Source: Desulfobacterales bacterium
Lineage (GTDB): Bacteria > Desulfobacterota > Desulfobacteria > Desulfobacterales > SpSt-501
NCBI GenBank assembly: GCA_035467535.1
Contig: DATITS010000059.1
Location: 514 to 64,513, forward strand
Direction: 5' to 3'
DNA length: 64,000 nucleotides
Part shown: positions 1-64,000 of the stretch, piece by piece
Numbering within the stretch: the first letter of the stretch is position 1
Layout of the letters: each line of letters begins with the position of its first letter
Notes under the pieces: generated by a model
What the model saw: the letters and a program-made list of their open reading frames with translations, nothing else
Told to the model about the DNA's origin: nothing
Databases searched by the model: none
Translations under genes and position numbers: made by a program

Positions 1-461
1 TCGTAGTAGATAAACTCGTCGCAGTTGGCGATCAGCAGATCGGAACTGGAGCTTTTGACACCCACGCCGATCACGATCTTGTTGTTCTCGCGCAGTTTGC
101 TGACCAGGGGGGAGAAGTCGGAATCGCCGCTGACGATCACGAACGTGTCCACGTGGGACTTGGTGTAGCAGAGGTCGAGAGCATCGACGACCATGCGGAT
201 GTCGGCGGAGTTCTTCCCCGACTGACGCACGTGCGGGATTTCGATCAGTTCGAAGGCGGCCTCGTGCATGGGCCCCTTGAAATCCTTGTAACGCTCCCAG
301 TCGCAATAAGCCTTCTTCACCACGATGCTGCCCTTGAGCAGCAGCCGCTCGAGCACTTTGCGGATATCGAACTGGGCGTGGCGCTCGTCCCGCACCCCGA
401 TCGCGATGTTTTCAAAATCACAGAATACGGCCAGGTTTTCGGTTTCCGGCTCCTTGGTCAT
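1..461 (-). CDS. NYN (LabA/DUF88-like) domain protein, N-terminal part only; the 3' end lies beyond the window start
   Basis: My reverse-strand translation from the ATG at 459-461 gives MTKEPETENLAVFCDFENIAIGV...HVDTFVIVSGDSDFSPLVSKLRENNKIVIGVGVK. This is the acidic-residue pattern typical of NYN/LabA domains. It is absent from the ORF track because the window edge cuts it. Confidence 0.75.
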   Translation of the reverse strand, partial: MTKEPETENLAVFCDFENIAIGVRDERHAQFDIRKVLERLLLKGSIVVKKAYCDWERYKDFKGPMHEAAFELIEIPHVRQSGKNSADIRMVVDALDLCYTKSHVDTFVIVSGDSDFSPLVSKLRENNKIVIGVGVKSSSSDLLIANCDEFIYY

Positions 462-512
462 CCTAATTCTCCCCGGGCGTCAGCCGCCTGCCTTGGCGCG
501 GCCTTTCGTGAA

Positions 513-562
513 AGGGCTGTTGAAAAACGACGTATCAAACCGTGATCCGGCGTTGTGCGGCT
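513..562. repeat. Half copy of the intergenic GGGTGTTGAAAAA-box repeat family
   Basis: AGGGCTGTTGAAAAAC..CGTGATCCGGCGTTGTGCGGCT has the same box and core as copies at 17662, 20469, 48070 and 50793. Confidence 0.5.
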
Positions 563-735
563 TTGAAGATGAGTTTCCCCGAAAACGAGGGCGCGGTCAA
601 GGGCAATTTCCCGGCCGGCGCGTTCATGCCCGTTCGGGGTGTGGTGTGCACTACATGGGTGTGGGATTCGGTTATCTTTTTCTCCGGTTTATGGTACGAA
701 TGGCCACATGAGTTTAAAAAGGGAGACATGAACGT

Positions 736-930
736 ATGAACGGCACTGCCCGCGAAAATATCAAACCAGGACAGCCTGTCTTGATCGTGTTGAAGCAAGA
801 CCAGCGCTCCGGAAAACTCACCCGGGGGGTCGTGAAAGACATTCTGACGAAATCCCCGACGCACCCCCACGGGATTAAAGTACGCCTGGAAAGCGGCGAG
901 ATCGGGCGCGTCAAGGAAATAGTGGCATAG
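736..930 (+). CDS. YwbE/DUF2196 family small protein
   Basis: The 64-aa ORF contains GKLTRGVVKDILTKSPTHPHGIKVRLESGEIGRVKEI, which matches the conserved YwbE core as I remember it. Confidence 0.8.
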   Translation: MNGTARENIKPGQPVLIVLKQDQRSGKLTRGVVKDILTKSPTHPHGIKVRLESGEIGRVKEIVA

Positions 931-1097
931 CGCTGGGAAAAGCGGGAGCCGAAGCCCGCTTGCGGCAGATGGGCTGCCCGAAGATCAACATCCAGATCCG
1001 CACCGGCAACACCACGGTCATCGAGTTCTACCGAAGAATCGGATTCAAACCCGATGATGTCGTGAGCATGGGAAAAAGGCTTGAAGCGGATGCATGA
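930..1097 (+). pseudogene. C-terminal remnant of a GNAT N-acetyltransferase (no start codon, about 55 codons)
   Basis: Frame 3 reads ALGKAGAEARLRQMGCPKINIQIRTGNTTVIEFYRRIGFKPDDVVSMGKRLEADA-stop (TGA 1095-1097). This is a typical GNAT C-terminus. The open frame begins inside the YwbE stop codon and has no N-terminal domain. Confidence 0.5.
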
Positions 1098-1151
1098 CCC
1101 GCCGTCCCCATGGGTCGTGCGTGCAGTGACAGCTATTGAAAGAGGGACAAC

Positions 1152-1463
1152 ATGACGGCCGCAAGGAAAAAAACTGCCGACGATTCCCTGACCGTCGGGC
1201 TGGCGCAGATCGCACCGGTCTGGCTGAACCGCGAGAAGGCCTTGGCCAAGGCGAATGGGGGCTCCTGCCTGGCGGGGCCCGACGGAGCCTGGGTGATCCC
1301 GCCGGTCGTCGACCAGGAAGCATTGGTGGTCGCAACCCTCGAACACCGACGGGTGCGGGAGGAGCGGCAGAACTTCGACCGGTCCGGCCATTACGCCCGG
1401 CCGGACGTCACCCAACTCACCGTCAATCGGGAGCGGCAGCGTGCTGTCATTTACAAGGAATAG
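1152..1463 (+). pseudogene. Nitrilase/CN-hydrolase family remnant with a large internal deletion
   Basis: The 103-aa ORF joins a family N-terminus (LTVGLAQIAPVWLNREKALAKA) directly to a family C-terminus (GGSCLAGPDGAWVIPPVVDQEALVVATLEHRRVREERQNFDRSGHYARPDVTQLTVNRERQ). About 200 aa, including the catalytic region, is missing relative to the roughly 300-aa family. Confidence 0.55.
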
Positions 1464-2158
1464 GAGCTGAACCCCAGCGAGCAGAGGACCATGGCCTCTG
1501 CGTGGATGGCCGTGGTGTTCAGGAACGGAATCCCGAACTCGTCTTGCGTTAAAATCAGGGGCAGCTCCGTGCAGCCCAGGATAAGCGCTTCGATGCCGTG
1601 GCGATCGACCATGCGTTTGGCCACGGCCAGGAGCTCCTGCCGGGTCGACTCCTTGATGATCCCAAGCTCGATTTCGGTGAAAAGCCTGCGGTGGATCAGC
1701 TTCTGGTCATCCGGCTCCGGCACGACCACGCTCATTCCCTTCGCAAGGAAAAGTTTCTGGAAAAAATCCGACTGCATGGTGAACGCCGTGCCCATGAGCC
1801 CCAGACGCTTTACGCCCAGCGCCTGCGCCCTGTCGCAGGTCGCTGCGACGATGCTCACCAGCGGCAGGGAGGAGCGGGACTTCACGGCATCGAAGACCAC
1901 GTGGGGGCTGTTGGAGCCGATGGCGGCAAATTCAGCCCCGGCCTTCCACAGCGCCTCGATCTTGTGGAGCAGCCATTCCGTCAACGCATCCCAGCGCTTT
2001 TCCTCCATCAGTTTCAGGAGCTCGCTCATGTTGGCGCTGTAGACCAGAATCTCCGGGTAGTCGGCCGACTTCCGCTCCTGGAAGGCGCGGATGATCAGCC
2101 GGTAGTAATCCAGTGTCGACTCGGGGCCAATGCCGCCGACCAGCCCGATTTTTTTCAT
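1451..2158 (-). CDS. Aspartate/glutamate racemase family protein (aspartate racemase-like)
   Basis: The 235-aa ORF starts MKKIGLVGGIGPESTLDYY and contains ILGCTELPLI. Both half-site motifs of the Asp/Glu racemase fold are present. Confidence 0.85.
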   Translation of the reverse strand: MKKIGLVGGIGPESTLDYYRLIIRAFQERKSADYPEILVYSANMSELLKLMEEKRWDALTEWLLHKIEALWKAGAEFAAIGSNSPHVVFDAVKSRSSLPLVSIVAATCDRAQALGVKRLGLMGTAFTMQSDFFQKLFLAKGMSVVVPEPDDQKLIHRRLFTEIELGIIKESTRQELLAVAKRMVDRHGIEALILGCTELPLILTQDEFGIPFLNTTAIHAEAMVLCSLGFSSYSL

Positions 2159-2196
2159 TTAAGACCTCCGAAGCGATTGCAAATCGTGTCTTCTAC

Positions 2197-3081
2197 TTAA
2201 CCGGCCGCCAGCCGAATGATGGCCCGCAGGCTGCGCTCGACATCCGCCTCGGTCGTCGCCCACGAGGAGACGCTGATGCGCATGGCGACATGTCCCTGCC
2301 ATTCGGTGCCGCCGCACCAGCAGGTGCCGTCCTCCTGGACCCTTCCGACCACGTGGCGGGTGCGCTCTGCGCTTCCAAAAGAAACCAGAACTTGGTTTAG
2401 TACCACCTCGTTGAGCACATCGTAACCGGCACTCTTGAGCCCTTCGGCGAAACGTCGGGCATACCGGCAGTTGCGCCCGATCAGATCGGCCAGACCGGAG
2501 CAGCCGAGGGACCGCAGGGCCGCCCAGACCTCCACCCCCCGCGCCCGGCGCGAGAGCTCCGGCGTGTAGTGGCTTGGCTCCCGCGTATCGCCGGCGATGA
2601 GGTAGGCCGCGCGAGAGGACATGGAGGCCTTGAGGTGCTGCGGGTCGGCTGTGAACACGATCCCGCTGTCGTAGGGCACGTTCAGCCATTTGTGGGCATC
2701 GGTCGCCCACGAGTGTGCGGATGGGATCCCTGCCGCCAGAGGAGCCAGATCCGGGCAGGCCGCCGCCCACAGCCCGAAGGCGCCGTCGACATGCACCCAG
2801 GAATCCGATGCCTGGGCAATGGCGCAGATCTCCCCGGTCGGGTCGAAGGCCCCGGTGTTCACGTTGCCGGCCTGAATACAGATGATCGCAGGCGCGGACA
2901 GGGTGGGAATGGCTTCCGGCCGCATCCGCCCCTGGCCGTCCACCGGGACGCGGACGACACGCTCCCGGCCGAGCCCCAAAAGGCTCAAGGCCTTCAGCAC
3001 GCTCACGTGCGCTTCCGCACCGACGATCACCGCAATCGGCGGCGCCCCGAACAGGCCGCGCGCTTCGACGTCCCACCCCAA
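2197..3081 (-). pseudogene. 5'-truncated PLP-dependent (group II) decarboxylase
   Basis: The ORF has the PLP-lysine region SWATDAHKWLNVPYDSG and the C-terminal domain. The lysine lies about 130 aa from the ORF start, versus about 300 aa in full-length members of roughly 450-480 aa. Family-like sequence continues about 18 codons upstream without a start (LFSALAAARHALLDRLGWDV) and then ends near 3135. Confidence 0.55.
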
Positions 3082-3163
3082 CCGGTCCAGCAGCGCGTGC
3101 CGCGCGGCAGCCAGCGCGCTGAAGAGGGAAGTATACAGGCTTTTTGCGGGGGCGCAGGAAGGG

Positions 3164-3202
3164 TTGGGGGGCGCATTGCGTCGAGCAGAATGCGCCCCCC
3201 AA
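3164..3202. terminator. 13-bp-stem GC-rich hairpin between the decarboxylase remnant and hyi
   Basis: The stems are TTGGGGGGCGCAT (3164-3176) and ATGCGCCCCCCAA (3190-3202). A T-run (CGTTTTCTTTCT) follows on the + strand only, yet the upstream gene that would need termination is on the - strand, so orientation and function are uncertain. Confidence 0.45.
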
Positions 3203-3238
3203 CGTTTTCTTTCTGTCTATTCCGGGAGGGCCCCCGGT

Positions 3239-4024
3239 CTATCGGCGGAAGGGCTGAATCCAGCCGAGACCGTCCTCGGTCTTCCCGGCGGGTTTGTACT
3301 CGCACCCGATCCACCCCTTGTAGCCGGCCGCGTCGATGGCCTTGAAGAGGTTGGGGTAGTTGATCTCGCCGGTTCCGGGCTCGTTCCTTCCGGGGTTGTC
3401 GGCGATCTGGATGTGGGCGATCGAGTCGAGGTTCGCCTGGATGGTCTTGGTCAGGTTCCCCTCCATGATCTGCATGTGATAGGCGTCGTACTGAAAATAG
3501 ACGTTGGGGCTGCCGACCTCTTTGATGAGGGCGAGCACGTCCGCCGTGTGCACCAGGTAAAATCCCGGGACGTCCTTGTCGTTCAAGGCTTCCAAAAGCA
3601 GGCGGATGCCTTCCTTTTCAAAAGCGGAGGCAGCGAACTTCAGGTTGGCGACCAGGGTCTTGCGCACCTTGTCAGCGGGAACGCCGGCAGGGGTGAGTCC
3701 GACCAGACAGTTGACCTGGGGGCACTTCAGGGCCTTGGCGTACTCGATGGCCTTGCCCACCCCCTCCTGGAACTCGGTTTCACGGCCCGGCAGGCAGGCA
3801 ATCCCCCGCTCGCCCTTGTTCCAGTCGCCGGCCGGCAGGTTGTGCAGCACCTGGGTCAGACCGAAGGCGCCGAGCTTTTCCACCAGCTGCTCTTTTTTCC
3901 AGGCATAGGGAAAGAGGTACTCGACGCCCTTGAATCCGGCCTTGGCCGCCTTCTCGAAACGATCCAGGAAGTCCACTTCATTGAACAGCATCGTCAGGTT
4001 CGCGCAAAACTTTGGCATCTTCAT
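3239..4024 (-). CDS. hyi: Hydroxypyruvate isomerase family (xylose-isomerase-like TIM barrel)
   Basis: The 261-aa ORF reads MPKFCANLTMLFNEVDFLDRFEKAAKAGFKGVEYLFPY...HIQIADNPGRNEPGTGEINY...GWIGCEYKP, the classic Hyi/OtnI-type signature. Confidence 0.85.
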   Translation of the reverse strand: MKMPKFCANLTMLFNEVDFLDRFEKAAKAGFKGVEYLFPYAWKKEQLVEKLGAFGLTQVLHNLPAGDWNKGERGIACLPGRETEFQEGVGKAIEYAKALKCPQVNCLVGLTPAGVPADKVRKTLVANLKFAASAFEKEGIRLLLEALNDKDVPGFYLVHTADVLALIKEVGSPNVYFQYDAYHMQIMEGNLTKTIQANLDSIAHIQIADNPGRNEPGTGEINYPNLFKAIDAAGYKGWIGCEYKPAGKTEDGLGWIQPFRR

Positions 4025-4053
4025 TGCTCCTTTTCATTACCCGATGTGACGGG

Positions 4054-4944
4054 TTATTTCAAAAGCCCCATATCGGTCAGAATTTTTTTAAGCTGCTGGC
4101 GCTCCGCGCTGCTCATCGGACCCACCGGCGCCATGCAGGCGCCGGCGTCGATGCCGAGCAGCTCCAGGCTCTCCTTGATCACCGCGGGAAAGGTCCCCAG
4201 GTTGAAGGCGATCCTCAGGGGTGCGAGCGTGTACTGGGCTTCGAGCGACCCCTTGATGTCGCCGGCCACATACTTGTCGTAGATGTCCGCCACGAGACGC
4301 GGCGCCACGTTGGCGCAGGCGGCGATGGACCCCTTGCCGCCGTAACACAGGCCGGCATGGATGAGGGTATCACGACCCAGCAGGACATGGAAGTCTCTGC
4401 CCCGGGTCAGGCGGATGTACTCGCCCGTGAGGGTGAAGTCGCCGGAGGAGTCCTTGATGCCGACGATGTTGGGCACGTCGGCAAGCTTCGCCACCGCGGC
4501 CGCGGCCAGGTTCACGCCGGTCTTGGGCGGGTTGTTGTAGAGCAGCACCGGCAGCCCGGTCGAGGCGGCGATGGCCGTGTAGTGTTCGATCAGCTCCTTC
4601 TGGCTCGGGCTGATGAACATGGGGGTCAGCACCGAGACCGCGTCCACCCTGGCCTGCTCGGCGTAGCGGGTCAGCTGGATGGCCTCGCGGGTGGTGATCG
4701 CGCCGGTTCCGGCATACACCGGCACCCGGCCACGGGCCTGATCGACGGTGATTTCGAAGAGCTCCTTTTTCTCCTCGGGCGAAAGCCCGTAGAACTCGCC
4801 GGTGGTACCGACCACGAAAAGCCCGTGGGAGCCGCCCTCGATGAGGTAGTCCGCAAACCTGCGCAGGGCCTTCTCGTTTACTTTCCCGTCCTTGGTGAGG
4901 GGCGTCACCATCGCCGGGATGATGCCCTTGGGGATGAAAGCCAT
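4054..4944 (-). CDS. DapA/dihydrodipicolinate-synthase family aldolase or dehydratase
   Basis: Motifs GTTGEF, LYNNPPKTG and the Schiff-base lysine context IVGIKDSSG are present. I chose the start MAFIPKG (ATG 4942-4944) because it follows AAGGGAGG and abuts the upstream stop; the track's longer start at 5049 is rejected. Confidence 0.85.
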   Translation of the reverse strand: MAFIPKGIIPAMVTPLTKDGKVNEKALRRFADYLIEGGSHGLFVVGTTGEFYGLSPEEKKELFEITVDQARGRVPVYAGTGAITTREAIQLTRYAEQARVDAVSVLTPMFISPSQKELIEHYTAIAASTGLPVLLYNNPPKTGVNLAAAAVAKLADVPNIVGIKDSSGDFTLTGEYIRLTRGRDFHVLLGRDTLIHAGLCYGGKGSIAACANVAPRLVADIYDKYVAGDIKGSLEAQYTLAPLRIAFNLGTFPAVIKESLELLGIDAGACMAPVGPMSSAERQQLKKILTDMGLLK

Positions 4945-4946
4945 CT

Positions 4947-5912
4947 CTACCTCCCTTGCTTCGGCGCATTCACCGGCCAGGTCGGGCGCTTGCCGGACAG
5001 CACCTCGTCGATTCCCTGGGCCGCGTGCAGCGCCATGCGGATCATGCACTCCCGTGTCATGGAGGCATTGTGAGGCGTCAAGAGCACGTTGCGCATGCCC
5101 ATCAGCGGGTTGTCCTTCGGAGGGGGTTCCTTTTCGTAGACATCGATGGCGGCCCCGGCAATCGTCCCGTTGCGCAGGGCCTCGATCAGGGCCGCCTCGT
5201 CCACCACGTCGCCCCGCGAGGCATTGATGAAAAAGGCCGTCTTCTTCATGAGGGCGAAGAGCTTCTCGCCGACGACGCCCTTGTTGGAGGCGCCGCCCGG
5301 GATGTGCAGGGTCAGGAAATCAGCGGCGCTGAAAACCGCCTCCAGCGATGCGACGGGGGCGGCGAATTCGGCCATCTGTTCGGGCTTCAGAAACGGATCG
5401 TAGCCGACGACCTTCATGTCGAAACCGCGCGCGGCCTTCAGCGCCACCCGGCGGCCGATCTTGCCCAACCCGACGACGCCGAGCACTTTCCCGGCCAGGT
5501 CCGAGCCGAACAGCTTGTCGCGGATGGGGAAATTGCCGGCCCGGGTCTCCCGGTCCAGCTGGATGAAGTTGCGCGCCAGGGTGAGGATGCAGCCGATGGC
5601 GTGCTCGGCGACCGTGTCGGCGTTGGATTCCGGCGCAAAGGTCACCCATATGCCCAGCTCGGTCGCCTTGGCCACATCGATGTTGTCGTAGCCCACCCCG
5701 TGGCGCGAAATGACCTTGAGTTTCTTGCCGGCCTCGAACACCTTGGCCGGGAAGAGCGCCGTGCGGCCCAGGATGGCGTCGCAGTCGACCACGTCGGCCG
5801 CAATGGCCTCCGCCGTGATGCCGCTGCCCATCTTGATCTCGTACCCCCGCTCGCGCAGGTAGTCCTTGCCCGGCTGGGCCACGTCCTGCGGGATCAACAC
5901 TTTATAAGCCAT
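4947..5912 (-). CDS. D-isomer-specific 2-hydroxyacid dehydrogenase (hydroxypyruvate/glyoxylate reductase or PGDH-like)
   Basis: The NAD fold GVVGLGKIGRRVA is present, along with INASRGDVVDE and TPHNAS. The start MAYKVLIP (ATG 5910-5912) follows GAAGGAGG. Confidence 0.85.
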   Translation of the reverse strand: MAYKVLIPQDVAQPGKDYLRERGYEIKMGSGITAEAIAADVVDCDAILGRTALFPAKVFEAGKKLKVISRHGVGYDNIDVAKATELGIWVTFAPESNADTVAEHAIGCILTLARNFIQLDRETRAGNFPIRDKLFGSDLAGKVLGVVGLGKIGRRVALKAARGFDMKVVGYDPFLKPEQMAEFAAPVASLEAVFSAADFLTLHIPGGASNKGVVGEKLFALMKKTAFFINASRGDVVDEAALIEALRNGTIAGAAIDVYEKEPPPKDNPLMGMRNVLLTPHNASMTRECMIRMALHAAQGIDEVLSGKRPTWPVNAPKQGR

Positions 5913-6006
5913 TTTAGAACCTCCTTCTGACGCTGTTACGGATTGGCGGATCTTGCTGAACCGCGAATGCGAGCGAACCCTGAAAAAGAGCGCATTCCTC
6001 ACGGTC

Positions 6007-6040
6007 GAAGATTGCCTTCAGCTTGCTGCAGGGAATCTTC
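6007..6040. repeat. 34-bp palindrome directly after the aldolase stop; sister copy at 43778-43811
   Basis: GAAGATTGCCTTCAGC-TT-GCTGCAGGGAATCTTC. The right arm matches the right arm of the copy at 43796-43811 in 15 of 16 positions. Confidence 0.6.
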
Positions 6041-6042
6041 AA

Positions 6043-6804
6043 TCAGGCCTTGTACTTTTGGCAGATCGCCTTCAGGCCGGCCGCCAGGATGTTGGTGTCC
6101 AGATTGCTCATGACCAGCGTGAGCCCCTTGGACAGCCAGCGCTCGGTGAGAGGGTCCGGGGAGTGCATGCCGAACATTTTGCCGTGTTTTTTCGCGGCGG
6201 CCGCCACCTTGCCGATGGCCTTGTCCAGGGTGTCGCCCAAGAGGTCGCCGGCGCAGCCCATCGAAATGGCGAGATCGTTGGGCCCGATGAGCAGGGCGTC
6301 GATGCCCGGCACGGCGGCGATCGCATCGATGTTCTCGATGGCCTGGGCGGTTTCAATCTGGGCAATGGCAAGCGTGTCCACATTGGCCTTGGCCATGAAG
6401 GCCGGGGTGGCATCGGGGCTGACCCCGGCGAAGTTGCTGTGACCGCCGGCGCCGCCGAAGCCGCGTCCGCCGAGCGGCGCGTACTTGGACCAGCGCACCA
6501 GCAACTGGGCCTGCTCCACCGATTCGAGCATGGGCACCATGACGCCGGTGGCGCCGCAGTCGAGCGCGCGCGAGACGTAGCCCTTGGCGAGCTCCGGCAC
6601 ACGGACAAAGCAGCCCAAACCGAGCGCCCGGCCCACTTTGAAGACGTCGTCCACCGTTTCCATGGTGTAGGGTCCGTGCTCCAGGTCGAGCATGATGAAA
6701 TCGAGGCCGGCATTGTGCGCCACCACGGCCACGGCGGGATTCTGGATCATGCGCACCATGGTGCCGACAACCCGCTTGCCTTCACGAAGTTTTTGAACAG
6801 CCAT
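6043..6804 (-). CDS. HpcH/HpaI family 2-keto-3-deoxy-acid aldolase (GarL/YfaU-like)
   Basis: MAVQKLREGKRVVGTMV...FIMLDLEHGP...CFVRVP...GVMVPMLES...AIAQIET...IGPNDLA shows the class II aldolase pattern. The start at 6802-6804 follows AAAGGAGAA. Confidence 0.85.
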   Translation of the reverse strand: MAVQKLREGKRVVGTMVRMIQNPAVAVVAHNAGLDFIMLDLEHGPYTMETVDDVFKVGRALGLGCFVRVPELAKGYVSRALDCGATGVMVPMLESVEQAQLLVRWSKYAPLGGRGFGGAGGHSNFAGVSPDATPAFMAKANVDTLAIAQIETAQAIENIDAIAAVPGIDALLIGPNDLAISMGCAGDLLGDTLDKAIGKVAAAAKKHGKMFGMHSPDPLTERWLSKGLTLVMSNLDTNILAAGLKAICQKYKA

Positions 6805-6857
6805 GATATGTTCTCCTTTTTTGCTCAATCTGCTTGAAATGAAATTCTGATATCGAA

Positions 6858-6881
6858 TGCCCCGCAGCTTGCCTCGGGGCA
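6858..6881 (-). terminator. Hairpin immediately downstream of the GntR gene
   Basis: The stems are TGCCCCG (6858-6864) and CGGGGCA (6875-6881) with a 10-nt loop. The hairpin lies 18 nt after the GntR stop on the - strand, and AT-rich sequence follows it. Confidence 0.45.
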
Positions 6882-6898
6882 CGTTTCATTGGGTCTTC

Positions 6899-7558
6899 CT
6901 ACTTATTATTCGAAGATGTTGCGAGCATGCCGGGGTAAAACTGCTCCACGACATGCCGGCAGGTTTCCCGCAAGTGCTCGCGCATCAACTGTTCGCCCTT
7001 TTCTTCGTCCCCCTGAAGCATGGCGTTGATGATGTTGAGATGGGCGTCGGCCGATGCCTTTTCGATGGCCGGCGACCGCTTGGTGATGTTGGCCGTGAGG
7101 AGGGTCAGATTTTCGAGCCTCTCGTTGATATCGGCCATGATGCTGTTGTGCGCGGCATCCATAATGGCCCTGTGAAGCTCGCGGCCGAGCGCGATACCCA
7201 TCATTGGATCGGATTCGATATTGGCCTTGGCGATTTTTTTCTTGATCTCGCGCAGCTTCAAGTGGAACGTCTCGCCGCCCCTGCGGCAGGCCAGCCGAGC
7301 GGCCATGCCTTCGATAGCCTCCCGCGCCTGAAAGATTTCGAAGATCTGTTCAAGGCCGAGTCGGCGCACGACGAAACCGCGGTTGGCTTCCTGTTCCAGG
7401 AAACCGTCGGCCGTGAGCTTCCAGAGAATCTCCCGGATGGGGGTACGGCTCATGCGGTAGGCTTCGCAAAGCTCGCGCTCGATCAACCAATGCCCGGGCG
7501 CGAGCTTCTCCTCGACGATCTGGCGCCGGATATCTCCATAAACCGTATTCTTGTCCAT
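6899..7558 (-). CDS. GntR family transcriptional regulator, FadR/FCD subfamily
   Basis: The winged-HTH region LIERELCEAYRMSRTPIREILWKLTADGFLE is followed by an all-helical FCD domain. The start is either MDKNTVYG (7558) or 7579. Confidence 0.85.
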   Translation of the reverse strand: MDKNTVYGDIRRQIVEEKLAPGHWLIERELCEAYRMSRTPIREILWKLTADGFLEQEANRGFVVRRLGLEQIFEIFQAREAIEGMAARLACRRGGETFHLKLREIKKKIAKANIESDPMMGIALGRELHRAIMDAAHNSIMADINERLENLTLLTANITKRSPAIEKASADAHLNIINAMLQGDEEKGEQLMREHLRETCRHVVEQFYPGMLATSSNNK

Positions 7559-7559
7559 A

Positions 7560-7741
7560 ATGACATTTTTGTATACCAATAGAATTTTTACTTGTCAATT
7601 TATTCTTGACATTAAAATACAATTGACATTATAAAAATTAAATCGTGTCCAGGACAAGGAGAGGCAAAAATATATCGGCGCAAAATGTAATACCCGTGCG
7701 GATATCGGACTAAGGGGCACGCTGCGGAGGTAAGGCGGAAG
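7560..7741. promoter_or_regulatory. AT-rich divergent promoter/operator region between the GntR gene and tctB
   Basis: A GntR-type half-palindrome TTGTATACCAA lies at 7569-7579. An inverted pair TTGTCAAT (7592-7599) / ATTGACA (7622-7628) is present. A TTGACA -35-like hexamer lies at 7606-7611, followed by TATAAA-like sequence. Confidence 0.5.
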
Positions 7742-8194
7742 ATGGCGAAGTGGAATAAAATTGCCGGTTGCGCCCTTTTTGGCATTGGGGCTGCGACAGC
7801 CTGGAGCGCTGCCACGACTCTATCCATGGGAAGCTTTCGCCATCCCGGGGCGGGGTTTCTGCCATTCGGCTTGGCTTGTATCCTGAGCCTGCTCAGCCTG
7901 CCGCTTGTGTTTGAAGCGAGGAAGGAAACAGGCCGGGCCTCGGCCTTTTGGCCGGAACGCACCTGGGTAAGGCCTTTGCAGGGATCCCTGGCCCTTTTCG
8001 CTTACGCCTTTGTCCTGGGCTTGCTTGGATTTATGCTTACCACGTTCCTCTTTATGATAGGATGGACGCGGTTTATGGAAAAGCTTTCCTGGCGGAAGGT
8101 TCTTTTCGTGTCCGCGGGCGTGACTGCGGGGCTGTATCTGGTGTTCGTGTGGTTTCTCGGTGTCCCCGTCCCGATCGGTTTCTGGAAGCGGTAG
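7742..8194 (+). CDS. tctB: Tripartite tricarboxylate transporter small membrane subunit TctB
   Basis: This is a 150-aa protein with 4 predicted TM segments, placed directly before tctA. A GGAGGTAAGG RBS precedes it. Confidence 0.8.
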   Translation: MAKWNKIAGCALFGIGAATAWSAATTLSMGSFRHPGAGFLPFGLACILSLLSLPLVFEARKETGRASAFWPERTWVRPLQGSLALFAYAFVLGLLGFMLTTFLFMIGWTRFMEKLSWRKVLFVSAGVTAGLYLVFVWFLGVPVPIGFWKR

Positions 8195-8206
8195 GAAGGA
8201 GTATTC

Positions 8207-9724
8207 ATGGGCGAACTGTTTGGCATTTTCCAAGGGCTCGCCGAGGGGTTTGGAATTGCCTTCTCGCTGAACAACCTGTTTTTCGCACTAATCGGAGCCC
8301 TTCTGGGCACGATGGTAGGGATTTTACCGGGCCTTGGCCCCTCCGCCACTATTTCCCTCCTCTTGCCGCTGAGTTTCAAGATAGGATCGCCCGTTAGCTC
8401 CATTATCATGATGGCGGGCATCTTTTATGGGGCCATGTACGGTGGCTCCACAACTTCCATCCTCGTCAATATCCCTGGCGAGGCGGCCTCGGTGGTCACC
8501 TGCATTGACGGATATCAAATGGCCAAGAAGGGCAGGGCAGGGCCTGCCTTGGGAATAGCAGCCATCGGATCCTTCATCGCGGGAACCATCGGCGTTATCG
8601 GCCTCACCTTCGTTGCACCCCCCTTGGCGGAGTTCGCCCTGAGCTTCGGTCCGCCGGAGTATTTCTCTCTCACTCTCCTGGGGTTGCTTATGGCAACTCT
8701 CATCGGAGGGGACTCTGTGGTCAAGGGCTTGATCATGGTGGTGGCCGGCCTGCTCATGGGCGCGGTGGGCCTGGATCCAATATCCGGTGCCATCCGATTC
8801 ACCTGGGGCATTCACATGCTTCAGGAGGGGATAGACTTTGTCACCATGGCGATGGGTCTCTTTGGAATTGGCGAAATACTCTTCAACCTGGAGCGGGTCC
8901 TTGTGACAAACTTGGTGACCCGGAAGATCACCCACCTCTGGCCCAGTCTGAAGGATTGGGCCGACTCTAAGTGGGCGATAATCCGGGGCTCATTTATCGG
9001 CTTCTTCATCGGGATCCTCCCGGGCGGGGGGGCCGTCATTTCCTCACTGGCCTCTTATGCCGTAGAGAAAAAAATGTCCAAAAACCCCCAGGAGTTCGGG
9101 AAAGGGGCAATCCAAGGGGTGGCCGGCCCGGAATCCGCGAACAATGCGGCTGCCAGCGCATCCTTCATCCCGCTGTTGACTCTCGGCATCCCTGGCAATG
9201 CAGCAATCGCCATGATTTTTGCGGCCTTGTTGATTCAAGGGGTTACGCCGGGGCCTTTCCTCATCAGCGAAAAGCCGGATATTTTCTGGGGGGTGATCGC
9301 CTCCATGTACATCGGCAACGCCATGCTGCTGATCTTGAACCTTCCCCTGGTGGGTGTGTGGGTACAACTCCTGAGGGTGCCATACTCAATCCTGGCCCCG
9401 GTGATCGTGCTGTTCTGTTGCGTAGGGGTTTACAGCTCCCGCAACTCCGCTTTCGACATCTGGGTCATGGGGGTCTTCGGCGTGATCGGCTACTTCCTGC
9501 GAAAACTGGAATTCGAACCCGGCCCCATGATCCTGGCCTTTGTTTTAGGACCTATCCTGGAAAACGGATTGAGGCAGTCCTTGCTCATGTCGGCTGGAAG
9601 CCCGCTTATATTTGTCTCCCGCCCCATCTCAGGATCGTTGATCGCTATCTTGGTCCTCTTCATCCTGACTCAAGTCGTTTTACGGTTGGCTTGGAAAAAA
9701 CCAGGGGCCGCATCCGGGCGCTGA
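8207..9724 (+). CDS. tctA: Tripartite tricarboxylate transporter large permease TctA
   Basis: The 505-aa polytopic protein contains GILPGLGPSATISLLLP, YGGSTTSILVNIPGE and EKKMSKNPQEFGKGAIQGVAGPESANNA, all typical of TctA. Confidence 0.9.
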   Translation: MGELFGIFQGLAEGFGIAFSLNNLFFALIGALLGTMVGILPGLGPSATISLLLPLSFKIGSPVSSIIMMAGIFYGAMYGGSTTSILVNIPGEAASVVTCIDGYQMAKKGRAGPALGIAAIGSFIAGTIGVIGLTFVAPPLAEFALSFGPPEYFSLTLLGLLMATLIGGDSVVKGLIMVVAGLLMGAVGLDPISGAIRFTWGIHMLQEGIDFVTMAMGLFGIGEILFNLERVLVTNLVTRKITHLWPSLKDWADSKWAIIRGSFIGFFIGILPGGGAVISSLASYAVEKKMSKNPQEFGKGAIQGVAGPESANNAAASASFIPLLTLGIPGNAAIAMIFAALLIQGVTPGPFLISEKPDIFWGVIASMYIGNAMLLILNLPLVGVWVQLLRVPYSILAPVIVLFCCVGVYSSRNSAFDIWVMGVFGVIGYFLRKLEFEPGPMILAFVLGPILENGLRQSLLMSAGSPLIFVSRPISGSLIAILVLFILTQVVLRLAWKKPGAASGR

Positions 9725-9764
9725 GGCCCGGGGGAACGGTCCCGCAGAAAAAAAGGAGGAAGCA

Positions 9765-10751
9765 ATGATAAAGTTGACATCTCGTCTAACGGTGTTGATT
9801 CTGGTGGTCTTCCTGGCGGGGCTCGCGGCAGGGCCGGCCGCATTTGCAGCGGACAAGTACCCCTCCAAACCCATCGAATTGGTCGTTCCCTTCTCTGCCG
9901 GCGGTTCGACGGACGTAATGGCTCGGCTCGTTGCCAAGTTTGCACCCAAACATTTCGATCAGCCCCTGGTGGTCGTCAATAAACCGGGCGGCGGAGGGAT
10001 TACCGGGACGGAAGGTGTGGTGCGATCCGCACCAGACGGCTACTCTCTCTTTGTCGGGTATGGATCGGGCCACGATTTAGTGACCCCCCACTTCCAGAAG
10101 TTGCCCTATGATACCTTCGGGGATCTGGTACCGGTGAGCCGCATTTCCGTACATTCCATCGTGGCGGTCGTTCGTTCGGACGCCCCCTACAAAACCCTCA
10201 AGGAGTTCTTGGCATGGGGCAAGAAAAAGGACCAAGTGACCGCTGCCGTGTCCACTAAAGCGGGGTCGGTTGATATCACGTTTCAGGCGCTGGCGAAGGC
10301 CAGTGGCGTCAATATCGTCACAATCCCTTTTAAGGGTGGAGCTGACGCCGTCAGGACGATCCTGGGCGGCCAAACAGATATCGGAGGCAACCACCCCTCG
10401 GAGATCATGAGCCACATCAAGGCCGGCCGGCTGGTCCCCGTTGGGGTGGCGCTGGAGGAGAGAGATCCCTCCCTCCCCAATGTGCCAACCTTCAAGGAAC
10501 TCGGCTATGACGTGGTGACCGTGGGCTCGGTCAAGGGGGTTGCGGCTCCCAAGGGGACCCCTCCAGAAGTTGTGAAGTATCTGGCAGAGCGGTTTAAAAA
10601 GGTCTGTGAGGACAAGGAATTCATTGCAGCCATGACGGAGATCGGCCAGCCGGTGATGTATCAAGGGCCGCAAGCGTTCGGCAAGTACCTCAAAGACGGC
10701 TTCGACACCTACGGGAAGCTGATCAAGGAATTTAACATCAAGATGGAATAG
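9765..10751 (+). CDS. tctC: TTT substrate-binding protein TctC (Bug family)
   Basis: A signal peptide is followed by YPSKPIELVVPFSAGGSTDVMARL, VNKPGGGG and IPFKGGADA. Confidence 0.9.
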   Translation: MIKLTSRLTVLILVVFLAGLAAGPAAFAADKYPSKPIELVVPFSAGGSTDVMARLVAKFAPKHFDQPLVVVNKPGGGGITGTEGVVRSAPDGYSLFVGYGSGHDLVTPHFQKLPYDTFGDLVPVSRISVHSIVAVVRSDAPYKTLKEFLAWGKKKDQVTAAVSTKAGSVDITFQALAKASGVNIVTIPFKGGADAVRTILGGQTDIGGNHPSEIMSHIKAGRLVPVGVALEERDPSLPNVPTFKELGYDVVTVGSVKGVAAPKGTPPEVVKYLAERFKKVCEDKEFIAAMTEIGQPVMYQGPQAFGKYLKDGFDTYGKLIKEFNIKME

Positions 10752-10790
10752 GCGGAAGACCCGATTCCGCTGCCATTGATGGAACTGATT

Positions 10791-10849
10791 CGCGCGGACC
10801 CCGGAAAAGGCCATGAGGAACTGCACGGGATCCGCGCGGATTGTTTTCT
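10791..10849 (+). terminator. Hairpin plus T-run between tctC and the corrinoid fusion gene (attenuator or partial terminator)
   Basis: The stems are CGCGCGGACCC (10791-10801) and GGGATCCGCGCG (10827-10838), followed by GATTGTTTTCT. The AAGGAG RBS of the next gene follows immediately. Confidence 0.5.
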
Positions 10850-10860
10850 AAGGAGATTAC

Positions 10861-12822
10861 ATGCCGCTGACCCACAAGCAGCGGATGCTTATGGCTGTGC
10901 AAGGCGACTTGCCGGATGAGCTTCCGTATGCCCCCCGCATCGATCTGTGGTACAACGCAAACCTTGCTGCCGGAACCTTGCCTGAGAGACACCGCGGCCG
11001 CACGGCGGACGAGATCGTTTTGGCCGAAGGATGGGCGCTGCACAAGGTGGTGGCGGATCACTTGCGCCAACCCCGCGCGGATGCAATGCTGCACCGAGCA
11101 TTAGGGGTGCATTTCTTGAAGGAGTACGTTGCGCACTTTATATTCACCAAGCGAGTGAAAATCGATGTGCTGCGTGAAGGCGACCGCACGCGCATCCGCT
11201 ACACCACCGCCAAGGGATCCATCAACACCAGCACCGTTTACAGCCAGGAAATGCGGCGCTCTGGCACCTCCGTCCCCTGGATTGAAGAGCATGCCGTCAA
11301 AACACCGGATGATATAGATGTGCTGGCCAGTGTGTTTGAAAATATAGACGTCGTGCCAAATTACGAGACGTTTAAGACCCACGAGACGCAAGTAGGCGAG
11401 AACGGCTTGCCGGTTACCGCCTTCACCGTAGCAGCCGGGCCTGTTCACCATATCCAGAAATACTTTTTGGGTGCGACCGAATTCTTCAATTATTACCACG
11501 ACCACCAGCCTAAACTGCTCCGCCTCGCCGAGGCACTGTCCCCCTTGTATGAAAAGGCATTGCACATCGTCGCAGAATCCCCAGCCCGCGTTATCCAATG
11601 GGGGTCCAACTTCGACGATATGCTCACATTTCCTCCGATGTTCGAGAAACATTTCCTGCCCTGGATCCGGAAAGCCAAAGAGGTGTTAAGTCCTAAAAAC
11701 ATCCGAGTCCTCTGCCATACCGACGGTGAGAACAACGGGCTGATGGACCTTCTGCATGATTCAGGGATGGACGTTGCCGAGGCGGTCTGCCCGGCGCCCA
11801 TGACCAAGGTCACCATCCAGGAGTACTATCGGCGCTGGAGCGATCGGATCACCATTTTCGGCGGAGTGCCCTCCAATCTGCTTCTGCCGCAGCTTACCCC
11901 CGATGAGCAATTTAACAGTTTCATGGATGGGCTTTTCTCCGGCATAGGCGATGGGCGCAGGTTCATCCTTGGCATAGCGGACACCACGCCGCCGGATGCC
12001 GACTTCGAGCGGCTGGTCCGTATCGGCGAGATGGCCCGGGAGAGGGGGCGCCTGCCCCTGAAGGCCGGTTCATTCAACCCGGTTGACCCCGCGGCGGTCG
12101 CCGGGGTGCTTGCAGAAAAGGAATCTGCGGTATCGGACTTGCAAGATACCCGGTTTGCACAAATACGGCGGGCGGTCCTCGAGGGCCGGGAACAGGATCT
12201 CATCGGAGAGGTCCAGGAACTCCTGTTAAAGAAAACCGCCCCCAAGGATATCATCGATCAGGGAATGGTCGCTGCTATGGAAAGCCTCAACGCGTCGTTC
12301 AAAAACGGCACTGTCTTCATACCGGAAGTGCTGGCAGCCGCTCGGGCTATGAATGCGGCCGTGCTCTTTCTGGAACCGCATCTTACTGAAAAAGAAAAAA
12401 ACAGGGGAGGCAAAATCCTGATCGGCACGGTCAAGGGTGACCTTCACGACATCGGTAAAAACATGGTTGCGACCATGCTGCGCGGCGTCGGGTTCAACGT
12501 GACCGACTTGGGGATCAACATTAGCGCCGATCTCTTCGCCAAGAAAATTGCCGAGGAACGCCCGCAGGTCCTGGGGTTGTCCGCTCTGCTCACCACCACC
12601 ATGCCGGAGATGGGCAAGGTCCTGGAAGCGCTTGATAAGGCTGGTTTGAGAAACTCGGTGAAAGTCATGGTTGGTGGAGCCCCGGTAAACGCTCGATTTG
12701 CACGAGATATCGGAGCGGATGGTTACGGCCGCGACGCAGCCGCGGCCGTTGAGGTGGCTAGGGCGCTAGTTGCTGAATCCGCATTTCTTGAGACGAAGGC
12801 CGCAGTGCCGGCCAGGGGATGA
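10861..12822 (+). CDS. Fusion protein: URO-D-like (MtaA/CmuA-superfamily) domain plus B12-binding corrinoid domain
   Basis: The 653-aa protein has a C-terminal part of about 210 aa with a B12-binding_2 helical cap and a Rossmann B12 domain carrying the D-x-H-x-x-G signature (GTVKGDLHDIGKN), plus SALLTTTMP and MVGGAPV. The N-terminal part of about 420 aa resembles uroporphyrinogen-decarboxylase-fold methyltransferases (GSNFDDMLTFPPMFEKHFLPW, VLCHTDGEN, ITIFGGVPSNLL). Confidence 0.75.
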   Translation: MPLTHKQRMLMAVQGDLPDELPYAPRIDLWYNANLAAGTLPERHRGRTADEIVLAEGWALHKVVADHLRQPRADAMLHRALGVHFLKEYVAHFIFTKRVKIDVLREGDRTRIRYTTAKGSINTSTVYSQEMRRSGTSVPWIEEHAVKTPDDIDVLASVFENIDVVPNYETFKTHETQVGENGLPVTAFTVAAGPVHHIQKYFLGATEFFNYYHDHQPKLLRLAEALSPLYEKALHIVAESPARVIQWGSNFDDMLTFPPMFEKHFLPWIRKAKEVLSPKNIRVLCHTDGENNGLMDLLHDSGMDVAEAVCPAPMTKVTIQEYYRRWSDRITIFGGVPSNLLLPQLTPDEQFNSFMDGLFSGIGDGRRFILGIADTTPPDADFERLVRIGEMARERGRLPLKAGSFNPVDPAAVAGVLAEKESAVSDLQDTRFAQIRRAVLEGREQDLIGEVQELLLKKTAPKDIIDQGMVAAMESLNASFKNGTVFIPEVLAAARAMNAAVLFLEPHLTEKEKNRGGKILIGTVKGDLHDIGKNMVATMLRGVGFNVTDLGINISADLFAKKIAEERPQVLGLSALLTTTMPEMGKVLEALDKAGLRNSVKVMVGGAPVNARFARDIGADGYGRDAAAAVEVARALVAESAFLETKAAVPARG

Positions 12823-14138
12823 AAAACGCTATGCAAATTTTATCGAATACCATCGATCGATTGGTGGGGGATGTTCCCATCCCCCGCGTCGTGAAGGTCC
12901 GGCAGAAGTTCGAGCGGCCCTTCATAGCGGATGTTGAAGCAGCGGTTTTAGACCGGCTGCACAGCTCGCGCGTTCTCGACGCTGTGCGACCGGGTATGCG
13001 CATCGCCGTCGGCGTCGGGAGCCGGGGGATCGCCAACCAGCCGCTTGTCGTAAGGCTCTTGGTGAGCCAACTCAAGGCCAAGGGGGCCGAACCGTTCATC
13101 TTCCCCGCCATGGGCAGCCACGGCGGGGCCACGGCGGAAGGGCAGCAGGACCTTCTTGCTCGCACGGGCGTCACGGAGCAGGCCATGGGAGCCCCCATCC
13201 GTTCCACCATGGACGTGGTCGACATGGGAACGGCTGAAAACGGGCTTACGGCATGGTTTGACGCGTATGCCGCCGCGGCGGACGGCATCGTGCTGGTGAA
13301 CCGGATCAAACCCCATGTCTCCTTCAGGGGCCAATACGAGAGCGGCCTGATGAAAATGATCGCCATCGGGCTCGGCAAGCAGAAAGGCGCAGAGGCCAGC
13401 CACCAGCTGGGCATGGAGCGTATGCTCGAAAACATCGTGGCGGTTGGTCGTAAGGCACTTGCGACCGGGAAAATCCTTTTCGGGATCGCCTTGGTCGAGA
13501 ACGCTTACCATGAGACCTGTCGCATCGAGGCCGTCCCCGCCCATCGCATCGAGGAGGAGGAAGTCGCGCTCCAGGCGGAAGCCAAACGACTGGAACCGAG
13601 GATCCTCTTCGACCGCTTGGATGTCCTCATCATCGATGAAATCGGCAAGAACATCTCGGGGACCGGCTTTGACAACAACGTCGTGGGCCGTTACCACCTG
13701 CCGCACATGAAATCCGAAGGCCCCTTCATCACGCGCATCTGCGTTCTGGACATCACCGATGCCTCGCACGGCAACGGCAACGGCCTGGGCATCGTCGACT
13801 TCACCACCGAGCGGGCCTTCCGGAAATTCAGCTTCGAGGAGACCTACCCCAACGCTCTTACCTCCACCGTGCTGGCGAGCGTCAAAATCCCCATGGTGCT
13901 AAAAACCGACCGACTGGCCATCCAGGCGGCAATCAAAACCTGCAATATTGCGGACTTCCGGAACGTGAGGTTGGGGCGCATCAAGAACACCCTCGAGGCC
14001 CACCTGCTGGAGATCTCGGAAAACCTTCTTGATGGGGCCCGGGCAAACCCCGGCATCGATATCCTTTCCGAACCTTACGAACTGGCTTTCAACGCGGAAG
14101 GAAGCCTCCCGGGAGGCGCTCCGGTTTCTCAGCCCTGA
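12819..14138 (+). CDS. LarA_N/DUF2088 (lactate-racemase-domain) family protein, copy 1
   Basis: The 439-aa protein has the blocks FPAMGSHGGAT, DGIVLVNRIKPHVSFRGQYESGLMKMI, ENAYHET and LDVLIIDEIGKNISGTGFD. Its ATG overlaps the upstream stop (ATGA). A paralogue lies at 40303..41571. The family assignment is from memory of the LarA N-terminal architecture and is not exact. Confidence 0.65.
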   Translation: MKNAMQILSNTIDRLVGDVPIPRVVKVRQKFERPFIADVEAAVLDRLHSSRVLDAVRPGMRIAVGVGSRGIANQPLVVRLLVSQLKAKGAEPFIFPAMGSHGGATAEGQQDLLARTGVTEQAMGAPIRSTMDVVDMGTAENGLTAWFDAYAAAADGIVLVNRIKPHVSFRGQYESGLMKMIAIGLGKQKGAEASHQLGMERMLENIVAVGRKALATGKILFGIALVENAYHETCRIEAVPAHRIEEEEVALQAEAKRLEPRILFDRLDVLIIDEIGKNISGTGFDNNVVGRYHLPHMKSEGPFITRICVLDITDASHGNGNGLGIVDFTTERAFRKFSFEETYPNALTSTVLASVKIPMVLKTDRLAIQAAIKTCNIADFRNVRLGRIKNTLEAHLLEISENLLDGARANPGIDILSEPYELAFNAEGSLPGGAPVSQP

Positions 14139-14154
14139 GCTTTCCGGCTGCGCG

Positions 14155-15510
14155 CTATAGGCTTCTTTTCCGACCCGGTGTGTGCGTGCGGATGAACTCC
14201 GCGAGCACATGGTCCAGATCGGGCTGCCCGATCTCCTGCAGGTTGTAATAAACGCGCGTGCTCGGTTTCTTGATCGTAACGATGCGCTTCAGGTCGATGG
14301 GGGTGCCGATCACCACCGCATCACATTCGGTGCGGTTGATGGTGGCTTCCAGGTCCTTGAGCTGCCGGGTTCCGTAGCCCATGGCGGGCAGCACCGCGCC
14401 GATGCCCGGGTACATCCGGAACGTCTCCTTGATCCGTCCCACCAGATACGGCCGGGGGTCGACAAGCTCCGCCGCCCCGAACTTGCGCGCCGCCACTACC
14501 GCCGCCCCGATTTTCATCCCGCCGTGGGTCAGCGTCGGCCCGTCTTCCACGGCCAGAACCCGCCTGCCCCGGACCACGGCCGGGTTGTCCATTTCGAGCA
14601 CCGAGGCGGCGTCGATGACGACCGCCTTCGGGTTGACCGCTGCGATGTTCCGGCGCACGGCATCGATGCCGGCGGAATCGGCGCTGTCGATCTTGTTGAT
14701 CACCACCACGTCGGCCAGCCTCAGGGTGACGTTGCCCGGGTAGTAGCACATCTCGTGCCCCGGCCGGTGGGGGTCCACCACGGTCACGTGCAGGTCGGGC
14801 TTGTAAAAGGGAAAGTCGTTGTTGCCGCCGTCCCAGAGAATCACGTCGCACCCCTTGGGGTCGTTCTCGGCCGCACGCAGGATGGCCTCGTAGTCCACCC
14901 CGGCATAAATAACGTTGCCGCGCACGACATGAGGCTCGTACTCCTCCATCTCCTCGACCGTGCACTTGCGTTTCGCCAGATCGCTGATCCTGGAAAACCG
15001 CTGCACCTTCTGGGCGGCAAGGTCGCCGTAGGGCATGGGATGGCGCACGGCCACCACCTTCAACCCTTTGGCCATGAGGATTTCGATGATGCGCCGCGCG
15101 GTCTGGCTTTTGCCGCACCCGGTGCGCACCGCACCCACCGAGATCACGGGCCTGGCACTCTTCAGCATGGTGGCCTTCGGCCCCGGCAGCACGAAGTTGG
15201 CACCCGCCGCCTGCACGACGGCAGCGACGTTCATGACGTGCTGGTAGGAGACGTCGCTGTAGGAGAACACGCAATCGCTCACGTCGAAGGCACGGATCAG
15301 CTTGGGCAAGTCGGCCTCGGGGTGGATGGGGATCCCCTTGGGGTAGAGCTTTCCCGCCAAGGCCGCCGGATAGTTGCGCCCGGCGATGTCGGGGATCTGG
15401 GCCGCAGTGAAGGCGACCACCCGTTGACTGTCGTCGTCGCGATAGACCGTGTTGAAGTTGTGAAAATCGCGTCCGGCAGCACCGATAATGACTACATTTT
15501 TGCGCTTCAC
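14155..15510 (-). CDS. COG2403-type GTPase (cyclic 2,3-diphosphoglycerate-synthetase-like)
   Basis: The 451-aa protein starts VVIIGAAGRDFHNFN and has a P-loop, GAVRTGCGKSQTA. This family is commonly found next to carbamate kinase and OTC genes. Confidence 0.7.
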   Translation of the reverse strand: MKRKNVVIIGAAGRDFHNFNTVYRDDDSQRVVAFTAAQIPDIAGRNYPAALAGKLYPKGIPIHPEADLPKLIRAFDVSDCVFSYSDVSYQHVMNVAAVVQAAGANFVLPGPKATMLKSARPVISVGAVRTGCGKSQTARRIIEILMAKGLKVVAVRHPMPYGDLAAQKVQRFSRISDLAKRKCTVEEMEEYEPHVVRGNVIYAGVDYEAILRAAENDPKGCDVILWDGGNNDFPFYKPDLHVTVVDPHRPGHEMCYYPGNVTLRLADVVVINKIDSADSAGIDAVRRNIAAVNPKAVVIDAASVLEMDNPAVVRGRRVLAVEDGPTLTHGGMKIGAAVVAARKFGAAELVDPRPYLVGRIKETFRMYPGIGAVLPAMGYGTRQLKDLEATINRTECDAVVIGTPIDLKRIVTIKKPSTRVYYNLQEIGQPDLDHVLAEFIRTHTPGRKRSL

Positions 15511-16457
15511 GCGTTCTCCCTTTCGGTTGGCCCGTAAACTTCCGTCCCTGCCTCGCCGGCGACGGCTTGCGCGATCTCCTCCAGGTGACAGATGATGCCG
15601 CGGCCCCCGGAGGCTTTCACAAACCGGGTGATGGCTTCCACCTTGGGGCCCATGGAGCCGGCCGGGAAATGGCCCTCGGCCGAGTAGCGCTCCATCTCGG
15701 CCGCGGGAACTTTCCTCAATACCCGCTGCTCCGGCTTGCCCCGGTGGACGGATGCCCCGGACACATCCGAGGCGATGAGGAAGAGATCCGCCTTGATTTC
15801 GCTTGCGAGCACCGCGCTGGCGAGGTCCTTGTCGATGACGGCATCCACCCCTCTGAATTTGCGCTCTTTGCGGACCACCGGGATGCCCCCGCCGCCGCAG
15901 CAGATGACGATGAACTCCATCTCGATCAACTTCTTGATCTCGCGATGCTCGACAATTGCGAGCGGTGTGGGGCTCGCCACGACGCGCCGGAAGCCTTTGT
16001 CCGTCTTGACCATGGTGTAGGGCAAACGTCCGGCCTGCTCCTCGGTGTAGGCGGGACCGATGGGCTTGGTGGGGTTCTGAAACGCCGGGTCTTTCTCGTC
16101 AACCACGACATAGGAGATCAGCGAGATGAACAGTTGCTCCGTGGTGACACCCATCTCCATCAGCGCCCGGTCGAGGCTGGATTCGATCATGTAGCCGATC
16201 TGACCCTGGGTCATGGCGACGATGATCTCGAGCGGCATGTCGGGCACCTCGCGGCAGCTCTCCTGCTGCAGGAGCAGGTTGCCCGCCTGAGGGCCGTTGC
16301 CGTGGGTGATCACGATGCGGTAATCACGCGACAGGCAGGCAATCTGACGCATGGGCACCTTCAGGTTCGCGAACTGCTCCTCGACCGTGCCCTTCTGGCC
16401 TTTCTGAATCAGGGCGTTGCCGCCCAAGGCGATCAACATGAGTGGTTTTATCGACAT
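15507..16457 (-). CDS. arcC: Carbamate kinase
   Basis: LIALGGNAL, ITHGNGPQAGNLLLQ, CCGGGGIPV and GHFPAGSMGPKVEA are carbamate kinase signatures. Confidence 0.9.
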   Translation of the reverse strand: MSIKPLMLIALGGNALIQKGQKGTVEEQFANLKVPMRQIACLSRDYRIVITHGNGPQAGNLLLQQESCREVPDMPLEIIVAMTQGQIGYMIESSLDRALMEMGVTTEQLFISLISYVVVDEKDPAFQNPTKPIGPAYTEEQAGRLPYTMVKTDKGFRRVVASPTPLAIVEHREIKKLIEMEFIVICCGGGGIPVVRKERKFRGVDAVIDKDLASAVLASEIKADLFLIASDVSGASVHRGKPEQRVLRKVPAAEMERYSAEGHFPAGSMGPKVEAITRFVKASGGRGIICHLEEIAQAVAGEAGTEVYGPTERENA

Positions 16458-16471
16458 GGCTGATAGATAAC

Positions 16472-16557
16472 GGATGCTCGATACGCGATGCTGGATGAAT
16501 AGGATTGCCAGCGAAGAGCCGCTGCGGCCTTAATCTCTTATCGCGTATCGGGCATCC
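16472..16557. repeat. 18-bp inverted repeat inside the OTC-carbamate kinase spacer
   Basis: GGATGCTCGATACGCGAT (16472-16489) pairs with ATCGCGTATCGGGCATCC (16540-16557) at 17 of 18 positions. The loop of about 50 nt contains a small GCCGC/GCGGC hairpin. Confidence 0.55.
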
Positions 16558-16593
16558 AGAATCTCGCATCGCGCGCAGCGCTTTATCGGCGCG

Positions 16594-17595
16594 CTAAGCG
16601 CCGATAGTTGCCACCATCACCGCCTTGATCGTGTGCAGACGGTTCTCGGCCTGGTCGAAGACGATCGCGGCCGGCGACTCGAAGACATCGTCCGTCACCT
16701 CCATGGACGCGAGGCCGAACTTTTTAAATATGGCTTCACCGATCTCCGTCTGCCGGTCGTGAAAGGCCGGCAGGCAGTGCAGGAATTTGACGTTGGGGTT
16801 TCCGGTTTTCTCCATGGCCGCCCGGTTCACCTGGTAGGGCTTGAGCAGCCGGATGCGCTCCTCCCAAACCTCTTCGGGCTCCCCCATGGACACCCAGATA
16901 TCGGTGTACAGGAAATCACAGCCGGCACACCCGCTAGACAGGTCATCGGTGATCGTGATCCGCGCCCCGGTCCCCTTGGCGATCTCGCGGGCCCGGGCCA
17001 CCAGCTCAGCAGTGGGATGAAGCGCTTTGGGCGCGACTGCACGGTAATCCATGCCCGTCTTGGCGGCGGCGATCAGAAGCGAGTTGGCCACGTTGTTGCG
17101 CCCGTCGCCCAGGAAGGCGAAGGCCACCTGCTTCAGGGGCTTGGCGCTGTGTTCCAGCATGGTGAGCAGATCCGCCAGTGCCTGGGTCGGGTGGAACTCG
17201 TTGGTCAGCCCGTTCCACACAGGCACCCCGGCGTACGTTGCCAGTTCCTCTATTCTTGCCTGCTCAAAGCCGCGGTACTCGATGCCGTGGTACATGCGTC
17301 CCAGCACCCGGGCCGTGTCCCGGATGGACTCCTTCTTCCCGAGCTGGGAGCCGGTGGGGTCCAGGTAGGTCACGCGGGCGCCCTGGTCGTAAGCCGCGAC
17401 CTCAAAGGCGCAGCGCGTGCGGGTGGAGGTCTTCTCGAAGATGAGCGCAATGTTCTTGCCGGTGAGCCGCTGCGGCTCGGCCCCGGCGTATTTGGCTCTC
17501 TTTAATTCCGCCGCCAGCTGCAGCAGATAAGAGATCTCTTCCGGTGTAAAATCCAGGAGCTTTAAAAAGTGACGGTTTTGAAACTGCAACGCCAT
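16594..17595 (-). CDS. argF: Ornithine carbamoyltransferase
   Basis: [29 protein letters not shown] and HCLPAFH are present. The start [11 protein letters not shown] (ATG 17593-17595) follows GAGGGAGG; the track's longer start is rejected. A catabolic (arcB-like) role is possible given the adjacent arcC. Confidence 0.9.
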
Positions 17596-17661
17596 ATCGC
17601 ATCCTCCCTCATTTAGGCGAATAAACGGACAAGCGCCATCTTGCCGTGGAAACAACCCTGA

Positions 17662-17712
17662 CAGGGTGTTGAAAAAACAGCGCCTCGCGCCGTGACACGG
17701 CGTTGTGCGGCT
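17662..17712. repeat. Half copy of the GGGTGTTGAAAAA-box repeat family
   Basis: CAGGGTGTTGAAAAAAC..GCCGTGACACGGCGTTGTGCGGCT, preceded by an abutting right-end-like AACAACCCTG. Confidence 0.5.
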
Positions 17713-17889
17713 CTTGTAGCGGTATGCCCGCTGCGCCGGCTTTGGTGCTATTGCCTTGGTGGAGGAACCGTATTACATTTCACCTGACAAAGTAAATCCC
17801 CTTCATCGCATAAACCGTTTTTCATTCAGCCGGGTATCGTGATGTTCGTCTCCGGACAAATCCAATAACGGAATCGAAAGGAAGGCCAT

Positions 17890-18420
17890 ATGGGAGTACC
17901 GAAACCGCTCGCGAAGGATCAGGCGGAATCCAGCATCCGCGAACTTTTCGAAGGCATGCAGGATACCATCGGCAAGATACCCAATGTCTTCGGCGTCATG
18001 GCCCGTTTTCCGGCGGCACTGAAACGCTTCGTGCCCTTTTACAACGCGGTCATGCTGAAAGGCCGGCTCCCGCACAAATTGAAGGAGTTGGCCTATCTGA
18101 AGACCGCCAGCATCAATGCCTGCCAGTACTGACTGCGCGCCCACACTGCTTCGGCGAAGCAGGCCGGCGTGACCGACCGGCAGATCGAAGACCTCCGGTT
18201 CTACCAGCACAGCGAGGCTTACGACGACAAGGAGCGGGCCACCGTGCGCTTTGCCGACCTGGTGACCCGCGGGGCCTCCGCCATCGACGCCTCCGTGCTC
18301 AACTGGCTGGGCCAATACTACTCGGACGATGAAATCGTCGAGCTGGTGATGGTGGTCGCGCTGGCCAACATGGTCAACCGCGTCAACGACACGCTGCAGA
18401 TCGAGCCGGATTTAGGATAG
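17890..18420 (+). CDS. CMD/AhpD-fold protein, predicted selenoprotein (C-x-x-U; in-frame TGA at 18130-18132)
   Basis: ORFs 17890..18132 and 18169..18420 share a frame. Read-through gives ...KTASINACQY-U-LRAHTASAKQAGVTDRQIEDL..., which is the N-x-C-x-x-C-x-x-x-H AhpD motif with the second Cys encoded by TGA. A hairpin follows 13 nt downstream. Confidence 0.7.
18146..18162 (+). promoter_or_regulatory. Candidate SECIS stem-loop for TGA 18130
   Basis: The stems are CTGCTTC and GAAGCAG with a GGC loop, beginning 13 nt after the TGA. Confidence 0.45.
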
Positions 18421-18422
18421 CC

Positions 18423-19394
18423 ATGGCCCCCACTCGCATCGTTGTGACCGACGGTTACACCCTCAACCCGGGCGACAATCCCTGGGACGAGATCGGAGCC
18501 CTGGGAACCCTCGCCGTTTACGAGCGCACCGAACCGGCGGAGTTGACGGCGCGCTGCCGCGAGGCGGAGATCCTCATCGTCAACAAGACCCGCGTCTGCG
18601 AGGAGGATCTGGCGGAGCTTGCCCAACTGCGGTTCATCAGCGTGTCCGCGACGGGATACGACTGTGTCGACATCGCGGCGGCCGGCCGCCGCGGGATCCC
18701 GGTGTCGAACGTGCCGGTCTACGGAACGGACTCCGTCGCCCAGTATGTGTTTTCGGCCCTCCTGCACGTCTGGCACAACATTGCCGTCCACGCCGACGCC
18801 GTGAAGGCCGGGGAGTGGGGCGCGCAGCCGGATTGGTCGTTCTGGAAGACGCCGCTGACCGAGCTGCGCGGCAAAACCATCGGGATCGTGGGCTTCGGCC
18901 GCATCGGCCGCCGGGTCGGGGAGTTGGCCAACGCCTTCGGCATGCACGTAATGGCGCATGACGCATTCAAAGGAGCGGAACCGGGCTATGCGCCGTTTGC
19001 CTGGGCTGCAATCGAGCATCTCTTCGCCGCAAGCGACGTGGTCAGCCTGCACTGCCCGCTCACGGCCGAAAACCACGCGTTCGTCGACACGAATCTCTTG
19101 AACCGCATGAAGCCGGCAGCCGTGCTGATCAACGCCTCCCGCGGCCCGCTCGTGAACGAGCGCGACCTGGCCGGGGCACTCAACGCCGGGCGCATCGCGG
19201 CGGCGGTCGTGGACGTGGTCTCGGCGGAACCGGTCCGGGCGGACAACCCGCTCTTGTCCGCCCGCCGTATCGTGATCACCCCCCACATCGCCTGGGCCAC
19301 CCGCGAGGCCCGGCAGCGGCTGATGCACACCACGGCTGAAAACGTGAGGGCCTTTCTGGAGGGAAAACCACGGAACGTGGTGAACGGATTTTGA
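18423..19394 (+). CDS. D-2-hydroxyacid dehydrogenase (glycerate dehydrogenase/HprA-like)
   Basis: GIVGFGRIGRRVG, INASRGPLVNE and ITPHIAWAT are present. Confidence 0.85.
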   Translation: MAPTRIVVTDGYTLNPGDNPWDEIGALGTLAVYERTEPAELTARCREAEILIVNKTRVCEEDLAELAQLRFISVSATGYDCVDIAAAGRRGIPVSNVPVYGTDSVAQYVFSALLHVWHNIAVHADAVKAGEWGAQPDWSFWKTPLTELRGKTIGIVGFGRIGRRVGELANAFGMHVMAHDAFKGAEPGYAPFAWAAIEHLFAASDVVSLHCPLTAENHAFVDTNLLNRMKPAAVLINASRGPLVNERDLAGALNAGRIAAAVVDVVSAEPVRADNPLLSARRIVITPHIAWATREARQRLMHTTAENVRAFLEGKPRNVVNGF

Positions 19395-19433
19395 CAGAGA
19401 GTTGAAAAGCCGCGATTCACGGCCGTGATCCGG
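19395..19433. repeat. Degenerate half copy of the repeat family
   Basis: CAGAGAGTTGAAAAGCCGCGATTCACGGCCGTGATCCGG. Confidence 0.4.
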
Positions 19434-19446
19434 AATCCCCAAACAC

Positions 19447-20418
19447 CTATTTTCTGTCCTCCGTGCGATCGGTAGCCGGCGGCGGCGCAGGCGCGAGCGA
19501 CGACAGGCGCGCGTAAAGCTCGTCGGTCATTGGGATTTCGGGGGCGATCAGCGCCGGCTCGATCTGGGCAACACTGCGGGCGCCGATGATGGGGCAGCTC
19601 ACCGCCGGGTGGTGCGCCGCCCAGGCGACGGCCAGGCTCACCGGCGAGATCCCGACCTCGTCCGCGACGACTTTCAGCCGCTGAGCCGCCTCGTACATCC
19701 AGTCTGCTGCGTAGCGCCGGGTGTACGTGGCGTTCTCGGAAAGCCTGCCAGCGCCGTCGGCCGGCGTGCGGCCGTATTTCCCGGTCAGCAAGCCCCCGCC
19801 CAGCGGGTTGTAGGCCATCACGCCCATGCCCGCATCGAGCGCCAGGGGAAGCAGCTCGACCTCGGCCTGCCGCTTCACCAGGTTGTACATGGGCTGCATG
19901 ACCCGGATGGCGCTCAGGCCGCACAGGGCGCTGGTGCCGAGGGCCTTGGCGATCTGCCACGCCGCCCAGTTGCTGACGCCCAGATACCGCACCTTGCCCT
20001 GCTGGATCAGCGTGTCGAAGGCGCGCAGCGTTTCCTCGATGGGGACAAGCGTGTCGAACCGGTGGGCGAAGTACACGTCGATCCAGCCCGTGTTGAGCCG
20101 CCGCAGGCTCTGCTCACACTGCTGGATGAGATGCCGCCGGGACAGCCCTTCCTGGTTGGGCCCCGCTCCCATCGACCCGCCGACCTTGGTGGTGACGATC
20201 AGCTGCTCGCGCTCCTCGGGGATGATCTCGCCCAGGATGCGCTCCGCCTCTCCGCTGGAGTAAACGTTGGCGCAGTCGAAAAAATTGATGCCGGCCTCGC
20301 GGCAGCGACGGTAGATGGCCTCGCTCGCCTTGCGGTCGGCTTCTTTCCCGAAAGTCATGGTCCCCAGGCAAAGCTCCGAGACCTTGAGCCCGGTGGTCCC
20401 CAGGTTGACGTACTTCAT
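19447..20418 (-). CDS. Aldo/keto reductase
   Basis: MKYVNLGTTGLKVSELCLGTMTFG...GINFFDCANVYSSGEAE...YLGVSNWAAWQ. Confidence 0.9.
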   Translation of the reverse strand: MKYVNLGTTGLKVSELCLGTMTFGKEADRKASEAIYRRCREAGINFFDCANVYSSGEAERILGEIIPEEREQLIVTTKVGGSMGAGPNQEGLSRRHLIQQCEQSLRRLNTGWIDVYFAHRFDTLVPIEETLRAFDTLIQQGKVRYLGVSNWAAWQIAKALGTSALCGLSAIRVMQPMYNLVKRQAEVELLPLALDAGMGVMAYNPLGGGLLTGKYGRTPADGAGRLSENATYTRRYAADWMYEAAQRLKVVADEVGISPVSLAVAWAAHHPAVSCPIIGARSVAQIEPALIAPEIPMTDELYARLSSLAPAPPPATDRTEDRK

Positions 20419-20468
20419 TCTCGCACACTCCTTCCGCTCAGGGTTCGATCACTTCGACAACTATCGAT

Positions 20469-20514
20469 CAGGGTGTTGAAAAAACTGTGCTTCAGGCCGT
20501 GAGCCGGGGTTGTG
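20469..20514. repeat. Half copy of the repeat family
   Basis: CAGGGTGTTGAAAAAACTGTGCTTCAGGCCGTGAGCCGGGGTTGTG. Confidence 0.5.
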
Positions 20515-20535
20515 TCGTCCCAGGCGCGCTGCGTC

Positions 20536-21654
20536 TCACTGGCTCCTGCCGCGCAGATCGATCGTCCAGACATCCACCACCTTGCTGCCCCGTGTCACGA
20601 AAAAGCGGTCGAACTGGTTGATGGTGGGGTCGCAGTGCGAGACAATCAGCTCCAGGACCGTCCCGAGTTCGGGCAGAGGGGTTCCCCGGCTGCGGGCGCT
20701 GAGCTTCCCGTATTCATCGCCGAACCAGTCGTACTGAAGGTTTGGGAACTCCGGGTTCAGGACCCGCGGGTGCCCGCCGTCCTTGTAAAGCGCTTTCAGC
20801 CCGGCATCGACCGTCACCTGCCGGCCGTGGCCCACACTGACCACCGTGGTGAGCATGGTCAGCGCCGGCTGGTAATCGGCACATTCGGAGCCGTCCGCGC
20901 ATTCGATCGCCAGGTATTCGGCATCCATCAGGGCGTACGAGCCGGCCTGCAATTCCGTCAACTCCGGGATCGCGAGATCGATCCTGGCGGTGCCCGTGCC
21001 GGAGGCGCTGAAGATGGTGCAGGATTCCGCCCGTGGCTGCAGTTGGCGAAAGACCGCCGCGGCCTGCTTCAGCCCCTTGAGCGAGGCCGCCCGGCGAACG
21101 CTGTAGCGGGGGATGTGCTGCACGTTACCGGCGTAGGCCTGGATGCCTCTCAGCCGCAGGCGGTCGCTCGCCAGAACCCGCTCGGCCAGTTCCATGGCCT
21201 TGCCCGGGACCACCCCGGTGCGACCGTGGCCGATGTCCAGATCCACCAGCACATCCAGGGTCAACCCGGCGCCGGCCAGCTGCTGCTCGAGCAGTTCGAT
21301 GCTCGCGGGGTGGTCGACAACGGTCATCAGGAAGGGTGCGGTGCGCAGCAGCGACATCAGCCGGGCGATTTTTTCAGCCGTCGCAACCGGTCCGGTGATC
21401 AGCACGTTGGGAATCCCGGCCTGCACCAGGGCCTCGGCCTCCGAGACCTTGGCCGCGCAGATTCCGACCGCGCCGGCGGCCAGCTGCATCTTGGCCAAAA
21501 GCGAGCACTTGTGGGTCTTGGCGTGCGGCCGCAGCGCCTTGCCGGCGGCGGCGACCGTGGCCTGCATCTTCTGAAGGTTCTCGTCCAGCAGATCCAGGTC
21601 CAGCACCAGGCAGGGCGTATCCAGTTCGAATTTGTTTCGGCCGACGATTTTCAT
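20536..21654 (-). CDS. DSD1/D-threonine-aldolase-like PLP enzyme (alanine-racemase N-terminal fold)
   Basis: The PLP-lysine motif LRPHAKTHKC is present. The start MKIVGRNKFELDTPCLVLDL (ATG 21652-21654) follows GAGGGGAGA; the 459-aa track ORF is over-extended. Confidence 0.8.
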   Translation of the reverse strand: MKIVGRNKFELDTPCLVLDLDLLDENLQKMQATVAAAGKALRPHAKTHKCSLLAKMQLAAGAVGICAAKVSEAEALVQAGIPNVLITGPVATAEKIARLMSLLRTAPFLMTVVDHPASIELLEQQLAGAGLTLDVLVDLDIGHGRTGVVPGKAMELAERVLASDRLRLRGIQAYAGNVQHIPRYSVRRAASLKGLKQAAAVFRQLQPRAESCTIFSASGTGTARIDLAIPELTELQAGSYALMDAEYLAIECADGSECADYQPALTMLTTVVSVGHGRQVTVDAGLKALYKDGGHPRVLNPEFPNLQYDWFGDEYGKLSARSRGTPLPELGTVLELIVSHCDPTINQFDRFFVTRGSKVVDVWTIDLRGRSQ

Positions 21655-21682
21655 TTCCCAATCTCCCCTCAACTGTTTCCGG

Positions 21683-22210
21683 CTATAGCCCCTTCTTTTC
21701 AAAAAAGACAAAGGCCAGGATATAGACCACCGCCAGGACTGCGATGACCGGCCAGGGGCCCACGCCCAAAACGCCGGGAAGCGTGATCGGGCCGAGACTG
21801 CCCATTTGCAGAAAACCCTTCTCCAGATACGGGTAGGCCTCGGCGAAAAGCGCCGCGCCGGCCAGCATGCCGAGGATGGCAAAGACCGCGTGCACGCGGC
21901 CCTCGGCCACCGCACCGACGGAGGTGCCGGGGCAAAACCCCATGATGGCCCAGCCGCCGCCGAACAGAATGCCGCCCACGATGTTCGCGCCGAGCACGGT
22001 AGCCTTGGGGCTGAGCTTGACGAGCCCGAACCCGGCCAGCAGGTTGATGCCGACCATGCCCACTATGATGGCGGAGAGCATGAACTTCATGATGGTCATG
22101 TCCTTCAGCAGCATGGCGCCGACCTGTTTTTCAAAACGCAGCACGCGGCCCTGCTGGAGCAAAGCACCGAAGGCCACCCCCGTGATCAGGCCCAGCCATT
22201 GCTCGCTCAT
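21683..22210 (-). CDS. YeeE/YedE family membrane protein (sulfur/selenium-compound transport-like), second half-gene
   Basis: The 175-aa product reads MSEQWLGLITGVAFGALLQQGR...GGGWAIMGFCPGTS. Its ATG overlaps the upstream stop (ATGA). The first 211 aa of the 386-aa track ORF are an out-of-frame overlap artefact. Confidence 0.75.
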   Translation of the reverse strand: MSEQWLGLITGVAFGALLQQGRVLRFEKQVGAMLLKDMTIMKFMLSAIIVGMVGINLLAGFGLVKLSPKATVLGANIVGGILFGGGWAIMGFCPGTSVGAVAEGRVHAVFAILGMLAGAALFAEAYPYLEKGFLQMGSLGPITLPGVLGVGPWPVIAVLAVVYILAFVFFEKKGL

Positions 22211-22746
22211 CGCACACCTCCCGCGCCCCGGTAGACCAGGGCAGCCACCAGCACGCCCGCACCGAAGAAGCAGGCGAGCGCAACGAACCCGCTGACCGAC
22301 AGCTGCATCAACCCGCTCAGCCCGTGCCCGCTCGGGCACCCATCCGCCATGCGGGCACCGAACATGGCCACCGCACCCCCCAGGAAGGCGCCTACTGCAC
22401 GGACCTTCGCGCTGTTTCCGAAACGCTCGCGCCAGACCGGCGGAACGGTCTCCACCTTGAAGCTTCCGTCCGCCAGCGCCGCGGCCAGCGCCCCGATGAA
22501 GACCCCGACGACCAGCATGAACTGCCAGTCGATCTTGACCTTCTCCTTGGCGAAGTAGGCGTTGTTCTTGACATGCTCCGGGGCGAGGCGCTCCTCGATG
22601 AACCCGGCCGCGCGCACGAACGTCGTGGACGCACCCAGGTACTGCGCCTTGCCCAGGACCTTCGTGCTGGCGAAAACGGACACCGTGGCCAGCACGCCAA
22701 CCAGCGCCCCGGCAATGTAAGGCCTCCAGCTGAAACGATTCTGCAT
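22207..22746 (-). CDS. YeeE/YedE family membrane protein, first half-gene
   Basis: MQNRFSWRPYIAGALVGVLA...GARMADGCPSGHGLSG. The start at 22746 follows AAGGAG. Confidence 0.75.
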   Translation of the reverse strand: MQNRFSWRPYIAGALVGVLATVSVFASTKVLGKAQYLGASTTFVRAAGFIEERLAPEHVKNNAYFAKEKVKIDWQFMLVVGVFIGALAAALADGSFKVETVPPVWRERFGNSAKVRAVGAFLGGAVAMFGARMADGCPSGHGLSGLMQLSVSGFVALACFFGAGVLVAALVYRGAGGVR

Positions 22747-23148
22747 GCTTGCTCCTTTGCGGTTGGGCTGCATGGGCCGGCGGAAAGATGCGGAGGGCGT
22801 CCGCGCCGGCACGACGGCAGCCTGCGGGGTGTGATGCGTCCAACTATAGTACGATTCAGCGGAACGCTCAAGCGGATCGGCGATCTCTCACACAAAAGCA
22901 ATAACTATTCATAGATGGACGGCTCTCTTTTTGTCAATTATAAAAAAGGCGCCGCATCTCTTTTGCCTGCGGAGCAGCCCGTCGCAACTTTTTAACGTTT
23001 ACGAAGCAGCCGGGGAAATCGTGAGCCTGAACGTTCTCGTAATTCGAAAAATCGCCCCGCGCCTTGAATTTCACCTTTGCGTGCCCATTTTGAGCAGCAA
23101 ATATGTGAGACCCCATAGCTGCGTTTCATCAGTGGAAAGAATTTCAAA

Positions 23149-24348
23149 ATGCTGTTCGGAATGACCATACCCACGTTTCGGTTGACCATTCTCGCCCTCG
23201 CGGTGCTCGCCCAGCTATACCTTTTTTTCCGCGTGCGCCGGGTTATCCGGTCCTCGCAGCGCTCCGAGCGTTTCAAGGCGCGAGCCACCCGCCTGGTGGG
23301 TGCGGCGATCGGCCTGCTCTTTGTCGTCAACACCGGCATCCTGTTCAAACCCCTCCCCTGGCCGGACCTGCCGGCCGCCGCCAACATCGGCCTTATATAC
23401 CCGGCGGCCGTCTGGGGCCTGGGATCGATCTTCTCCGCCGTGTTGCTTTTTGTTATGCAGGTTGCCGGCGGGCTGGGGCGGATGGTTGTCCGGCTCATCA
23501 GCGGCCTTGCCGGCAGAACGGCCCCCGCTCCCATGGACCCCGGCCGCCGCCGTTTTCTCCGGGCCGGGGTCGGCGGGCTTGCCGCAGCGCCTTTCTTGCT
23601 TTCCGGCTACGGCGCCGCCTATGCCGGCAAATCCTATGAGGTCCAGGAGCTCAATCTGCCCTTTGGCCGCCGGGTGCGGGTCGTCCAACTCACCGACATC
23701 CATTGCGGCATTTACATGTCCCGGGAAGAGATGCGCCGCTATGCGGAACAGGTCAACGCGCTGCAGCCGGATCTGTTCGTCCTCACCGGCGATTACATCT
23801 CCAATTCGATCCGGTTCCTGCCGCCCTGCCTGGAGGAGATGGCCCGGGTCAGCGCCCGCTACGGCCGCTTTGCGACACTGGGCAATCACGAGCACTGGTA
23901 TGGGCAACTCGACGAGCTTCAGGCCATCTTCGACCGCCATGGCATCCCGCTGCTGCAGAACAGCCACCAGGTGATCCAGACCCCGGAGGGCCCCTTCGCC
24001 GTCGCCGGAATCGATGACCTGCGGAGCGGCAACCCGGACCTGCCGGCCGCCCTGCGGGGGATCGCGCCCGGCATCTCGACGATCCTCCTGTCGCATCGCC
24101 CCGAGATCTTCCCCCGGGCCGCTGCCGCAGGGATCGCGCTGACCCTGTCCGGCCACTACCACGGGGGGCAAATCAAGCTGAGCCTGCCGGGCGGCGACAT
24201 CAGCCTGGCCCACCTACGCACCCCCTACCCGGAGGGGCTCTACCGGATCGACGCTTCGCACCTGTACGTCAGCCGCGGCATCGGCACCACTTTCACGCCG
24301 GTGCGGCTGAACGCCCCGCCCGAAGTCACCCTGCTGCACCTGAGATAG
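23149..24348 (+). CDS. Membrane-anchored metallophosphoesterase (YkuE-like)
   Basis: N-terminal TM helices are followed by an RRRFLRAGVGGLAAAP Tat-like motif and then LTDIHCG, LTGDYIS, GNHEHW and LSGHYHGGQ. Confidence 0.8.
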   Translation: MLFGMTIPTFRLTILALAVLAQLYLFFRVRRVIRSSQRSERFKARATRLVGAAIGLLFVVNTGILFKPLPWPDLPAAANIGLIYPAAVWGLGSIFSAVLLFVMQVAGGLGRMVVRLISGLAGRTAPAPMDPGRRRFLRAGVGGLAAAPFLLSGYGAAYAGKSYEVQELNLPFGRRVRVVQLTDIHCGIYMSREEMRRYAEQVNALQPDLFVLTGDYISNSIRFLPPCLEEMARVSARYGRFATLGNHEHWYGQLDELQAIFDRHGIPLLQNSHQVIQTPEGPFAVAGIDDLRSGNPDLPAALRGIAPGISTILLSHRPEIFPRAAAAGIALTLSGHYHGGQIKLSLPGGDISLAHLRTPYPEGLYRIDASHLYVSRGIGTTFTPVRLNAPPEVTLLHLR

Positions 24349-24355
24349 CGCACCC

Positions 24356-24435
24356 GTTATTTCACCCTGCCGCAAGAATCGGGTGGCGCCCGCACTCGGC
24401 CTGGGTTAGAAGGTGATCCAGGGTTGTGAAACCAC
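24356..24435. repeat. Short (about 80 bp) palindromic member of the repeat family
   Basis: The ends are GTTATTTCACCCTG and CAGGGTTGTGAAACCAC. The right end is nearly identical to 35411-35431. Confidence 0.45.
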
Positions 24436-24474
24436 TTCTTGTATCGTGACAAACCGACCTCTTGGGAAATAACC

Positions 24475-25392
24475 ATGACTGCTGGAAGCGCAGTGCGTCT
24501 TCTCATCCTGGCCGCGATCTGGGGCGGCTCTTTCCTGTTCATGCGGATCGGGGCCCCCGTGCTGGGGCCGGCCTGGTTGATTCAGTTTCGCGTGGGCATC
24601 GCGGCGCTGTTTCTGTTGATCTGCGCCGGGTGGTTTCACAAGCCTCTCCAACTTCGAAAATACTGGAGGCATTACCTGATACTGGGGTGTTTCAACTCGG
24701 CGCTGCCCTTCTTTCTGATCGCATTTGCGGCAAAGACCCTGACGGCAGCGCTGCTCTCCGTTCTGAACTCGTCATCCCCGATATTCGGCGCCATCATTTC
24801 CGCAGTGTGGCTTCGCAACCGGGTCACACGACTAACTGCGGCCGGTTTGGCCATGGGGGTCATCGGAGTCATTATATTGGTGCAGAATGGCATCGCCACC
24901 CGGACGGACGAATGGGGAATGGCGGTCGCCGCAGCGTTGTTGTCGACCATTTGCTACGGTATTTCCGGCACCTATATCAAAGCCTCCCCCAAGCCGGTTG
25001 AGCCGTTCAGCAACGCGCACGGAAGCATGTGGGCGGCGACCGTTCTGATGGCGCTGACATTGCCGTTCTGCCCGACCGCGGCGGAGCCGAGCCCTGGGGT
25101 CTGGACTGCAGTGGCGGCACTGGGGGTGCTGTGCACGGGAGTTGCCTACCTGATCTATTTCCGACTGATCCAGGACATGGGGCCGATCTCGGCCCTGTCG
25201 GTCACGTTTCTGATTCCGGTGTTCGGAATCTTGTGGGGAGTTCTTTTTCTCGATGAGCAGATCGATTGGAGCACGATCATCGGCGCCCTGATCGTCCTGG
25301 TCGGCACGGCGTTGACGAACGGTATCACCCCCCGCTTCTTCCTTGAGTCCGGGAAAAGGGCCCGGCCGGATCGACCCGAAAAATCGCAATAG
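24475..25392 (+). CDS. EamA/DMT family transporter
   Basis: This is a 10-TM-type protein containing LAAIWGGSFLFMRI and duplicated EamA halves. The start MTAGSAV is preferred over 24439. Confidence 0.8.
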   Translation: MTAGSAVRLLILAAIWGGSFLFMRIGAPVLGPAWLIQFRVGIAALFLLICAGWFHKPLQLRKYWRHYLILGCFNSALPFFLIAFAAKTLTAALLSVLNSSSPIFGAIISAVWLRNRVTRLTAAGLAMGVIGVIILVQNGIATRTDEWGMAVAAALLSTICYGISGTYIKASPKPVEPFSNAHGSMWAATVLMALTLPFCPTAAEPSPGVWTAVAALGVLCTGVAYLIYFRLIQDMGPISALSVTFLIPVFGILWGVLFLDEQIDWSTIIGALIVLVGTALTNGITPRFFLESGKRARPDRPEKSQ

Positions 25393-25457
25393 TCAACAAT
25401 GCCCCTCGGATGATATTGCTGAATGGCAACCAGCTCGCACGAAAGGAGAAAACACCC

Positions 25458-26000
25458 TTGACGTGGACAACATGGATTGAAATCGAACCAGACGACACAA
25501 CCAATGCCACGGTGCAGCAGCTCTACAAGAGCACGCAAGACCGCGCGACGTGCCGCCCTCCCGACACCGTGCGCCTGACCAGTCTGACCCCCAGGGTGGC
25601 CGGCCTTATTCACGACCTCAATCGCGCTATTCACCGCGATGCAAAAGGGCTAACGGCCCGTGAACAAGAGATAGCAGCGCTCATCGTATCTTCTTATAAC
25701 GGGTGAGGACACTGAACAGCCAGCCATCTGGCGGCCCTCGGTCGAGCGGCCCGGAATCAGCAATTGGCAGAACAGGTAAAAAACGACTTTACCAAGGCGG
25801 ACTTGAATCCACGGGAACGGAGAATCGCCGACTTCGCGGTCAAAGTAACCCGTTCTCCCAATGCTTGCAGCCCTGCGGATGTTCAGGCACTGAGAGAGGT
25901 GGGATTAGGCGATAAAGACATTTTGAGCCTTGTGCAGATCATAGCCTACTACAATATGAGCAATCGGCTTTTTGAGTCCCTCAGTACCGTAGATCCTTGA
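25458..26000 (+). CDS. CMD/AhpD-fold peroxidase-related protein, predicted double selenoprotein (U-x-x-U; TGA at 25704-25706 and 25713-25715)
   Basis: ORFs 25410..25706 and 25764..26000 share a frame with only two TGAs between them. Read-through gives LIVSSYNG-U-GH-U-TASHLAAL...RERRIADFAVKVT...IIAYYNMSNRLFESL, so both TGAs sit on the C-x-x-C positions. The start is probably the TTG at 25458, after AAGGAGAAAACACCC; the ATG at 25410 is the alternative. Confidence 0.6.
25719..25751 (+). promoter_or_regulatory. Candidate SECIS region (two adjacent GC-rich stem-loops)
   Basis: One stem-loop is GCCAG-CCAT-CTGGC (25719-25732). The other is GGCC-CTCG-GT-CGAG-C-GGCC (25733-25751). Confidence 0.35.
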
Positions 26001-26100
26001 AAGCAAAATTGCCGCCATCAGGCAGCACGATATCGGGTTTGCGGTAGAGGACTGGTCATCCTTTATGTTTCTGCAGGTTTCCAGAACCTCCAAGCAGTCC

Positions 26101-26166
26101 CTGCATAGGAATCTGCATAGTTTCACAACAATATATAATTGAAATTTTATATTTCATAAATGAAAT
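26101..26166. promoter_or_regulatory. Candidate upstream activator sites in an AT-rich region
   Basis: A direct repeat of CTGCATAG lies at 26101-26108 and 26113-26120. A palindrome ATTTCAT-AA-ATGAAAT lies at 26151-26166. Both are 75-140 nt upstream of the sigma-54 promoter. Confidence 0.4.
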
Positions 26167-26239
26167 TTAGAACTCATGTTCAAATTTAATCTAAAATAAA
26201 AAATGTATAAAAACATGGTTTTAAATGGTTATGCCGTAC

Positions 26240-26255
26240 TGGCACCCATATTGCT
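26240..26255 (+). promoter_or_regulatory. Sigma-54 (-24/-12) promoter
   Basis: TGGCAC-CCATA-TTGCT is an exact match to TGGCAC-N5-TTGC. It lies about 70 nt upstream of the ATG at 26327, and a sigma-54 activator is encoded nearby (28815..30761). Confidence 0.8.
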
Positions 26256-26326
26256 TAGATTCCTATTCTCAGCGGCTTTTGCCTAGCCGTACGATTTGGT
26301 CAGCCAATCGACAATAGAAAGGATGG

Positions 26327-27514
26327 ATGAAAATGGATTTCAAACTCAACAGTGAACAGACACGGATGATTGCGGCGTTAGACGAACTCGGTCGCAAAGA
26401 ATTTGCGCCGAAAGCGGCGCGATGGGACGAAAATCATGAATACCCCTGGGAAAACCTCCACATGCTCCGAGAACTCGGTTTTCTCGGGATGACGATTCCC
26501 GAGGCATATGGCGGCCAGGGGCGCCCCCTCATCGATGCCATATTGGCCATTGAAACGGCAGCCAAGTATTGCGGCGTGACCGCCCGCATACTGGTTGAAA
26601 CCAACATGGGGGCACTTGGATGCGTAATGGCATATGGTACGGAAGCTCAACGGAAGCTGGTGGCGCATCGCATCATCCACGAAGGGGATAAACCGGCTAT
26701 CGGCATGACCGAACCGGAAGCCGGAACCGCCTTGACAGACCTTCAGGCCACTGCTGAAAAGAAGGGTGAAAACTATGTGGTCAACGGGACGAAGCATTGG
26801 ATTACCGGAGGGGGCATTTCTGTAACCAATCTGATTTTTGTACGATTTGTCGAGGACGGCAAAGACCTCGGAATCGGCGGGATTCTTGTGGACAAAGGAA
26901 CACCCGGGTTCAGCTTCGGAACCGTTGAAAAGGCGATGGGGCTGAGAGGCATACCGGAGGCAGAGCTCATCTTTAAAAATTGCACGGTCTCTCCGGAAAA
27001 CGTGGTCGTTAAGGGCGAGGGAAACGAGGGCTTCAAGAAACTCATGTACGGATACAACGGTCAGAGGGTGGGGGCCAGCGCCGTTGCAATGGGAATCGCC
27101 CAGGGTGCGCATGAGCTCGCCATCGATTGGATGAAACGCCGGAAGGCATTCGGCAAAACGCTATCCGAATTCCAGGGCCTCCAGTGGATGATGGCGGATG
27201 CTGAAATCAAGCTGAACGCTGCCCGCCTGCTCATCTACCGCGCAGCATGCAATGCCCGGGACCTACCGAACAATGTCAAGCTGCCGCAAATGGATGAAGC
27301 CTCAATGGCCAAGGCCTACACCGGGCATGTGGCACTGGAAGTGGTCAGCGAAAGCCTCCAGATGTTCGGCGCCTATGGCTATTCGCAATCGCTGCCGCTG
27401 GAGCGCATGTTCCGCGACGTGCGCATGTTCCAGATCGGCGGCGGGACAACGCAGGCGCAGATCAATATGGTGGCACGGTCCATTTTCAGCAAAAAGTTCA
27501 ACTACCGGAATTAG
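26327..27514 (+). CDS. Acyl-CoA dehydrogenase-fold flavoprotein lacking both canonical catalytic glutamates (3-sulfinopropionyl-CoA-desulfinase-like?)
   Basis: The 395-aa protein shows the ACAD fold (GMTEPEAGTA, HWITGGG, FQGLQWMMAD). The Y-E-G-T site reads QIGGGTTQAQ and the helix-G alternative site reads YNGQRVGAS. Confidence 0.8.
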   Translation: MKMDFKLNSEQTRMIAALDELGRKEFAPKAARWDENHEYPWENLHMLRELGFLGMTIPEAYGGQGRPLIDAILAIETAAKYCGVTARILVETNMGALGCVMAYGTEAQRKLVAHRIIHEGDKPAIGMTEPEAGTALTDLQATAEKKGENYVVNGTKHWITGGGISVTNLIFVRFVEDGKDLGIGGILVDKGTPGFSFGTVEKAMGLRGIPEAELIFKNCTVSPENVVVKGEGNEGFKKLMYGYNGQRVGASAVAMGIAQGAHELAIDWMKRRKAFGKTLSEFQGLQWMMADAEIKLNAARLLIYRAACNARDLPNNVKLPQMDEASMAKAYTGHVALEVVSESLQMFGAYGYSQSLPLERMFRDVRMFQIGGGTTQAQINMVARSIFSKKFNYRN

Positions 27515-27537
27515 ATGGCCCGATGAAAGGGATCGCG

Positions 27538-28734
27538 ATGAATCAGAAGCTTCCGTTACAAGGCATGAAAGTACTTGATTTCACCCGTGTCCTTGCGGGG
27601 CCCTTTGCTACCATGATCCTCGGAGATATGGGGGCTGAGGTGATCAAGGTCGAGCCGCCTCAAGGGGATGAGAGCAGGACGTGGCCGCCAAAGCTAGCCC
27701 GCGGCGAAAGCGGATACTATATGGCTCTCAACCGCAACAAGCAGTCCATCACTCTCAACCTAAAACACCCGCGCGCGCGCGAAATCGCGGTCCAACTAGC
27801 TGAAAAGGCCGATGTGGTAATTGAAAACTTTACTCCGGGGGTCGCCAAAAAGCTGGGAATCGATTATGACACCATCGCGGCAAAAAACCCGGCCGTCATT
27901 TATTGCGCGGTCTCCGGATTTGGCCAAACCGGCCCCTATCGGGACAAGAAGGCTTACGACCCCATTATTCAAGGGATGACCGGCCTCATGTCCATCACCG
28001 GGGAGCGTACCCGCTCGCCGGTTAAGGTGGGGATACCGATCACAGACCTGGTCGCTGCCATTCAATCGGTGAACGCGATCATGGCGGCCTACGTTCACAG
28101 GATGCAGACCGGTGAAGGGCAGTTTATCGACGTCGCTCTGTTCGACAGCACGCTGAGCCTTCTCACCATCATGGCCATGGATTATTTTGCGACCGGAAAG
28201 CCGCCCGAGCGCTGGGGAATGGACCACATTCATCGCGTCCCGGCCAGGGCCTTCCAGACGCGCGACGGTCGTTATGTGCAGGTCGCCGCCACCAGCGACA
28301 CCATGTACCCGGACTTCTGCCGCGTGCTGGACCTGGAGCATCTCATTGCCGATCCGAGGTTCCGAACGAACGCCGACCGGGTCAGAAACCGCGACATCAT
28401 CATGCCGATTCTCGAGGCCAGAATGCTGGAAAAAGACAGCACGGAGTGGCTGAGCCTGTTCGAGGCCGCGGGTATTCCCTGCGGCCCGATCCTCAATATG
28501 GAGGAAGTGTTTCAAGACCCCCACGTGGCCGCCCGGCAAATGCTGTTTTCGATGGAACACCCGACGGAAGGCAGCATCCCGCAGATAGGGTTTCCCTATA
28601 AATTCTCCCGCACACCCCTTCAGGCCCGGATATGCCCGCCTCGACTGGGTGCGGACACGTCCGCGGTTCTCTCGGATTGGTTGGAAATGCAGGCGGCCGA
28701 CATCGAAGGGTTGCGCCGGGAGGGTGCGATATGA
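27538..28734 (+). CDS. Class III (CaiB/BaiF family) CoA-transferase
   Basis: MNQKLPLQGMKVLDFTRVLAGPFATMILGDMGAEVIKVEPP...GDESR...DLVAAIQ. The start could instead be 27523. Confidence 0.85.
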   Translation: MNQKLPLQGMKVLDFTRVLAGPFATMILGDMGAEVIKVEPPQGDESRTWPPKLARGESGYYMALNRNKQSITLNLKHPRAREIAVQLAEKADVVIENFTPGVAKKLGIDYDTIAAKNPAVIYCAVSGFGQTGPYRDKKAYDPIIQGMTGLMSITGERTRSPVKVGIPITDLVAAIQSVNAIMAAYVHRMQTGEGQFIDVALFDSTLSLLTIMAMDYFATGKPPERWGMDHIHRVPARAFQTRDGRYVQVAATSDTMYPDFCRVLDLEHLIADPRFRTNADRVRNRDIIMPILEARMLEKDSTEWLSLFEAAGIPCGPILNMEEVFQDPHVAARQMLFSMEHPTEGSIPQIGFPYKFSRTPLQARICPPRLGADTSAVLSDWLEMQAADIEGLRREGAI

Positions 28735-28814
28735 ACCGGAGCAGAAAAACTCGCTCGCGCTTTGCACCAAGCGGACCGAAAAAATCAAACGCCTGGCGTT
28801 GACGGTTTTCACCA

Positions 28815-30761
28815 TCAATTTTTCTGGGTATCGTGGGTTAGCTTTCGCCAGAGTGTGGGCAGGCTGATTCCGAGGGCCTCGGCGGCCAGCTTTCGATTGT
28901 AACGACACTCTTTCAGGGTTTGCGTGATGAGGTTTTTTTCAAACGCCTCCAGTCGTTGCTTTAGCGTCGGCTGGCCGTCAGGTGTTGAGACCTTTCGGTC
29001 GTCGGGATTTTCCGCTTCACTCGATTTCTTCCCCCTCTCACCCTCCCAGCGGATTTCGTCCATTATCTGATCGAAAAGAGACTCGTCGCAGGCGCCCCCC
29101 TCGTTCAGGAGCATGTAACTGTCCAGCACCGATAGCAACTCGCGAATGTTCCCGGGCCAATAATAGGATTGAAGTAATTCCCGCATCCTGGCGGAAAGGC
29201 AGTCGAGATTGCGCCCCTGATGGCAGAGTGCCGCCTCCGCGATCACCAGGATGTCTTCGGAGCGCTCCCGGAGAGGTGGGATCCGCAACCGCAGCAATGC
29301 AAGTCGAAAGTAAAGATCCGCTCTGAATTTGCCCGCCTGGATTTCCTGACGCAGATCCCGGTGGGAAGAGGCGATAACCCGAACGTCCACGGGCAGGATC
29401 CGGTCGCCGCCGACCCGCATCACCTCCCTGGTTTCGAGCACTCGCAGCAGCCGGACTTGCATGGCTGCTGAAATGTCGGCGATCTCATCCAAAAAAATGG
29501 TCCCCTGGTTTGCCAGTTCGAAGAGACCGATCTTTCCGCCTTTTTTCGCCCCGGTAAATGCACCCTCTTCGTAGCCGAACAGTTCGGTTTCCAGAAGATT
29601 TTCAGGAATCGCCGAGCAGTTGAAGGCCACGAAGGGTTTTTCTCGACGGCCGCTGAAATTGTGGATCGTTTGCGCAAACAGTTCTTTTCCCGTCCCCGTT
29701 TCCCCCTGGATAAGGACCGTCGCATTGGCCATAGCGTATTTCCCGGTCTTGTGGAGCAGTTCCTTTATTTTTGCGCTTTCCCCTTTGATATCCTGCTCCG
29801 TGTAGCGCGCAACGAAGCCTCTCAAGTAAAGACGTTCTCGCAGCTTGCGGTCGATATTGTGGATTGCGTGAGCTTCACGGAAAAGCGCCACGGCGCCCTT
29901 CGGTCGACCATCGATCGTGATCGGTAGAGAGCTCACCACAAGATCCTTGTCGCTTATCCTTCGGATCTCCTCGATTTGGGCCTTGCCCCCCGAAAGCACA
30001 TCGATCAGGCCGAACTCTCTGGAAACTCGCGACAAGGATTGCCCCATGATGCTTTTCAGGTCGGTCTTGAGGATCTTTTCGGCGGCCGGGTTGAAAAAAT
30101 TCACTCTGCCGAAGTTATCAATCCCCAACAAGCCGTCGCCGATGATGTGAAGCGTGGTCTTGAGCTGCTCGGCATATTCGACCTCCCGGCGGCGCGCAGC
30201 TGCGATTGCGCGCGCCTGGGTCAACGCCTCCTTGATCAGTCTGATATTGGGTTCAATGATGACCACTGCTCCCTGACCGCTTGGGACAAGGCCGCGGCTG
30301 ACGCCTCCACCCACAATCACACGAAAGTCTCCGGCAAGGGCGGCATGAATGCCTTCCTCAAGCTCGATGTTGGTTCGATATACGACTTGCCAAATCGTCA
30401 GGTGAAGCAGTTTTTCAAGAAGTTCCATCCCGTCTCGTGGAGCGGCAAAACTCGTAATGGCTACCCGGTTGGAAATCTCGCGCGCCTTCAGCAGCGCGTT
30501 CAACACTTCAAGCGTGGTTGTCGGAATGTTGACCACCTGCTGGCCCACATTCTGCGCAATCGTCGCGCCAGTCCCGCCGTGTCCTAAAATGACCTCGCAG
30601 CCCTCCTTCAACAGCCGTTGCGCCGTCGGCAACGCTTTATCCAAGTCCACCAGTTCCGTTGCCAGATGTTCGCTTTCCGGCTCGATGCATTTGCGGACCG
30701 CCTCAATGATTTCCATGGAATGAGTGACCAATGCGAATTGGTAGGGTCGGTGTTGGCTCAT
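28815..30761 (-). CDS. Sigma-54-dependent transcriptional activator, PrpR-type (PrpR_N + PAS + AAA+ + Fis HTH)
   Basis: A PrpR_N-like N-terminus (ILGHGGTGATIAQ..VVNIPTTTLEVLNAL) is followed by Walker A GETGTGKE, the GAFTGA motif (EEGAFTGAKKGG) and a C-terminal HTH (AAEALGISLPTLWRKL). Confidence 0.9.
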   Translation of the reverse strand: MSQHRPYQFALVTHSMEIIEAVRKCIEPESEHLATELVDLDKALPTAQRLLKEGCEVILGHGGTGATIAQNVGQQVVNIPTTTLEVLNALLKAREISNRVAITSFAAPRDGMELLEKLLHLTIWQVVYRTNIELEEGIHAALAGDFRVIVGGGVSRGLVPSGQGAVVIIEPNIRLIKEALTQARAIAAARRREVEYAEQLKTTLHIIGDGLLGIDNFGRVNFFNPAAEKILKTDLKSIMGQSLSRVSREFGLIDVLSGGKAQIEEIRRISDKDLVVSSLPITIDGRPKGAVALFREAHAIHNIDRKLRERLYLRGFVARYTEQDIKGESAKIKELLHKTGKYAMANATVLIQGETGTGKELFAQTIHNFSGRREKPFVAFNCSAIPENLLETELFGYEEGAFTGAKKGGKIGLFELANQGTIFLDEIADISAAMQVRLLRVLETREVMRVGGDRILPVDVRVIASSHRDLRQEIQAGKFRADLYFRLALLRLRIPPLRERSEDILVIAEAALCHQGRNLDCLSARMRELLQSYYWPGNIRELLSVLDSYMLLNEGGACDESLFDQIMDEIRWEGERGKKSSEAENPDDRKVSTPDGQPTLKQRLEAFEKNLITQTLKECRYNRKLAAEALGISLPTLWRKLTHDTQKN

Positions 30762-30875
30762 CAGTCCATCCGTTCAGAATTTTGCTTTATCAAGCTGGAT
30801 TCGTTTGAATTACATACAAACAGCTGTACCGATATCAAGCGTAACGCGGCACCGTTTCATCTCGCACTGAAAGGT

Positions 30876-32114
30876 TTATGCTCTTCCGCGCGTCCGGCGA
30901 TGACGCCGTTTGAGATGCATCAGCACCGAGGCAACCATGCACCCGAGTCCGAGGCTGCCGAAGGCAATACCCCAGGCGGCGGGGTTGGCCTTGCCGCCGG
31001 CCATGTCGAGCACCACACCAAAAAAGAGCGGCGCGACGAACCCCGCCCCAAAGCCTAAGAAAGAATACACCGCCATGGCCGCTCCGCGCTGATTGAGTGG
31101 TGTTGCGGCGACGAAGCCGGCGGTCAACGCCGCGGAATCGGCCATTACGGTTAAATAGTAGAGCATAACGATCAAGAGCATTAGCCAACAGGGCCACGTC
31201 GCGCTGAATCCCACAACCCATGCCAGGGTCCCGGAGACCGCCATCACCACTTTGATATAACTCGCCCGGCCAAAGCGCCCGGCAAACTCGTTGCCCAGGA
31301 TGCTGGCAGCCAATCCCAGCAGGCCGACGAGGGCCGCCGCCTCCGTGGCGCTGAACAAAGGCTCGGATGGCCGTTGAAGACCGTAGGCAAAGATGATGAA
31401 TGCCACCATCCACGAGCGCAGCCCGAAGAGTTCCCAGCAGTGCACAGCGTAACCGAGGATGTAGCCCAGTACGGAGCGTTCGCGCAAGACAGCATAAACC
31501 CCAGGAACCAATTTGGGTTTTGCCTCTCCGGCAAGGGGCGTAAGCGTCTCCAGACCAAAGCCGACCAGCAGAGCGGCGGTGAGCGGGCCAACCGCCAGCA
31601 GGCCAAACACCCAACGCCAGCCCATCGAGCCGACAAACCAACCTGAAAGCAATAGGGATAGGCTGCTGCCGATAGCGAAGGTCGCGGTGTAGAACGCGAT
31701 GTAGCGGCTCTGGCGCGGCCCGGCCACACGGTCGGTCAACGCCTTCAGCCCGGGCATGTAGGTGCCGGCCAGTCCCGCTCCGGCGAGGGCTTGGAGCAGG
31801 GCGGCGGTAACGACACCGTCGGCGAAAACCGCGAACCCGACCGCACTGATCCCGGACAGCATGCAGGAGAGCATGTAAACCCGGCGGGCATCGAAGCGAT
31901 CGGTCAGGCTGGAGAGGGTGGGCACGGCGACCATGTAGCCGCCGAAAAACGCCCCGCCGATGAACCCGGCCTCGGAGTTGCTGATGCCCCAGGTGTCCCG
32001 CAGCAGGGCCAGGAACGCCGGGTAGACCGCGAAGCCCGTCATGCTGAGCACTTCGGCCAGGCACATCAGGCCAACGACGCGGAGGGCACCGGAGTTATTA
32101 GAACTGGGGGTCAT
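30876..32114 (-). CDS. MFS transporter
   Basis: This is a 12-TM-type protein with SSLTDRFDARRVY in the loop 2-3 motif. The start MTPSSNN (32114) is preferred over 32174. Confidence 0.8.
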   Translation of the reverse strand: MTPSSNNSGALRVVGLMCLAEVLSMTGFAVYPAFLALLRDTWGISNSEAGFIGGAFFGGYMVAVPTLSSLTDRFDARRVYMLSCMLSGISAVGFAVFADGVVTAALLQALAGAGLAGTYMPGLKALTDRVAGPRQSRYIAFYTATFAIGSSLSLLLSGWFVGSMGWRWVFGLLAVGPLTAALLVGFGLETLTPLAGEAKPKLVPGVYAVLRERSVLGYILGYAVHCWELFGLRSWMVAFIIFAYGLQRPSEPLFSATEAAALVGLLGLAASILGNEFAGRFGRASYIKVVMAVSGTLAWVVGFSATWPCWLMLLIVMLYYLTVMADSAALTAGFVAATPLNQRGAAMAVYSFLGFGAGFVAPLFFGVVLDMAGGKANPAAWGIAFGSLGLGCMVASVLMHLKRRHRRTRGRA

Positions 32115-32190
32115 GGTGGCGCTGCCGGAATTGAATTCTTTACCGCAAAGGCGCAGAGCGCGCGGAGAAAGCACCTTTTATTGAACCGCC

Positions 32191-32275
32191 GTGAGAGGCC
32201 GGCGGTTGAAAAAAACCACTCCTCTCGCCGGCAGCCCGTGAAGCGGCTGAGGTTTTGCACTTGCCGGCCTCTCAC
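32191..32275. repeat. Repeat-family member bounded by 13-bp inverted repeats
   Basis: The inverted repeats are GTGAGAGGCCGGC (32191-32203) and GCCGGCCTCTCAC (32263-32275). The interior, GGTTGAAAAAAACCAC..GCCGGCAGCCCGTGAAGCGGC..GGTTTTGCA, resembles the left arm of the 143-bp element. Confidence 0.45.
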
Positions 32276-32333
32276 CGGCAAATGCAAAGATCTCTGCGTT
32301 CTTGGCGCCTTTGCGGTGTAAGATCCCTTGTTT

Positions 32334-32690
32334 TTATTTTTTGTCGCCTCGGCTGCCGCTCAAATAGTCGGCCAGAACCCCGCGGCTGTGTTCGTCGTCG
32401 TGGCAATAAGCGCAGAGGTTCTCCCAGTTGGAGCCATCGGCCGGGTTGTTGTGGTGGTTGCCGTCCCGGTGGTGCACCGTGAGCAGCTGCCGGTTCGTAT
32501 GGTCGAACTCCCGGCCGCACTTGGCGCAGATGAGGCCGTGGATCCGGAGCGAACGCTCGCGGTAGTCGCCGTCGGCGGACTTTTTTTGCCGGGCTTCCCG
32601 GATGATCTCATCGATGCTCGGACCTGATGAACCGCCAACGCGCTTCACCGGGTGGCGCAATTTAGGTTTGCCTCTAAGCCGCATCACCAT
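32334..32690 (-). CDS. YajD-like HNH nuclease family protein
   Basis: CAKCGREFDHTNRQLLTVHHRDGNHHNNPADGSNWENLCAYCHDDEH is present. The start MVMRLRG (32690) follows AAGGAGG. Confidence 0.75.
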   Translation of the reverse strand: MVMRLRGKPKLRHPVKRVGGSSGPSIDEIIREARQKKSADGDYRERSLRIHGLICAKCGREFDHTNRQLLTVHHRDGNHHNNPADGSNWENLCAYCHDDEHSRGVLADYLSGSRGDKK

Positions 32691-32712
32691 GTCACCCCTC
32701 CTTGACGACTTC

Positions 32713-32819
32713 GCAAAAAGTCCAACTTCGGCGTTGCGCGTCATCTCGATGTCACTGCGGCGTACGATAAGTACGCCTCATGACACGAGACTCGCGCGCC
32801 TTGAATTTGGAGTTTTTGC
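32713..32819. repeat. 107-bp long imperfect palindrome
   Basis: The ends are GCAAAAAGTCCAA (32713-32725) and TTGGAGTTTTTGC (32807-32819). The centre is GGCGTAC-GATAA-GTACGCC (32759-32777). The inner arms carry a GGCGTTGCGCG core like the other repeats. Confidence 0.5.
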
Positions 32820-33156
32820 AAAGCCGTCTGTAAATCGACTTTTTACGAGCCCATCCTCCTTAGCGATCCCGCGGGCGGCTGTTTGCCGCACCCCAAGAAT
32901 TTTTATTCGCTCTTATAATGACATGAAAGTGCACGTCTATCAATCGCTTCCGTGTAACAGAATTGCATTCCCTATCTTGTCGCTGCAACCGGGAAGAGCC
33001 GGACGATGTCTATCGTGAAAAAAGCTACCGCACCTTCCATGGACAAGCAGGCGGCGCGCATGCGCGCCGCACGGCAAGTGTCCACCCGGAGGGGTTGCGC
33101 CGCATCCTCTCTGAAACGGTTGAAGCCATTGCCGCTGCCGTGTTAGGATCGCGGCC

Positions 33157-34341
33157 ATGTCGGTCGAATCCACATTTGACACCATTATCATCGGCGCCGG
33201 TGCCGCGGGCATGATGTGCGGGGCCACGGCCGGGCAGCGCGGCCGGAAGGTGCTGCTGCTTGAACGCTCGCCAAATATCGGCCAAAAGATTTCGATATCC
33301 GGCGGCGGCCGCTGCAACTTCACCAACCTCAGGGTGGATCCAAAAAATTATTTTTCCGACAACCCGCACTTCTGCAAATCCGCGCTCAGCCGGTTCACCC
33401 CGCTCGACTTCATCAAACTGATCGAGAAGCACGGCATCGCCTACCACGAAAAGACAGCCGGCCAGCTTTTTTGCAACGATCGGGCGCAGCGGATCGTCGA
33501 CCTGCTGGTATCCGAGTGCAAGGCCGGCGGCGTCATCATCAAAACCGGTTGTGCCGTCAAGCGAATCGAGAAGAAAGACCTCTTCAGCGTGCAAACCGAT
33601 ACGGCCACGTACACCGCCCCGGCGCTGGTCGTGGCGACCGGCGGCCTGTCTTACCCGCAAACAGGCGCCACGGGTTTCGGCTATGAAATTGCCGCGCAGT
33701 TCGGCCTGGGGATCATTGCCTGCGCGCCCGCGCTGGTGCCGCTGTCCTACCAACCCGCGGACGTCAAGCGCTACGGGAGCCTATCCGGCATTTCCATCTT
33801 TGCTGCGGCCGCAACCGGCAGCACCACGTTTACAGATGCGATTCTGTTTACGCACAAGGGGCTGAGCGGCCCCGCCATCCTGCAGCTTTCGAGCTACTGG
33901 AGCCCGGGGGAGCCGATCACCCTCGACCTGCTGCCGCACCTGCGCCTGAACGAGGCGATCCCAAAGTGGAAGTCCGAACGGCCGACCGCCGAACTCAAAA
34001 CCCTGCTGAGAGAGCACCTGCCCGAGCGCCTGGCTCAGCGCTTTCTGGATCTGCATGGGCGAAACCGCCCTGTCCGGCAGCTCACCGAGCGGGACGAGGC
34101 GGCGCTCGCCCGCATCTTTCATCACTGGCAAATCCAGCCCCGCGGAACCGAGGGCTACGGCAAGGCCGAAGTCACGCGGGGCGGGGTCGACACCCGTGAA
34201 CTATCCTCCAAGACCTTCGAGTCCCGCAACGTCCCCGGGCTTTATTTCATCGGAGAAGTCCTCGACGTCACCGGCTGGCTGGGGGGCTTTAATTTCCAGT
34301 GGGCCTGGGCATCCGGCCACTGCGCGGGGTTGGTTGTGTAG
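33157..34341 (+). CDS. HI0933/YhiN (BaiN-like) family NAD(P)/FAD-dependent oxidoreductase
   Basis: FDTIIIGAGAAGMMCG...ISGGGRCNFTN...GEVLDVTGWLGGFNFQWAWASG. Confidence 0.85.
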   Translation: MSVESTFDTIIIGAGAAGMMCGATAGQRGRKVLLLERSPNIGQKISISGGGRCNFTNLRVDPKNYFSDNPHFCKSALSRFTPLDFIKLIEKHGIAYHEKTAGQLFCNDRAQRIVDLLVSECKAGGVIIKTGCAVKRIEKKDLFSVQTDTATYTAPALVVATGGLSYPQTGATGFGYEIAAQFGLGIIACAPALVPLSYQPADVKRYGSLSGISIFAAAATGSTTFTDAILFTHKGLSGPAILQLSSYWSPGEPITLDLLPHLRLNEAIPKWKSERPTAELKTLLREHLPERLAQRFLDLHGRNRPVRQLTERDEAALARIFHHWQIQPRGTEGYGKAEVTRGGVDTRELSSKTFESRNVPGLYFIGEVLDVTGWLGGFNFQWAWASGHCAGLVV

Positions 34342-34462
34342 GCGGTTGAACGGCGGCAACTCAGGCCATGACCCGACGTTGCGCGGGGTTTTGGAAATGC
34401 TCACATGACGGCAGCAGAAAGCTTGAGGGAACTCAACGCCTCCACTGGATTGTGATGCCGGC
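34341..34462. repeat. Degenerate copy of the repeat family
   Basis: GGCGGTTGAAC..GACGTTGCGCGGGGTTTTGGAAATGCTCACATGA..CAACGCC..CTGGATTGTGATGCCGGC is alignable by eye to the 143-bp consensus. Confidence 0.4.
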
Positions 34463-34501
34463 TGAACTGAACTCTAGTTTGCCGGCCATACGGTATTGCA
34501 C

Positions 34502-35230
34502 TTAGCCTTGCTTGCGCGAAATCCGCTGACGCAGCCGCGCAACCTGATTTTGCGATTCAGTGCGGGCCGAGCGCAGCAGCGCAATGGAAGGCTGTGGCTG
34601 CCGCATAGCATCGAGGACCACATTTTCAGCGGCGATGAATTCATCGCCCACGTCCGCGACCTCAGAGGCAATCTCGCGCGGAATGGTCGTGACGCCGTTG
34701 CGATCGGCGTGGAGCAAATCATTGGGATAGACAGCCAATCCACCCACATGGACTGGCACGTGAACCTGTGGGATGTGGACATAGCCGTGCGAACAGTTGG
34801 TGCCGCTGGTGAATACGGAAAAGCCGATTTTGCAAACTTGGTCCAAGTCACGGCCGGTGCCACTGGTAATGAGACCCTGCGCGCCGAATACCTGGTACAC
34901 AGTGCACATGATTTCGCCGAACGTCGCGGCGACCGAGGGGCTGTCGAGATCCTGAAAGACAATGATCGCCGGGCCATCGAGTTCTTGAAAGCGCGAAACC
35001 TGTCCATCCAGGCCGGCATAGGCATCGCCCTGCCGTGGCGGAGCTGAAGCGCGGAACGTGGCTGTCGCCGCAAAACCCACAACCGGCGGCATCTCGGGAA
35101 AGCACGCTTTGATCCGCTCGTCCATGTAACCGGCGTTGCGTGGACGCACGTCAAACAACTCGATCACGTTACAGATCGTCGGCGTATCAAACTGGCGCAG
35201 CTTTTCCAACATCGCTGATTGAATCTTCAC
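34502..35230 (-). CDS. RraA family protein (HMG/CHA-aldolase or oxaloacetate-decarboxylase-like)
   Basis: TPTICNVIE...GEIMCTVYQVFGAQGLITSGTGRDLD...VYPNDLLHADRNGV. The GTG start at 35230 follows AGGAGG. Confidence 0.75.
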   Translation of the reverse strand: MKIQSAMLEKLRQFDTPTICNVIELFDVRPRNAGYMDERIKACFPEMPPVVGFAATATFRASAPPRQGDAYAGLDGQVSRFQELDGPAIIVFQDLDSPSVAATFGEIMCTVYQVFGAQGLITSGTGRDLDQVCKIGFSVFTSGTNCSHGYVHIPQVHVPVHVGGLAVYPNDLLHADRNGVTTIPREIASEVADVGDEFIAAENVVLDAMRQPQPSIALLRSARTESQNQVARLRQRISRKQG

Positions 35231-35297
35231 TCAAGCCTCCTGTCTCTGGCGCATGTTACCGTCTTTGGGCAACTCACTTGCGCACCGAATTATCTTA

Positions 35298-35431
35298 TGA
35301 GTGGAAAACCCCGCCTGACCCCCGATAGCGGCGTTGCAGGCTTCTCGAAATGCTCACATACTGCCGTGTATGCTGAGTTTTCGAACCGGCCCGCACCTTG
35401 CCCTCAGGTGTGATCCGAGGGTGTGAAACCA
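35298..35431. repeat. Degenerate copy of the repeat family
   Basis: GAGTGGAAAACCCC..GGCGTTGCAGGC..GAAATGCTCACATA..GGTGTGATCCGAGGGTGTGAAACCAC. Together with the copy at 34341-34462, it flanks the RraA-family gene. Confidence 0.4.
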
Positions 35432-35445
35432 CTTCTATAGCGTTT

Positions 35446-37131
35446 TTACTCCTCGTCTTCATAACTGGGGGCTATTAACACGGCTCCTTTGTCAGCGGAG
35501 GTGACAAGTTCTGCATAGCGCGCCAACGCACCGCCTTTGACCTTTTTGGGGTGAACTACGGTCTTCAGGCGATCCTGGATTTCTTGGTCGCTCAGAGCGA
35601 CCTCCAGCTTACGGGCCGGGATGTCAATGGTGATGATATCCCCATCGCGGAGAGCCGCGATGGGGCCGTTCATTGCGGCTTCGGGCGAGATATGCCCGAT
35701 GCACGGCCCTCGGGTGGAACCGGAAAACCGACCGTCGGTGATCAAGGCCACGCTTTCGTCCATCCCTCTGCCGACCAGCAGGGATGTGGTCATGTGCATC
35801 TCCCGCATGCCGGGGCCGCCCCTTGGCCCCTCGTAGCGTATCACCATCACGTCGCCCGGTTTTATCCTGTCGCTGACCACTGCTTCCGTAGCGTCTTCCA
35901 TCGAATGGAACACTACCGCCTTGCCCTTAAACTGAAACATGGATGGCTTCACGGCGGACTGTTTGACCACCGCGCCATCGGGCGCGAGGTTACCTCTTAG
36001 AACCGCAAGCCCGCCTTCCTTCTTGAGCGGGTGATCGACACTGTGAATGACGTCTCCGGGAACCATGGTTACGCCCGAAAGATTTTCCTTCACCGTTGTC
36101 CCGGTCACCGTCAACTGCTCAGGCTTGATAAACCGTTCCACGGCCTTCAGCACTGCCGGAATGCCCCCGTGTTCGCCAAGTGCGCGCACCGCGTACTTGC
36201 CGGAAGGTTTGATGCTGCATATGTGCGGCACGATTTTGCCGATCCGGTCAAAGGAGTCCAGATCCAACCGGATGTGAGCCTCCTTGGCGATGGCTATCAA
36301 ATGCAGGATGCTGTTGGTTGAACCGCCAAGCGCCATGTCGGCGACGATGGCGTTGTGCAGGGCGGCTTCGGAAACAATCTTCCGGGGGGTGATGTCCCGC
36401 CGAAGCAGTTCGAGCACCTGCCGGCCGGACTTGCGCGAGAATTCCTCTTTCTCGGCCTGCAGCGCCATTGCCGTCGAACACCCGGGCAGCGAAAGCCCCA
36501 AGACTTCGGTCAGACACCCCATGGTGTTGGCCGTACCGAACATCGCGCACGTGCCGGGACCGGGGCAAGCGACCTTTTCAATTTCCGATAGTTCATCCAT
36601 GGAAATTTTTCCGGTCTGTGCCTGGCCGACAAACTCTCGCATGTCGGTCAGGGTGATATTTGAACGTTCTTTGTAGCGACCGGCTTCCATGGGGCCGGCG
36701 GTAACAATGATGGTCGGGATATCGACCCTCAATGCCGCCATGATGTGGGCAGGCACGGTCTTGTCGCATCCCGGCAGCATGACCATGGCATCAAATTGAT
36801 GGGCCTGGACCATCATCTCGATGGAGTCCGCAATGATTTCCCTGCTGGGCAGGGGGTAACTCATCCCCTTGTGGCCCTGGCACATGCCGTCACACAGGGC
36901 AATGGTGTCGAACTCCTTTGCGATACCGCCACCTTCAACAATACCGTGTTTGGCACATTCCCCCAATTTGCGCAGATGAATATGCCCGGGTACGATTTCG
37001 TTCCAGGAGTTCACAACGGCAACCAAGGGTTTTTCGAAATCTTCCTTTTTCATTCCCGTGGCATATAGCAGCGCTCGGTGACCGGCACGCTCGATGCCGT
37101 GAGTGATCTGCCGGCTGCGGTATTTTTTCAC
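35446..37131 (-). CDS. ilvD: IlvD/Edd family dehydratase (dihydroxy-acid dehydratase type)
   Basis: The 561-aa protein contains PGHIHL, LPGCDKTVP, GPGTCAMFGTANTM and ALITDGRFSGSTRGPCIGHISPEAA. Its operon context suggests it may act on a sugar or hydroxy acid rather than in branched-chain amino acid synthesis. Confidence 0.85.
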   Translation of the reverse strand: MKKYRSRQITHGIERAGHRALLYATGMKKEDFEKPLVAVVNSWNEIVPGHIHLRKLGECAKHGIVEGGGIAKEFDTIALCDGMCQGHKGMSYPLPSREIIADSIEMMVQAHQFDAMVMLPGCDKTVPAHIMAALRVDIPTIIVTAGPMEAGRYKERSNITLTDMREFVGQAQTGKISMDELSEIEKVACPGPGTCAMFGTANTMGCLTEVLGLSLPGCSTAMALQAEKEEFSRKSGRQVLELLRRDITPRKIVSEAALHNAIVADMALGGSTNSILHLIAIAKEAHIRLDLDSFDRIGKIVPHICSIKPSGKYAVRALGEHGGIPAVLKAVERFIKPEQLTVTGTTVKENLSGVTMVPGDVIHSVDHPLKKEGGLAVLRGNLAPDGAVVKQSAVKPSMFQFKGKAVVFHSMEDATEAVVSDRIKPGDVMVIRYEGPRGGPGMREMHMTTSLLVGRGMDESVALITDGRFSGSTRGPCIGHISPEAAMNGPIAALRDGDIITIDIPARKLEVALSDQEIQDRLKTVVHPKKVKGGALARYAELVTSADKGAVLIAPSYEDEE

Positions 37132-37153
37132 AAGCTGTCCCCTTCCCTGTCTG

Positions 37154-38686
37154 TTAGTTTTTTCTTTCTGCGCCAGCGGTTCGGCACAGGTTTCCGGTCC
37201 GGATGATGCGCGGTTTGATCCAGGCGATCAGGATGGGACCCAGCAGCACCAGGACCCCGACAAGCAGGATCGTGCCCGCAATGGGCCGATTCAGAAAGAC
37301 CGTCAGGTCACCCCGGCTGATCATCATCGCCTCCCGGAAGCTTCGCTCCATCATGGGGCCGAGGACCAGGGCCAACACCAGAGGCGCCAGGTCGTACTTG
37401 AGGCGCCGCAGGAGATAGCCCAAAAGACCGAAGCCGGTCATGAGCCAAATGTCGAGGATCGAGTTGTTGACGGAGTAAACGCCCACCAGGCACAGCAGCA
37501 TGACAATCGGCATGAGAATGTAGAGAGGGGTCCGGATGATGCTCGCAAAAACACCCACCAGGGGGAGATTGAAGACGAGAAGCATGAAGTTGCCGATATA
37601 CATGCTGGCAATGACGCCCCAGAAGAGATCGGGTTTTTCGCTCATCAGCAAGGGGCCGGGGTTGATCCCGTGGATCAAAAGGACCGCCATCACCACCGCC
37701 ATGGCGGGAGTGAAGGGAATCCCCAGCGCCATCAGCGGGATATAAGCGGCTCCGACCGAAGCATTGTTGGCCGCCTCGGGCCCTGCAACTCCTTCGATGG
37801 CGCCCTTGCCGAACTCTCCGTGCTTGTCGAGCTTTTTCTCTACGGAATAGGCAACCATGGTTGAGATGACCGGGGAGGGACCGGGGACAAGACCGACGAA
37901 AAAGCCGATAAAAGAACCCCGGATCATGGGCCAAAACGACCGCTTCCACTCCACGAGCGTCGGCCACAGCTCCCGGAAGCCAACCCGCCGCAGTTGCATG
38001 TTCCCGGTCTGTTCTTCTGCCGTGACAAGCACTTCGGAAATACCGAAAAGCCCCATGGCGACCGGGAGAAAATCGATGCCCTGCGCCAGAAGCTGCTGCT
38101 TGAAGGTGTAGCGCATGTACCCGGCCACGGTCTCCATGCCGACCGTTCCGAGAGCCAGCCCGAGGGCGATCATCATCAGCGATCTGACAAGATTACCCCC
38201 CGTCAAGCGCGACATGATCACAAGCCCGACAAGGGCGACGGCAAAATACTCTGACGGCCCGAACTTGAGGGCTGCCGTTGCCAGTGTGGGAGCCAGAAAG
38301 CTCAGACCGATCAGGCTGATCGTTCCGGCGATGAACGATCCGATGGCGGCGACGGCAAGGGCGGCTCCGGCGCGGCCCCGGCGAGCCATCTGGTAGCCTT
38401 CGATCACCGTGATGACGGAGGCGGCCTCCCCGGGGATGTTGAGCAGGATGGAGGTGGTCGAGCCCCCGTACATTGCGCCGAAGTAGATGCCGGCAAAAAG
38501 GATCATGCCCGCCGTTGGGTCGAAACCGTAGGTCAGAGACAGGAGCAGCGCCATCGTCCCCAGGGGGCCCAGACCCGGCAGGATGCCGATGATCGTTCCA
38601 ATCACCGCCCCCAGGAATCCGAATAAAAGATTGGTGGGGGTCAATGCGACCGAAAAACCGTTTAGAAGTCCTCCAAAGACATCCAT
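37154..38686 (-). CDS. tctA: TTT large permease TctA, copy 2
   Basis: The 510-aa protein shares the conserved blocks of 8207..9724 (GILPGLGPLGTMALLL, YGGSTTSILLNIPGE, GVAGPEAANNA). Confidence 0.9.
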   Translation of the reverse strand: MDVFGGLLNGFSVALTPTNLLFGFLGAVIGTIIGILPGLGPLGTMALLLSLTYGFDPTAGMILFAGIYFGAMYGGSTTSILLNIPGEAASVITVIEGYQMARRGRAGAALAVAAIGSFIAGTISLIGLSFLAPTLATAALKFGPSEYFAVALVGLVIMSRLTGGNLVRSLMMIALGLALGTVGMETVAGYMRYTFKQQLLAQGIDFLPVAMGLFGISEVLVTAEEQTGNMQLRRVGFRELWPTLVEWKRSFWPMIRGSFIGFFVGLVPGPSPVISTMVAYSVEKKLDKHGEFGKGAIEGVAGPEAANNASVGAAYIPLMALGIPFTPAMAVVMAVLLIHGINPGPLLMSEKPDLFWGVIASMYIGNFMLLVFNLPLVGVFASIIRTPLYILMPIVMLLCLVGVYSVNNSILDIWLMTGFGLLGYLLRRLKYDLAPLVLALVLGPMMERSFREAMMISRGDLTVFLNRPIAGTILLVGVLVLLGPILIAWIKPRIIRTGNLCRTAGAERKN

Positions 38687-38698
38687 GACGCTTTGCTC

Positions 38699-39187
38699 CT
38701 ATCCCAGAACCTCTTCCAGAATCCCGAGAGGCAGGGGGACTTTCAACCAGATGACGAAGGCGACATAGGAAATAGCGGTAATAATCGTTGCGGTGACCAG
38801 GGTGATAACCCAATGGCGCGAGCCGAAGATGCGGGTCGAAATCAGCAGGAAGATACAGATGGTGACGGGAAAACCGAGCGGGGTCAGCGCGAGGATGTAA
38901 CCGATCATGAGCGCCATCAGCTGAACGGTTTTGCCGAAATTGCCTTCAGCGGATGCAGCCTCACCCGAGGAGGGGGCACCCGGTTGACGGTCAACGGCTT
39001 TACACTTCAGGATTTCCTGAACAAGGCATCCCAGCGCCGTGGCGATCAGAAAAACGCCCACCACCAAGGGAAAGAAGCCGGGGCCGGGGTAGGCCATAGT
39101 GCCCCGGGGCATATACAAGGCCATGATCTCATAGACCACCCCGACCGCGAGCATCACACCCGGAAATATGGCTGAGGTCAGCTTCAT
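38699..39187 (-). CDS. tctB: TTT small subunit TctB, copy 2
   Basis: This is a 162-aa, 4-TM protein placed between tctC and tctA. Confidence 0.75.
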   Translation of the reverse strand: MKLTSAIFPGVMLAVGVVYEIMALYMPRGTMAYPGPGFFPLVVGVFLIATALGCLVQEILKCKAVDRQPGAPSSGEAASAEGNFGKTVQLMALMIGYILALTPLGFPVTICIFLLISTRIFGSRHWVITLVTATIITAISYVAFVIWLKVPLPLGILEEVLG

Positions 39188-39247
39188 TCGAACACCTCAG
39201 GCGGGAGAGACCCACGGCCTCTCCCGCCCCCCGCATTCAGAGGAAGA

Positions 39248-40243
39248 TCATTTCGCAGCGCCCGCTGCTTTACCGTACTTATTCCAAAGGGGTTGGTAGA
39301 TCGAATCCAGTTTCTTGATAAAAGCGGCGTATTCTTCCGGCCCTTTGTAATCAGCCGGAAAGGCCGTCTTTTGCACATTCGCTTTAAATTCCTCCGAATC
39401 CATTACCTGTTTTACTGCGGCGGCGAAAAGGTCGATGATGGGCTTGGGGGTGTTCTTGGGCATGGCAAACCCCCTCGCCGAGCCGCTGGTAACGTCGTAC
39501 CCCAGTTCTTTAAAGGTGGGAACGTCGGGGAGGAACGGACTACGCTTATCCGTCATGATCGCCAGCGCCCGGAGTGAGCCCGCTTTGACTTGAGGGTAAA
39601 CAATTCCCAGGTTGTTGGCGGAGGCGTCGACGTGGCCGGCCAGCGCGGCCTGCCAGGAAGGACCGTCTCCACTGAATGGGACGATGTTGAATTTGGCTTG
39701 CGATGCCGCTTCGAACATGTAGGTGGCAAACCAGTCATCCCCGGGTGCTGAGGCGACGCCTACGCCGACCGTTCCAGGCTTATCCGTGGCCGCCTTGAGG
39801 ATATCCGCCAACGTCATATAGGGGCTTTCCGCCCGGACCACTAGAATGCCAGGATCTGTAACGACATTGGCGACGAAGGCAAGATCTGACGTCTTGTAGC
39901 TGGTTTCCCGAACATACGTGTTGATGGGAATCATGGGGGTGCAGGAGATGAAGACCGTGTAGCCGTCGGGCTTGGACATGGCCAACTCGGTCGCGGCGAT
40001 GTCGCTGCCGGCGCCCGGCTTGTAGACCGGTACCAAGGTGGCATTGAGCGCCTTTTCAAGTTGTGGCCTTATCATGGAAAACATGACGTCACTGCCTCCT
40101 CCGGGAGAAAAGCCGATCAAGACATTGATCGGCTTCCTGGGATAGTTGGCATCGGCCGATTTCCCTTGAGCAAAAACGTTCGTCGCAAGAACCATAATTA
40201 AAAATGCGATAACGCTGAATCCGGATTTCGTGCACATGTTCAT
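39248..40243 (-). CDS. tctC: TTT substrate-binding protein TctC, copy 2
   Basis: A signal peptide is followed by YPRKPINVLIGFSPGGGSDV and VPFSGDGPSWQA. The start MNMCTKS (40243) follows AGGAGGAGAG. Confidence 0.85.
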   Translation of the reverse strand: MNMCTKSGFSVIAFLIMVLATNVFAQGKSADANYPRKPINVLIGFSPGGGSDVMFSMIRPQLEKALNATLVPVYKPGAGSDIAATELAMSKPDGYTVFISCTPMIPINTYVRETSYKTSDLAFVANVVTDPGILVVRAESPYMTLADILKAATDKPGTVGVGVASAPGDDWFATYMFEAASQAKFNIVPFSGDGPSWQAALAGHVDASANNLGIVYPQVKAGSLRALAIMTDKRSPFLPDVPTFKELGYDVTSGSARGFAMPKNTPKPIIDLFAAAVKQVMDSEEFKANVQKTAFPADYKGPEEYAAFIKKLDSIYQPLWNKYGKAAGAAK

Positions 40244-40302
40244 CTCTCCTCCTGTTGTCACGTTATCATTGTTCAGGGCCTAACGCCCGTTGGCCGCGCA
40301 GA

Positions 40303-41571
40303 TTAGAAAAGATTACCCTGGTCATTGAAAGCCAAGACGTGCGGCTCGCCCGGCGTTTCAAGGTGCCTGCTCGCCCTCACCTCCGGCAGCAGGTTCTCCG
40401 ACACGGCGATTTCATCCAGGGCAACGGTGTTCTTGATCCGCGCCAGCCGGACTTTTGATTTGTCCAGTATGTTGCAGGTCTTGATCGCCGCCTGGATGGC
40501 GTGGCGATCGTTTTTCAAAACCATCGGGATCTTCACGCTCATCGGAACAGTGGACGTGAGCGAGTTGGGATAGGTGTTCTCGAAGTCGAACTTGCCGAAC
40601 GCCCGCCGCGTGGTGAAATCCAGGATCCCCAGGCCGTTGGCATTGCCGTGCGACCGGTCGGTGATGTCGAGGCCTGCGATCCTGGTGATCGCAGGCCCGC
40701 CGCTGACAAACGGGGTATGGTAACGCCCGACCACGTTGGTATCGAAGCCCGTGCCGCTGATGTCCTTTCCGATCTCGTCTATGATCAGGACATCGAGCTG
40801 CTCGAAGTATAATTTGGGGTACAGGCGCCAGGCCTCTTCCAGCAGCACCGGTTCGCGCACCGGGATCTCCTCCCGGGCAAGCACTTCCAGCTGTGCGGTT
40901 TCGTGGTAAGCGTTTTCGAGAATGCCCACGCCGCAGATGATGTTCGACTTTGCCAGGGTCACTCGACCGATGGACAGGATGTTTTCCGCCATCTTGCCAA
41001 ACCCCAGCTCATGGCAGATATCGGCGCCCTTCTGTTTGCCCATGCCGATGACGATCATCTTCATCAGCCCGCTTTCACATTTTCCGCGAAAGGCCACGTG
41101 GGGCTTGATGCGGTTGACGACCACGATCCCGTCGGCCTCATAGGCGTATTTGTCCAGGTGGGCCGGAAACCCGTTCTCGGAAGTCCCGATCTCCACGGTT
41201 TCCATGGTCGCACGGATGGGGGCTCCGACAACCTCCTCGGTGATGCCCATACCGATGAGCATGTCGCGCTGGCCTTCAGGTGTGGCGCCGCCGTGGCTGC
41301 CCATGGCCGGAAACAAAAAGGGTTCGCCCCCGGCCCGCTTGATCTCTGATACCAGGCTTTTCAGCATCTGCGGCAATGCGGTGATTCCGCGGCTCCCGGC
41401 GGTGATGCCGATCTTGTGACCCGGCTTCACTTTCGCAAGGACGCCGCTGTCTCGAACTTTCCGGATCAGTTCGCTCTCGACATCGAGGACCCGCGGCCGA
41501 TCAAAGGCCTGCAGGACTTTAATCATTCTGGGAATCGGTATGCCATCCAAAAGAGTGTCGATCGTGCTCAT
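40303..41571 (-). CDS. LarA_N/DUF2088 family protein, copy 2
   Basis: The 422-aa protein is colinear with 12819..14138 and shares long identical blocks (FPAMGSHGGAT, VNRIKPHV, ESGLMKMI, ENAYHET, LDVLIIDEIGK, ISGTGFD, NVVGRYH, AIQAAIKTCNI). Confidence 0.65.
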   Translation of the reverse strand: MSTIDTLLDGIPIPRMIKVLQAFDRPRVLDVESELIRKVRDSGVLAKVKPGHKIGITAGSRGITALPQMLKSLVSEIKRAGGEPFLFPAMGSHGGATPEGQRDMLIGMGITEEVVGAPIRATMETVEIGTSENGFPAHLDKYAYEADGIVVVNRIKPHVAFRGKCESGLMKMIVIGMGKQKGADICHELGFGKMAENILSIGRVTLAKSNIICGVGILENAYHETAQLEVLAREEIPVREPVLLEEAWRLYPKLYFEQLDVLIIDEIGKDISGTGFDTNVVGRYHTPFVSGGPAITRIAGLDITDRSHGNANGLGILDFTTRRAFGKFDFENTYPNSLTSTVPMSVKIPMVLKNDRHAIQAAIKTCNILDKSKVRLARIKNTVALDEIAVSENLLPEVRASRHLETPGEPHVLAFNDQGNLF

Positions 41572-41665
41572 TTCTTAAACCTTTAATTAAGTGTTTTTAA
41601 CGTCTGCCTGCAGGAAAGGACCCTCTTACGCGTGATACCTGAAGCGCCCTTTGACTGCAGCGCCG

Positions 41666-42751
41666 TCACGGTTTGATGGCCACCCGCAGCGCCTCCGAAC
41701 GGGTGGCCGCCATTTCGAAGCCGGCATACCACTCTTCGAGCGGATAGACATGGGTCACCAACTCTTCGGTCCGCACTCTGCCGGTAGCTACCAGGTGAAT
41801 GGCGGTCTTCCAGTCGTAGGGGATCTGGGAGATCTCCCCGCGGATGTCGAGTTCCTTTACGATCACCTTGTAGGTGTCCACCGGTGCGACAATTCCGCCC
41901 CGGATACCGCCGCCGGCCCACAACACCCGGCCGCCCTTGCGCACGATGTCGAGGGACTCGTCGATGGGCCCGACCGAACCGGTGTTCTCGAGCACCACGT
42001 CGACACCGATGCCGCGCGTCAACTCGGCCACGCGCTTCCTCAGGTCTTCCTTTTCCACGTTGACGATGTAGTCGGCACCGAGTTCTTTGGCCTTCGCCAG
42101 GCGGAAGGCCGCGTCGCGGTCCATTCCGGAAATGATGATCGGCCCCGCACCGATGGCCTTGCAGACCTGGGCCAGCAGAATGCCGCGAGCCCCGGGGCCG
42201 AGAATGGCCACCGATTCCCCGGCCTTGACCCCCATGCGCGTGACAATGGTGTGCACCGAACCGGCCACCGGTTCCAGCAGCACGGCCGCTTTCGAGCTGA
42301 TCGCATCGGGCAGCACATGCAGCTGCCATTCCGGCCAGACCGTATGCTTGGCGAAGCCGCCGCCGGTCACGAAATGCGCCCGGCCCTCCATCGGAGGCAA
42401 GGTGTTGCAGATGTTGAACCGGCCTTCCAGACAGGCCGGGCAGCGTCCGCAGTACATGGTGACGATCTCGTGCACGACCCGCTCACCGGGCTTGACCGTG
42501 GTCACCTCTTTGCCGACCGCCTTGACCACGCTGACGATTTCATGGCCGGCCACCACCGCGCGCGAAGTGGTTTTTACTCCGGTCTTGTCGGCGCCCCACT
42601 TGTGGATGTCGCTGCCGCAAATGCCGCAGTACTCCACCTCGCACAAAACGTCATGCGGGGCGTATCGGTTGTTGCCGAGTTCGGGAACCGGCACCTCTTC
42701 CAGTTTCAAATCACCGCTGGGATGCGACACCAGCGCTTTCATGTTCGCCAT
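41666..42751 (-). CDS. Zn-dependent medium-chain alcohol/polyol dehydrogenase
   Basis: CGICGSDIH, GHEIV, CGRCPACLEGRFNIC and the GPGARG nucleotide loop are present. The ATG at 42751 follows AGGAGG. Confidence 0.85.
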   Translation of the reverse strand: MANMKALVSHPSGDLKLEEVPVPELGNNRYAPHDVLCEVEYCGICGSDIHKWGADKTGVKTTSRAVVAGHEIVSVVKAVGKEVTTVKPGERVVHEIVTMYCGRCPACLEGRFNICNTLPPMEGRAHFVTGGGFAKHTVWPEWQLHVLPDAISSKAAVLLEPVAGSVHTIVTRMGVKAGESVAILGPGARGILLAQVCKAIGAGPIIISGMDRDAAFRLAKAKELGADYIVNVEKEDLRKRVAELTRGIGVDVVLENTGSVGPIDESLDIVRKGGRVLWAGGGIRGGIVAPVDTYKVIVKELDIRGEISQIPYDWKTAIHLVATGRVRTEELVTHVYPLEEWYAGFEMAATRSEALRVAIKP

Positions 42752-42790
42752 CAATGCCTCCTGATATTAATATAGTGCGGCGTCTTATCT

Positions 42791-43495
42791 TCACCTGGGT
42801 CCGCGTTTGTGCAGGACCAATTCTTCCGTGACCTGAATATGTCGCTGCATCATCGCAACAGCACCTTCGGTATCGCGCTTTTTTAGCCTATCTATTATCG
42901 CTTTGTGTTCTTGCACTGCTTCGGGCATTCTGTGGGTCCTGCCTCTTATGTTTAAACTTGCCAGCTCGATCAATTCGCGGACATTTTCAAACGAAGAGAC
43001 GAGAAAGCTGTTCTCGGTAAGTGCCGCGAGGAATCCATGGAATTCTCGATTGACATTGATAAACCCATGCATGTCTTGTCGAGCGGCAACCCGCTTGTCT
43101 TCTTTGTGCAATGCGTCCAAACGCAGTATCGCCTGCTCGCTTATTCGGGGAGCAGCAATTCGTATAATCCCCGTCTCCAAGACCATCCGAAACGCATACA
43201 GCTCTCGAATGCTTTCTTCTGTTATCTCTTTGATCTGGAAACCGCGCCTGGGAATAAACGTCACGAAACCCCGCGAAGACAGATCAAGCAGGGCCTCGCG
43301 AACCGGGGTGCGTGAAATGCCCAATTGCCTGGCGATTTCCGGCTCGCTGTACAACGCCCCCGGCGTTAAATCGCCCGACAAAATGGCTTCTTTTAAAGAA
43401 TCAAAAGCCAGATCTTTGAGGCAGCTCGGCACTTCGATGCTACGGAGTTTAGGCTTCTGAGTGGCAAGGTTTTTCATAGCGGTTTCAGATTCCAT
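42791..43495 (-). CDS. GntR family regulator (FCD subfamily), copy 2
   Basis: The HTH region SEPEIARQLGISRTPVREALLDLSSRGFV is followed by an FCD domain. The start is 43495 or 43477. Confidence 0.85.
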   Translation of the reverse strand: MESETAMKNLATQKPKLRSIEVPSCLKDLAFDSLKEAILSGDLTPGALYSEPEIARQLGISRTPVREALLDLSSRGFVTFIPRRGFQIKEITEESIRELYAFRMVLETGIIRIAAPRISEQAILRLDALHKEDKRVAARQDMHGFINVNREFHGFLAALTENSFLVSSFENVRELIELASLNIRGRTHRMPEAVQEHKAIIDRLKKRDTEGAVAMMQRHIQVTEELVLHKRGPR

Positions 43496-43516
43496 GTAGC
43501 ATGTAACATACTACAT
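43494..43516. promoter_or_regulatory. Imperfect 23-bp palindrome overlapping the GntR start codon (possible autoregulatory operator)
   Basis: ATGTAGCATGTAACATACTACAT. Confidence 0.35.
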
Positions 43517-43777
43517 TTTACAATGTCAAACTTTTTTATGAATTGGCCGCCTTTTATGAGAGGGTTGATTGAATCCATATAGCCGGTCAAGGGCGGGCGG
43601 GTGTCGGCGCAACGGTTGAAGCTTTCAAATTGGCAATTCGCTTGGCAGGCTGCCCATAAAAAGCCAATTCCAGGCAGGCTCTCCGTCAAAGTCGAGGCCT
43701 TGTTTAGGAGACAACGACTGTTCGTAGTGAGGCCATCCGGTATGCCTGAAGCGTATCTTCCTGGATGCCTGAAAATC

Positions 43778-43811
43778 GAAGCTTCCCTGCAGCAAGCTGC
43801 AGGGAAGCTTC
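43778..43811 (-). terminator. Perfect 16-bp-stem hairpin downstream of panB
   Basis: GAAGCTTCCCTGCAGC-AA-GCTGCAGGGAAGCTTC is followed on the - strand by GATTTTC. It lies 32 nt after the panB stop. A sister copy lies at 6007-6040. Confidence 0.7.
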
Positions 43812-43842
43812 GACGGTCAAGGAATGCGCTCGCTTGCGCGGT

Positions 43843-44697
43843 TCAGCTGCCCTGCATGAGTTTGAGAAACTTCGGCTCCTCGCCCTCGATCATTCGATAG
43901 CAGTGCTCGTCGCCGGGAAACTTGCCGGCGCGCACGTCGGCGCAATATTCCTTCATGGCCTTGGTGATGACCTCGGCCACGTTGCAGTATTTTTTGACAA
44001 ACTTGGGGGTGAACGCCTGGAATTGCCCGATCAAATCGCTGACGATCAAGAGCTGGCCGTCGCAGTGCAGACCGGCGCCGATGGAGAGCACCGGAATGCA
44101 GAGTTTCTGATGAATGTAACGCGTCACTTCGGGCGGCACCGCCTCTACCAGGATCATCTGCGCGCCGGCACTTTGCACGGCCAGGGCGTCTTCCACCACC
44201 AGCTTGGCCGCATCTGCCGTACGTCCCTGGGCCTTGTGGCCGCCCAGCACCCCCGAGCTCTGGGGGGTGAGTCCGATGTGGCCGACCACTAGAATACCGG
44301 CCTCTACGATGGCTTTTATGCGGCCGGCGGCCCGCACGCCGCCTTCGAGCTTTATGGCATCGACGCTGGCTTCCTTGAGAAACCGGCCGGCATTTTCCAC
44401 GGCCTTCTCATCGCTGACCTGATAGGAAAGAAACGGCATGTCGCCGATAACGAAGGTGTTGGGGGCCCCCCGGCGCACGGCGTCGCAGTGCAGGATGCAC
44501 TGGTCCATGGTCACCGGCACTGTTCCCGGGTATCCATAAACACACATTCCGAGCGAATCTCCGACCAGGAGCATGTCCAGCCCTGCGGCTTCGGCGAACT
44601 GGGCCGTCGGAAAATCGTAGGACGTGAGCCAGGTAACTTTGCGCCCCTCCTGTTTCATCTGGTAGAAATCGTGGATCATTAGTTTCTTTTTAGCCAT
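43843..44697 (-). CDS. panB: 3-methyl-2-oxobutanoate hydroxymethyltransferase
   Basis: LLVGDSLGMCVYGY, IKLEGG, VVGHIGLTPQS, GGHKAQGRT and LVEAVP are present. The start MAKKKLMIHDF follows GAGGA. Confidence 0.85.
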   Translation of the reverse strand: MAKKKLMIHDFYQMKQEGRKVTWLTSYDFPTAQFAEAAGLDMLLVGDSLGMCVYGYPGTVPVTMDQCILHCDAVRRGAPNTFVIGDMPFLSYQVSDEKAVENAGRFLKEASVDAIKLEGGVRAAGRIKAIVEAGILVVGHIGLTPQSSGVLGGHKAQGRTADAAKLVVEDALAVQSAGAQMILVEAVPPEVTRYIHQKLCIPVLSIGAGLHCDGQLLIVSDLIGQFQAFTPKFVKKYCNVAEVITKAMKEYCADVRAGKFPGDEHCYRMIEGEEPKFLKLMQGS

Positions 44698-44705
44698 TAC
44701 AGTCC

Positions 44706-45332
44706 TCACTTGTCAGCCATTGCTTTGATCAGCCCAGCCGCTCTGTCCGCGTTGAAAATTCCGCACATGCAGGGCTTGAACAGACGCTCGGCGCCCTGTT
44801 CCGGGGTCATTTCCCCGTTCTTGACCTTGGCCGCCGTATCTTCGATCAGCTTCACCGTGACCATGCCATGACCGCACATGGTATTCAGTTCCAAAACGTC
44901 CTGCGGCGGCAAGCGGTCGGTCCGGCCCCAGCGACCCAGGGTGTTGTTGACCGTATGAGGGGTCAGCCCGGCTTTCTTACAGCAATCACCCACCTTGCCA
45001 AAAAGGCCGGAGACGACCACGGATATGCCTAAATCCGCCGCCTTGAGTTCCTTGAGGGCAGCGGTCATCTTTTCCGGGTCGTTGAACACGGCGTGCACCA
45101 CCGCGCGGTCCTCAACGTGCTCCAAAAGCGTATCGAGGCCGCCTTGATAGTATTCGTTGCCCAGGCGGCAATCGCCAATCCGTATGGCGCCGTTCTTCAG
45201 GCTGATTTCCAGCATTTTTCGAAGCTTGGGGCCGGATCCGACGTGGTTGATATCCTTCGACGGCATGAAGAGCAGGACATAATCCCGGCTCAAGCTCTCG
45301 GGATTGCCCACTCGATGAAGCGTGTGAGTCAT
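44706..45332 (-). CDS. Conserved-looking protein of unknown function with a C-x-H...C-x-C motif
   Basis: MTHTLHRVGNPESLSRDYVLLFMP...ELNTMCGHGMVTVKLIED...LFKPCMCGIFN. The codon usage is coding-like. The start is tightly coupled to the upstream gene: AAGGAGG lies inside that gene and the gap is 1 nt. I do not recognise the family. Confidence 0.55.
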   Translation of the reverse strand: MTHTLHRVGNPESLSRDYVLLFMPSKDINHVGSGPKLRKMLEISLKNGAIRIGDCRLGNEYYQGGLDTLLEHVEDRAVVHAVFNDPEKMTAALKELKAADLGISVVVSGLFGKVGDCCKKAGLTPHTVNNTLGRWGRTDRLPPQDVLELNTMCGHGMVTVKLIEDTAAKVKNGEMTPEQGAERLFKPCMCGIFNADRAAGLIKAMADK

Positions 45333-45333
45333 C

Positions 45334-46053
45334 TTAGTCCTCCTTGAACACCGGTCGGCCAAGGCCGACGTTTGTTTTGCCATTTGGGGCGAACCAAATG
45401 CTATTTCTGCGCATTATCTCGTTCGTCGGGATTTCTCCGTTGGAGGATACCCGGGACGCTACACAAAGGGAAAAAACGGTTTCGATGCGTTGGCTCACCT
45501 CTTTGAGGCCGGCAAAGACCTGATCGAGCTTCTCCAGGGGCACGGAGAATTCGATGATGGCCGAGAGGACCTTCTCCTTGAGAACATCGTCTTTGAATTT
45601 GCCGGTCTTGACATCGGACATCAGGGAAGTGGTGGGGTTGGAGCGCTCGAATTCCACCCCCAACGTGGCCATGGCCATGGCGATTTTCTCCACATCGTAG
45701 AACCGTGCCCCCAGGGTAGGGCGGCCGACTTCGATGCCCACGCCGGCCCATCCATGTTTGAAGCGGCCTGTGACCTCGTTGGTCTTCATCTCCTCGGTCC
45801 CTCGCCCTGAAATGCCCGATTCCGGTGCGATGGTGAGAACGTCGCTCAAAACGCTGCGCACGGTGCGCGGCCATTCCAGTTTCTGCTGATAGATGGCCTC
45901 CGTCGGGCAGTCGGCCATTCTTAGGCAGTTGTAGCATTCCGTGCACTCGTCAAAATCGATTTCGGCGTGCTCATCACCGATCGTGATGGCCCCCACCGGG
46001 CAATAGACTTCGCACTGCCCGCACGCAATGCATTTTTCCGGGTCGATTCGCAT
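45334..46053 (-). CDS. 2x[4Fe-4S] ferredoxin domain fused to an uncharacterised domain of about 175 aa
   Basis: The N-terminus has CIACGQCEVYCP and CTECYNCLRMADCP. The rest (WPRTVRSVLSDVL...GRFKHGWAGVGIEVGRPTLG...) is unknown to me. AAAGGAGAA precedes the ATG. Confidence 0.7.
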   Translation of the reverse strand: MRIDPEKCIACGQCEVYCPVGAITIGDEHAEIDFDECTECYNCLRMADCPTEAIYQQKLEWPRTVRSVLSDVLTIAPESGISGRGTEEMKTNEVTGRFKHGWAGVGIEVGRPTLGARFYDVEKIAMAMATLGVEFERSNPTTSLMSDVKTGKFKDDVLKEKVLSAIIEFSVPLEKLDQVFAGLKEVSQRIETVFSLCVASRVSSNGEIPTNEIMRRNSIWFAPNGKTNVGLGRPVFKED

Positions 46054-46103
46054 TCAACTTTCTCCTTTCTTTGTGACGCGCTCGATGAGTCTTGGAAATA
46101 CGT

Positions 46104-47381
46104 TCACATCCCGGCCATCCACATCGTCGTCGGCAGATAGAAGATGACCAGCAGGATGATCAACACGATTGCTGCCAGGAACCAGAGGACATCGCGACTG
46201 ACAACCTCGATCGGCGCTTGGGCCACGAGGGCGGATATGTAAAGCGTCTGCCCCACGGGCGGAGTGAACAGGCCGATGCCCAAAACCATAGTGATCACCA
46301 CTCCAAGCTGAATCGGGTCAACCCCCAGGTTGGTGGCAAACGGAAAAAAGATCGGCGTAAAAATTAAAAGCGAAGGGGCCAGATCCAGGAAACAACCGGT
46401 GAAGAGCAGGATCGCCGAGATGACGATGAGCGCCATGTTTCCGTTGGAAATGTATTTGACCAAGCTATCCTGCAGGGCCAGGGGCACCCGGGAGAGCACG
46501 ATGACATAGGTGAGCATGAGGGAGGTGGCAATCAGAAAAACAACCACTCCGGTCACTTTGGCAGATTCCACCAGCATCCCGAAAAGGTCCTTTAACCCGA
46601 AGGCCCGGTAATAAAGCATCTCGATGACAATGACATATAGCGCCCCGATCAGAGCCGCTTCCGTCGTGGTGTAGACGCCGGCGAGGATGCCGCCCATGAC
46701 GATCACCGGGATGAACAAGGCGGGGAAGGCTTTCACCAATTGAGGCCAGACGATGGCAAAGGAAGGCCGCGGTGCCCGATAGTGCTTGCGCCGAAAGCCC
46801 AGTAGCCCTGCCGTGAGCATCATGGCCACACCGACCAGCACACCCGGTATTACGCCGGCCAGGAAGAGCTTCCGGATGGATACCTCAGTGACCCAGGCGT
46901 AAAGAATCATGGGAATGCTCGGCGGAATGATGATGCCGATCGTCGAAGAGGCGGCGTTGAGGGCCGCGGCATACCCCTTGCCGTAGCCTTTTCGGACCAT
47001 CTCCGGAATCATGACCCCACCGATACTCGAGGCATCGGCGACAGCTGAGCCTGAACAGCCGCCGAAGAACATGTTTACCACGACCATCACGGAACTCAGA
47101 CCGCCGTAGAACCAACCGACGAGGCTGTTGGCCAGGTCCATGAGATAATTGCCCGACTTTCCCCGGTTGAGAGCAATCCCCATCAGGACAAAGAACGGCA
47201 CGGCCATGATGGGCCAGGATTCAGTGGCCATGGCCATGCGATGGGTGAGGGCCTCCACGGGGATGCGGTCGGTTATAAAGCAGTAAAGCACCGCACACAT
47301 ACCCACTGAGAATGAAATCGGTATTCTCAGAAAAAATGCGAAGACCAGAAAGCCCACGCCACAAATGAATACTGCATCCAT
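46104..47381 (-). CDS. dctM: TRAP transporter large permease
   Basis: This is a 425-aa polytopic protein of typical DctM length and hydrophobic pattern, adjacent to dctQ and dctP. Confidence 0.85.
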   Translation of the reverse strand: MDAVFICGVGFLVFAFFLRIPISFSVGMCAVLYCFITDRIPVEALTHRMAMATESWPIMAVPFFVLMGIALNRGKSGNYLMDLANSLVGWFYGGLSSVMVVVNMFFGGCSGSAVADASSIGGVMIPEMVRKGYGKGYAAALNAASSTIGIIIPPSIPMILYAWVTEVSIRKLFLAGVIPGVLVGVAMMLTAGLLGFRRKHYRAPRPSFAIVWPQLVKAFPALFIPVIVMGGILAGVYTTTEAALIGALYVIVIEMLYYRAFGLKDLFGMLVESAKVTGVVVFLIATSLMLTYVIVLSRVPLALQDSLVKYISNGNMALIVISAILLFTGCFLDLAPSLLIFTPIFFPFATNLGVDPIQLGVVITMVLGIGLFTPPVGQTLYISALVAQAPIEVVSRDVLWFLAAIVLIILLVIFYLPTTMWMAGM

Positions 47382-47492
47382 ATCAGCCTCTTTCTCAGAC
47401 TTCTTTTTGTTTAACCTTGATGCACCGAGCCCGATTCGTGAATGGGCCTCATCTTTAGCGGACGCATATCATGTCAGCGACGGTCTATTTAC

Positions 47493-48014
47493 CTACGCCT
47501 TCGCTGGATCGTTCTCTTTCTTTACGTATCTTCCCTTGCCGAAGTCGGCCTGAAACTGGTCGATTATTTTTTCGATAACGAACACCATGAAAATCAGCGC
47601 GCCGACAGGAATTCCGATGAAGTAATAAATTTTGGGGAATTTCAAGACGACAAAACTGGAGCTCAAAGAAAGGGCAACATCCGACTCATAGTAGAAAATG
47701 ACGAAGAAGAAAGCGAGGGTCAAAAAGAGTTCAATATAACGGGCCACTTTGCGGAACCTGCGAGGCAGCCGGTCAAAAACCAGCGACACCCCCAGGTGAC
47801 TATCTTGTCGATAAGCGGCGGCCGCAGCTATGAAACAAACCCAGAGGAAAACAAACAGGGGGAATTCCTCGGCCCAACCGAAGGACACATTGAAAAGGTA
47901 GCGCGAAACGACCTGAACGCCGACGGAAATACACAGTGCGGTGAATGCGCAGCCGGCGAGTATGTTGCTCAAAAAATAGACTTTGTCAAAAAAGAATCTG
48001 CCGGCCCTGTTCAT
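47493..48014 (-). CDS. dctQ: TRAP transporter small permease
   Basis: This is a 4-TM protein of about 173 aa. The start MNRAGRFF (48014) follows GGGGAGG. Confidence 0.75.
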   Translation of the reverse strand: MNRAGRFFFDKVYFLSNILAGCAFTALCISVGVQVVSRYLFNVSFGWAEEFPLFVFLWVCFIAAAAAYRQDSHLGVSLVFDRLPRRFRKVARYIELFLTLAFFFVIFYYESDVALSLSSSFVVLKFPKIYYFIGIPVGALIFMVFVIEKIIDQFQADFGKGRYVKKENDPAKA

Positions 48015-48069
48015 GCGTGCCTCCCCTGATACCCGTCCCACTCGATGGCTGAAGATTTGCCGCCCTAAG

Positions 48070-48212
48070 CAGGGTGTTGGAAAACAAGCATCAGGCTGTC
48101 AGCCAAGGCGTGCGGCGTTTTGGAAAGCGCAGCATATGCGGTCATATGTGAGCATTTACAATAGCGGCACAACGCTGGATCACGGCCTCCGGCGCGTTTT
48201 TTCAACACCCTG
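48070..48212. mobile_element. Complete 143-bp MITE-like palindromic element, copy A
   Basis: The terminal inverted repeats are CAGGGTGTTGGAAAAC and GTTTTTTCAACACCCTG. In an ungapped hand alignment, 124 of 143 positions are identical to 50793-50935. It lies between dctP and dctQ. Confidence 0.65.
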
Positions 48213-48276
48213 TTAGATCACCGAGCCGGAGGCGGCTCCCCCGGCCCTGCGTGATCAACCATTCTGCCCGTCGAGC

Positions 48277-49341
48277 CTACTTGCTCTCCGGACCGAAGTA
48301 CACCTTCCCCGTCGGGTACTCTTTTCTAACTTTTTCCACCGCAGCCAGGACTTCGTTGACCTGATCGGCGCTCCATTTACCCTTGGCCCACGCGTAAACA
48401 GGCTCCACCGCCTTCCGGAATGGCGTCAGATCGGCCACATCGTTGATTTTCATGCCGGCCGCTTCCATGGCCTTGCGCTGGTTATCTTCGTTGGCGCCGA
48501 CCTTTTTGCGAAAGTATACGGCCGCTTCAAGAGCGGCCGCCTGGATGGCCTTGCGCTGGTTGTCGTCGAGTTTCTTCCAGGTCTTTTCAGAAATTATCAG
48601 CGGAAGGGTGCTGTACTGGTGCTTGGTCACAGACATATACTTCTGCACTTCGTAAAACTTGGAAGCGTAAATATTCATAAAAGGGTTTTCCTGGCCATCC
48701 ACGACCCCTTGCGACAACGCCGTGTAGAGCTCGGAATACGACATGGGCACGGCACTGCCGCCCAGGGCGTTGATGATGTTGATGGACATTTCGGACTGAA
48801 CAACGCGGATCTTCAACCCTGTCATGTCCGCCGGTGTATTGACGGGTCGAACGTTGTTGGTCATATGTCGGAACCCGTTGTCCCACGTGGCGAGATACCG
48901 GATGCCTTTTGAAATCAGCGGCTCATAATACTTGGCCACAAACGGCTGGTCCATGAAAGCGTAGGCTTGGGAATAGTTGTCGAACAGGTAGGGCAGTTCG
49001 AGGAGCTCCTGTGTTCTTTTGGGATCGAAAACGGAGACCAGGCCGGCCGTGGTGATGTAAAAATCCAGTGTGCCCATGGACACCTGCTCCTGACAGCCTT
49101 GGTGGGTTCCTAAAACACCGGCGGGGAATATCTCGATCTTCACCTCACCCTTCGAAAGCTCATCCACCCGCTTGGCGAAGAAAAGGGTGACGTCGTGGCG
49201 GATGTTCGCCACGGCCTCTGAATGGGCCAGTTTCAAATTCACTGTTTTGGCCGTGGCCGAATCCGCTGCCAACGACAGGAAGACCAACACGGAAAGCATT
49301 AGCCCTACTGACAACCAGGTGAAAGACTTTTGAGTGCGCAT
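48277..49341 (-). CDS. dctP: TRAP transporter substrate-binding protein
   Basis: A signal peptide is followed by a DctP-type fold (LKLAHSEAVANIRH..., RVVQSEMSI). The start MRTQKSF follows AAAGGAGAA. Confidence 0.85.
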   Translation of the reverse strand: MRTQKSFTWLSVGLMLSVLVFLSLAADSATAKTVNLKLAHSEAVANIRHDVTLFFAKRVDELSKGEVKIEIFPAGVLGTHQGCQEQVSMGTLDFYITTAGLVSVFDPKRTQELLELPYLFDNYSQAYAFMDQPFVAKYYEPLISKGIRYLATWDNGFRHMTNNVRPVNTPADMTGLKIRVVQSEMSINIINALGGSAVPMSYSELYTALSQGVVDGQENPFMNIYASKFYEVQKYMSVTKHQYSTLPLIISEKTWKKLDDNQRKAIQAAALEAAVYFRKKVGANEDNQRKAMEAAGMKINDVADLTPFRKAVEPVYAWAKGKWSADQVNEVLAAVEKVRKEYPTGKVYFGPESK

Positions 49342-49571
49342 CGTCGATTCTCCTTTTTGCATGAGTTAGGGTTGGCGGGGGGAGCACGTCACTCCCAGCA
49401 CTGTATTCCTGTATACACGAATACATTATCAACCATACCCCCCATCGAAAGTCAAGCCATTTTTAGATCGGATTTCACCTCCGGCTTGTTTGGAAAGCAA
49501 TCGATGGAAGGTTGCCACAGGCGTGAATTGCATTGACAGGTTATTTCGTTTCGGATATTCATTTTCAGAAT

Positions 49572-49585
49572 ACATGTATACATGT
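49572..49585. promoter_or_regulatory. Perfect 14-bp palindrome with a GntR-type core (candidate operator)
   Basis: ACATGTATACATGT lies about 28 nt upstream of the amidohydrolase start. A second TGTATACA lies at 49410-49417 in the same divergent region. Confidence 0.45.
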
Positions 49586-49612
49586 TTTAAGACTGGTCTC
49601 GAAAGGGCGAAT

Positions 49613-50803
49613 GTGAAGACGACGCTCGTGAAAGCGGACGCAATGGTTGACGTCGCCGTCGGACACGTCAACCGGCCTGGCGCTGTTCTGATCCGAGACG
49701 GCCGCATCATCGCCACTGGACCTGAGGCCGCCCAGCGGGTTTTCGGTGTGGATGAACGGATCGACTGTGAGGGGCAGACCCTCTTGCCAGGGCTGATCGA
49801 CTGCCACAATCATCTCTCCCTTGATCCGTCACTCGATAACTATTTGCTCCGAATGAACGACAGCATTCCAGAGCTCACCATCCGAGCGATAAATACCATG
49901 GCCATGGATCTTAACGCCGGAGTTACCACCTCCCGGTGCATGGGCGATAAAGGGTTCTTGGACATCGAATGCAAAAAGGCGGCCGCGGCCGGAGCAATCG
50001 CCGGGCCTCGGCTTCTTGTGGCCACCCGCGGTATCCGGGCGCCGAACGGCCATGGCTTTGTCGGTTATCCCTTCAGCGGAGTTGAAGCCATTCGCCAAGC
50101 CGTGAGGGAAAACCTGTCGGCCGGGGCTGACCTCATTAAGATTTACACCACGGGCACGGTGAAAAGCCCTAAGGGGCTGCCGCATTATTTTTCGCTCGAG
50201 GAGGTTCAGACATTGGTGGATGAGGCCCATCGCGCCGGTGTCCCGGTAGCCACCCATTGCATCGGTGGGCCGGGACTGACAATCGCCTTGAAAGCGGGTA
50301 TTGACGTAATCGAACATGGCTATTTCGCCTCTGACGAGGGGATCGACGAAATCGGAAACCTGGACCGGTGGCTGGTGATGACCCCCAGCATTTTCTATAC
50401 GGACGCACGCATCAAAACTCTTCCGCCGAATTTGATTCAGCCCCACCTCCAACAGCGTGAGGAGGTGGGGCAGCGGATGTCTGCGGCCATAAAATCGGGA
50501 ATTAAATTCGCCGTGGGCACGGATGGAATGCACGGCGGCCTGGCGCAAGAGATCAAATACCTGACTGATTTTGGCGCCTCTGCCGCTGCTGCAATCCGAG
50601 CGGCCACTATACAGGCCGCGATTCTTTGCGGATTGGAAAACGAAATCGGCACGCTGGAAGCCGGTAAGGCCGCCGACGTTATCGGGGTGGATGGCAACCC
50701 TTATGAAGACATCAGCGCCTTGTCCCGCGTCGCGACCGTGATTCAAGGGGGCAACATCATTCGATTCAAACATGGCGGCACAAGCGCTTTAACAGGGTGT
50801 TGA
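49613..50803 (+). CDS. Amidohydrolase family metal-dependent hydrolase
   Basis: LIDCHNHL (the HxH motif) is present, followed by IKIYTTG, VATHC and VGTDG. I propose the GTG start at 49613 (VKTTLVKADAMVD...) after GAAAGGG; the track's start at 49490 is probably too long. The last three codons and the stop lie inside the repeat at 50793. Confidence 0.75.
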   Translation: MKTTLVKADAMVDVAVGHVNRPGAVLIRDGRIIATGPEAAQRVFGVDERIDCEGQTLLPGLIDCHNHLSLDPSLDNYLLRMNDSIPELTIRAINTMAMDLNAGVTTSRCMGDKGFLDIECKKAAAAGAIAGPRLLVATRGIRAPNGHGFVGYPFSGVEAIRQAVRENLSAGADLIKIYTTGTVKSPKGLPHYFSLEEVQTLVDEAHRAGVPVATHCIGGPGLTIALKAGIDVIEHGYFASDEGIDEIGNLDRWLVMTPSIFYTDARIKTLPPNLIQPHLQQREEVGQRMSAAIKSGIKFAVGTDGMHGGLAQEIKYLTDFGASAAAAIRAATIQAAILCGLENEIGTLEAGKAADVIGVDGNPYEDISALSRVATVIQGGNIIRFKHGGTSALTGC

Positions 50804-50935
50804 AAAACAAGCATCCGGCCGTCAGCCCAGGCGTGCGGCGTTTTGGAAAGCGCAGCCTATTCTGGCATATGTGAACATTTACAATAGCCGCGCAACGCTG
50901 GATTACGGCGCGAGGTGCGGTTTTTCACCACCCTG
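50793..50935. mobile_element. Complete 143-bp MITE-like palindromic element, copy B
   Basis: The terminal inverted repeats are CAGGGTGTTGAAAAAC and GTTTTTCACCACCCTG. With one extra base at each end, the element is flanked by TA on both sides. It supplies the stop codon of the amidohydrolase. Confidence 0.65.
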
Positions 50936-50964
50936 TTAAATCGACCTGACACCGGAGGAACCAC

Positions 50965-51840
50965 ATGAACACGACGATTGGAATCATTGGCTTGGGCCGC
51001 TGCGGAATGCCGGCCGTGAAGCGTTTTGTTGAGAGCGGCTTTAAAGTCTACGGATATGCGCGCAGGCCCGAGGTCATTCAGCAATTTGCAAACGTGGGCG
51101 GGGAATTCATGCCAAGCCCGGCCGCAGTGGCCACCCGTGCGGCGGTGGTCATCGTAATGGTTCTCAACGACGACCAGGTGATCGATGTCATCACCGGACC
51201 GCAGGGTATTCTCGAGGGCGCCGCAGAGGGCTCGACGGTGATCTGCATGAGCACCATTAACCGCGACAACCTCGACTGGATGGCCAGGGAGTGTGAAGCC
51301 AAAAAGACCCATTTCATCGATTGTCCTTTCACCGGCGGACCCGCCCGGGTCGCCAACGGAACGCTCACGTTGATTGCCGCGGCCCCGGAACCCGTGCTGT
51401 CACCCTGCCGTGGCATCTTGGAGGTCATCGGCAAAATCACCTACGCCGGTGAAACCCCCGGCATGGGACAGGCCATCAAACACTGCAATCAACTCTTGGT
51501 GACCGCGATACACGCCGCAGCCATTGAGCTGATACTTCTTGCTCAAAAAAGCGGTGTCGATCCCAAGCTGGTCTGTGAGGTGGTGGGCAGCGGGATCGGA
51601 GGAAACGACTATTTCCGGCTTCTTTCGAAAGCCATTCTCGAAAAAACCTCATCACCGGGCGGCATGGGACAGCTCTGGAAAGATATCAACATCGTGATCA
51701 CTTCTGGCCGCAAACACAATTTGCCGCTGCTGGTCGCCTCTGCAGTGTCCCATTACTTCAACATGTCTGTCGCCCAGGGGCTGGCGAATGATGATTCTTC
51801 CAAAATGATGGACGTCATGTTGAAAATGATCGAAAAATAA
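50965..51840 (+). CDS. Beta-hydroxyacid dehydrogenase family (3-hydroxyisobutyrate / tartronate-semialdehyde / succinate-semialdehyde reductase-like)
   Basis: IGIIGLGRCGMPAV is the N-terminal Rossmann motif. The protein is 291 aa, with DCPFTGGP and GQAIKHCNQL. GGAGGAA precedes the ATG. Confidence 0.8.
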   Translation: MNTTIGIIGLGRCGMPAVKRFVESGFKVYGYARRPEVIQQFANVGGEFMPSPAAVATRAAVVIVMVLNDDQVIDVITGPQGILEGAAEGSTVICMSTINRDNLDWMARECEAKKTHFIDCPFTGGPARVANGTLTLIAAAPEPVLSPCRGILEVIGKITYAGETPGMGQAIKHCNQLLVTAIHAAAIELILLAQKSGVDPKLVCEVVGSGIGGNDYFRLLSKAILEKTSSPGGMGQLWKDINIVITSGRKHNLPLLVASAVSHYFNMSVAQGLANDDSSKMMDVMLKMIEK

Positions 51841-51906
51841 ATTTGCCACAGCCTTCCGGATAGACCTTCCGGTCTTTGACCAACACTTACGACACTCAGG
51901 TTGCCG

Positions 51907-52701
51907 ATGAACACCTTCAATGGTTTGCGCCCCAAAGTGATAGTCGACCCGGCAAAATCGATCGCCGATCAAATTTACGAAACGCTTAAGAACGCAATCA
52001 TCAGGGGCGAAATCGCGCCCAGCCAACGGCTATTCGAGGTGGAGGTTGCCAAAATCTTCAACGCCAGCCGAACGCCGGTGCGGGAGGCTTTCCGGAGGCT
52101 GGAACAGGACGGCGCTGCCGAACGGCTGGCGCAGGGTGGCATTCGAGTTCCCCAGTTAGACGAGCAGAGCATTCAAGACCTTTTCAATCTGCGCATCATC
52201 CTCGAAGTTCATGCCATTGAGCTTGCAAGCGCGCGCATCAGCGCGGAAGAGATCGCCTACCTGAAGCAGATCCGGGCACAGGCGAACGAGTTGCTCCAGT
52301 CGAGCGACATCGGCCAAGACTTCACTTTGAGCAGGTTTTTTGAACTTAACTCCATGTTCCACGACACCATCTACAACGCGACCCGCAGCAGGGTCCTCAT
52401 CAAAGTGATCAGCAACATCCGCGCCATGGTATTGAGCATGCGATCCATGAGCATTCGCTTAGACTCGATCCGCGAAGTTTGGAATGAGCACAGCCGGCTC
52501 ATTGACCACCTCGAAGGCAAGGAAAAAACAGCTGCGGTCCGGTTGGTAAAGGAGCACGTATCCAAAACCGCGAGTCAGGTCTTGTCATTTGTTCGGTCGA
52601 AACGATCCGACACCACCGACCCTGCCGGCGCAGGCGCCCCGCAGAAATCCATTGCCGGCCGAAAGCAGGCGGTCAAGCGTAAGAAGCATCGCGCGGGCTG
52701 A
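51907..52701 (+). CDS. GntR family regulator (FCD subfamily), copy 3
   Basis: The HTH region EVEVAKIFNASRTPVREAFRRLEQDG is followed by an FCD domain and a basic C-terminal tail. Confidence 0.85.
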   Translation: MNTFNGLRPKVIVDPAKSIADQIYETLKNAIIRGEIAPSQRLFEVEVAKIFNASRTPVREAFRRLEQDGAAERLAQGGIRVPQLDEQSIQDLFNLRIILEVHAIELASARISAEEIAYLKQIRAQANELLQSSDIGQDFTLSRFFELNSMFHDTIYNATRSRVLIKVISNIRAMVLSMRSMSIRLDSIREVWNEHSRLIDHLEGKEKTAAVRLVKEHVSKTASQVLSFVRSKRSDTTDPAGAGAPQKSIAGRKQAVKRKKHRAG

Positions 52702-52720
52702 TTAGAAGGAGGATACGCAA

Positions 52721-53542
52721 GTGTTGCTGACTCGGCATCTTACCGACAACGGCGTTCGTTGGGCTTCGAATGGAATGTTTCTGACACCCTTTTTTTCGCT
52801 TTCGGCCTTTTTAGGGGTATCGCGCGCGAATGGCATTCAAATGGTCGAAGCTCACTTGACCGACAGCCCCGCCGCGGGTTCGTTGCTGGCTCCCCTTGAT
52901 GATTCGCAAGAAGTGTGGGCCAGCGGGGTCACGTATCTTCGCAGCCGGGAGGCTCGCAAGGAAGAATCCGAAGCTGCCGATATTTACCAGAAAGTGTACG
53001 ATGCGGATCGACCGGAGCTTTTTTTCAAGGTCTGCGGGTGGCGGGTGGTCGGACACGGTGGCGCTATCCGGGTGCGGCACGACAGTGCCTGGAACGTTCC
53101 TGAGCCTGAAATGACGATTGTCGTCAACTCACAGCGCGAAATCGTCGGCTATTGCGCCGGCAACGATGTTTCTTCCCGAAGCATTGAGGGCGAAAACCCG
53201 CTTTATCTGCCGCAAGCCAAAATATTCAACGGGTGCTGTGCCCTGGGCCCTGCCATCAAATTGGTTTATCCTGAGGAGATCAGGGAGATCGCCATTCATT
53301 TGGAAATCATGCGCGGGGGGGCCTCGGTGTTCGAAGGAAACACGCGGACCTCCATGATAAATCGGCCGCTTGAAAATTTGATCGAATTTCTATTCCGGGA
53401 GACGGACTTTCCAACCGGCGTATTCCTGATGACCGGAACCGGTATTGTGCCCCCGGAGAGTTTTTCACTATCAGTTGGAGACAGAGTTGTTATTACCATC
53501 GGTGAACTAAGCCTTGGAAATGTTGTTGCCAGCGGTCGCTAA
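52721..53542 (+). CDS. Fumarylacetoacetate-hydrolase family protein, 2-keto-3-deoxy-arabinonate-dehydratase (KdaD)-like
   Basis: EVWASGVTYLRSREARKEES, RPELFFK, WNVPEPEMTIVVNS, GNDVSSRSIEGENPLYLPQAKIFNGCCALGP. The GTG start follows GAAGGAGGA. The subfamily call is from memory. Confidence 0.7.
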   Translation: MLLTRHLTDNGVRWASNGMFLTPFFSLSAFLGVSRANGIQMVEAHLTDSPAAGSLLAPLDDSQEVWASGVTYLRSREARKEESEAADIYQKVYDADRPELFFKVCGWRVVGHGGAIRVRHDSAWNVPEPEMTIVVNSQREIVGYCAGNDVSSRSIEGENPLYLPQAKIFNGCCALGPAIKLVYPEEIREIAIHLEIMRGGASVFEGNTRTSMINRPLENLIEFLFRETDFPTGVFLMTGTGIVPPESFSLSVGDRVVITIGELSLGNVVASGR

Positions 53543-53724
53543 TGCCGACGGCGGGTTCATCCGATGGGCTCTTCGCTTAGACCCTTGCAAGGCCTCAGTG
53601 CTCATCGCATGAGACCATCTGCCGTGCAGACGATCCATCACTTTCAGCATGAGGACCCGTAGGCCTTCATAACCAGGCGGTTTTGCACTTCGGGATCCCC
53701 TCGAAACGTCGATGGAGACCGCTT

Positions 53725-55161
53725 TTATTCCTCTATTCCGGCCAGGCGGCGGGCGGCGCGTTTACGCGCCTCGACGTCGCTTTCCCGCAGGATGGTCACC
53801 CGGTGGGCTTCGGGAGAGCCGCCCCCGTGGATGTCCGAAATCGTGTCCGCACTTTCCATCGCCATTTTTTCAACCAGGCGAAACATCTTGACCCGTTTTT
53901 CCACCGGCACATCCTGCTTGCCCTTCAGGTATTTTTTCAGCAGCCCGCCGATTTCCGGGTTGTCGAAATCGCGATCCGAGGGCAGATCTGCAACGTATCC
54001 TCCGCAGACATCGACCATCAAGCGAATGGCCTCGGCCATTTCCTTGCCCTCGTGTATTTTAGATGCATTCGCCAGCACCGTGTCGATAAAATAGGTCCCC
54101 GACGGCATCTTCATGCCCTCGTAAGAGGCCGCCAAGCTGCATCCGTACAGGGTTTCGGCGCGGTGAATCATGTCGATAATTTTTTGTTTGAGGTGGCCGG
54201 CCCGGCTCGTGCCGTTGTAGTCCATCATCGTCAGGGCTGCGCCGGTCATGCAGTCGATCTTGCCGGATTTGCACCCCCCGTGGCTCTGGCGGTGGAAGGA
54301 AGAGAACGTGACGACCATGTCGACGGCAAACTCCGTTTCGCCGCACATGAAGACGCGCTCCCACGGCACGAAGACGTCGTCGAAGATGACCGTCGGGCAG
54401 TACTTGGAATAACGGACATTGCCGATGTCGCAACCTTCCAGCTCCCGGCTGTCCAGGCTGGAGCGCCCCACGACGTGAATCAGCCCCGGCGTGTCGTTGG
54501 GGATGGCGAACGCCACGGCATAGTCTTCGTCCCCCGGTCGCAGCGCCCGGGTCGGCAAAACGATGATCTCGTGGGAGGAGAGCGAGCCTGTCTGATGGGC
54601 CTTGGCGCCTCGCACGACAATACCGTCATCCCGGCGCTCGACCACGCGCAGGTACATGTCCTTATCCGCCTGCTCGTGGGAACCGAGCGAGCGGTCGCCT
54701 TTGACGTCCGTAACCCCGGCATTGCAGGTCAGATCATTTTTTTGAACGTGTTTCAAAAAACCCTGGAACCGTTCGAAGTAAGGTGTGTCGTGTTTCTGAT
54801 CGATGTCGTAGGTGACGATGGACAATGCCGATAGACAGTCCAGTCCGGTGCAGCGCTGGTGGCAGGTGCCGACACGATTGCCGAGCGCGCGGTTGATCTT
54901 GACGCGGGCGACCAGATCGGCGATCGAACCGGGGGGCAGCGTGAAACGGTTGACCGGTTCGTCTATCAGCGGGCTGTGGGCCAGGATCAGATCGCGGTAT
55001 TCATCCATCTGCGCCAGCTCGTAGGTGGCGCCGGTCGACTCGATACCGGATCGCAGGCGGGGATTGTCGACGATGTCGGTGATGCGCTCACCGAACATGT
55101 AGGCGGTCGGCTTCATCTGCCGCAGCGATTCGATGTACTCTTCCTTGGTTTTAACTCCCAT
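53725..55161 (-). CDS. 4-hydroxybutyryl-CoA dehydratase/vinylacetyl-CoA isomerase (AbfD)-like Fe-S flavoenzyme
   Basis: The protein belongs to the 4-hydroxyphenylacetate-3-hydroxylase/AbfD fold. C100-x3-C104 (GTCHQRCTG) and H290-x6-C297 (FHRQSHGGC) reproduce the spacing of the AbfD [4Fe-4S] ligands (C99, C103, H292, C299, as I recall). The start MGVKTKEEY follows GAGGAG. Confidence 0.75.
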   Translation of the reverse strand: MGVKTKEEYIESLRQMKPTAYMFGERITDIVDNPRLRSGIESTGATYELAQMDEYRDLILAHSPLIDEPVNRFTLPPGSIADLVARVKINRALGNRVGTCHQRCTGLDCLSALSIVTYDIDQKHDTPYFERFQGFLKHVQKNDLTCNAGVTDVKGDRSLGSHEQADKDMYLRVVERRDDGIVVRGAKAHQTGSLSSHEIIVLPTRALRPGDEDYAVAFAIPNDTPGLIHVVGRSSLDSRELEGCDIGNVRYSKYCPTVIFDDVFVPWERVFMCGETEFAVDMVVTFSSFHRQSHGGCKSGKIDCMTGAALTMMDYNGTSRAGHLKQKIIDMIHRAETLYGCSLAASYEGMKMPSGTYFIDTVLANASKIHEGKEMAEAIRLMVDVCGGYVADLPSDRDFDNPEIGGLLKKYLKGKQDVPVEKRVKMFRLVEKMAMESADTISDIHGGGSPEAHRVTILRESDVEARKRAARRLAGIEE

Positions 55162-55245
55162 TTCAACTATCTCCTCATGCATGACGTGATTTGCAATGAT
55201 GTGCGCCCGGTTGTCACCTTCGGCGGCGCTTCCGGGAGGCTCGCG

Positions 55246-55785
55246 TCAGGCCGGCCTGACACGCTTTACTCCCAAGTCCAAGGCGCTCAAGTTGACCTGA
55301 TCCTTGCCCGCAGGAACCGCGGCCACGATCGCCGCCTCCAACGCCTTGCGGCTGACGATTTCGGTAATCTTGAACAAGGCACCGAGCATGACAATATTCG
55401 CCGCCAGAGGCACCTTCAGCTCGTTGCGCGCGATCGAGGTGGCTGCGACGTGATATACCTTCTTGGCATTCGGCGGCGTGCTCCGAACCATGTCGCTGTC
55501 GACGATCAGAATCCCGCTCGACTTCAAAGCAGCTCCGAAACGGTCGATGGAGTCCTGCGCCTGGGCCACGAGAATGTCCGACTGAATGACCCGCGGATAC
55601 TCGATGGGCTGATCGGATACGATGACCCAGGTTGCGGCAAACCCCCCGCGCAACTCTGAGGAATAGGCCTGCGTCTGGGTCGCATAGCGACGGTCGAAGG
55701 TGACGGCCGCCGATCCCAGGATCACGCCGGCCAGGATCGATCCTTGTCCCCCGACTCCGGCTATGGTCAGGTCTGTTTGTGCCAT
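55246..55785 (-). CDS. 2-oxoacid:ferredoxin oxidoreductase, gamma subunit
   Basis: MAQTDLTIAGVGGQGSILAG...; the ATG overlaps the beta-subunit stop. Confidence 0.8.
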   Translation of the reverse strand: MAQTDLTIAGVGGQGSILAGVILGSAAVTFDRRYATQTQAYSSELRGGFAATWVIVSDQPIEYPRVIQSDILVAQAQDSIDRFGAALKSSGILIVDSDMVRSTPPNAKKVYHVAATSIARNELKVPLAANIVMLGALFKITEIVSRKALEAAIVAAVPAGKDQVNLSALDLGVKRVRPA

Positions 55786-56618
55786 TAGGCCTCCTCCGCC
55801 AATTCGCAGCGCAGCCGGGCCCACTGGGCGCTCAACTCGGCTTTTTCTCGGTCGACGAATTCGCCCACGATGATTTTCCCCTCGAGCTGCGCCGGGGCCA
55901 TCTCCAGCGCCTTGTCGCGCCGCACGCTGTTTTCTTTAAAATGTTGCAACATGCGGGTCGCGCCGCCCAACTTGCTGGCCCGGCCGAATTGCACCGGACA
56001 CTGGCTCACGGCTTCGATCAGCGCAAACCCTTTTTTTTCAATGCCTTTTTTGATGGCGCGGCACATTTGGCGGGGGTGATGGGTCGTCCAGCGCGCAACG
56101 TAGGACGCCCCGGCGGCAGTGACCATCTCCGAAACGTCAAAATCGTATTCCATGGAACCGTACGGGCTGGTGATGGTCTTTATTCCCGGGGGGGTCGTGG
56201 GTGCCGTCTGTCCGCCGGTCATCCCATAAATTCCGTTGTTGATCAGCACCACGGTCAGGTTGATGTTGCGCCGGGCCGCGTGAATCAAATGATTGCCGCC
56301 GATCGCCGTCAAATCGCCGTCACCGCTGACCACCATCACGTGCTTGTGCGGCAGACCGAGCTTGACGCCCGTAGCAAAGGCAATCGGCCTGCCGTGCGTG
56401 GTGTGCAGCGTGTCGGTGTTGTAAAAAGGACTCGGGACCCAGGCTGAACAGCCGATGCCCGAAACAAAAACAAAATCATCGATATCGATTTGCAGCTCGT
56501 CAATCGCCCACAGGATCGATTGCGAGACCGTACCGATGCCGCATCCGGGGCAGGTGGTGGTGCGGGCGACATGGCGGCGGGTATATTTTTCCCTCAATGG
56601 ATGGGTAGTTGCCGTCAT
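55785..56618 (-). CDS. 2-oxoacid:ferredoxin oxidoreductase, beta (TPP-binding) subunit
   Basis: CPGCGIG, GIGCSAW and the GDGD..IGGNH..NNGIYGMTGGQ TPP motif are present. Confidence 0.85.
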   Translation of the reverse strand: MTATTHPLREKYTRRHVARTTTCPGCGIGTVSQSILWAIDELQIDIDDFVFVSGIGCSAWVPSPFYNTDTLHTTHGRPIAFATGVKLGLPHKHVMVVSGDGDLTAIGGNHLIHAARRNINLTVVLINNGIYGMTGGQTAPTTPPGIKTITSPYGSMEYDFDVSEMVTAAGASYVARWTTHHPRQMCRAIKKGIEKKGFALIEAVSQCPVQFGRASKLGGATRMLQHFKENSVRRDKALEMAPAQLEGKIIVGEFVDREKAELSAQWARLRCELAEEA

Positions 56619-57772
56619 TGCATCATCTCCTTGACCTTCGCTACGATGTATTCCGGATCGTGGATCTGCCCCAGGAGCTGGGGGCCCAGAAAAGAGACCC
56701 GGCAGGCATGCGCGGATTCGGCCTTGATATAGGGGTAGAGCTGTCCGGTGTTGTTTTCCAATACCAGCAGGTGCTCGACACGCTCCGCCACGCGGCGAAT
56801 TTCAAGGTCGGGAAGCGGCCAGCAGGTCACCAGGCGCAGCGTGCCCACCTTTAATCCCTGGCTGCGCGCCATGCGTGCCGCCGCACGCGCCGAGCGTGAC
56901 ACCGTGCCGCAGCTGACGAGCACCAGTTCGGCATCGCCGGCCTCGTCCCGCACCTGCACGATGTCGTCGCGGTGGCTGAGGATCTTTTCGATCGGCCGCA
57001 TCACATAGCGGTGCATGGTCTCCGGGTCCGACAGGTTCCGCATGCCGTGTTCGTCATGGCAGGAGCTGGTCACATGGGCCTTGAGTCCCCGGCCGAACAC
57101 GGGCATGGGCGCCACGTCGACGTCCAGAAAATCGATACGTTCAAGAACCGTCTCGGCCGGCGCTGCAATCTTTCGACTCTCGATGGCGATCTGCTCGCCC
57201 GGGGGAATGACGATCTGCTCCCGCATGTGCCCGATAAAACCGTCGGCGAGCACAAAGACCGGCACCCGATATTTCTCTGCCAGGTTGAACGCGCGGATGG
57301 TCAGGTCGAACATCTCCTGGGGGCTCTCCGGGCACAGGGCGATGATCTGATAGTCCCCGTGGGACCCACGGGCGACCTGGACGACATCACCGCCGAGTCC
57401 GACCGACGGCACCCCGGTGGACGGCCCGAAGCGCTGCACATCGACAATGACCAGCGGTGTTTCCGTGGCGACCGCGAAACCGATGGTTTCCTGCATCAGA
57501 CTGATGCCGGGACCGGAAGTGACGGTCATGGCCTTGCACCCGGCCCAGGAAGCACCGACCGCCGAACAGATGGCGCTGATTTCGTCTTCGGTTTGCAGGA
57601 AAGTGCCGTCCAAGTGCGGCAACCTGGCAGCCAATTGGTTGGCGATTTCACTGGCCGGCGTAATCGGGTATCCGGCCACGAAATTGCACCCGGCGGCAAG
57701 GGCGCCCTCGGTGCAGGCCCAATTGCCCATTTCGAAGTGGGTTCCCGTTAAAACTCTATGGTTCCGACCCAT
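56615..57772 (-). CDS. 2-oxoacid:ferredoxin oxidoreductase, alpha subunit
   Basis: GNWACTEGALAAGCNFVAGYPITPASEI...TSGPGISLMQE. Confidence 0.85.
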   Translation of the reverse strand: MGRNHRVLTGTHFEMGNWACTEGALAAGCNFVAGYPITPASEIANQLAARLPHLDGTFLQTEDEISAICSAVGASWAGCKAMTVTSGPGISLMQETIGFAVATETPLVIVDVQRFGPSTGVPSVGLGGDVVQVARGSHGDYQIIALCPESPQEMFDLTIRAFNLAEKYRVPVFVLADGFIGHMREQIVIPPGEQIAIESRKIAAPAETVLERIDFLDVDVAPMPVFGRGLKAHVTSSCHDEHGMRNLSDPETMHRYVMRPIEKILSHRDDIVQVRDEAGDAELVLVSCGTVSRSARAAARMARSQGLKVGTLRLVTCWPLPDLEIRRVAERVEHLLVLENNTGQLYPYIKAESAHACRVSFLGPQLLGQIHDPEYIVAKVKEMMQ

Positions 57773-58019
57773 GAGAATCCTCTGAATTGCAATCGGTCAA
57801 TTTTTCTCCCTTTTCAACAATGATCGCGAAATCAGGACAGCAGAGCATGCACGTTCGGCAGCCGGTGCATTCATCCGGGTCCGTCAGTTCGGGCGGATAG
57901 TAGCCGGCCGCGTTCATTTCCCTGCAGGCCTGGAACAACTGCTGCGGACAGACAAACTTGCAAATCCCGCAATCATCGACGCCCTTGCATGACTGCGGGA
58001 GTATCGTCAGCTTCGCCAT
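57756..58019 (-). CDS. 4Fe-4S dicluster ferredoxin (OFOR delta-type subunit)
   Basis: The 87-aa protein has CKGVDDCGICKFVCP and CTGCRTCMLCCP. AAGGAG precedes the ATG. Confidence 0.8.
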   Translation of the reverse strand: MAKLTILPQSCKGVDDCGICKFVCPQQLFQACREMNAAGYYPPELTDPDECTGCRTCMLCCPDFAIIVEKGEKLTDCNSEDSHGSEP

Positions 58020-58038
58020 ACAAATCTCCTTAACAGGC

Positions 58039-59109
58039 TCAGGAATACTTTATGTCCAAACCCAATCGAGCAGCTAGCGAATCCAACTCACGACAAGTGG
58101 CTTCGGAAATGAGAATCCCTTTCTCCAATCTTTGTTTTTGAGTTCGTGCCTCTATTTCTCCCGGGAAAAAAATCTCTTCAACGCCCTTTGCTTTTCCGCT
58201 GCTTTTTAGCATCAGGATGTATTCATCCAAGCTATTCTTAAAGGCATCGCGGCCGACGAAACAATCCGGATCGATCGCCATGAATGAATGGCAGGTGCCT
58301 TGTATTCCCGTAGGATCCTCTTCGTAAAGGCTTTTTATATTTCGCGTGATCTTGCCGCCCGTCAGCAAGGCGGCCAGAATCTCGTGGGCGACCGCCAAGC
58401 CGTATCCCTTGTGCCAGCCGATAGGGGCCAGGGATCCCCCGCCTTCATACCCTTCGTAGGGGTCTTCCGTGGGCAGACCCTCTTTGTCGACGGCCCATCC
58501 CAAGGGTATTTTTTCCCCTTTTTTGCGCATCAGGATCAAACGCCCCGAAGCCACTACCGAACATGAAAAGTCCACCACCACATCATCGTGCTTTTCTGCC
58601 GGAAAGGCGTAGGACATGGGGTTATTCCCCATGATTCGCTCACGACCGCCGAAAGGCGCCATCATGGGCGCTGAATTTGAGCAAATATAACCGACAAGGT
58701 CTTTTTCCGAGGCCATCATGGGAAAAAGACCGGTTACACCGAAATGCCCACTGTCTTTAACCGATACCCAGCCGATACAGTGCTCTTCGGCCAGTTCGAT
58801 CGCCAATTGCATGGCCTTGTAAGAAACCACATGCCCCATGGATCCGTGCGCATCGACAAAGGCCGACGCTCCTTTTCGCCGCGTAATGTCGAATCGGCAT
58901 TTTTTTCGGACAAAATCCTTTTCCAGCCGTTTTATATATATCGGCAGGCGCATTACACCGTGGCTCTCAATGCCACGCAAATCGGATCGAGCCAAAAGAT
59001 CCGCTACAATCGCAGCCTCATCTTCCGGAACGCCGACCGCCAGGTAGCATTGTTTAACGAAAAGGTTTAAGTCATCGAACCGGATGCGTCGAGTTCCATT
59101 ATTGCTCAT
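58039..59109 (-). CDS. Ldh_2 family (malate / L-sulfolactate / L-2-hydroxycarboxylate) dehydrogenase
   Basis: GIESHGVMRLPIYIKRL, SGHFG, NNPMSYAFP and GWHKGYGLA are present. The start MSNNGTRR (59109) follows AAGGAG. The gene is visibly more AT-rich than the OFOR genes downstream. Confidence 0.8.
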   Translation of the reverse strand: MSNNGTRRIRFDDLNLFVKQCYLAVGVPEDEAAIVADLLARSDLRGIESHGVMRLPIYIKRLEKDFVRKKCRFDITRRKGASAFVDAHGSMGHVVSYKAMQLAIELAEEHCIGWVSVKDSGHFGVTGLFPMMASEKDLVGYICSNSAPMMAPFGGRERIMGNNPMSYAFPAEKHDDVVVDFSCSVVASGRLILMRKKGEKIPLGWAVDKEGLPTEDPYEGYEGGGSLAPIGWHKGYGLAVAHEILAALLTGGKITRNIKSLYEEDPTGIQGTCHSFMAIDPDCFVGRDAFKNSLDEYILMLKSSGKAKGVEEIFFPGEIEARTQKQRLEKGILISEATCRELDSLAARLGLDIKYS

Positions 59110-59140
59110 CTCTTGCTCCTTGGATGGTATGGTGGTTGTC

Positions 59141-59172
59141 AAAATAACGTTCCGACTGTCGGGCGTTATTTT
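59141..59172. promoter_or_regulatory. 32-bp near-perfect palindrome in the leader of the Ldh_2-OFOR-AbfD operon
   Basis: AAAATAACGTTCCGAC-T-GTCGGGCGTTATTTT lies 32 nt upstream of the ATG at 59109. Confidence 0.4.
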
Positions 59173-59677
59173 GTTACAACCACTTATGCCGCCATCCTCT
59201 TTTTCGGAAAATTATTATGACAAGCGGTATAAAAACGCATTTTTGAGGGTAAGTATACGGAGTCTGCGCGTGTGTGTAAAGGACAAATCCAGGCTCTGAT
59301 ACGGCGGATTATCGATCATCGCCGGCCGGGGTCAATGCGAAACAGATCGACCTAATCCTTGAGGGGCAATTGAGTTATAGCGTGCATCGAACGAATCTCG
59401 GCCTTGGCAGAAGTGATTGGCGATCAGCAGGGGAAAGGTGTTGGTGGGATATACCCATAAATCACTATCTATCCGACCTTCTCCCAGAGAGGATATTCGC
59501 AATTTTCAGGTGAGTTGCTTGCTTTCGATTACCTGACGAAGTCCAATCGTCAGCATCTGCGGATAATATTGATCGGAAGTGCGCTTTTTTGACTATGACC
59601 CGAACATCTGTAGCATTTAGAAAGAATGGGAGGTGCAACTACAATGTATCGCGGGACCCAGTCAGGCCGGGTTGTGT

Positions 59678-59712
59678 AGGTTAGGTTGCCAATAAAGACG
59701 GCAACCTAACCT
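59678..59712 (-). terminator. 13-bp-stem hairpin downstream of the NTF2-like remnant
   Basis: The stems are AGGTTAGGTTGCC and GGCAACCTAACCT with a 9-nt loop. No U-run follows on either strand. Confidence 0.35.
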
Positions 59713-59750
59713 GCGCGGCGAAAGCGGCTGGAAAATAAAAATCGGGCAGA

Positions 59751-59954
59751 TCAGTTCGGCGCGAACGGCAGCGCCGACTTGTGAACAACAATCCTCAGCT
59801 TGCCGTCATCGCCCCGCTTGAACGCGAAGAACTTGTCGACCATGGTCTCGCCCCCCTTGGAATCGGTTATGAACACGTTACCCATAGTGAAAGCATAGTC
59901 GCCATCAATCAAGACGCCCGCGTTACCCCTGAACTCCCCGACTCGTGGAAATCT
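59751..59954 (-). pseudogene. C-terminal remnant of a SnoaL/DUF4440 (NTF2-like) protein
   Basis: The open frame, with no usable start, reads RFPRVGEFRGNAGVLIDGDYAFTMGNVFITDSKGGETMVDKFFAFKRGDDGKLRIVVHKSALPFAPN-stop. It is bounded upstream by an in-frame stop and an AT-rich junction. Confidence 0.45.
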
Positions 59955-59977
59955 TCAACATATAGTTTTAATTATAG

Positions 59978-60151
59978 TTAGATAATCAAGAAGTCCAGAT
60001 CGCCTCGTTCCACGTCGGGGTTGAGCTGGCGGATGGCCGAAAGGTTCTGCAAGCAGCGCACGGGGGTGAGCTTGCGATTGCTGCTGATATCGGGTATCAC
60101 CGTCAGCCCCGGCATGCGCGACAGATCCGGGCCGTAAAGGTACACGTCCAT
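59978..60151 (-). CDS. Small hypothetical ORF (57 aa) or gene fragment
   Basis: MDVYLYGPDLSRMPGLTVIPDISSNRKLTPVRCLQNLSAIRQLNPDVERGDLDFLII has a coding-like composition, but I recognise no family and see no clear RBS. Confidence 0.25.
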   Translation of the reverse strand: MDVYLYGPDLSRMPGLTVIPDISSNRKLTPVRCLQNLSAIRQLNPDVERGDLDFLII

Positions 60152-60186
60152 GATCCCCACCCTGGTCCCGTTGAATCTCCTATCCT

Positions 60187-61569
60187 TTAACTGGACTCGG
60201 CTGATCCAGGTGAAATGTTGGCGACGTTGGCCCGAGCGAGCACCGCGCGACGGACAAGGTCGATGTGGTCGCGCAGCGTATAGGCTTCGCTCGCGTAACA
60301 GGCCGGTGTGCGCACGCCTTCGACGGCATGTTCGATACGATCGAGGTCGCGCAGCCACTGGTCGATCGGCGGGAGGTCCTGCCTTGAGCCGACATCGCGC
60401 TCGATCAGCGCCAGTTCGCCGTACCAGCGATAGATGCGCGAGCGCATTCGCCAGCGTATGAATTTCGGGATGTAGCTGAGCAGAGGAGGCAAAACGACCA
60501 GCATCGGCACGAGCAGGATGATTGCCCGTTCGAGGAAGGCCGCTACCCGGAACGGCAAGTAGTTGTATACCGCACTCGCCCCGTAGCGTCGGTAATTGTC
60601 CGCGTGCAGCGATACGCGCAAGTCAATGGGTGCGGTATTGGGAAACTCGCCCGCTGCCTTAAATTCGTCCTGCTCGGCGTGGATTTCGCGCGCGGCATCG
60701 ACCAGGAGGTTGATGATCGCCGGGTGCAGTCCGTCGCGCGCCGCAAGCATGGCCTTCGTGCCGATCAGCGACACCTGCTGCTGGGGCACGTTCCGTTCAA
60801 GATCGATAGTGCCTTCCGACAGCGTGAGTCGGGAGATGTGCGGCCACCGATGCGCGTAAGCTTCGGCCCGCGGCAGGCTCATCAGCTTCAACGCCGGATC
60901 GTTGAGCGCGTCCCGGACAAATGGGGTATCCACGCCTCCCACGTAGAACATGACATCGACGTCGCCCCGCCGCAGCGCGGCCAGCGCCTCGGGTCCGTTG
61001 AGCGGCACCCGGGGCGTGGAGCCCACATCAAGCCCATTCGCGACCAGCAGGGGTTCGGTGGAGGCATGGGTGCCTGTCCCCGGACCGCCGTTGGAGATCC
61101 GGCGTCCCTTGAACTCGCGAATCTCGGTCGGCGCATCGCTGACGCGATGAAAAATCCACAGCGGCTCGTAAAAAAGGCTGATCAGCATCACCAGACCGTC
61201 GGTACGCGGCGGCTGCTTGAGTCCGCCCTGCACGAACGCGACCTCCACGCCAGAGGCGGGATCCAGCAGCAACTCGATGTTTTCACCCGCGCCCGAACTG
61301 CGCTTCAGCTCGACCTCGATGCCGTTGCGCGCCAGGAGTTCCCGGTAGCGCAGCGCGTGCTGGTGGTAGAGGCCGAATTCGGGGCCAGAAGCCAGAACGA
61401 TGCGCCGTGGCGGCGCGGGTATCGGGAACTGGATCGATACCCAGAGCGTCGCGCCGACCAGCACGACCGCCAGCAACAACGTTCGGATTGATAGGAACCC
61501 ACTTTTGGCAGGCCGCAGCTGCCCGAGGGCATGATTGCGGTCCTGCCGCCCGTCTGCCCAAAATCCCAT
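60187..61569 (-). CDS. TAXI-family TRAP-type solute-binding protein with N- and C-terminal TM segments
   Basis: RRIVLASGPEFGLYHQHALRYRELLARNGIEVELKRSSGAGENIELL...ISNGGPGTGTH...; a C-terminal TM helix and tail follow. The start MGFWADG (61569) follows AAAGGAGA. Confidence 0.7.
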   Translation of the reverse strand: MGFWADGRQDRNHALGQLRPAKSGFLSIRTLLLAVVLVGATLWVSIQFPIPAPPRRIVLASGPEFGLYHQHALRYRELLARNGIEVELKRSSGAGENIELLLDPASGVEVAFVQGGLKQPPRTDGLVMLISLFYEPLWIFHRVSDAPTEIREFKGRRISNGGPGTGTHASTEPLLVANGLDVGSTPRVPLNGPEALAALRRGDVDVMFYVGGVDTPFVRDALNDPALKLMSLPRAEAYAHRWPHISRLTLSEGTIDLERNVPQQQVSLIGTKAMLAARDGLHPAIINLLVDAAREIHAEQDEFKAAGEFPNTAPIDLRVSLHADNYRRYGASAVYNYLPFRVAAFLERAIILLVPMLVVLPPLLSYIPKFIRWRMRSRIYRWYGELALIERDVGSRQDLPPIDQWLRDLDRIEHAVEGVRTPACYASEAYTLRDHIDLVRRAVLARANVANISPGSAESS

Positions 61570-62149
61570 GGGTTGTCTCCTTTGGAAGCTCCGTTTTGAG
61601 GACCGTGAACGTGAACACCCTGATTTAACCGGCAGCATCGGCCCTTCATCTTGAATAGCAACCCACCGATGAAAGGTCAACTCACAACAATTTTACGATA
61701 GCGGTCATCCCCCCCCCCGGACATCACCCCCTGTACAGCCTCGATCCAATTCTCTTGAATGTGGAAACCACGGAGGCCTTCCGTCCCCTCGATTGAGCGC
61801 TTCAGTCGGGCGCAAACGGACGGCGGCGAAATCTTGCCGAACGACCAATGAGTGGGCAACGACGCATTATTACAAAATCACGGCGCGCCTTTTATTTCTC
61901 TTTCGGTTTTGCCGCTGCCATCGCTTTCGCCCGGGATTCCTCTTCCTGCTGGATCACGGCCAATGCCGCGGCCGGACCAATTTAATTCGTGCCTGCAACG
62001 AATCCTGACTCTGGCAGAAGTGGATTGGGATTAGCAGATGAAATGTGCAGCTTTAAAAGTTACTGGCTTAGTTTGGGTCGGCGGGCCGGCAGGTCGATCA
62101 GGTCTTGAGATAGTTTTCGTTTTTCAACGCCTTGATCGTACGTCATTGC

Positions 62150-62536
62150 CTATCTTTTCAAGCAGGTTCCGTAGTATTGAGACGGAAGGATCTCGCCCTC
62201 GACGATGATATTGCGGCTGTGGACGGATTTCCCGGAAGGGTCGATGGTGGTCGTTAGGACCTTGCCCCCGTCGATCATCTCGATGAACGTCATGCCCCCG
62301 CTCGGGGAATACAACATCTCGACATCGAAACTGCCTTTGCTGCCGATCGTTTTAGCCGTCTCCTTCGCGGTGTCGACGGCAAAGACGAGTTTGAACTCCT
62401 CCGGCATCTTATGGTTGCCCTTCTTGTCGCTGTAGCTCTGATACTGGCAGGCGTAGGTAATCGTGTCACAAAGTGCAGGGATGGGTACCAGGCAGAGGAA
62501 AGCTGCGAGCATCAGGATTGTCACGGCCGGTCTCAT
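62150..62536 (-). CDS. Exported hypothetical protein
   Basis: The 128-aa protein has a signal peptide (MRPAVTILMLAAFLCLVPIPALC). AAGGGGGAAAG precedes the ATG. I recognise no family. Confidence 0.5.
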   Translation of the reverse strand: MRPAVTILMLAAFLCLVPIPALCDTITYACQYQSYSDKKGNHKMPEEFKLVFAVDTAKETAKTIGSKGSFDVEMLYSPSGGMTFIEMIDGGKVLTTTIDPSGKSVHSRNIIVEGEILPSQYYGTCLKR

Positions 62537-62570
62537 CGTTCAGGCTTTCCCCCTTCATGCAAGGTTCGGG

Positions 62571-63059
62571 CTAAGGTGCCGGCCAGCCCATGATCGGCAC
62601 CGTACTGAGGCTGTTCTGCGGGCTGCCCGCGAGGACGCGGTCGCTGTACGACACGTACACCAGCACGTTGCGCTCGCGGTCGTAGAAGCGCACGACCTGC
62701 AGCGTCTTGAACACCAGGCTGCGGTGCTCGTCGAAGACCCGCTCGCCGTCCTTGAGCTCCCCGAGAATGCGGATCGGGCCGATCTGGCGGCAGGCGATGC
62801 TGGCGTCACTCGTGTCTTCCGCGGCACCGATGGCGCCTTTAACGCCTCCCGTTTGCGCCCGTGAGATGTGGCAGGCGACCCCCTGGACTTTGGGGTCGTC
62901 GAAGCCGTCGACCACGATCTTGTCGTTGGGGCCGAGCCAGCGGAAATTCGTGCTGACCGAGCCGGTCGTCCCGCGGTCGGGACGGCTGACAACCCACCAT
63001 CCGAATCCCCCCGCCGCCAGAAGAATCAGTGCACCGATGGTAATGCCGATTTTTTTCAT
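62571..63059 (-). CDS. creA: CreA family protein
   Basis: An N-terminal TM/signal segment is followed by DDPKVQGVACHISRAQTGG, SDASIACRQIGPI and VFKTLQVVRFYDRERNVLVYVSYSDRVLAGSPQNSLSTVP. Confidence 0.75.
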   Translation of the reverse strand: MKKIGITIGALILLAAGGFGWWVVSRPDRGTTGSVSTNFRWLGPNDKIVVDGFDDPKVQGVACHISRAQTGGVKGAIGAAEDTSDASIACRQIGPIRILGELKDGERVFDEHRSLVFKTLQVVRFYDRERNVLVYVSYSDRVLAGSPQNSLSTVPIMGWPAP

Positions 63060-63064
63060 CCTGA

Positions 63065-64000
63065 CTACCTCCCTGCTTCCAGATTGAGCGCGGCGCTCAC
63101 CGAGTCTTTCTCGTCGACCGCGGCCGAGGGCTTCACTTCGATGCGTTCGGCCGGGATCTGTCCGGCTGCGCTCAGCTCGGCGACGATGGCTTGCGCCCGG
63201 GCGTCGGCCAGCTGGGTCAGCTCGGGGTCGCCGATCGGTTCGGCATCCGCCAGCCGCGCAAACATGGTCTTCGCAAGCTGACCCGGGTCCCTGGGCTCGC
63301 CTTCCGCCGCGGATGCAGCGCCCTTGGCAGCCGCCTCCTTCTTGGCCTTGTCTTCCGCCGCTTTCTGTTCATCCTTGAGCGCTTTGAGGGCGTCGCTGCC
63401 GAAGCGCTCAGCGAACATGACCTCCAGGGCTTTGCCGGTGTCCGGGTTGCCGAAATCCACCGGCCCGGGTTCAGTGCTTCGTCGGAGCTTTCGCCCGAGA
63501 CTGACGGCCAGCGTGCGGCGCAAACTGGCGGTGCGCAGCTCCCTCAGATCGGTTTCGGGATTGTAGCGGCCCTGCACGACGAGCTTCAGCTGCGGCCGTT
63601 TCTGCAGCGCTTCCCCGAGCTTGGCGAGCTTCTCCTTTTCCGGCGGCGGAACATCGGGCCGGCCGGGCTCGAAGGCCACGGAGTTGAACGATTCCTCTCC
63701 TCCGCCGGGCACAAGCGCCCCCAGGGCTCGGAAGGGGCTGGTGACGATCTTGGTGAGCAGGTTGGTGAAGGCTTTCCATACCACCGCGCCGAAACTGAAC
63801 TCGGGAGAGTCCAGATCGCCCTTGACCGGCAGACCGAGATCGATGACGCCGTTGGAGTCCTCGAGCAGCGCGATGGCGAGATCCAGCGGCAGGTCCATGG
63901 CCTCCGGGCTTTCCACTTTTTGGCCGAGGACCAGGCGCTCCACGACGATCTGGTTGTCACCTGCAAGCTGCCTTTGGGCAACCTTGTACTTCAGGTTCAC
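63065..64000 (-). CDS. DUF748 domain protein, C-terminal part; the 5' end lies beyond the window end
   Basis: DLPLDLAIALLEDSNGVIDLGLPVKGDLDSPEFSFGAVVWKAFTNLLTKIVTSPFRALG is followed by a Lys/Ala/Glu-rich tail. The frame is open to the window edge. Confidence 0.65.
   Translation of the reverse strand: MNLKYKVAQRQLAGDNQIVVERLVLGQKVESPEAMDLPLDLAIALLEDSNGVIDLGLPVKGDLDSPEFSFGAVVWKAFTNLLTKIVTSPFRALGALVPGGGEESFNSVAFEPGRPDVPPPEKEKLAKLGEALQKRPQLKLVVQGRYNPETDLRELRTASLRRTLAVSLGRKLRRSTEPGPVDFGNPDTGKALEVMFAERFGSDALKALKDEQKAAEDKAKKEAAAKGAASAAEGEPRDPGQLAKTMFARLADAEPIGDPELTQLADARAQAIVAELSAAGQIPAERIEVKPSAAVDEKDSVSAALNLEAGR

Follow-up and report, generated by a model that had tools for sequence, protein, structure and literature searches.

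A UroD-fold/corrinoid fusion gene coupled to a nickel-pincer isomerase homologue: a probable catabolic module for methylated hydroxy-acids

What is the function of a gene that joins a UroD-fold domain to a corrinoid module, lies downstream of a carboxylate importer and overlaps the gene for a homologue of a nickel-pincer isomerase? We addressed this question in a 64-kb window (the whole 64,000-nucleotide stretch of DNA that was analysed). An initial annotation had described a URO-D::corrinoid fusion at 10861-12822, and all of the sequence features that it described are present where it placed them. The fusion and its neighbours are as follows:

3239-6882, minus strand: catabolic operon, divergently transcribed and conserved alongside the fusion clade
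3239-4024, minus strand: AP_endonuc_2 TIM-barrel isomerase/dehydratase of the divergent operon
4054 to ~4944, minus strand: DHDPS-family lyase of the divergent operon
4947 to ~5912, minus strand: D-2-hydroxyacid dehydrogenase of the divergent operon
6043-6882, minus strand: HpcH/HpaI aldolase of the divergent operon
6899-7579, minus strand: divergent GntR/FCD regulator, which adjoins the fusion in orthologous loci too
7742-8194, plus strand: tctB (Pfam)
8207-9724, plus strand: tctA (Pfam)
9765-10751, plus strand: tctC (Pfam)
10782-10849, plus strand: stem-loop (~10782-10846) and U-rich tail in the spacer between tctC and the fusion (folding)
10861-12822, plus strand: fusion gene, 653 aa, with an ATG start and AAGGAG seven nt 5' of it
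12819-14138, plus strand: LarA-superfamily group 22 nickel-pincer (NPN) isomerase homologue, 439 aa (NF052515, Pfam)

The position downstream of tctBAC was confirmed, as was the identity of these genes (7742-10751) as a tripartite tricarboxylate-type carboxylate importer transcribed in the same direction as the fusion; the structural matches of TctC were to generic Bug-family proteins only. The hairpin plus T-run reported for the spacer is a real structure, with a free energy of -44.1 kcal/mol (z = -3.6 against shuffles), and is directly followed by UUGUUUUCU. A consensus terminator scan did not call this stem-loop because its loop is too long, and metatranscriptome contigs from close relatives continue across it; attenuation and stabilisation of the RNA are possible roles for it. 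Such contigs cover tctBAC, the fusion and the LarA homologue gene, and one of them crosses the ATGA junction at which the TGA stop of the fusion (12820-12822) overlaps the ATG at 12819 of the 439-aa ORF, as originally described.

The fusion consists of a UroD-fold domain (residues 1 to ~400), a linker (~400-430), a B12-binding_2 cap (433-503) and a B12-binding Rossmann domain (517-630). The parts that bear on its activity are:

10861-12060, plus strand: N-domain, a UroD-fold TIM barrel into which four extra beta strands are inserted at residues ~91-143 (AF2, Foldseek)
11713-11733, plus strand: C285-H286-T-D288-G-E290-N291, candidate metal/substrate site at the C-terminus of beta strand 282-287 (alignments)
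11779-11799, plus strand: E307-A-V-C310-P-A-P313, the candidate site's other half, where beta strand 305-309 ends (alignments)
12439-12456, plus strand: D527-L-H529-D-I-G532, the D-x-H-x-x-G motif for base-off/His-on cobalamin binding (translation, alignments)

The corrinoid module is complete, as had been claimed. Both of its domains are recognised by Pfam, its D-x-H-x-x-G, S-x-L and G-G motifs are all intact (GDLHDIGKN, SALLTTT and VGGAP are legible in the translation), it scores 245 bits against the Moorella corrinoid protein 1y80, and it matches the MtgC, MtbC, MetH and MtaC models, i.e. it is of the methyltransferase type. The URO-D fold assigned to the N-domain was also borne out, by a Pfam match of 34.0 bits over residues 136-393 (gathering score 23.9) and by an AF2 model of residues 1-430 (pLDDT 87.7) that Foldseek matched to UroD structures with probability 1.0, E = 5e-10 and TM 0.55-0.62. 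A HemE identity was ruled out by the absence of a hemE HMM match in the fusion and by an identity to UroD of only 12-14%. The fusion has no match to TIGR01463 (mtaA_cmuA), and the N-domain has no match among PDB sequences and no detectable sequence similarity to CdmB (9rui) or MtaA, profile searches included; with such extreme divergence, other chemistry on the UroD scaffold is possible. The N-domain does match the stand-alone 'U5-type' URO-D methyltransferases of related operons (BLASTP, E = 1e-13), and we propose that it is a substrate:corrinoid methyltransferase (MT I).

The candidate active site is legible in the translation as VLCHTDGEN (C285-N291) and AVCPAP (C310). An alignment of 40 sequences shows no variation at H286, D288, G289, E290 or N291, and conservation at these positions stays at 90% or more across 75 sequences; in the close set, E307, P311 and P313 do not vary, and the conservation of C310 is at least 90%. 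The first half aligns with H-S-D-G-D of the U5-type methyltransferases, C310 aligns with their D270, and H-x-D-G-[DE] is common to the N-domain and the stand-alone URO-D genes that adjoin corrinoid proteins. The alignments agree with the initial annotation that the H-x-C...C of MtaA is replaced in the fusion, here by H-x-D...E..C.

The fusion family comprises 1368 protein matches, and with the N-terminal domain as query we found a relative of this domain encoded at 401 loci of species-representative genomes, the majority of which are Desulfobacterota MAGs. Context was counted per locus, with a denominator of 79, or of 78 or 77 where the fusion could not be placed in one or two loci. In the ~78 loci examined, which are not phylogenetically independent, we found a RACo activase in 19, DUF1638 in 17, a methyl-THF:corrinoid methyltransferase in 22, an MtaA/CmuA-type URO-D in 37, a separate corrinoid protein in 26 and a TRAP or TTT importer in 43; MFS carboxylate importers also occur in the paralogue operons, and the TRAP binding proteins have their closest matches, at 171-208 bits, in keto-acid binders and in the lactate-binding protein of Thermus thermophilus. 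These loci also contain another URO-D::B12 fusion, of ~595 aa and independent of the first. In four loci (L043, L053, L054 and L061) the gene order is GntR-MtaA-PterinMT-DUF1638-RACo-fusion-MFS and the only corrinoid domain is that of the fusion, so that in these complete systems nothing but the fusion can carry the methyl group.

The description of the fusion as stand-alone thus holds locally but not for its relatives, which occur in full four-component systems with RACo, methyl-THF methyltransferase, MtaA-type protein and separate corrinoid proteins. A phmmer search of the whole 64-kb window with reference proteins found no second URO-D methyltransferase, pterin-binding methyltransferase, RACo or DUF1638, in keeping with the earlier statement that no second methyltransferase or activase is nearby, and at least one orthologous locus (L008) likewise offers neither a methyltransferase II nor an activase nor a separate URO-D partner nearby. 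Between tctC and the LarA gene, the nearest orthologous loci (76-83% identity) encode a URO-D methyltransferase of 351 aa with an H-x-C motif; the window has lost this methyltransferase gene, or it is kept elsewhere in the genome.

The overlapping partner had been described as a DUF2088, racemase-fold protein. Its place in the LarA family stands, but that description understates it: it scores 526.5 bits against NCBIfam NF052515 ('NPN cofactor-dependent isomerase, group 22'; curated cut-off 400 bits) and 32 bits against Pfam Lar_N, and it keeps the equivalents of LarA R75, H108, H174, K184 and H200 (SRG, AMGSHGG, IKPH, SGLMK and ASH). There is no larB, larC or larE in the window. The neighbourhood survey showed that the gene pair is conserved, with at least one LarA homologue within 10 kb of the fusion in 23 of 77 genome loci (33 genes in 1.29 Mb), for which the binomial P is ~1e-12 against a generous background, the loci not being phylogenetically independent. 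All fusion-linked LarA homologues keep the NPN-binding and catalytic residues. The initial annotation could name no described system with this combination of genes, and we likewise found neither such a system nor a B12/nickel-pincer linkage of this kind in the literature. The recurring nickel-pincer isomerase partner is the truly unusual element of the locus.

On balance, we favour the view that these genes serve the catabolism of a methylated alpha-hydroxy-carboxylate, with O-methylation the most likely, and that their host is an anaerobe of soil or sediment, probably from the Desulfobacterota. The fusion is best read as a CmuA-like MT I::corrinoid-protein (CP) fusion, with predicted methyl transfer, cobalamin binding and metal content. 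The acid would be taken up via TctBAC. The divergent UroD-fold N-domain would then act as methyltransferase I of a CmuA-like bifunctional enzyme and transfer the methyl group of the substrate to Co(I) of the base-off/His-on cobalamin in the fusion's own C-terminal module, an activity to which the architecture and family context point. A methyltransferase II would hand the methyl group to tetrahydrofolate and a RACo-type activase would re-reduce oxidised cofactor; both are found beside fusion paralogues but are absent from the window, so other parts of the genome would have to supply them. The LarA group-22 protein, whose gene is translationally coupled to the fusion, would use its nickel-pincer nucleotide cofactor to invert the C2 hydroxyl, either of the substrate itself or of the demethylated product, so that the stereospecific enzymes of the divergent operon (the D-2-hydroxyacid dehydrogenase, the HpcH and DHDPS-type aldolases/lyases and the TIM-barrel isomerase, a set also found in L002/L006-L011 and L016) could degrade the compound. 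Hints to such a substrate come from the resemblance of the TRAP binding proteins of related loci to lactate and keto-acid binders, from a glycerate kinase gene that follows the fusion in four loci, and from the conservation of the divergent operon's enzymes in the window's clade. Because a CmuA-like MT I::CP role accounts for the data, the differing chemistry at which the initial annotation hinted is not required. Many genomes share the fusion/LarA pairing, which is probably the signature of a demethylation route for hydroxy-acids that has yet to be described.

It is unlikely, though far from negligible, that the fusion has another methyl role, either as an MT II-like methyl-corrinoid:acceptor methyltransferase (with a thiol or carboxylate-bearing acceptor) or as a demethylase of S- or N-methyl carboxylates (e.g. 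a methylthio-hydroxyacid or a sarcosine-like compound) instead of an O-methyl ether. The UroD superfamily includes the MT II enzymes MtaA and MtbA and the bifunctional MtsA, and Methanosarcina has MtsD, MtsF and MtsH, in which a corrinoid protein and a methyltransferase are fused. Many loci already hold a U5-type URO-D and a corrinoid protein that would be able to act as MT I and CP, and the full MT I/CP/MT II set found besides the fusion in many operons counts against the MT I::CP reading. Glycine-cleavage and SHMT genes adjoin L005 and L028, also in favour of such a role; neighbours of this kind, including the glycerate kinase and a hydroxypyruvate-reductase-like dehydrogenase, could reflect C1 assimilation instead of breakdown of the carbon skeleton. 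However, the fusion lacks the thiol-type H-x-C...C zinc motif that the MtaA-type partner proteins of related loci retain, and in L043, L053, L054 and L061 the pterin-binding methyltransferase and the MtaA-type protein already fill the MT II roles, which leaves MT I::CP for the fusion. N-methyl substrates are normally served by MttB-family enzymes, of which none were seen.

A direct part for the LarA homologue in demethylation is quite improbable. It would form one complex with the fusion and act on the same molecule: the nickel-pincer cofactor would transiently oxidise the alpha-hydroxyl to a ketone and then give the hydride back, the ketone would prime a neighbouring aliphatic methyl ether or thioether for Co(I) attack, and the LarA homologue would be a catalytic partner and not a downstream epimerase. 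Simple Co(I) attack works poorly on aliphatic ethers, which speaks for such priming, as does the stop-start overlap in either gene order, i.e. fusion before LarA in the window (4 nt) and LarA before fusion in L028 and L077 (4 nt) and in L080 (1 nt). An NPN-dependent enzyme that carries out intermolecular hydride transfer is known, and is an aldo-keto reductase, not a LarA homologue. Group 22 was listed under 'Unknown function', with the suggestion that LarA homologues may catalyse other hydride-mediated reactions (Desguin 2020, PMC7583248), and no racemase substrate has been assigned to it since 2020. Set against this are the 54 of 77 fusion loci with no LarA gene within 10 kb, the transporter genes that stand between the fusion and the LarA gene in the closest orthologues, and the retention by the LarA homologue of both catalytic histidines typical of true racemases.

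We give still less credence to a coincidental or loose pathway-level co-localisation, in which the group-22 protein would serve ordinary sugar-acid catabolism with the TTT importer and the divergent operon, and the fusion would be a passenger with no relation to it, perhaps left over once its partners had been lost. The published context of group 22 does consist of ILVD/EDD dehydratase, TRAP, sugar kinase and glucuronate isomerase genes, with no B12 genes (Desguin 2020, PMC7583248); the second group-22 gene of the window (40303-41571) lies in such a sugar-acid-type locus without a B12 gene, and the window lacks the URO-D partner present in orthologues. Nevertheless, LarA-linked fusions span at least four fusion sequence clusters with varied gene orders and different transporters, every complete locus of the window's clade holds the fusion, GntR, TTT and group-22 genes together, and the fusion ORF is undamaged, strongly conserved (an identity series from 93% to 52%) and transcribed. 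Finally, it is hardly credible that the N-domain is a UroD-like decarboxylase or other TIM-barrel enzyme with a regulatory or radical/isomerase B12 module: its top structural matches are true UroD enzymes and not MtaA, and characterised methyltransferases have no sequence match to it, but the low UroD identity and unmatched hemE HMM, a capped corrinoid module that scores highest against methyl-carrier proteins and not AdoCbl mutases or CarH, and the relatives' RACo, DUF1638 and methyl-THF methyltransferases, which fit methyl-Co chemistry only, all argue against it.

How does the proposed MT I::CP system compare with those already described? The Type 1 mlp clusters are widespread, uncharacterised UroD-superfamily corrinoid methyltransferase clusters of anaerobes that, like the window, often miss the folate methyltransferase, but they are mostly from Firmicutes, their Mlp proteins are close to MtaA/MtbA, and MT::CP fusions, LarA and carboxylate importers are absent from them (Kountz & Balskus, PMC10418091). 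MtaA, MtbA, MtsA and the natural fusions MtsD, MtsF and MtsH share with the fusion their membership of the UroD-superfamily corrinoid methyltransferases, but it is the MtaA-type genes of related loci, not the fusion, that carry the H-x-C...C zinc motif, and coenzyme M is not expected in these bacteria.

The O-demethylases MtvABC, OdmABCD, VdmB and MtoABCD, and CdmBCA, comprise a UroD-superfamily MT I, a corrinoid protein, a (methano)pterin MT II and RACE/RACo, and exactly this four-component gene set surrounds the fusion paralogues. Their MT I is 420-430 aa long, with extensions to the TIM barrel in CdmB, features that the 400-aa N-domain, given its beta insertion, seems to share. In contrast to the fusion, their MT I and CP are separate proteins; they use haloalkanes or aryl methyl ethers as substrates, none has been described with a LarA partner, and the N-domain differs from them in its metal motif and from CdmB in sequence. 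The partner protein resembles LarA group 22 in its score and conserved residues and in its association with TRAP/TTT importers, as reported for the group, although the specificity loop after the second His reads PHVS instead of the PHTD of published members and the published context is sugar-acid genes, not B12 methyltransferases (Desguin 2020, PMC7583248).

CmuA, the chloromethane:corrinoid methyltransferase of Methylobacterium and Hyphomicrobium, is an MT I and corrinoid protein in one, with a separate MT II, CmuB (PMC13222342). As in the fusion, a single polypeptide has a UroD-superfamily MT I domain at its N-terminus and a corrinoid-binding domain at its C-terminus, although the fusion falls outside the MtaA/CmuA model TIGR01463. 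CmuA has Gln at the position of the cobalt-ligating His, which the fusion retains. The fusion also occurs with carboxylate importers, GntR and LarA homologues and not with cmuBC and folate genes, and, unlike that of CmuA, its substrate is almost certainly not a halomethane.

The region from 10861 to 14138 and the genes upstream of it have the content that the initial annotation had read from the sequence, i.e. a UroD-like domain fused to a corrinoid module, followed by an overlapping LarA-type gene and preceded by a TTT importer.

Features of the fusion locus in the window
10861-12822, + strand: fusion ORF, 653 aa, ATG 7 nt after AAGGAG
Fusion residues 136-393: URO-D domain (Pfam PF01208), 34.0 bits against a gathering score of 23.9, weak but significant
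Fusion residues 433-503: B12-binding_2 cap (Pfam PF02607), 54.7 bits, above gathering score
Fusion residues 517-630: B12-binding domain (Pfam PF02310), 102.6 bits, above gathering score
12819-14138, + strand: LarAH, the LarA-superfamily partner, 439 aa
Adjacent, upstream of the fusion: TctA, TctB and TctC (541, 79 and 181 bits respectively, Pfam), a TTT importer
Divergent from the tct and fusion genes: GntR/FCD regulator
Beyond the regulator: HpcH/HpaI aldolase, D-2-hydroxyacid dehydrogenase, DHDPS-family protein and AP_endonuc_2 TIM-barrel protein

The TGA stop of the fusion and the ATG of the LarAH gene overlap as ATGA. Between tctC and the fusion, a spacer of 109 nt holds a long stem-loop followed by UUGUUUUCU (-44.1 kcal/mol, z = -3.6), which was not called in a consensus terminator scan. 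Metatranscriptome contigs from estuary samples (90-97% identity) and one ice sample (about 99%) lie over tctBAC, the spacer, the fusion and the LarAH gene at similar low depth, and one of them (12735-13042) crosses the ATGA junction. These contigs are strandless and metatranscriptomes can contain DNA; they are consistent with a single transcript and read-through of the hairpin. Metagenomes of soil, freshwater, sediment, wetland and rhizosphere also contain near-identical DNA. TctC gave only generic Bug-family matches, without a clue to the ligand.

The corrinoid module is of methyltransferase type by its domains and motifs, and is predicted to bind a corrinoid and to cycle between Co(I) and CH3-Co(III). 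The D527-x-H529-x-x-G, S-x-L and G-G motifs are intact (GDLHDIGKN, SALLTTT and VGGAP). NCBIfam matches are confined to the C-terminal third of the fusion and are led by MtgC (208 bits) and pyl_corrinoid (179 bits), then MtbC, MetH and MtaC, with adenosylcobalamin mutases and CarH scoring far below these methyl carriers; the best PDB matches include 1y80 and MtaC.

Residues 1-430 had no meaningful match among all PDB chains, either as a single sequence or as a 40-sequence profile, in a library that includes MtaA (4ay7) and the O-demethylase-like CdmB (9rui), and the N-terminal domain was placed by fold comparison only. An AlphaFold2 model computed from the alignment of the family (pLDDT 87.7, pTM 0.85) matched the UroD structures 2eja, 1uro and 1j93 in Foldseek (E = 5e-10, probability 1.0, TM 0.55-0.62, identity 12-14%), followed in second rank by the zinc enzyme MetE. 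This placement makes the domain a very divergent UroD-superfamily TIM barrel, to which it belongs both by its PF01208 score and by its (beta/alpha)8 fold; the model has an extra four-stranded beta insertion at about residues 91-143. A true HemE was rejected, as there was no TIGR01464 match at E <= 0.01, the identity to UroD structures is only 12-14% and the context is one of transport and catabolism. No curated model covers this methyltransferase-like domain.

In the family alignment H286, D288, G289, E290, N291, E307, P311 and P313 are invariant and C285 and C310 almost so. In the model these residues stand where two barrel strands end C-terminally, the position of active sites in TIM barrels. 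The fusion lacks the classical H-x-C...C zinc motif of MtaA and has C-H-x-D-G-E-N and E-x-x-C instead, i.e. a putative variant of the metal site; MtaA-type neighbours in related loci keep the classical form (LHVCGNC...GPEC). The motif H-x-D-G-[DE] is common to the fusion and the stand-alone URO-D methyltransferases of related operons (U5-type; alignment E = 1e-13).

A protein search with the fusion gave 1368 matches, of which the best 120 fall continuously from 93% to 52% identity and are mostly about 636 aa with the same architecture; the single-chain arrangement is kept in 75 full-length homologues. An exhaustive HMM search with the N-terminal domain found 1494 relatives, including stand-alone forms of about 395 aa. 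The fusion family is a large one: a scan of one genome per species, with the N-terminal domain as query, returned 401 loci with a relative, and several genomes have two or three paralogues. The best 79 of these loci are nearly all from Desulfobacterota MAGs, with a few from Burkholderiales, Hyphomicrobiales and Acetobacteraceae, and the habitats of the family are mostly those of soil, groundwater, sediment and termite-gut Desulfobacterota. Locus ORFs were classed by phmmer against reference proteins checked by Pfam or NCBIfam, and antisense shadow ORFs were removed from their all-against-all clustering before use. The denominator of 79 falls to 78 or 77 where the fusion was not placed in one or two loci.

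Genes accompanying the fusion family (loci out of about 78)
TRAP or TTT importer: 43
MtaA/CmuA-type URO-D methyltransferase: 37
Separate corrinoid protein of about 214 aa: 26
Methyl-THF:corrinoid methyltransferase (NF005719, 360 bits): 22
GntR regulator: 20
RACo activase (Fer2 + Raco_middle + RACo_C_ter): 19
DUF1638: 17

Four of these numbered loci (L043, L053, L054 and L061) have the order GntR, MtaA-type methyltransferase, pterin methyltransferase, DUF1638, RACo, fusion, MFS importer, and their sole corrinoid domain is that of the fusion. In these systems, which are complete, the methyl carrier can thus only be the fusion, and its N-terminal domain is left as the remaining, substrate-side methyltransferase. 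The full set of substrate:corrinoid methyltransferase (MT I), corrinoid protein (CP), acceptor-side methyltransferase (MT II) and activase is found in paralogous loci including these four, L024 and L050. A second, independent fusion of 590-600 aa, a U5-type URO-D::corrinoid protein, occurs in the same operons, usually just upstream of DctPQM (L019, L031, L041, L042, L050, L051, L055, L057, L060, L071 and L074), and the joining of an MT I to its carrier evidently recurs in these loci. DUF1638, very often directly 3' of a fusion paralogue and frequently followed by RACo (L024, L031, L039, L050, L052, L057, L060, L062-L064 and L074), may be a dedicated accessory of these methyl-transfer systems.

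The initial annotation had called the fusion stand-alone. This stood for the window, where phmmer with reference proteins found no MT II, RACo, DUF1638, pterin methyltransferase or MtaA-type gene, so that the four components do not occur together in the 64 kb, but not for those paralogues of the fusion that sit in complete systems. Most simply, the partner functions are encoded elsewhere in the genome; activases are often encoded away from their methyltransferase locus. A 648-aa ORF at 28815-30761 was ruled out as a fusion paralogue, being a PrpR-type sigma-54 activator. The orthologues of the window's own clade (L006-L011 and L016, 76-83% identity) likewise have no RACo, DUF1638, pterin methyltransferase or MtaA-type gene in their loci. 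They share a layout of AP_endonuc_2, DHDPS, 2HADH, HpcH and GntR on one side and fusion, TctB, TctA, one or two TctC, a 351-aa URO-D protein (H-S-C-G-D-C) and LarA group 22 on the other. The window departs from this layout in that the fusion lies 3' of tctC, directly abutting the LarAH gene, and in that the 351-aa URO-D gene is missing, as it also is in L008.

LarAH scores 526.5 bits on NF052515, the model of group 22 of the nickel pincer cofactor-dependent isomerases (cut-off 400), over profile positions 1-390 of 392. Alignment with the LarA structure 9eid and published group-22 sequences showed that it keeps the equivalents of LarA R75, H108, H174, K184 and H200 (SRG, AMGSHGG, IKPH, SGLMK and ASH). 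No larB, larC or larE was found among the window ORFs scanned. Group 22 was listed as 'Unknown function' by Desguin et al. in 2020, with a published context of SDRs, ILVD/EDD dehydratases, TRAP transporters, sugar kinases and glucuronate isomerase, from which B12 and URO-D COGs are absent (PMC7583248). The two residues following the second catalytic His differ among subgroups of LarA homologues, and on alignment this variation indicates subgroups with putatively different substrates.

Region of the second catalytic His in LarA homologues
12819-14138, + strand (LarAH): PHVS
40303-41571, - strand (second group-22 gene of the window): PHVA
Published group-22 members: PHTD
TRAP-type loci: EHTE or EHSE

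The second group-22 gene (532.7 bits on NF052515) lies in a second TTT operon, which agrees with the published sugar-acid context of group 22 and has no B12 gene inside. In L007, L011 and L016 it is a 'PHVA' paralogue, not 'PHVS', that stands beside the fusion locus.

Other genes of the second TTT operon (34502-43495, - strand)
34502-35230: RraA-like aldolase
35446-37131: ILVD/EDD-family dehydratase
37154-38686: tctA
38699-39187: tctB
39248-40261: tctC
41666-42754: Zn-dependent alcohol dehydrogenase
42791-43495: GntR regulator

A third importer locus (43843-49362, - strand) has TRAP DctPQM at about 46104-49362, a 225-aa protein without Pfam match, a 4Fe-4S protein and a PanB-like ketopantoate hydroxymethyltransferase homologue (43843-44709, - strand, 346 bits). 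PanB-like enzymes use methylene-THF, and their genes adjoin fusion paralogues in six other loci (L018, L020, L026, L027, L034 and L055). Downstream of the LarAH gene, a convergent operon (14155-17655, - strand) looks like a carbamoyl-transfer catabolic module, with a 451-aa protein (marginal CobW/HypB/UreG match, 20.9 bits), a carbamate-kinase-like AA_kinase (15507-16457) and an OTCase-family carbamoyltransferase (16594-17655); its first two genes are also on an 11-kb ENA contig (L001). An aldo-keto reductase (19447-20418, - strand, PF00248, 238 bits) lies 5 kb from the LarAH gene, and some AKRs use a nickel-pincer cofactor in place of NAD(P)H (2026 paper, PMC13524815). ORF 2197-3081 (- strand) matches Pyridoxal_deC over no more than profile positions 149-367 of 375 and is possibly a PLP decarboxylase gene with a truncation or frameshift; the Asp/Glu racemase-family gene after it (1451-2158) is kept in L002. 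At 53725-57772 (- strand) an HpaB-family protein (4-hydroxyphenylacetate hydroxylase/4-hydroxybutyryl-CoA dehydratase-like) and a three-subunit 2-oxoacid:ferredoxin oxidoreductase fit a source organism that lives anaerobically.

The proposal of the initial annotation had depended on the gene pair being conserved in other genomes, and it proved to be so: of 77 genome loci, 23 have at least one LarA homologue no more than 10 kb from the fusion (33 such genes over 1.29 Mb), and these homologues accompany at least four fusion sequence clusters in several gene orders.

Arrangements of fusion and LarA genes
Fusion, then group 22: window
Group 22, then fusion: overlap of 4 nt in L028 and L077, of 1 nt in L080
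Fusion, then canonical LarA: L005, L028
Fusion, DUF1638, LarA: L031, L050, L074
Group-22 and canonical LarA in one operon: L024, L028, L046-L049, L058, L065, L068

TTT, TRAP and MFS importers and GntR/FCD regulators point to an organic acid as the substrate. Among known structures, the TRAP binding proteins come closest to the lactate-binding protein of T. thermophilus (208 bits for L028, 171 for L077) and to keto-acid binders, a glycerate kinase lies 3' of the fusion in four termite-gut-type 'Adiutrix' loci, and the window's clade codes for HpcH aldolase, D-2-hydroxyacid dehydrogenase, DHDPS-type lyase and hydroxypyruvate-isomerase-like TIM-barrel proteins. The substrates of LarA enzymes are alpha-hydroxy acids (PMC7583248). 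Taken together, importers, regulators, binding proteins, neighbours and LarA chemistry suggest a methylated alpha-hydroxy-carboxylate, e.g. a small acid or an acid sugar. When the lactate-type binding proteins, the glycerate kinase and the acid-sugar-type enzymes were weighed as hints, none of 4-O-methylglucuronate, O-methylglycerate, methoxyacetate, methylthio-hydroxyacids and sarcosine was singled out. In L005 (13254-21908) and L028 (13314-18426) two gene sets adjoin the methyltransferase operons, one comprising gcvH, gcvPA, gcvPB, lpd and an 887-aa GCV_T::SHMT fusion, the other HdrA/MvhD/HdrD-like genes with gcvH; these neighbours suggest that the harvested methyl group enters a glycine/serine or methylene-THF route. 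SHMT, glycine cleavage and glycerate kinase genes could just as well have a part in assimilating the methyl carbon.

We consider it reasonably likely that the fusion is a CmuA-like MT I::CP protein of an undescribed UroD-superfamily branch. It would remove, in a corrinoid-dependent reaction, the methyl group of an imported methylated hydroxy-carboxylate, and LarAH would invert the C2 hydroxyl of the substrate or product, feeding stereospecific downstream enzymes. Of this, the analysis shows the architecture, fold and motifs of the fusion, the size and operon contexts of its family, the recurrence of LarA genes and transcription, and infers methyl transfer and its direction, the metal site, the substrate class and the role of LarA. 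That the fusion instead has some other methyl-transfer role, or takes the methyl group from another heteroatom, we regard as rather unlikely. A very doubtful alternative is a catalytic partnership of the two proteins as a demethylase with two organometallic cofactors, in which the nickel-pincer nucleotide (NPN) of LarAH would transiently oxidise an imported hydroxy-acid, O-methylated (or S-methylated), at its alpha-hydroxyl, so that Co(I) could attack an aliphatic methyl ether that is unreactive otherwise. If the partnership were real, anaerobes could use O-methylated acid sugars or small methoxy-acids as methyl sources, and no enzyme is described for this substrate class or for this pair of cofactors. 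Coincidental co-localisation of LarA and fusion genes is highly improbable. Under a generously assumed background of 10 LarA genes per 4000 genes, the chance of at least 23 of 77 loci having one is about 1e-12; this P value treats the loci as independent, which phylogenetically they are not, and the variety of gene orders therefore carries more weight. Finally, that the N-terminal domain has a chemistry other than methyl transfer is hardly credible.

On the favoured reading, that of a CmuA-like demethylating fusion with an isomerase partner, the occurrence of classical methyl-transfer operons with adjoining carboxylate importers makes methylated organic acids probable methyl donors of anaerobes, and the fusion family probably marks a class of such acids. 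These acids may feed C1 and sulfate-reduction carbon flow by a route so far overlooked. The locus joins two rare organometallic cofactors, NPN and cobalamin, in one operon, and the pairing offers a clue to the function of LarA group 22, which has been listed as of 'unknown function' since 2020. Fusion and LarAH are soluble-type enzymes, for which Co(I)/CH3-Co(III) spectroscopy and NPN loading with capillary electrophoresis are established.

Among the closest known systems is CmuA, the described precedent of an MT I::CP protein (PMC13222342), which the fusion resembles in carrying a corrinoid module C-terminal to its UroD-superfamily domain on a single polypeptide. The fusion differs from the MtaA/CmuA family in the H-x-C...C motif and in having no match to TIGR01463 (mtaA_cmuA, cut-off 235.4 bits), on which the comparison protein L028:4883-6010 scores 237.8 bits. 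The mlp gene clusters (PMC10418091) belong to a different family. We found no report of a LarA/B12 pairing or of the fusion family in the literature searched, including that on O-demethylases of sulfate reducers, methylated-acid demethylation and URO-D/cobalamin fusions, and no mention of cobalamin, corrinoid or URO-D in the LarA superfamily papers examined. UroD-superfamily methyltransferases, corrinoid modules, LarA isomerases, TTT importers and the principle of the MT I::CP fusion are already known. What is new is the fusion family itself, which has no characterised member and carries the putative metal-site variant, its consistent association with carboxylate uptake and, above all, its recurrent coupling to nickel-pincer isomerases.

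Follow-up and report, generated by a model that had tools for sequence, protein, structure and literature searches.

An AhpD-like gene from a Desulfobacterales bacterium with in-frame UGA codons at both positions of its C-x-x-C motif and a single candidate SECIS hairpin

The window analysed here is a stretch of 64,000 nucleotides from a Desulfobacterales bacterium, in which a single reading frame of 197 codons runs along the forward strand from position 25410 to 26000. Translation bears out what the first-pass annotation of this DNA had read there, i.e., that the open reading frames 25410–25706 and 25764–26000 lie in one frame and are split only by two TGA codons (25704–25706 and 25713–25715), the terminal codon being a third TGA (25998–26000). 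Based on its translation, profile matches and homologues, this frame contains the coding sequence of an AhpD-like protein of the CMD superfamily (25458–26000, forward strand; 180 residues with two in-frame UGA codons). The TTG at 25458 is likely the true start, since it is preceded at 9 nt by a Shine–Dalgarno-like motif, AAAGGAGA, read from the sequence (25442–25449, forward strand), and since all homologues begin at this point (ATG or TTG; M/L-x-W-x-x-W-I). With Cys put at both UGA codons, the whole protein scores 122.5 bits against the NCBIfam model TIGR01926 (“peroxidase-related enzyme”; cut-off 81.8) and 47.1 bits against the Pfam CMD domain PF02627 (cut-off 23; E = 2.4e-12). TIGR01926 is its best model, TIGR00777 reaching only E = 1e-4, and the homologues are 53–77% identical to the protein over its full length. 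The segment 25458–26000 is thus a real and intact gene. A G+C-rich inverted repeat located 10 nt past the stop codon (26010–26027), which the scan scored on the minus strand, is a possible terminator.

When both codons are read through, the peptide is ...SSYNG-U-GH-U-TASHLAALGRAA..., in which the first UGA (UGA1; 25704–25706, forward strand) specifies residue 83 and the second (UGA2; 25713–25715, forward strand) residue 86, both of them predicted to be selenocysteine (Sec). The two TGA codons had been placed on the two Cys columns of the family, and alignments support this placement: they fall on positions one and two of the C-x-x-C motif, both in the Cys homologues P0006 (CVHC) and P0012 (CWYC) and in the solved structures 2oyo, 3c1l and 6k40, and they correspond to Cys130 and Cys133 of Mycobacterium tuberculosis AhpD, respectively. 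In the latter protein, the proton relay follows the signature E-x11-C-x-H-C-x3-H, i.e., E118, C130, H132, C133 and H137 (PMC3141380). The same signature is matched here by E71, U83, H85, U86 and H90 with identical spacing, so that the relay is the same residue for residue; otherwise, M. tuberculosis AhpD is a Cys protein that is distant in sequence. To represent the fold, we used a structure model of the Cys/Cys homologue P0006 as a proxy (55% identical; pLDDT 82), which has helices at 67–81 and 84–98 and for which the best Foldseek match is 6k40 (TM 0.72, E = 5e-9). As modelled, this proxy adopts the expected all-alpha AhpD fold, in which the C-x-x-C sits at the start of the second helix in a helix-turn-helix. 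The matched structure is DR1765 of Deinococcus radiodurans (PDB 6K40), itself an AhpD-like Cys protein, whose C-x-x-C is needed for H2O2 tolerance (PMC8945050). As for the genomic context, neither ahpC nor a partner gene of the lipoamide or thioredoxin system lies next to 25458–26000, and the gene neighbourhood is shared only with a strain-level relative (L057) and, in part, with L118.

Downstream of the UGA codons, but still within the coding sequence, lies a SECIS-type hairpin, GCC-CUC-[GGUC]-GAG-C(bulge)-GGC (25734–25750, forward strand; loop 25740–25743), which encodes A-L-G-R-A and was recognised by its conservation and its fold. Its stem counts 6–7 base pairs with one bulge; in the window, one extra G-C pair lengthens it to 25733–25751 (GGCCCUC-GGUC-GAG-C-GGCC). 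The consensus GCC-CUC-[GGUC]-GAG-Y-GGC is a nucleotide-invariant hairpin common to all Sec forms of the family, and its minimum free energy (MFE) amounts to −9.9 kcal/mol in the window and to −7.6 to −9.9 kcal/mol in relatives. The only Cys/Cys homologue, P0006, is devoid of it. Over 20 sequences that were chosen without reference to their nucleotide sequence, RNAalifold predicts this hairpin as the sole structure, covariation support resting on one compensatory pair change (C-G to G-C, in L017), as the hairpin is otherwise nearly invariant. Moreover, single-codon use is restricted to L94, G95 and R96 (CTC-GGT-CGA), that is, to three of the 27 invariant degenerate codons. A constraint at the nucleotide level, independent of the protein sequence, is therefore acting on the hairpin.

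The general features of bacterial SECIS elements have been described (PMC8659212), and the bSECIS model specifies a spacing of 16–37 nt, a G in the first two loop positions and an MFE of at most −7.5 kcal/mol (PMC13188914). When these criteria are applied by hand rather than by bSECISearch, the hairpin agrees with the model for both UGA codons, its loop being 24 nt from UGA2 and 33 nt from UGA1. A stable stem-loop had indeed been expected in the SECIS range, and this one has the right spacing, a GGUC tip and an invariant sequence. At the gathering threshold, Rfam yields no SECIS match in the whole window, and a search of its SECIS families with E up to 10 over 25680–25800 and 18100–18220 returns chance matches only, so that the hairpin belongs to none of the Rfam families. 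The region 25700–25790 gains no stability over shuffled sequence when folded as a block (z = 0.69); the signal resides in one small conserved hairpin rather than in overall stability.

Two stem-loops had in fact been proposed after UGA2, at 25719–25732 and 25733–25751. Both are part of the MFE fold of the window, but only the second one is conserved, the GGU that had been assigned to its tip belonging to the GGUC loop. The first one, GCCAG-CCAU-CUGGC (25719–25732, forward strand), which stands between UGA2 and the SECIS-type hairpin, is probably incidental. We considered it as a second SECIS for UGA1 and rejected it: its loop is without G, it is not conserved in the members with two UGA codons (it is broken in L002, L004, L006 and L009) and some members with a single UGA have it too.

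The SECIS of Escherichia coli fdhF, which has been defined experimentally, is a short intragenic hairpin with an apical GGUC and one bulged pyrimidine. The hairpin described here is similarly located inside the coding sequence and has the same loop and a single bulged pyrimidine, but it differs from its fdhF counterpart in that it carries the bulge on the 3' arm and lacks a conserved lower stem. The geometry is different too: the stem begins 18 nt past UGA2 and 27 nt past UGA1, compared to 11 nt in fdhF, which puts UGA1 well beyond the fdhF arrangement. With respect to the bSECIS model, the 33 nt between UGA1 and the loop are near the upper limit.

A second CMD gene with a TGA at one of its Cys positions had been reported upstream, and it is indeed present at 17890–18420 (forward strand). 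Its translation is AhpD-like, with a C-Q-Y-U motif (UGA at 18130–18132) and a TIGR01926 score of 85.8 bits against the cut-off of 81.8. It is followed by its own hairpin, CUGCUUC-[GGC]-GAAGCAG (18146–18162, forward strand), which, as read from the sequence, appears to have the features of a SECIS, the first G of the loop being nucleotide +24 from the U of the UGA. This second C-x-x-U gene and its hairpin indirectly support the inference that the organism decodes Sec. In the 64-kb window, neither selA, selB and selD (about 40 ORFs compared with Pfam and NCBIfam, 30 of the largest giving no Sel-family match in Pfam) nor tRNA-Sec (tRNA scan) was found, and tRNA genes are absent altogether from both the window and 24 related loci. 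A survey of TGA-joined ORF pairs across the window revealed no selenoprotein candidate except the second AhpD-like gene. A YeeE/YedE-like gene (22207–22812, reverse strand) was examined as a selenoprotein and set aside, as it is the Cys form (GCPSG).

The arrangement TGA-N6-TGA recurs at the same columns in 12 independent sequences that are 62–97% identical, four of which come from Desulfobacteraceae, Desulfobacterales or Thermodesulfobacteriota metagenome-assembled genomes (MAGs). The U-x-x-U form is found in the MAGs JABMQM01, JAERTK01, JAQBHK01 and JBFLWU01. Since the 11 others belong to independent assemblies, chance is ruled out. The 11 full-length U-x-x-U sequences have exactly two internal stops each and no other, while the two residues in between vary (GH, AH, VH, EH, LR). 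About 60 further relatives are of the C-x-x-U type (TGC or TGT at the UGA1 column), with an identical hairpin. Since one and the same hairpin is the only conserved structure of both the U-x-x-U and the C-x-x-U forms, the data fit the earlier proposal that both UGA codons share one SECIS. At the UGA2 column, every one of the 75 hairpin-bearing family loci, spread over at least six phyla, has TGA. Among the 56 hairpin-bearing family members from metagenomes, a set collected through the hairpin sequence itself, 51 are C-x-x-U and five U-x-x-U, with neither U-x-x-C nor C-x-x-C; freedom from bias with regard to the hairpin is limited to the 20 sequences obtained from genomes or proteins. The DNA pattern used for metagenomes was loose, about half of its 120 matches being unrelated.

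The gene had been judged not to be decaying, and the orthologues argue in the same direction, as they keep the two TGA codons and have no extra stops. The dN/dS ratio is 0.15 upstream of the TGA codons and 0.11 downstream, so both halves of the gene are under purifying selection, while synonymous divergence among U-x-x-U sequences is substantial (dS 0.6–2.9). The only frameshifts seen are two 1-nt indels in one homologue (L003, i.e., P0007). These look like assembly errors in a single MAG, because they compensate each other, one of them falls in a C run and the name of the contig (“contig_5731”) suggests a long-read assembly. In a neighbour-joining tree of U-x-x-U and C-x-x-U forms, which is poorly resolved, a stable U-x-x-U group has no support: monophyly was recovered in 0 of 100 bootstraps for all U-x-x-U sequences and in 2 of 100 for the main nine.

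AhpD-like C-x-x-U proteins rank among the commonest selenoproteins of bacteria and, to our knowledge, none of them has been biochemically characterised. The gene described here belongs to the same family (TIGR01926 / COG2128 YciW; “AhpD-like 1” of the Sargasso Sea and GOS selenoproteomes), in which Sec takes the place of the second Cys and the SECIS is located within the coding sequence. It departs from these proteins in that the first Cys is UGA-encoded as well, which would yield two Sec three positions apart. The first-pass annotation had stated that Sec-containing AhpD-like proteins are known while a double-Sec member is not; this agrees with the table of a 2026 review, where the TIGR01926 family is given as C-x-x-U with one Sec. 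The two-Sec form of this well-known one-Sec family is thus apparently unreported. In contrast, U-x-x-U motifs as such have documented precedents in bacterial families with different folds: SelL / Prx-like thiol:disulfide oxidoreductases (PF00578; U-x-x-C or U-x-x-U), a MerA-type putative metal-binding protein (NF041115), FmdB (TIGR02605) and the large subunits of group 4 [NiFeSe] hydrogenases. These proteins have in common with the present gene two UGA codons that are two codons apart in a CxxC-type motif. They are nonetheless non-homologous to it: their folds are thioredoxin-like, metal-binding or hydrogenase folds, as opposed to the all-alpha AhpD/CMD fold, and their motifs provide Ni ligands or a Trx-type site, as opposed to a proton-relay C-x-x-C at a helix N-cap. 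SelL has been reported to form a diselenide (PMC2397514), but membership of the SelL / Prx-like family can be dismissed, since only the motif is common and the fold and family are AhpD/CMD; SelL is an analogue. In the case of the hydrogenases, it has been proposed that both UGA codons are served by one downstream SECIS, as the C-x-x-U and U-x-x-U forms share it (PMC13582414).

Altogether, we regard it as probable that 25458–26000 is a functional AhpD-like gene in which both catalytic residues of the C-x-x-C motif are encoded by UGA, most likely as Sec (U83-G-H-U86), with one hairpin acting as the SECIS. We infer the identity of the residues as Sec, the use of a single SECIS, the formation of a diselenide and a role as peroxidase or reductase. 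The product would be an all-helical AhpD-like redox protein of about 20 kDa. During translation, the hairpin at 25734–25750, within the coding sequence and with its apical GGUC, would be bound by SelB as a bacterial SECIS. The stem begins 18 nt past UGA2 (27 nt past UGA1) and is therefore expected to stay folded, outside the ribosome, whichever of the two codons occupies the A site, so that two successive SelB-GTP-Sec-tRNA complexes could use the one element. UGA1, 9 nt farther upstream, would remain within the spacing that bacterial SECIS elements tolerate. Regarding its origin, C-x-x-U would be the ancestral state and a single-base change from TGY to TGA at the first Cys would have produced U-x-x-U; this switch, or its reversal, probably occurred more than once. 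As for catalysis, what is known of the family suggests that Sec86, which corresponds to the nucleophilic Cys133 in the M. tuberculosis protein, would attack a peroxide or an oxidised partner, and that the resulting adduct would be resolved by Sec83 into an intramolecular diselenide, as opposed to the selenenyl-sulfide of C-x-x-U forms. The redox potential of such a centre would be very low. With less assurance, we lean towards the more specific view that this is a natural diselenide-forming Sec-x-x-Sec site in the AhpD/CMD fold, which arose repeatedly from C-x-x-U ancestors in Desulfobacterota by single-base changes, and in which one 17-nt hairpin serves both UGA codons, its unusually long spacer allowing it to remain folded while SelB delivers twice in succession.

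At face value, the same observations might be accounted for by SECIS-dependent recoding in which one or both UGA codons specify Cys, through a Cys-charged, SelB-compatible tRNA-ReC of the SelC* type, the mature motif being C-x-x-U, U-x-x-C or C-x-x-C. Such tRNA-ReC-like genes are enriched in genomes with U-x-x-U group 4 [NiFeSe] hydrogenases, including two of six Desulfobacterota, where either or both UGA codons may be read as Cys (PMC13582414). Yet the invariance of TGA at the UGA2 column in the 75 hairpin-bearing loci fits the classical C-x-x-U AhpD-like family, and for a Cys outcome a plain TGY codon would suffice, such as most relatives have at position one. That a costly UGA is kept in 12 lineages argues for a product other than Cys, and we thus consider this explanation unlikely. 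Another reading is that UGA1 mainly terminates translation, either as a selenium-dependent attenuator or as a leaky defect, so that an 82-residue fragment is mostly made and U-x-x-U is tolerated instead of being selected. With its loop 33 nt away, near the model limit, UGA1 may well be decoded inefficiently; the change from TGY to TGA takes a single base; and the missing bootstrap support for one stable U-x-x-U clade (0 of 100) would agree with a state that is often gained and lost. However, the persistence of U-x-x-U down to 62% identity and across dS values of 0.6–2.9, with a dN/dS of about 0.1 downstream, would be unexpected if UGA1 largely blocked expression, which makes this possibility more improbable still.

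The remaining explanations carry very little weight. A pseudogene or a sequencing artefact, in which the two TGA codons result from decay or errors, could be suspected from the fact that gene callers split or truncate the gene and that a public homologue (L003) has two frameshifts. It is effectively refuted by the presence of the same two TGA codons in 12 independent assemblies and by purifying selection on both halves together with nucleotide-level selection on the hairpin, the frameshifts of L003 being apparent assembly errors. Least probable of all is that the organism reads UGA as sense, for Trp or Gly (codes 4 or 25), even though the JGI products P0001–P0005 show W at both positions (W-x-x-W). 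Many Pfam-supported genes of the window (e.g., TctA, sigma-54 activator, CoA-transferase, DctM, amidohydrolase and Ldh_2) end at TGA, P0001 overruns the conserved C-terminus into an unconserved tail when UGA is read as W, and Trp is unsuited to a CxxC redox site. As TGA is used normally as a stop in the same window, this explanation too is effectively refuted.

If Sec insertion at both UGA codons is correct, the family would offer a compact natural system for studying both the reach of a bacterial SECIS and the gain of a diselenide over a selenenyl-sulfide. U-x-x-U proteins, their C-x-x-U sisters and one C-x-x-C homologue on the same scaffold make up a ready-made comparison series, with which the effect of replacing the resolving Cys by Sec on redox potential and turnover could be measured (diselenide vs. 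selenenyl-sulfide vs. disulfide). The series could also show whether one bacterial SECIS serves two UGA codons at 24 nt and 33 nt, a question raised for U-x-x-U hydrogenases in 2026. On the practical side, a dedicated annotation rule would recover the wrongly called genes of the family, since public gene calls err in three ways: truncation at a UGA, translation with W and shift of the frame.

On the forward strand, positions 25410–26000 form a single frame of 197 codons ending at TGA 25998–26000, in which the only internal stops are two further TGA codons (UGA1, 25704–25706, and UGA2, 25713–25715); the mechanical ORF list breaks this frame into 25410–25706 and 25764–26000, as the first-pass annotation had described. 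The true start is most likely TTG 25458, which stands 9 nt past AAAGGAGA and marks the position at which all homologues begin (M/L-x-W-x-x-W-I, from ATG or TTG). This start gives a 180-residue product in which UGA1 is codon 83 and UGA2 codon 86 (...EQE71IAALIVSSYNG-U83-G-H85-U86-TAS-H90-LAALGRAA...). A G+C-rich inverted repeat (TGCCGCCATCAGGCAGCA, 26010–26027), 10 nt past the stop codon, was scored on the minus strand by the terminator scan, with a T-rich tail following there, and is possibly a bidirectional terminator.

When both UGAs are rendered as Cys, profile searches return Pfam CMD (PF02627, E = 2.4e-12) and NCBIfam TIGR01926 “peroxidase-related enzyme” (122.5 bits, curated cut-off 81.8); the protein is a member of TIGR01926 on every criterion tested here, and NCBIfam has no model specific to its clade. 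PDB sequence matches are the peroxidase-related, uncharacterised 2oyo, 2prr, 2pfx and 3c1l and the AhpD-like 6k40 (Deinococcus radiodurans), and both UGA positions fall on C-x-x-C in every alignment, i.e., on the redox-Cys columns, as claimed earlier. Moreover, the proton relay of M. tuberculosis AhpD (E118, C130, H132, C133, H137; PMC3141380) recurs at the same spacing as E71, U83, H85, U86 and H90. The AlphaFold model of P0006, the only natural Cys/Cys homologue (55% identical) standing in for the window protein, is all-helical (pLDDT 82), with helix 67–81 followed by helix 84–98 carrying CxxC at its N-cap. Its closest structure is 6k40 (TM 0.72), i.e., DR1765, which adds to H2O2 tolerance in a CxxC-dependent manner (PMC8945050). 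Foldseek also relates the model to the CMD-fold debrominase Bmp8 (6ohi/6ohj, TM about 0.65), whose reductive dehalogenase activity depends on Cys, so AhpD-fold CxxC proteins are not necessarily peroxidases.

Protein and DNA searches recovered 75 family loci. In 12 of them (window, L001, L002, L004, L005, L006, L008, L027, L057, L066, L118, L124), these two columns both hold TGA, in the arrangement TGA-N6-TGA, hereafter UxxU. Their mutual identity is 62–97%, the residues between the UGAs differ (GH, AH, VH, EH, LR), four belong to MAGs whose labels read Desulfobacteraceae, Desulfobacterales or Thermodesulfobacteriota, and all 11 full-length sequences have exactly two in-frame stops. Comparison of UxxU pairs gives a dN/dS of 0.15 for the part upstream of the UGAs and of 0.11 for the part downstream (dS up to about 2.9), the low downstream value indicating that the stretch past both stops is translated and constrained. 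The shared TGA pair, the lack of other stops and dN/dS rule out decay, in line with the recoding-like pattern first proposed; the gene is intact and constrained, with UGAs on both catalytic columns, and 25458–26000 is very probably a functional read-through gene. A thirteenth UxxU lineage is represented by P0013, a database protein ending at ...SSGNG. In the orthologue survey of TGA versus TGC that the first-pass annotation had suggested, the other members proved to be CxxU (TGY ... TGA), from Desulfobacterota, Acidobacteriota, Anaerolineaceae, Gemmatimonadota, Planctomycetota and others. The neighbour-joining tree recovers UxxU monophyly in 0 of 100 bootstraps and does not settle the number of UxxU origins.

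Such genes are systematically mis-annotated, as W translations and cut fragments show. JGI products P0001–P0005 have W at the UGA positions (W-x-x-W, C-x-x-W), which is a gene-calling artefact, and the P0001 call (L001, 720–1310) passes the true stop into a false, unconserved tail of 16 residues; non-JGI databases hold only fragments ending at ...NG or ...GCVH. Within the window, TGA terminates many Pfam-supported genes. In P0007/L003 (10001–10579, ENA ERZ25039603 contig_5731), a public MAG locus, the gene middle is called in another frame because a T has been inserted after AACGGG and a C lost from a C run, 1-nt indels that compensate each other; this is probably an assembly artefact concealing a CxxU gene, the contig name suggesting a long-read assembly.

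Downstream of UGA2, all Sec members share the hairpin GCC-CUC-[GGUC]-GAG-Y-GGC (25734–25750, + strand, loop 25740–25743). RNAalifold predicted this structure and no other from 20 sequences, a set unbiased for nucleotide sequence because it was gathered via protein similarity; in L017 one pair has switched from C-G to G-C in a compensatory manner, and the bulge base is C or U. The strongest evidence for an RNA element is a codon test on 18 of the 20 sequences. In 27 columns the amino acid is invariant and its codons are four- or six-fold degenerate; a single codon is used at just three of these, L94, G95 and R96 (CTC GGT CGA), and 2–6 codons at each of the rest. P0006 has TEKLEKITRT in place of the AALGRAA of Sec forms. 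In a metagenome sample picked by hairpin sequence, with the first codon free among TGN, family members comprised 51 CxxU, 5 UxxU, 0 UxxC and 0 CxxC. One hairpin common to CxxU and UxxU forms is thus under nucleotide-level selection. It folds with an MFE of −9.9 kcal/mol in the window and of −7.6 to −9.9 across relatives. The published bSECIS model (PMC13188914) asks for a spacing of 16–37 nt, G within the first two loop positions and an MFE no higher than −7.5, and the hairpin fits it for both UGA2 (24 nt) and UGA1 (33 nt), the check proposed at first pass. Of the two stem-loops noted then, 25733–25751 stands, with 25734–25750 as its conserved core, while 25719–25732 is not conserved and its loop lacks G. 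Rfam gave no SECIS family match at either Sec gene of the window, and the 91-nt block 25700–25790 folds no more stably than shuffled sequence. On every criterion tested here, the gene belongs to the SECIS-dependent selenoprotein class.

The first-pass observation is confirmed, and its interpretation is supported by the two-TGA frame, the Cys columns, the 12 loci, dN/dS and the conserved hairpin. Both residues are likely Sec, delivered by this single hairpin, the GGUC loop of which would be bound by SelB. The stem starts 18 nt past UGA2 and 27 nt past UGA1, compared with 11 nt in the E. coli fdhF SECIS. With such spacing, the hairpin should stay folded with either UGA in the A site, and could deliver Sec-tRNA twice, once per UGA; the presumption of one SECIS for both codons fits a hairpin common to CxxU and UxxU forms, double use being the inferred part. 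In a CxxU ancestor, the long spacer would have made a UGA 9 nt further upstream decodable at once after one TGY-to-TGA change. A single-SECIS argument has also been made for UXXU group 4 [NiFeSe] hydrogenases (PMC13582414; for a general account of bacterial SECIS, see PMC8659212). The main alternative, which we consider unlikely, is Cys decoding of UGA1, UGA2 or both by a SelB-compatible tRNA-ReC; the hydrogenase study found tRNAs of this type enriched in UXXU genomes (PMC13582414). With Sec at both positions, Sec86 would attack and Sec83 resolve, by analogy with AhpD, and oxidation would yield a diselenide whose potential should be very low; a diselenide is reported for SelL, an unrelated UxxU protein (PMC2397514).

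That the organism decodes Sec is indirectly supported by a second TIGR01926 gene (17890–18420, + strand, 85.8 bits), which, as noted at first pass, has a TGA at one Cys (C-Q-Y-U, UGA 18130–18132) and is of the ordinary C-x-x-U type. Its hairpin, CUGCUUC-[GGC]-GAAGCAG (18146–18162), is a perfect 7 bp and differs from that of the first gene; the protein also matches NF053654 “YciW-related (seleno)protein”, under that model's cut-off. No tRNA genes were found within the 64-kb window, nor SelA, SelB or SelD among its about 40 scanned ORFs, which does not imply genome-wide absence. About 2.6 kb upstream of the UxxU gene lies a half-size YeeE/YedE-like ORF (TsuA/selenium-metabolism membrane protein; 22207–22812, − strand) in the Cys form (GCPSG); some members of that family are selenoproteins (GUxSG).

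AhpD-like selenoproteins have been known for many years and are abundant, with 299 “AhpD-like 1” CxxU genes in GOS (PMC2398784) and seven genes in Olavius symbionts (PMC1976440). A 2026 review table gives the TIGR01926 AhpD-like protein one Sec, in CxxU, and restricts UxxU to Prx-like PF00578, a MerA-type metal-binding protein and the FmdB family (PMC13188914; also PMC9312934), joined in 2026 by the UXXU hydrogenases (PMC13582414). Full-text literature searches returned no earlier description of a UxxU or diselenide AhpD, and the text of the BSepDB paper does not mention one, which agrees with the first-pass annotation, to which no described double-Sec member was known. The window protein differs from its CxxU relatives in TIGR01926 by UxxU; to the SelL/Prx-like UxxU proteins it is analogous, but it does not belong among them. 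Given these precedents, it will not surprise specialists; it is a clean natural example, open to testing, in which one bacterial SECIS would serve two UGAs and a diselenide is predicted in a new fold.

Comparing the neighbourhoods of related loci revealed no conserved operon partner for the UxxU gene. Elsewhere in the window, two TctA/TctC tripartite tricarboxylate transporter sets (8207–14138, +; 37154–41571, −) each adjoin a LarA-like (Lar_N) gene, one also adjoining a URO-D/B12-binding fusion (10861–12822), and resemble two copies of one module for uptake and conversion. Directly downstream of the UxxU gene (26327–28734, +) are an acyl-CoA dehydrogenase, most like 3-sulfinopropanoyl-CoA desulfinase (484.6 bits, under the cut-off of 600), and a CaiB-type CoA-transferase. 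L118 has such a pair (6475–9055; 83% and 66% identity) about 4 kb from its UxxU gene, the sole trace of neighbourhood sharing.

Follow-up and report, generated by a model that had tools for sequence, protein, structure and literature searches.

A base-less ACAD-fold flavoprotein paired with a class III CoA-transferase under predicted sigma-54 control: a candidate sulfinate-cleaving module

What reaction might be carried out by a flavoprotein of the acyl-CoA dehydrogenase (ACAD) fold that has glycine and glutamine at both positions of the catalytic base and is encoded next to a CoA-transferase? The question is raised by a locus within a 64 kb stretch of DNA (the window). The reading that we consider best, with a probability of about 0.55, is that the pair serves a sulfinate-cleaving, sulfite-releasing pathway and forms an inducible catabolic module of the act–acd type.

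Locus organization

The gene for the ACAD-fold (Acd-type) flavoprotein (26333–27514, + strand) encodes a protein of 393 residues with all three ACAD Pfam domains; databases use the start at 26333, and an alternative start at 26327 yields a 395-residue form. The next gene (27523–28734, + strand, alternative start 27538) begins 8 nt past its stop codon and encodes a class III CoA-transferase (CaiB/BaiF, SUGCT/Act-like; PF02515). Given this spacing, the two genes are probably co-transcribed. Convergent to this operon are the genes for a 648-residue sigma-54-dependent activator with a PrpR_N-PAS-AAA+-HTH_8 arrangement (28815–30761, − strand), which lies directly downstream of the operon, and for a 412-residue MFS transporter (PF07690; 30876–32114, − strand), upstream of the regulator gene and co-directional with it. 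Pfam thus recovers every member of the gene set that an earlier note on this DNA, made from the sequence alone, had described. A terminator-like hairpin with a T-run (28788–28800, − strand), for which a consensus scan gives weak evidence, lies 3′ of the regulator gene in the 80 nt gap that separates the convergent genes.

The ACAD-fold protein

In alignments, the MCAD-type catalytic Glu is replaced by Gly (IGGGT) and the IVD-type Glu by Gln (YNGQR), which bears out the note's central observation that a carboxylate base is missing at both sites. The Glu of the YEGT motif in the butyryl-CoA dehydrogenases 5ol2 and 4l1f falls on this Gly, and the two segments align with IAGGT and YNAQR, respectively, of the desulfinase AcdDPN7. 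Arg87 (395-residue numbering; 85 in the 393-residue form), singled out previously as the possible counterpart of an essential arginine, aligns without gaps to Arg84 of the Advenella 3-sulfinopropionyl-CoA (3SP-CoA) desulfinase (PDB code 5af7); in the 2015 structure paper this residue, on a helix of the pocket, is said to be essential (R84K). All three residues of the desulfinase signature, Arg84, Gln246 and Gly366, are kept, and an R-x-x-V-[DE] motif with an acidic residue at Arg+4 is common to all signature-bearing sequences. The pocket lining differs from that of AcdDPN7 at A245G, A365G, T363Q and T86L.

Sequence, family model and fold agree that, among relatives with a solved structure and a known function, the Advenella desulfinase is the closest, as had been suspected. 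The match to 5af7 has an E value of 2e-97, identity to AcdDPN7 is 42% (BLASTP) and the best NCBIfam model is that of the desulfinase, NF042439, which leads by 175 bits. An AlphaFold2 (AF2) model (pLDDT 83.5, pTM 0.87) gave 5af7 as its top Foldseek match, with a TM score of 0.88. However, the NF042439 score of 484.6 bits does not reach the equivalog cut-off of 600. In the tree, the signature-bearing sequences form a single clade (96% bootstrap), within which the protein belongs to a sister subfamily (100%), apart from the clade of the Advenella and Variovorax enzymes (100%); the nearest signature-less sequences, those shown in the alignment, carry Glu at the Gln246 position. On these scores and this tree, the protein is best classed as a member of a sister subfamily and not as an equivalog of the characterized betaproteobacterial desulfinases, and the 42% identity, the sub-cut-off score and the separate subfamily all count against the desulfinase reading. 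Some proteins of the subfamily have already been labelled desulfinase by JGI.

The same data bear on two other interpretations. It seems improbable that the flavoprotein is an ordinary dehydrogenase or reductase of acyl-CoAs whose catalytic base has gone unrecognized and which works with a class III transferase in the manner of CaiA/CaiB. The carnitine pathway does pair these two families in one operon (crotonobetainyl-CoA reductase and a class III CoA-transferase), and both window proteins match CaiA-like and CaiB-like NCBIfam models, but at 155 bits against a cut-off of 540 for CaiA and 132 against 413 for CaiB they are far below the equivalog level, and the Pfam annotation of the surrounding 20 kb or so contains no caiC, caiD or fixABCX-like genes. 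The Glu of the YEG motif is missing from some true ACADs too (PMC8360864); here, however, Gly and Gln stand at both base positions, as in the enzyme described as non-redox (PMC8360864, PMC9293079), and the tree groups the protein with the signature-bearing sequences, apart from the ACADs that carry Glu. The conserved Glu91, which could supply a base from the substrate-pocket helix, matches Asp88 of the desulfinase, beside the Arg, and alignment to helix E of MCAD would put it deep in the pocket.

A flavin monooxygenase with the ACAD fold that resembles SfnB or DszC and acts on a free organosulfur compound is disfavoured to the point of being hardly credible. The matches to SfnB (86 bits) and DszC (48 bits) on which it would rest are far under the cut-offs of those models and far under the 485 bits of the desulfinase model. 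No flavin reductase gene was identified by Pfam next to the operon, the CoA-transferase is tightly coupled to the ACAD-fold gene, and ferredoxin-dependent oxidoreductases and corrinoid proteins mark the host context as anaerobic.

The CoA-transferase

The transferase matches PF02515 over its full length (residues 12–379 on profile positions 1–366 of 366, E value 4e-134), and its best PDB match is human SUGCT (9br6). With the acd-adjacent transferase of Variovorax, itself a full-length CoA_transf_3 protein, it shares 41% identity, the best NCBIfam model and the ranking of models. The Asp of its GIPITD segment aligns with that of GVGIAD in the Variovorax protein (ITD versus IAD), which we take to be the catalytic Asp of class III CoA-transferases. 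Against the succinate–glutarate model NF052585 (cut-off 750 bits) it scores 359.9 bits; the acd-adjacent transferases of Variovorax and Advenella, at about 510 bits, are likewise under the cut-off. The sequence comparisons thus place it in the same SUGCT-like branch as those transferases and favour the earlier suggestion of a class III enzyme that feeds a desulfinase.

In Variovorax, acdA and act are consecutive ORFs and Act is a succinyl-CoA-dependent transferase that activates 3-sulfinopropionate (3SP) (PMC6370202); for Advenella, a statement in the same paper that points to its reference 16 assigns this activation to SucCD. With a transferase 41% identical and with acdA and act adjacent in Variovorax, the window pair mirrors the known act–acd module and is not in itself new. 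Its resemblance to Acd/AcdA (EC 3.13.1.4; 5af7/5ahs; NF042439) of Advenella mimigardefordensis and Variovorax paradoxus comprises the base-less ACAD fold, the Arg with an acidic residue at +4, a neighbouring class III CoA-transferase gene and membership of the same signature clade. The setting differs in several ways. The acd-type gene precedes the transferase gene in the window, whereas in Variovorax and Advenella the transferase lies directly upstream of acd; control is of the sigma-54/bEBP type, whereas the Acd clusters have a LysR neighbour; TctC is not adjacent, with TctABC genes elsewhere in the window; and the hosts of the subfamily are anaerobes of the Desulfobacterota type, whereas those of Acd/AcdA are aerobic Betaproteobacteria. 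Neither a 3-mercaptopropionate dioxygenase (mdo, CDO_I) nor a TauE sulfite exporter is encoded near the operon; both are found in the aerobic acd clusters, and their absence here counts against the desulfinase reading.

Promoter, upstream repeats and regulator

The sequence TGGCAC-N5-TTGC (26240–26254, + strand) matches the sigma-54 (−24/−12) consensus exactly and lies 93 nt 5′ of the ACAD-fold start, in an AT-rich intergenic stretch whose + strand contains no sigma-70-like site by consensus scan. Nowhere else in the 64 kb window does an exact match occur, and 0.24 would be expected by chance. At least one exact match also occurred in 22 of 100 shuffled windows, and motifs with one mismatch are not enriched (five found, 5.9 expected), so that the motif taken alone carries little weight; what supports it is where it lies and that it is conserved. 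Of 44 related loci, 12 have an equivalent element 5′ of the orthologue, where chance would give 0.03 per locus. The exact promoter claimed in the note is therefore present and conserved, and sigma-54 control of the operon is predicted on the basis of its position and conservation.

Of the repeats that had been pointed out in the AT-rich region, both are present and one appears meaningful. The palindrome ATTTCATAAATGAAAT (ATTTCAT-AA-ATGAAAT; 26151–26166, + strand) has its centre ∼83 nt 5′ of the −24 GG. Motif-like copies (at least ten of the 12 specified positions) precede the orthologue in nine of 44 loci, where chance would give 0.04 per locus. Among the nine palindrome-bearing loci, the window and L008, L021, L025, L028, L043, L046 and L055 have a regulator gene close by. 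The palindrome is thus a candidate upstream activator sequence for a bEBP of the PrpR_N type. The direct repeat CTGCATAG (26101–26108 and 26113–26120) is not kept in L055, a relative with 99% identity, and is for this reason probably due to chance.

The regulator contains Sigma54_activat (PF00158; E value 1.5e-66) and HTH_8 (E value 1.5e-12) domains, and a GAFTGA motif is present in its translation. It resembles PrpR, the regulator of propionate catabolism, in its PrpR_N domain, its AAA+ domain with GAFTGA, HTH_8 and the −24/−12 promoter, but differs in an extra PAS domain and in the lack of adjacent prpBCDE genes, none of which Pfam annotates in the 20 kb or so around the operon. At 375 bits against the TIGR02329 equivalog cut-off of 499, it is by sequence not a PrpR orthologue. 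The argument that a PrpR-family sensor would fit a route forming propionyl-CoA is accordingly no more than suggestive. A homologue of the regulator lies within 3.5 kb of the ACAD-fold gene in 22 of 52 well-flanked loci. Of the relatives, only the closest ones (L055, L029 and L062) retain the MFS gene; its product, weakly similar to the aromatic acid/H+ and galactonate MFS transporter subfamilies, is a candidate importer of an organic-anion substrate.

Proposed pathway

In the proposed mechanism, the PrpR_N/PAS activator would bind the palindrome and, given a small-molecule signal, would open the sigma-54 promoter. The transferase would then load onto CoA a short organic acid with an anionic C3 group, most likely 3SP and perhaps brought in by the MFS protein, with succinyl-CoA or the pathway's own product, propionyl-CoA, as the CoA donor. 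The ACAD-fold flavoprotein, presumably unable to dehydrogenate since both base positions are Gly or Gln, would bind the anionic group through Arg87, one helical turn from Glu91, and would cleave the C–S bond hydrolytically to give propionyl-CoA and sulfite. Propionyl-CoA would be oxidized or excreted, and in a host of the Desulfobacterota type the sulfite could pass to dissimilatory sulfite reductase. The annotated parts of the window contain no dsr genes, which counts against this reading; that the host may respire sulfite is suggested by the naming of relatives as Desulfobacterales or similar taxa.

3SP is known to be formed by a route that requires O2, so that its origin in an anaerobe is unexplained, and this counts against the desulfinase reading. 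So does the great abundance of the subfamily, with about 80% conservation over many MAG lineages, which exceeds what a niche substrate would lead one to expect.

Orthologous loci and alternative substrates

In 49 of the 52 well-flanked orthologous loci, the ACAD-fold gene has a thioester-forming or thioester-pathway partner beside it, a pattern that counts for the desulfinase reading; the class III CoA-transferase adjoins it in 35, and a few loci have SucCD. In relatives, the place of the transferase is taken by 2-oxoacid:ferredoxin oxidoreductase, SucCD or an ScpC-type transferase, enzymes that each form succinyl-CoA-like thioesters. This replacement, the predicted sigma-54 control and the abundance of the subfamily in Desulfobacterales-type MAGs are the new elements of the system.

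The same base-less Acd-type fold may instead have a physiological substrate other than 3SP-CoA, with chemistry that is partly or wholly different. The substrate could be succinyl-CoA or an analogue of it, for example 3-sulfopropionyl-, 3-mercaptopropionyl- or sulfinoacetyl-CoA, or a thioester derived from a C4 sulfur amino acid (e.g. homocysteine sulfinate). We regard this as unlikely on balance, although it deserves serious attention. Four other kinds of succinyl-CoA-type thioester-forming systems occur in the operons of relatives, namely REG-sigma54-ACAD-aminotransferase-KorABC (L011), SucC-SucD-aminotransferase-glutamate racemase-ACAD (L014 and L080), DASS-ACAD-ScpC/YgfH-type succinate CoA-transferase-TfrB-like (L103 and L105) and ACAD followed by an ScpC/YgfH-type transferase (L106). 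KorABC with an aminotransferase, SucCD with glutamate racemase and the ScpC-type transferase with a DASS symporter fit genuine succinyl-CoA/glutamate metabolism, and to that extent argue against the desulfinase reading. As the sulfinate analogue of succinate, however, 3SP would suit each of these partners just as well, and SucCD and Act are themselves credited with 3SP activation (PMC6370202). In seven loci of the sister clade at 67–69% identity, whose members come from Burkholderiales and unclassified betaproteobacterial MAGs, a PLP enzyme of Cys/Met metabolism lies 71–104 nt upstream, and this, the abundance of the subfamily in anoxic metagenomes and the pocket-lining changes relative to AcdDPN7 also favour another substrate. 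On the other side, the Arg/acid/Gln/Gly signature is identical to that of the characterized enzyme, and from general chemistry a base-less ground-state flavoenzyme would have no obvious reaction on succinyl-CoA.

The sulfinate-cleaving reading shares its concept, organosulfur to sulfite to electron acceptor, with organosulfonate respiration in Desulfovibrionaceae, in which taurine, isethionate or DHPS is converted via Xsc, IslAB or HpsG to cytoplasmic sulfite that serves as electron acceptor. Those systems use glycyl-radical or ThDP enzymes on sulfonates and not on sulfinates, and none of them is encoded in the window. In one related contig, represented by both L009 and L136, an HpsG-like glycyl-radical enzyme is encoded 2.2 kb upstream.

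Identity of the ACAD-fold protein

The acyl-CoA dehydrogenase (ACAD)-fold protein encoded at 26333–27514 (+; start as in the databases, with 26327 also open) was likened in the earlier note to the 3-sulfinopropionyl-CoA (3SP-CoA) desulfinase of Advenella mimigardefordensis, and searches by profile, sequence and structure all lead to this enzyme. Among NCBIfam models, 3-sulfinopropanoyl-CoA desulfinase ranked first (484.6 bits) and acryloyl-CoA reductase second (309 bits), while the monooxygenase-type relatives that the note had considered scored far lower (SfnB, 86 bits; DszC, 48 bits). The top PDB sequence match was the Advenella desulfinase (PDB codes 5af7/5ahs; E = 2e-97, runner-up 1e-75), with 42% identity by BLASTP. 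A Foldseek search using an AF2 model built from a mixed-subfamily alignment (pLDDT 83.5, pTM 0.87) returned the same entries at the top (E = 2e-32, TM 0.88), with ordinary ACADs starting at 3e-25.

In gap-free HMMER alignments with the desulfinase, Arg87 of the window protein (numbered in its 395-residue form) corresponds to Arg84, the Gln of YNGQR to Gln246 and the middle Gly of IGGGT to Gly366, where butyryl-CoA dehydrogenases carry the Glu of YEGT. These three residues, here called the signature, are reportedly exactly the distinguishing positions named in the 2015 desulfinase structure paper, in which Arg84 is also reported to be essential. The desulfinase has no catalytic glutamate and performs no redox reaction (PMC8360864; PMC9293079). 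With Gln and Gly at the two base positions, as the note had read them, a conventional dehydrogenase or reductase is very improbable. NCBI shows the generic name 'acyl-CoA dehydrogenase family protein' for such proteins; some of them already carry a desulfinase label at JGI.

When 1.84 billion representatives were searched exhaustively, few 50%-identity clusters lay near the query before the ordinary ACADs set in. A neighbor-joining tree of 63 aligned sequences (200 bootstraps) was examined for the motif set C-x3-x-R-x2-V-[DE], YN-x-QR and F-x-I-[GA]-GGT; all sequences with this set form a single clade (96% bootstrap), and the nearest sequences lacking the signature have Glu in place of Gln246. 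One subfamily (100%) contains the window protein, other Desulfobacterota-type (delta-type) proteins, a betaproteobacterial MAG group (67–69% identity) and P0241; another (100%) contains the Advenella, Variovorax, Burkholderia and Delftia proteins and P0244. On this phylogeny, the window protein belongs to the signature clade, in a subfamily (Acd2) apart from that of Advenella and Variovorax, and membership of a sister subfamily accounts for a score below the equivalog cut-off. Homologs with 73–87% identity come from MAGs labeled Desulfobacterales, Desulfobacteraceae, Desulfosarcina, Desulfobacula, Desulfarculaceae, Syntrophobacterales, Desulfobaccales or Desulfuromonadales and from many metagenome contigs, and some come from Acidobacteriota and Chloroflexota bins; complete MAGs with the gene include CP070746.1, CP070652.1 and OZ245369.1. 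To our knowledge, the 3SP-CoA desulfinases assayed so far all come from aerobic Betaproteobacteria studied for polythioester precursors, and literature searches on the enzyme's occurrence among sulfate reducers or anaerobes returned nothing relevant.

Gene organization and control

The ACAD stop is followed after 8 nt by a class III CoA-transferase gene (27523–28734, +; PF02515 full length, E = 4e-134). The partnership proposed in the note is well founded: the transferase shares 41% identity with that encoded beside Variovorax acd, with the active-site Asp aligned. The window, Variovorax and Advenella transferases also have a common NCBIfam ranking, headed by a succinate-glutarate transferase model (360 bits for the window protein, ∼510 for the other two, all under the cut-off), and the closest PDB relative of the window transferase is human SUGCT. 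Directly 5′ of acd, both Variovorax and Advenella carry a CoA_transf_3 gene; acdA and act are described as consecutive ORFs in Variovorax, with Act a succinyl-CoA-dependent transferase that activates 3SP, a role with which SucCD is also credited (PMC6370202). Neither the pairing of these genes nor their enzyme family is new. The genes after acd in Advenella are mdo (CDO_I), a CMD-family gene, TctC genes and TauE; Variovorax has TctC genes after acd and a TauE gene ∼6 kb upstream. In contrast, tblastn searches for TauE, CDO (Mdo) and CMD beside the delta-type genes found no TauE and no CDO.

Convergent with the operon and just 3′ of it lies the gene for a 648-residue sigma-54 activator (28815–30761, −) with PrpR_N, PAS, Sigma54_activat (including GAFTGA) and HTH_8 domains. 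An MFS transporter gene (30876–32114, −) lies upstream of the activator gene on the same strand. The PrpR_N, PAS and AAA+ domains are those described in the note, but the protein is not a PrpR orthologue, since it scores 375 bits against TIGR02329 (cut-off 499) and no prp genes were seen nearby.

The predicted sigma-54 promoter, TGGCACCCATATTGC at 26240–26254 (+), is the sole exact TGGCAC-N5-TTGC in the window. The motif alone proves little, since 0.24 matches are expected per window by chance, 22 of 100 shuffles contain at least one, and with one mismatch permitted it is not enriched (five found, 5.9 expected). The assignment rests on context: the element stands 93 nt upstream of the ORF, within an AT-rich spacer in which no sigma-70-like site was seen on the + strand, the activator gene is close by, and 12 of 44 related loci have a −24/−12 element (score of at least 9/11) 5′ of the orthologous gene (0.03 expected per locus). 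The promoter claimed in the note is upheld by this position and conservation. The palindrome that it had pointed out, ATTTCATAAATGAAAT at 26151–26166, ∼83 nt 5′ of the −24 element, has likewise gained weight, with motif-like copies 5′ of the orthologue in nine of the 44 loci (0.04 expected per locus), and is a good candidate for the binding site of the activator. The direct repeat CTGCATAG (×2, 26101–26120) is real; it is not kept in L055, a 99%-identical relative, and was dropped as a regulatory element because this lack of conservation makes it probably a chance occurrence and probably not functional.

Directly 5′ of the operon is an AhpD/CMD-like gene (25410–26000, +) that scores 122 bits against TIGR01926 when its U residues are exchanged for C. 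Two TGA codons in its reading frame (25704–25706 and 25713–25715) coincide with the Cys positions of the CxxC motif, NG-U-GH-U-TASH. The double TGA and the protein sequence beyond it are kept (70–95% identity) in four related loci (L133, L062, L083 and L003), each with the ACAD-fold gene no more than about 5 kb away. The product is probably a two-selenocysteine (UxxU) selenoprotein variant; in a 2026 review, the AhpD-like selenoproteins appear solely in the CxxU form with a single Sec (PMC13188914). The Advenella acd cluster likewise contains a CMD-family gene. The AhpD-like gene is missing from L055, where the EamA-to-ACAD spacer measures 321 bp against 940 bp in the window (L055 9680–10000 versus window about 25393–26060), a recent insertion or deletion with a boundary near 26060.

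Neighborhoods in related loci

Partners were surveyed in the 52 delta-type loci whose flanks reach 1.5 kb or more on both sides. The ACAD-fold gene adjoins a class III CoA-transferase in 35, a three-subunit 2-oxoacid:ferredoxin oxidoreductase in six, an ScpC/YgfH-type succinate CoA-transferase in three, SucCD and/or an aminotransferase with glutamate racemase in three, a PrpD-like/CitE-like/other CoA-transferase set in two, and none of these in three. Of the 52, 22 have an activator homolog no farther than 3.5 kb away. Where the CoA-transferase is replaced (L011, 4299–11787; L010, 6194–16386; L019, 5000–14120; L014, 2684–11182; L077; L101; L102), the operon mates are the three-subunit oxidoreductase, a class I aminotransferase, SucCD, glutamate racemase and an Frd/AprA-like flavoprotein; L011, of the oxidoreductase group, has the order activator, sigma-54 promoter, ACAD, aminotransferase, KorABC. 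Two RACo-type corrinoid activators lie directly upstream in L010. The ScpC/YgfH-type transferase follows the ACAD-fold gene in all three of its loci (L103, 6316–12789; L105; L106), and L103 and L105 also have a DASS anion symporter before the ACAD-fold gene and a TfrB/HdrD-like protein after the transferase. In the betaproteobacterial sister group (67–69% identity), seven loci from Burkholderiales or unclassified betaproteobacterial MAGs and metagenome contigs (L031, L034, L039, L118, L121, L125 and L128) have a Cys/Met-metabolism PLP enzyme gene 71–104 nt 5′ of the ACAD-fold gene, a proximity that suggests a connection to C4 sulfur amino acids.

A Pfam census of 133 neighbors gave no strongly enriched family besides those named; the molybdopterin oxidoreductases among them were heterogeneous. 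L004 (1573–7944) and L009/L136 have a PrpD/MmgE-like gene on one side and GntR, a CitE-like lyase and a distant class III CoA-transferase on the other, and L009 has an HpsG-like glycyl-radical enzyme 2.2 kb upstream (663 bits, below the cut-off).

Functional implications

The logic conserved across these loci, as read from gene content, is that a thioester is made and then handed to a base-less flavoprotein. The alternative partners are all makers of succinyl-CoA or close analogs, and 3SP is the sulfinate analog of succinate. The pattern fits 3SP-CoA formation, since 3SP is succinate-like and both SucCD and Act are credited with its activation; 3SP-CoA could then arise through transfer or ligation, or from homocysteine sulfinate through transamination plus oxidative decarboxylation. 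Genuine succinyl-CoA metabolism suits the partners equally well, and a different analog substrate or a different chemistry is possible, if rather unlikely. General chemistry would favor a sulfinate substrate: a base-less flavoenzyme would have no evident reaction on succinyl-CoA, whereas C—S cleavage of 3SP-CoA is known for an enzyme with this signature. We put the probability of a 3SP-type desulfinase pathway at about 0.55. Such a pathway might run as a cycle of the two enzymes, with the transferase re-primed by the propionyl-CoA formed, for a net conversion of 3SP and water to propionate and sulfite.

The sister subfamily, its presumed anaerobic hosts, the predicted sigma-54 control with its conserved palindrome and the apparently interchangeable thioester-forming partners are new. 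Acd2 is distinct, very abundant, strongly conserved in sulfate-reducer-type anaerobes and tied to several thioester-forming enzymes. A more speculative and doubtful proposal is that it forms the core of a widespread anaerobic pathway and is not a niche xenobiotic enzyme: the flavoenzyme would process succinyl-CoA-shaped thioesters made by five interchangeable systems, among them the class III transferase, the ScpC-type transferase, SucCD and the aminotransferase with 2-oxoacid:ferredoxin oxidoreductase. This could take the form of a 'sulfinate respiration', with natural sulfinates (3-sulfinopropionate, homocysteine sulfinate) supplying sulfite to Dsr, or of a novel non-redox conversion of a succinyl-CoA analog. 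If the desulfinase reading is true, a rare C—S-cleaving non-redox flavoenzyme chemistry would reach anoxic sediments and soils and provide a concrete path by which organic sulfinates yield respirable sulfite. The neighborhood pattern is a direct handle on the true substrate, and if the function is the known one, the generic NCBI names could usefully be corrected.

No dsr genes were seen in the annotated parts of the window, where the anaerobe markers include ferredoxin oxidoreductases, corrinoid proteins and an HpaB/AbfD-like protein. After two short YeeE/YedE-type Sulf_transp genes (about 21684–22747, −) come a D-serine-dehydratase-like gene, an aldo-keto reductase gene and a 2-hydroxyacid dehydrogenase gene (Pfam assignments from the near-identical L055); this set is not conserved at the other loci beside the ACAD-fold gene. 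Two TctABC tripartite transporter sets, each beside a LarA-like (Lar_N) gene (8207–14138 and about 37154–41571), a fused URO-D/B12-binding protein (10861–12822), and a second 2-oxoacid:ferredoxin oxidoreductase with the HpaB/AbfD-like gene (∼53.7–57.8 kb) together mark a versatile anaerobic organic-acid degrader.
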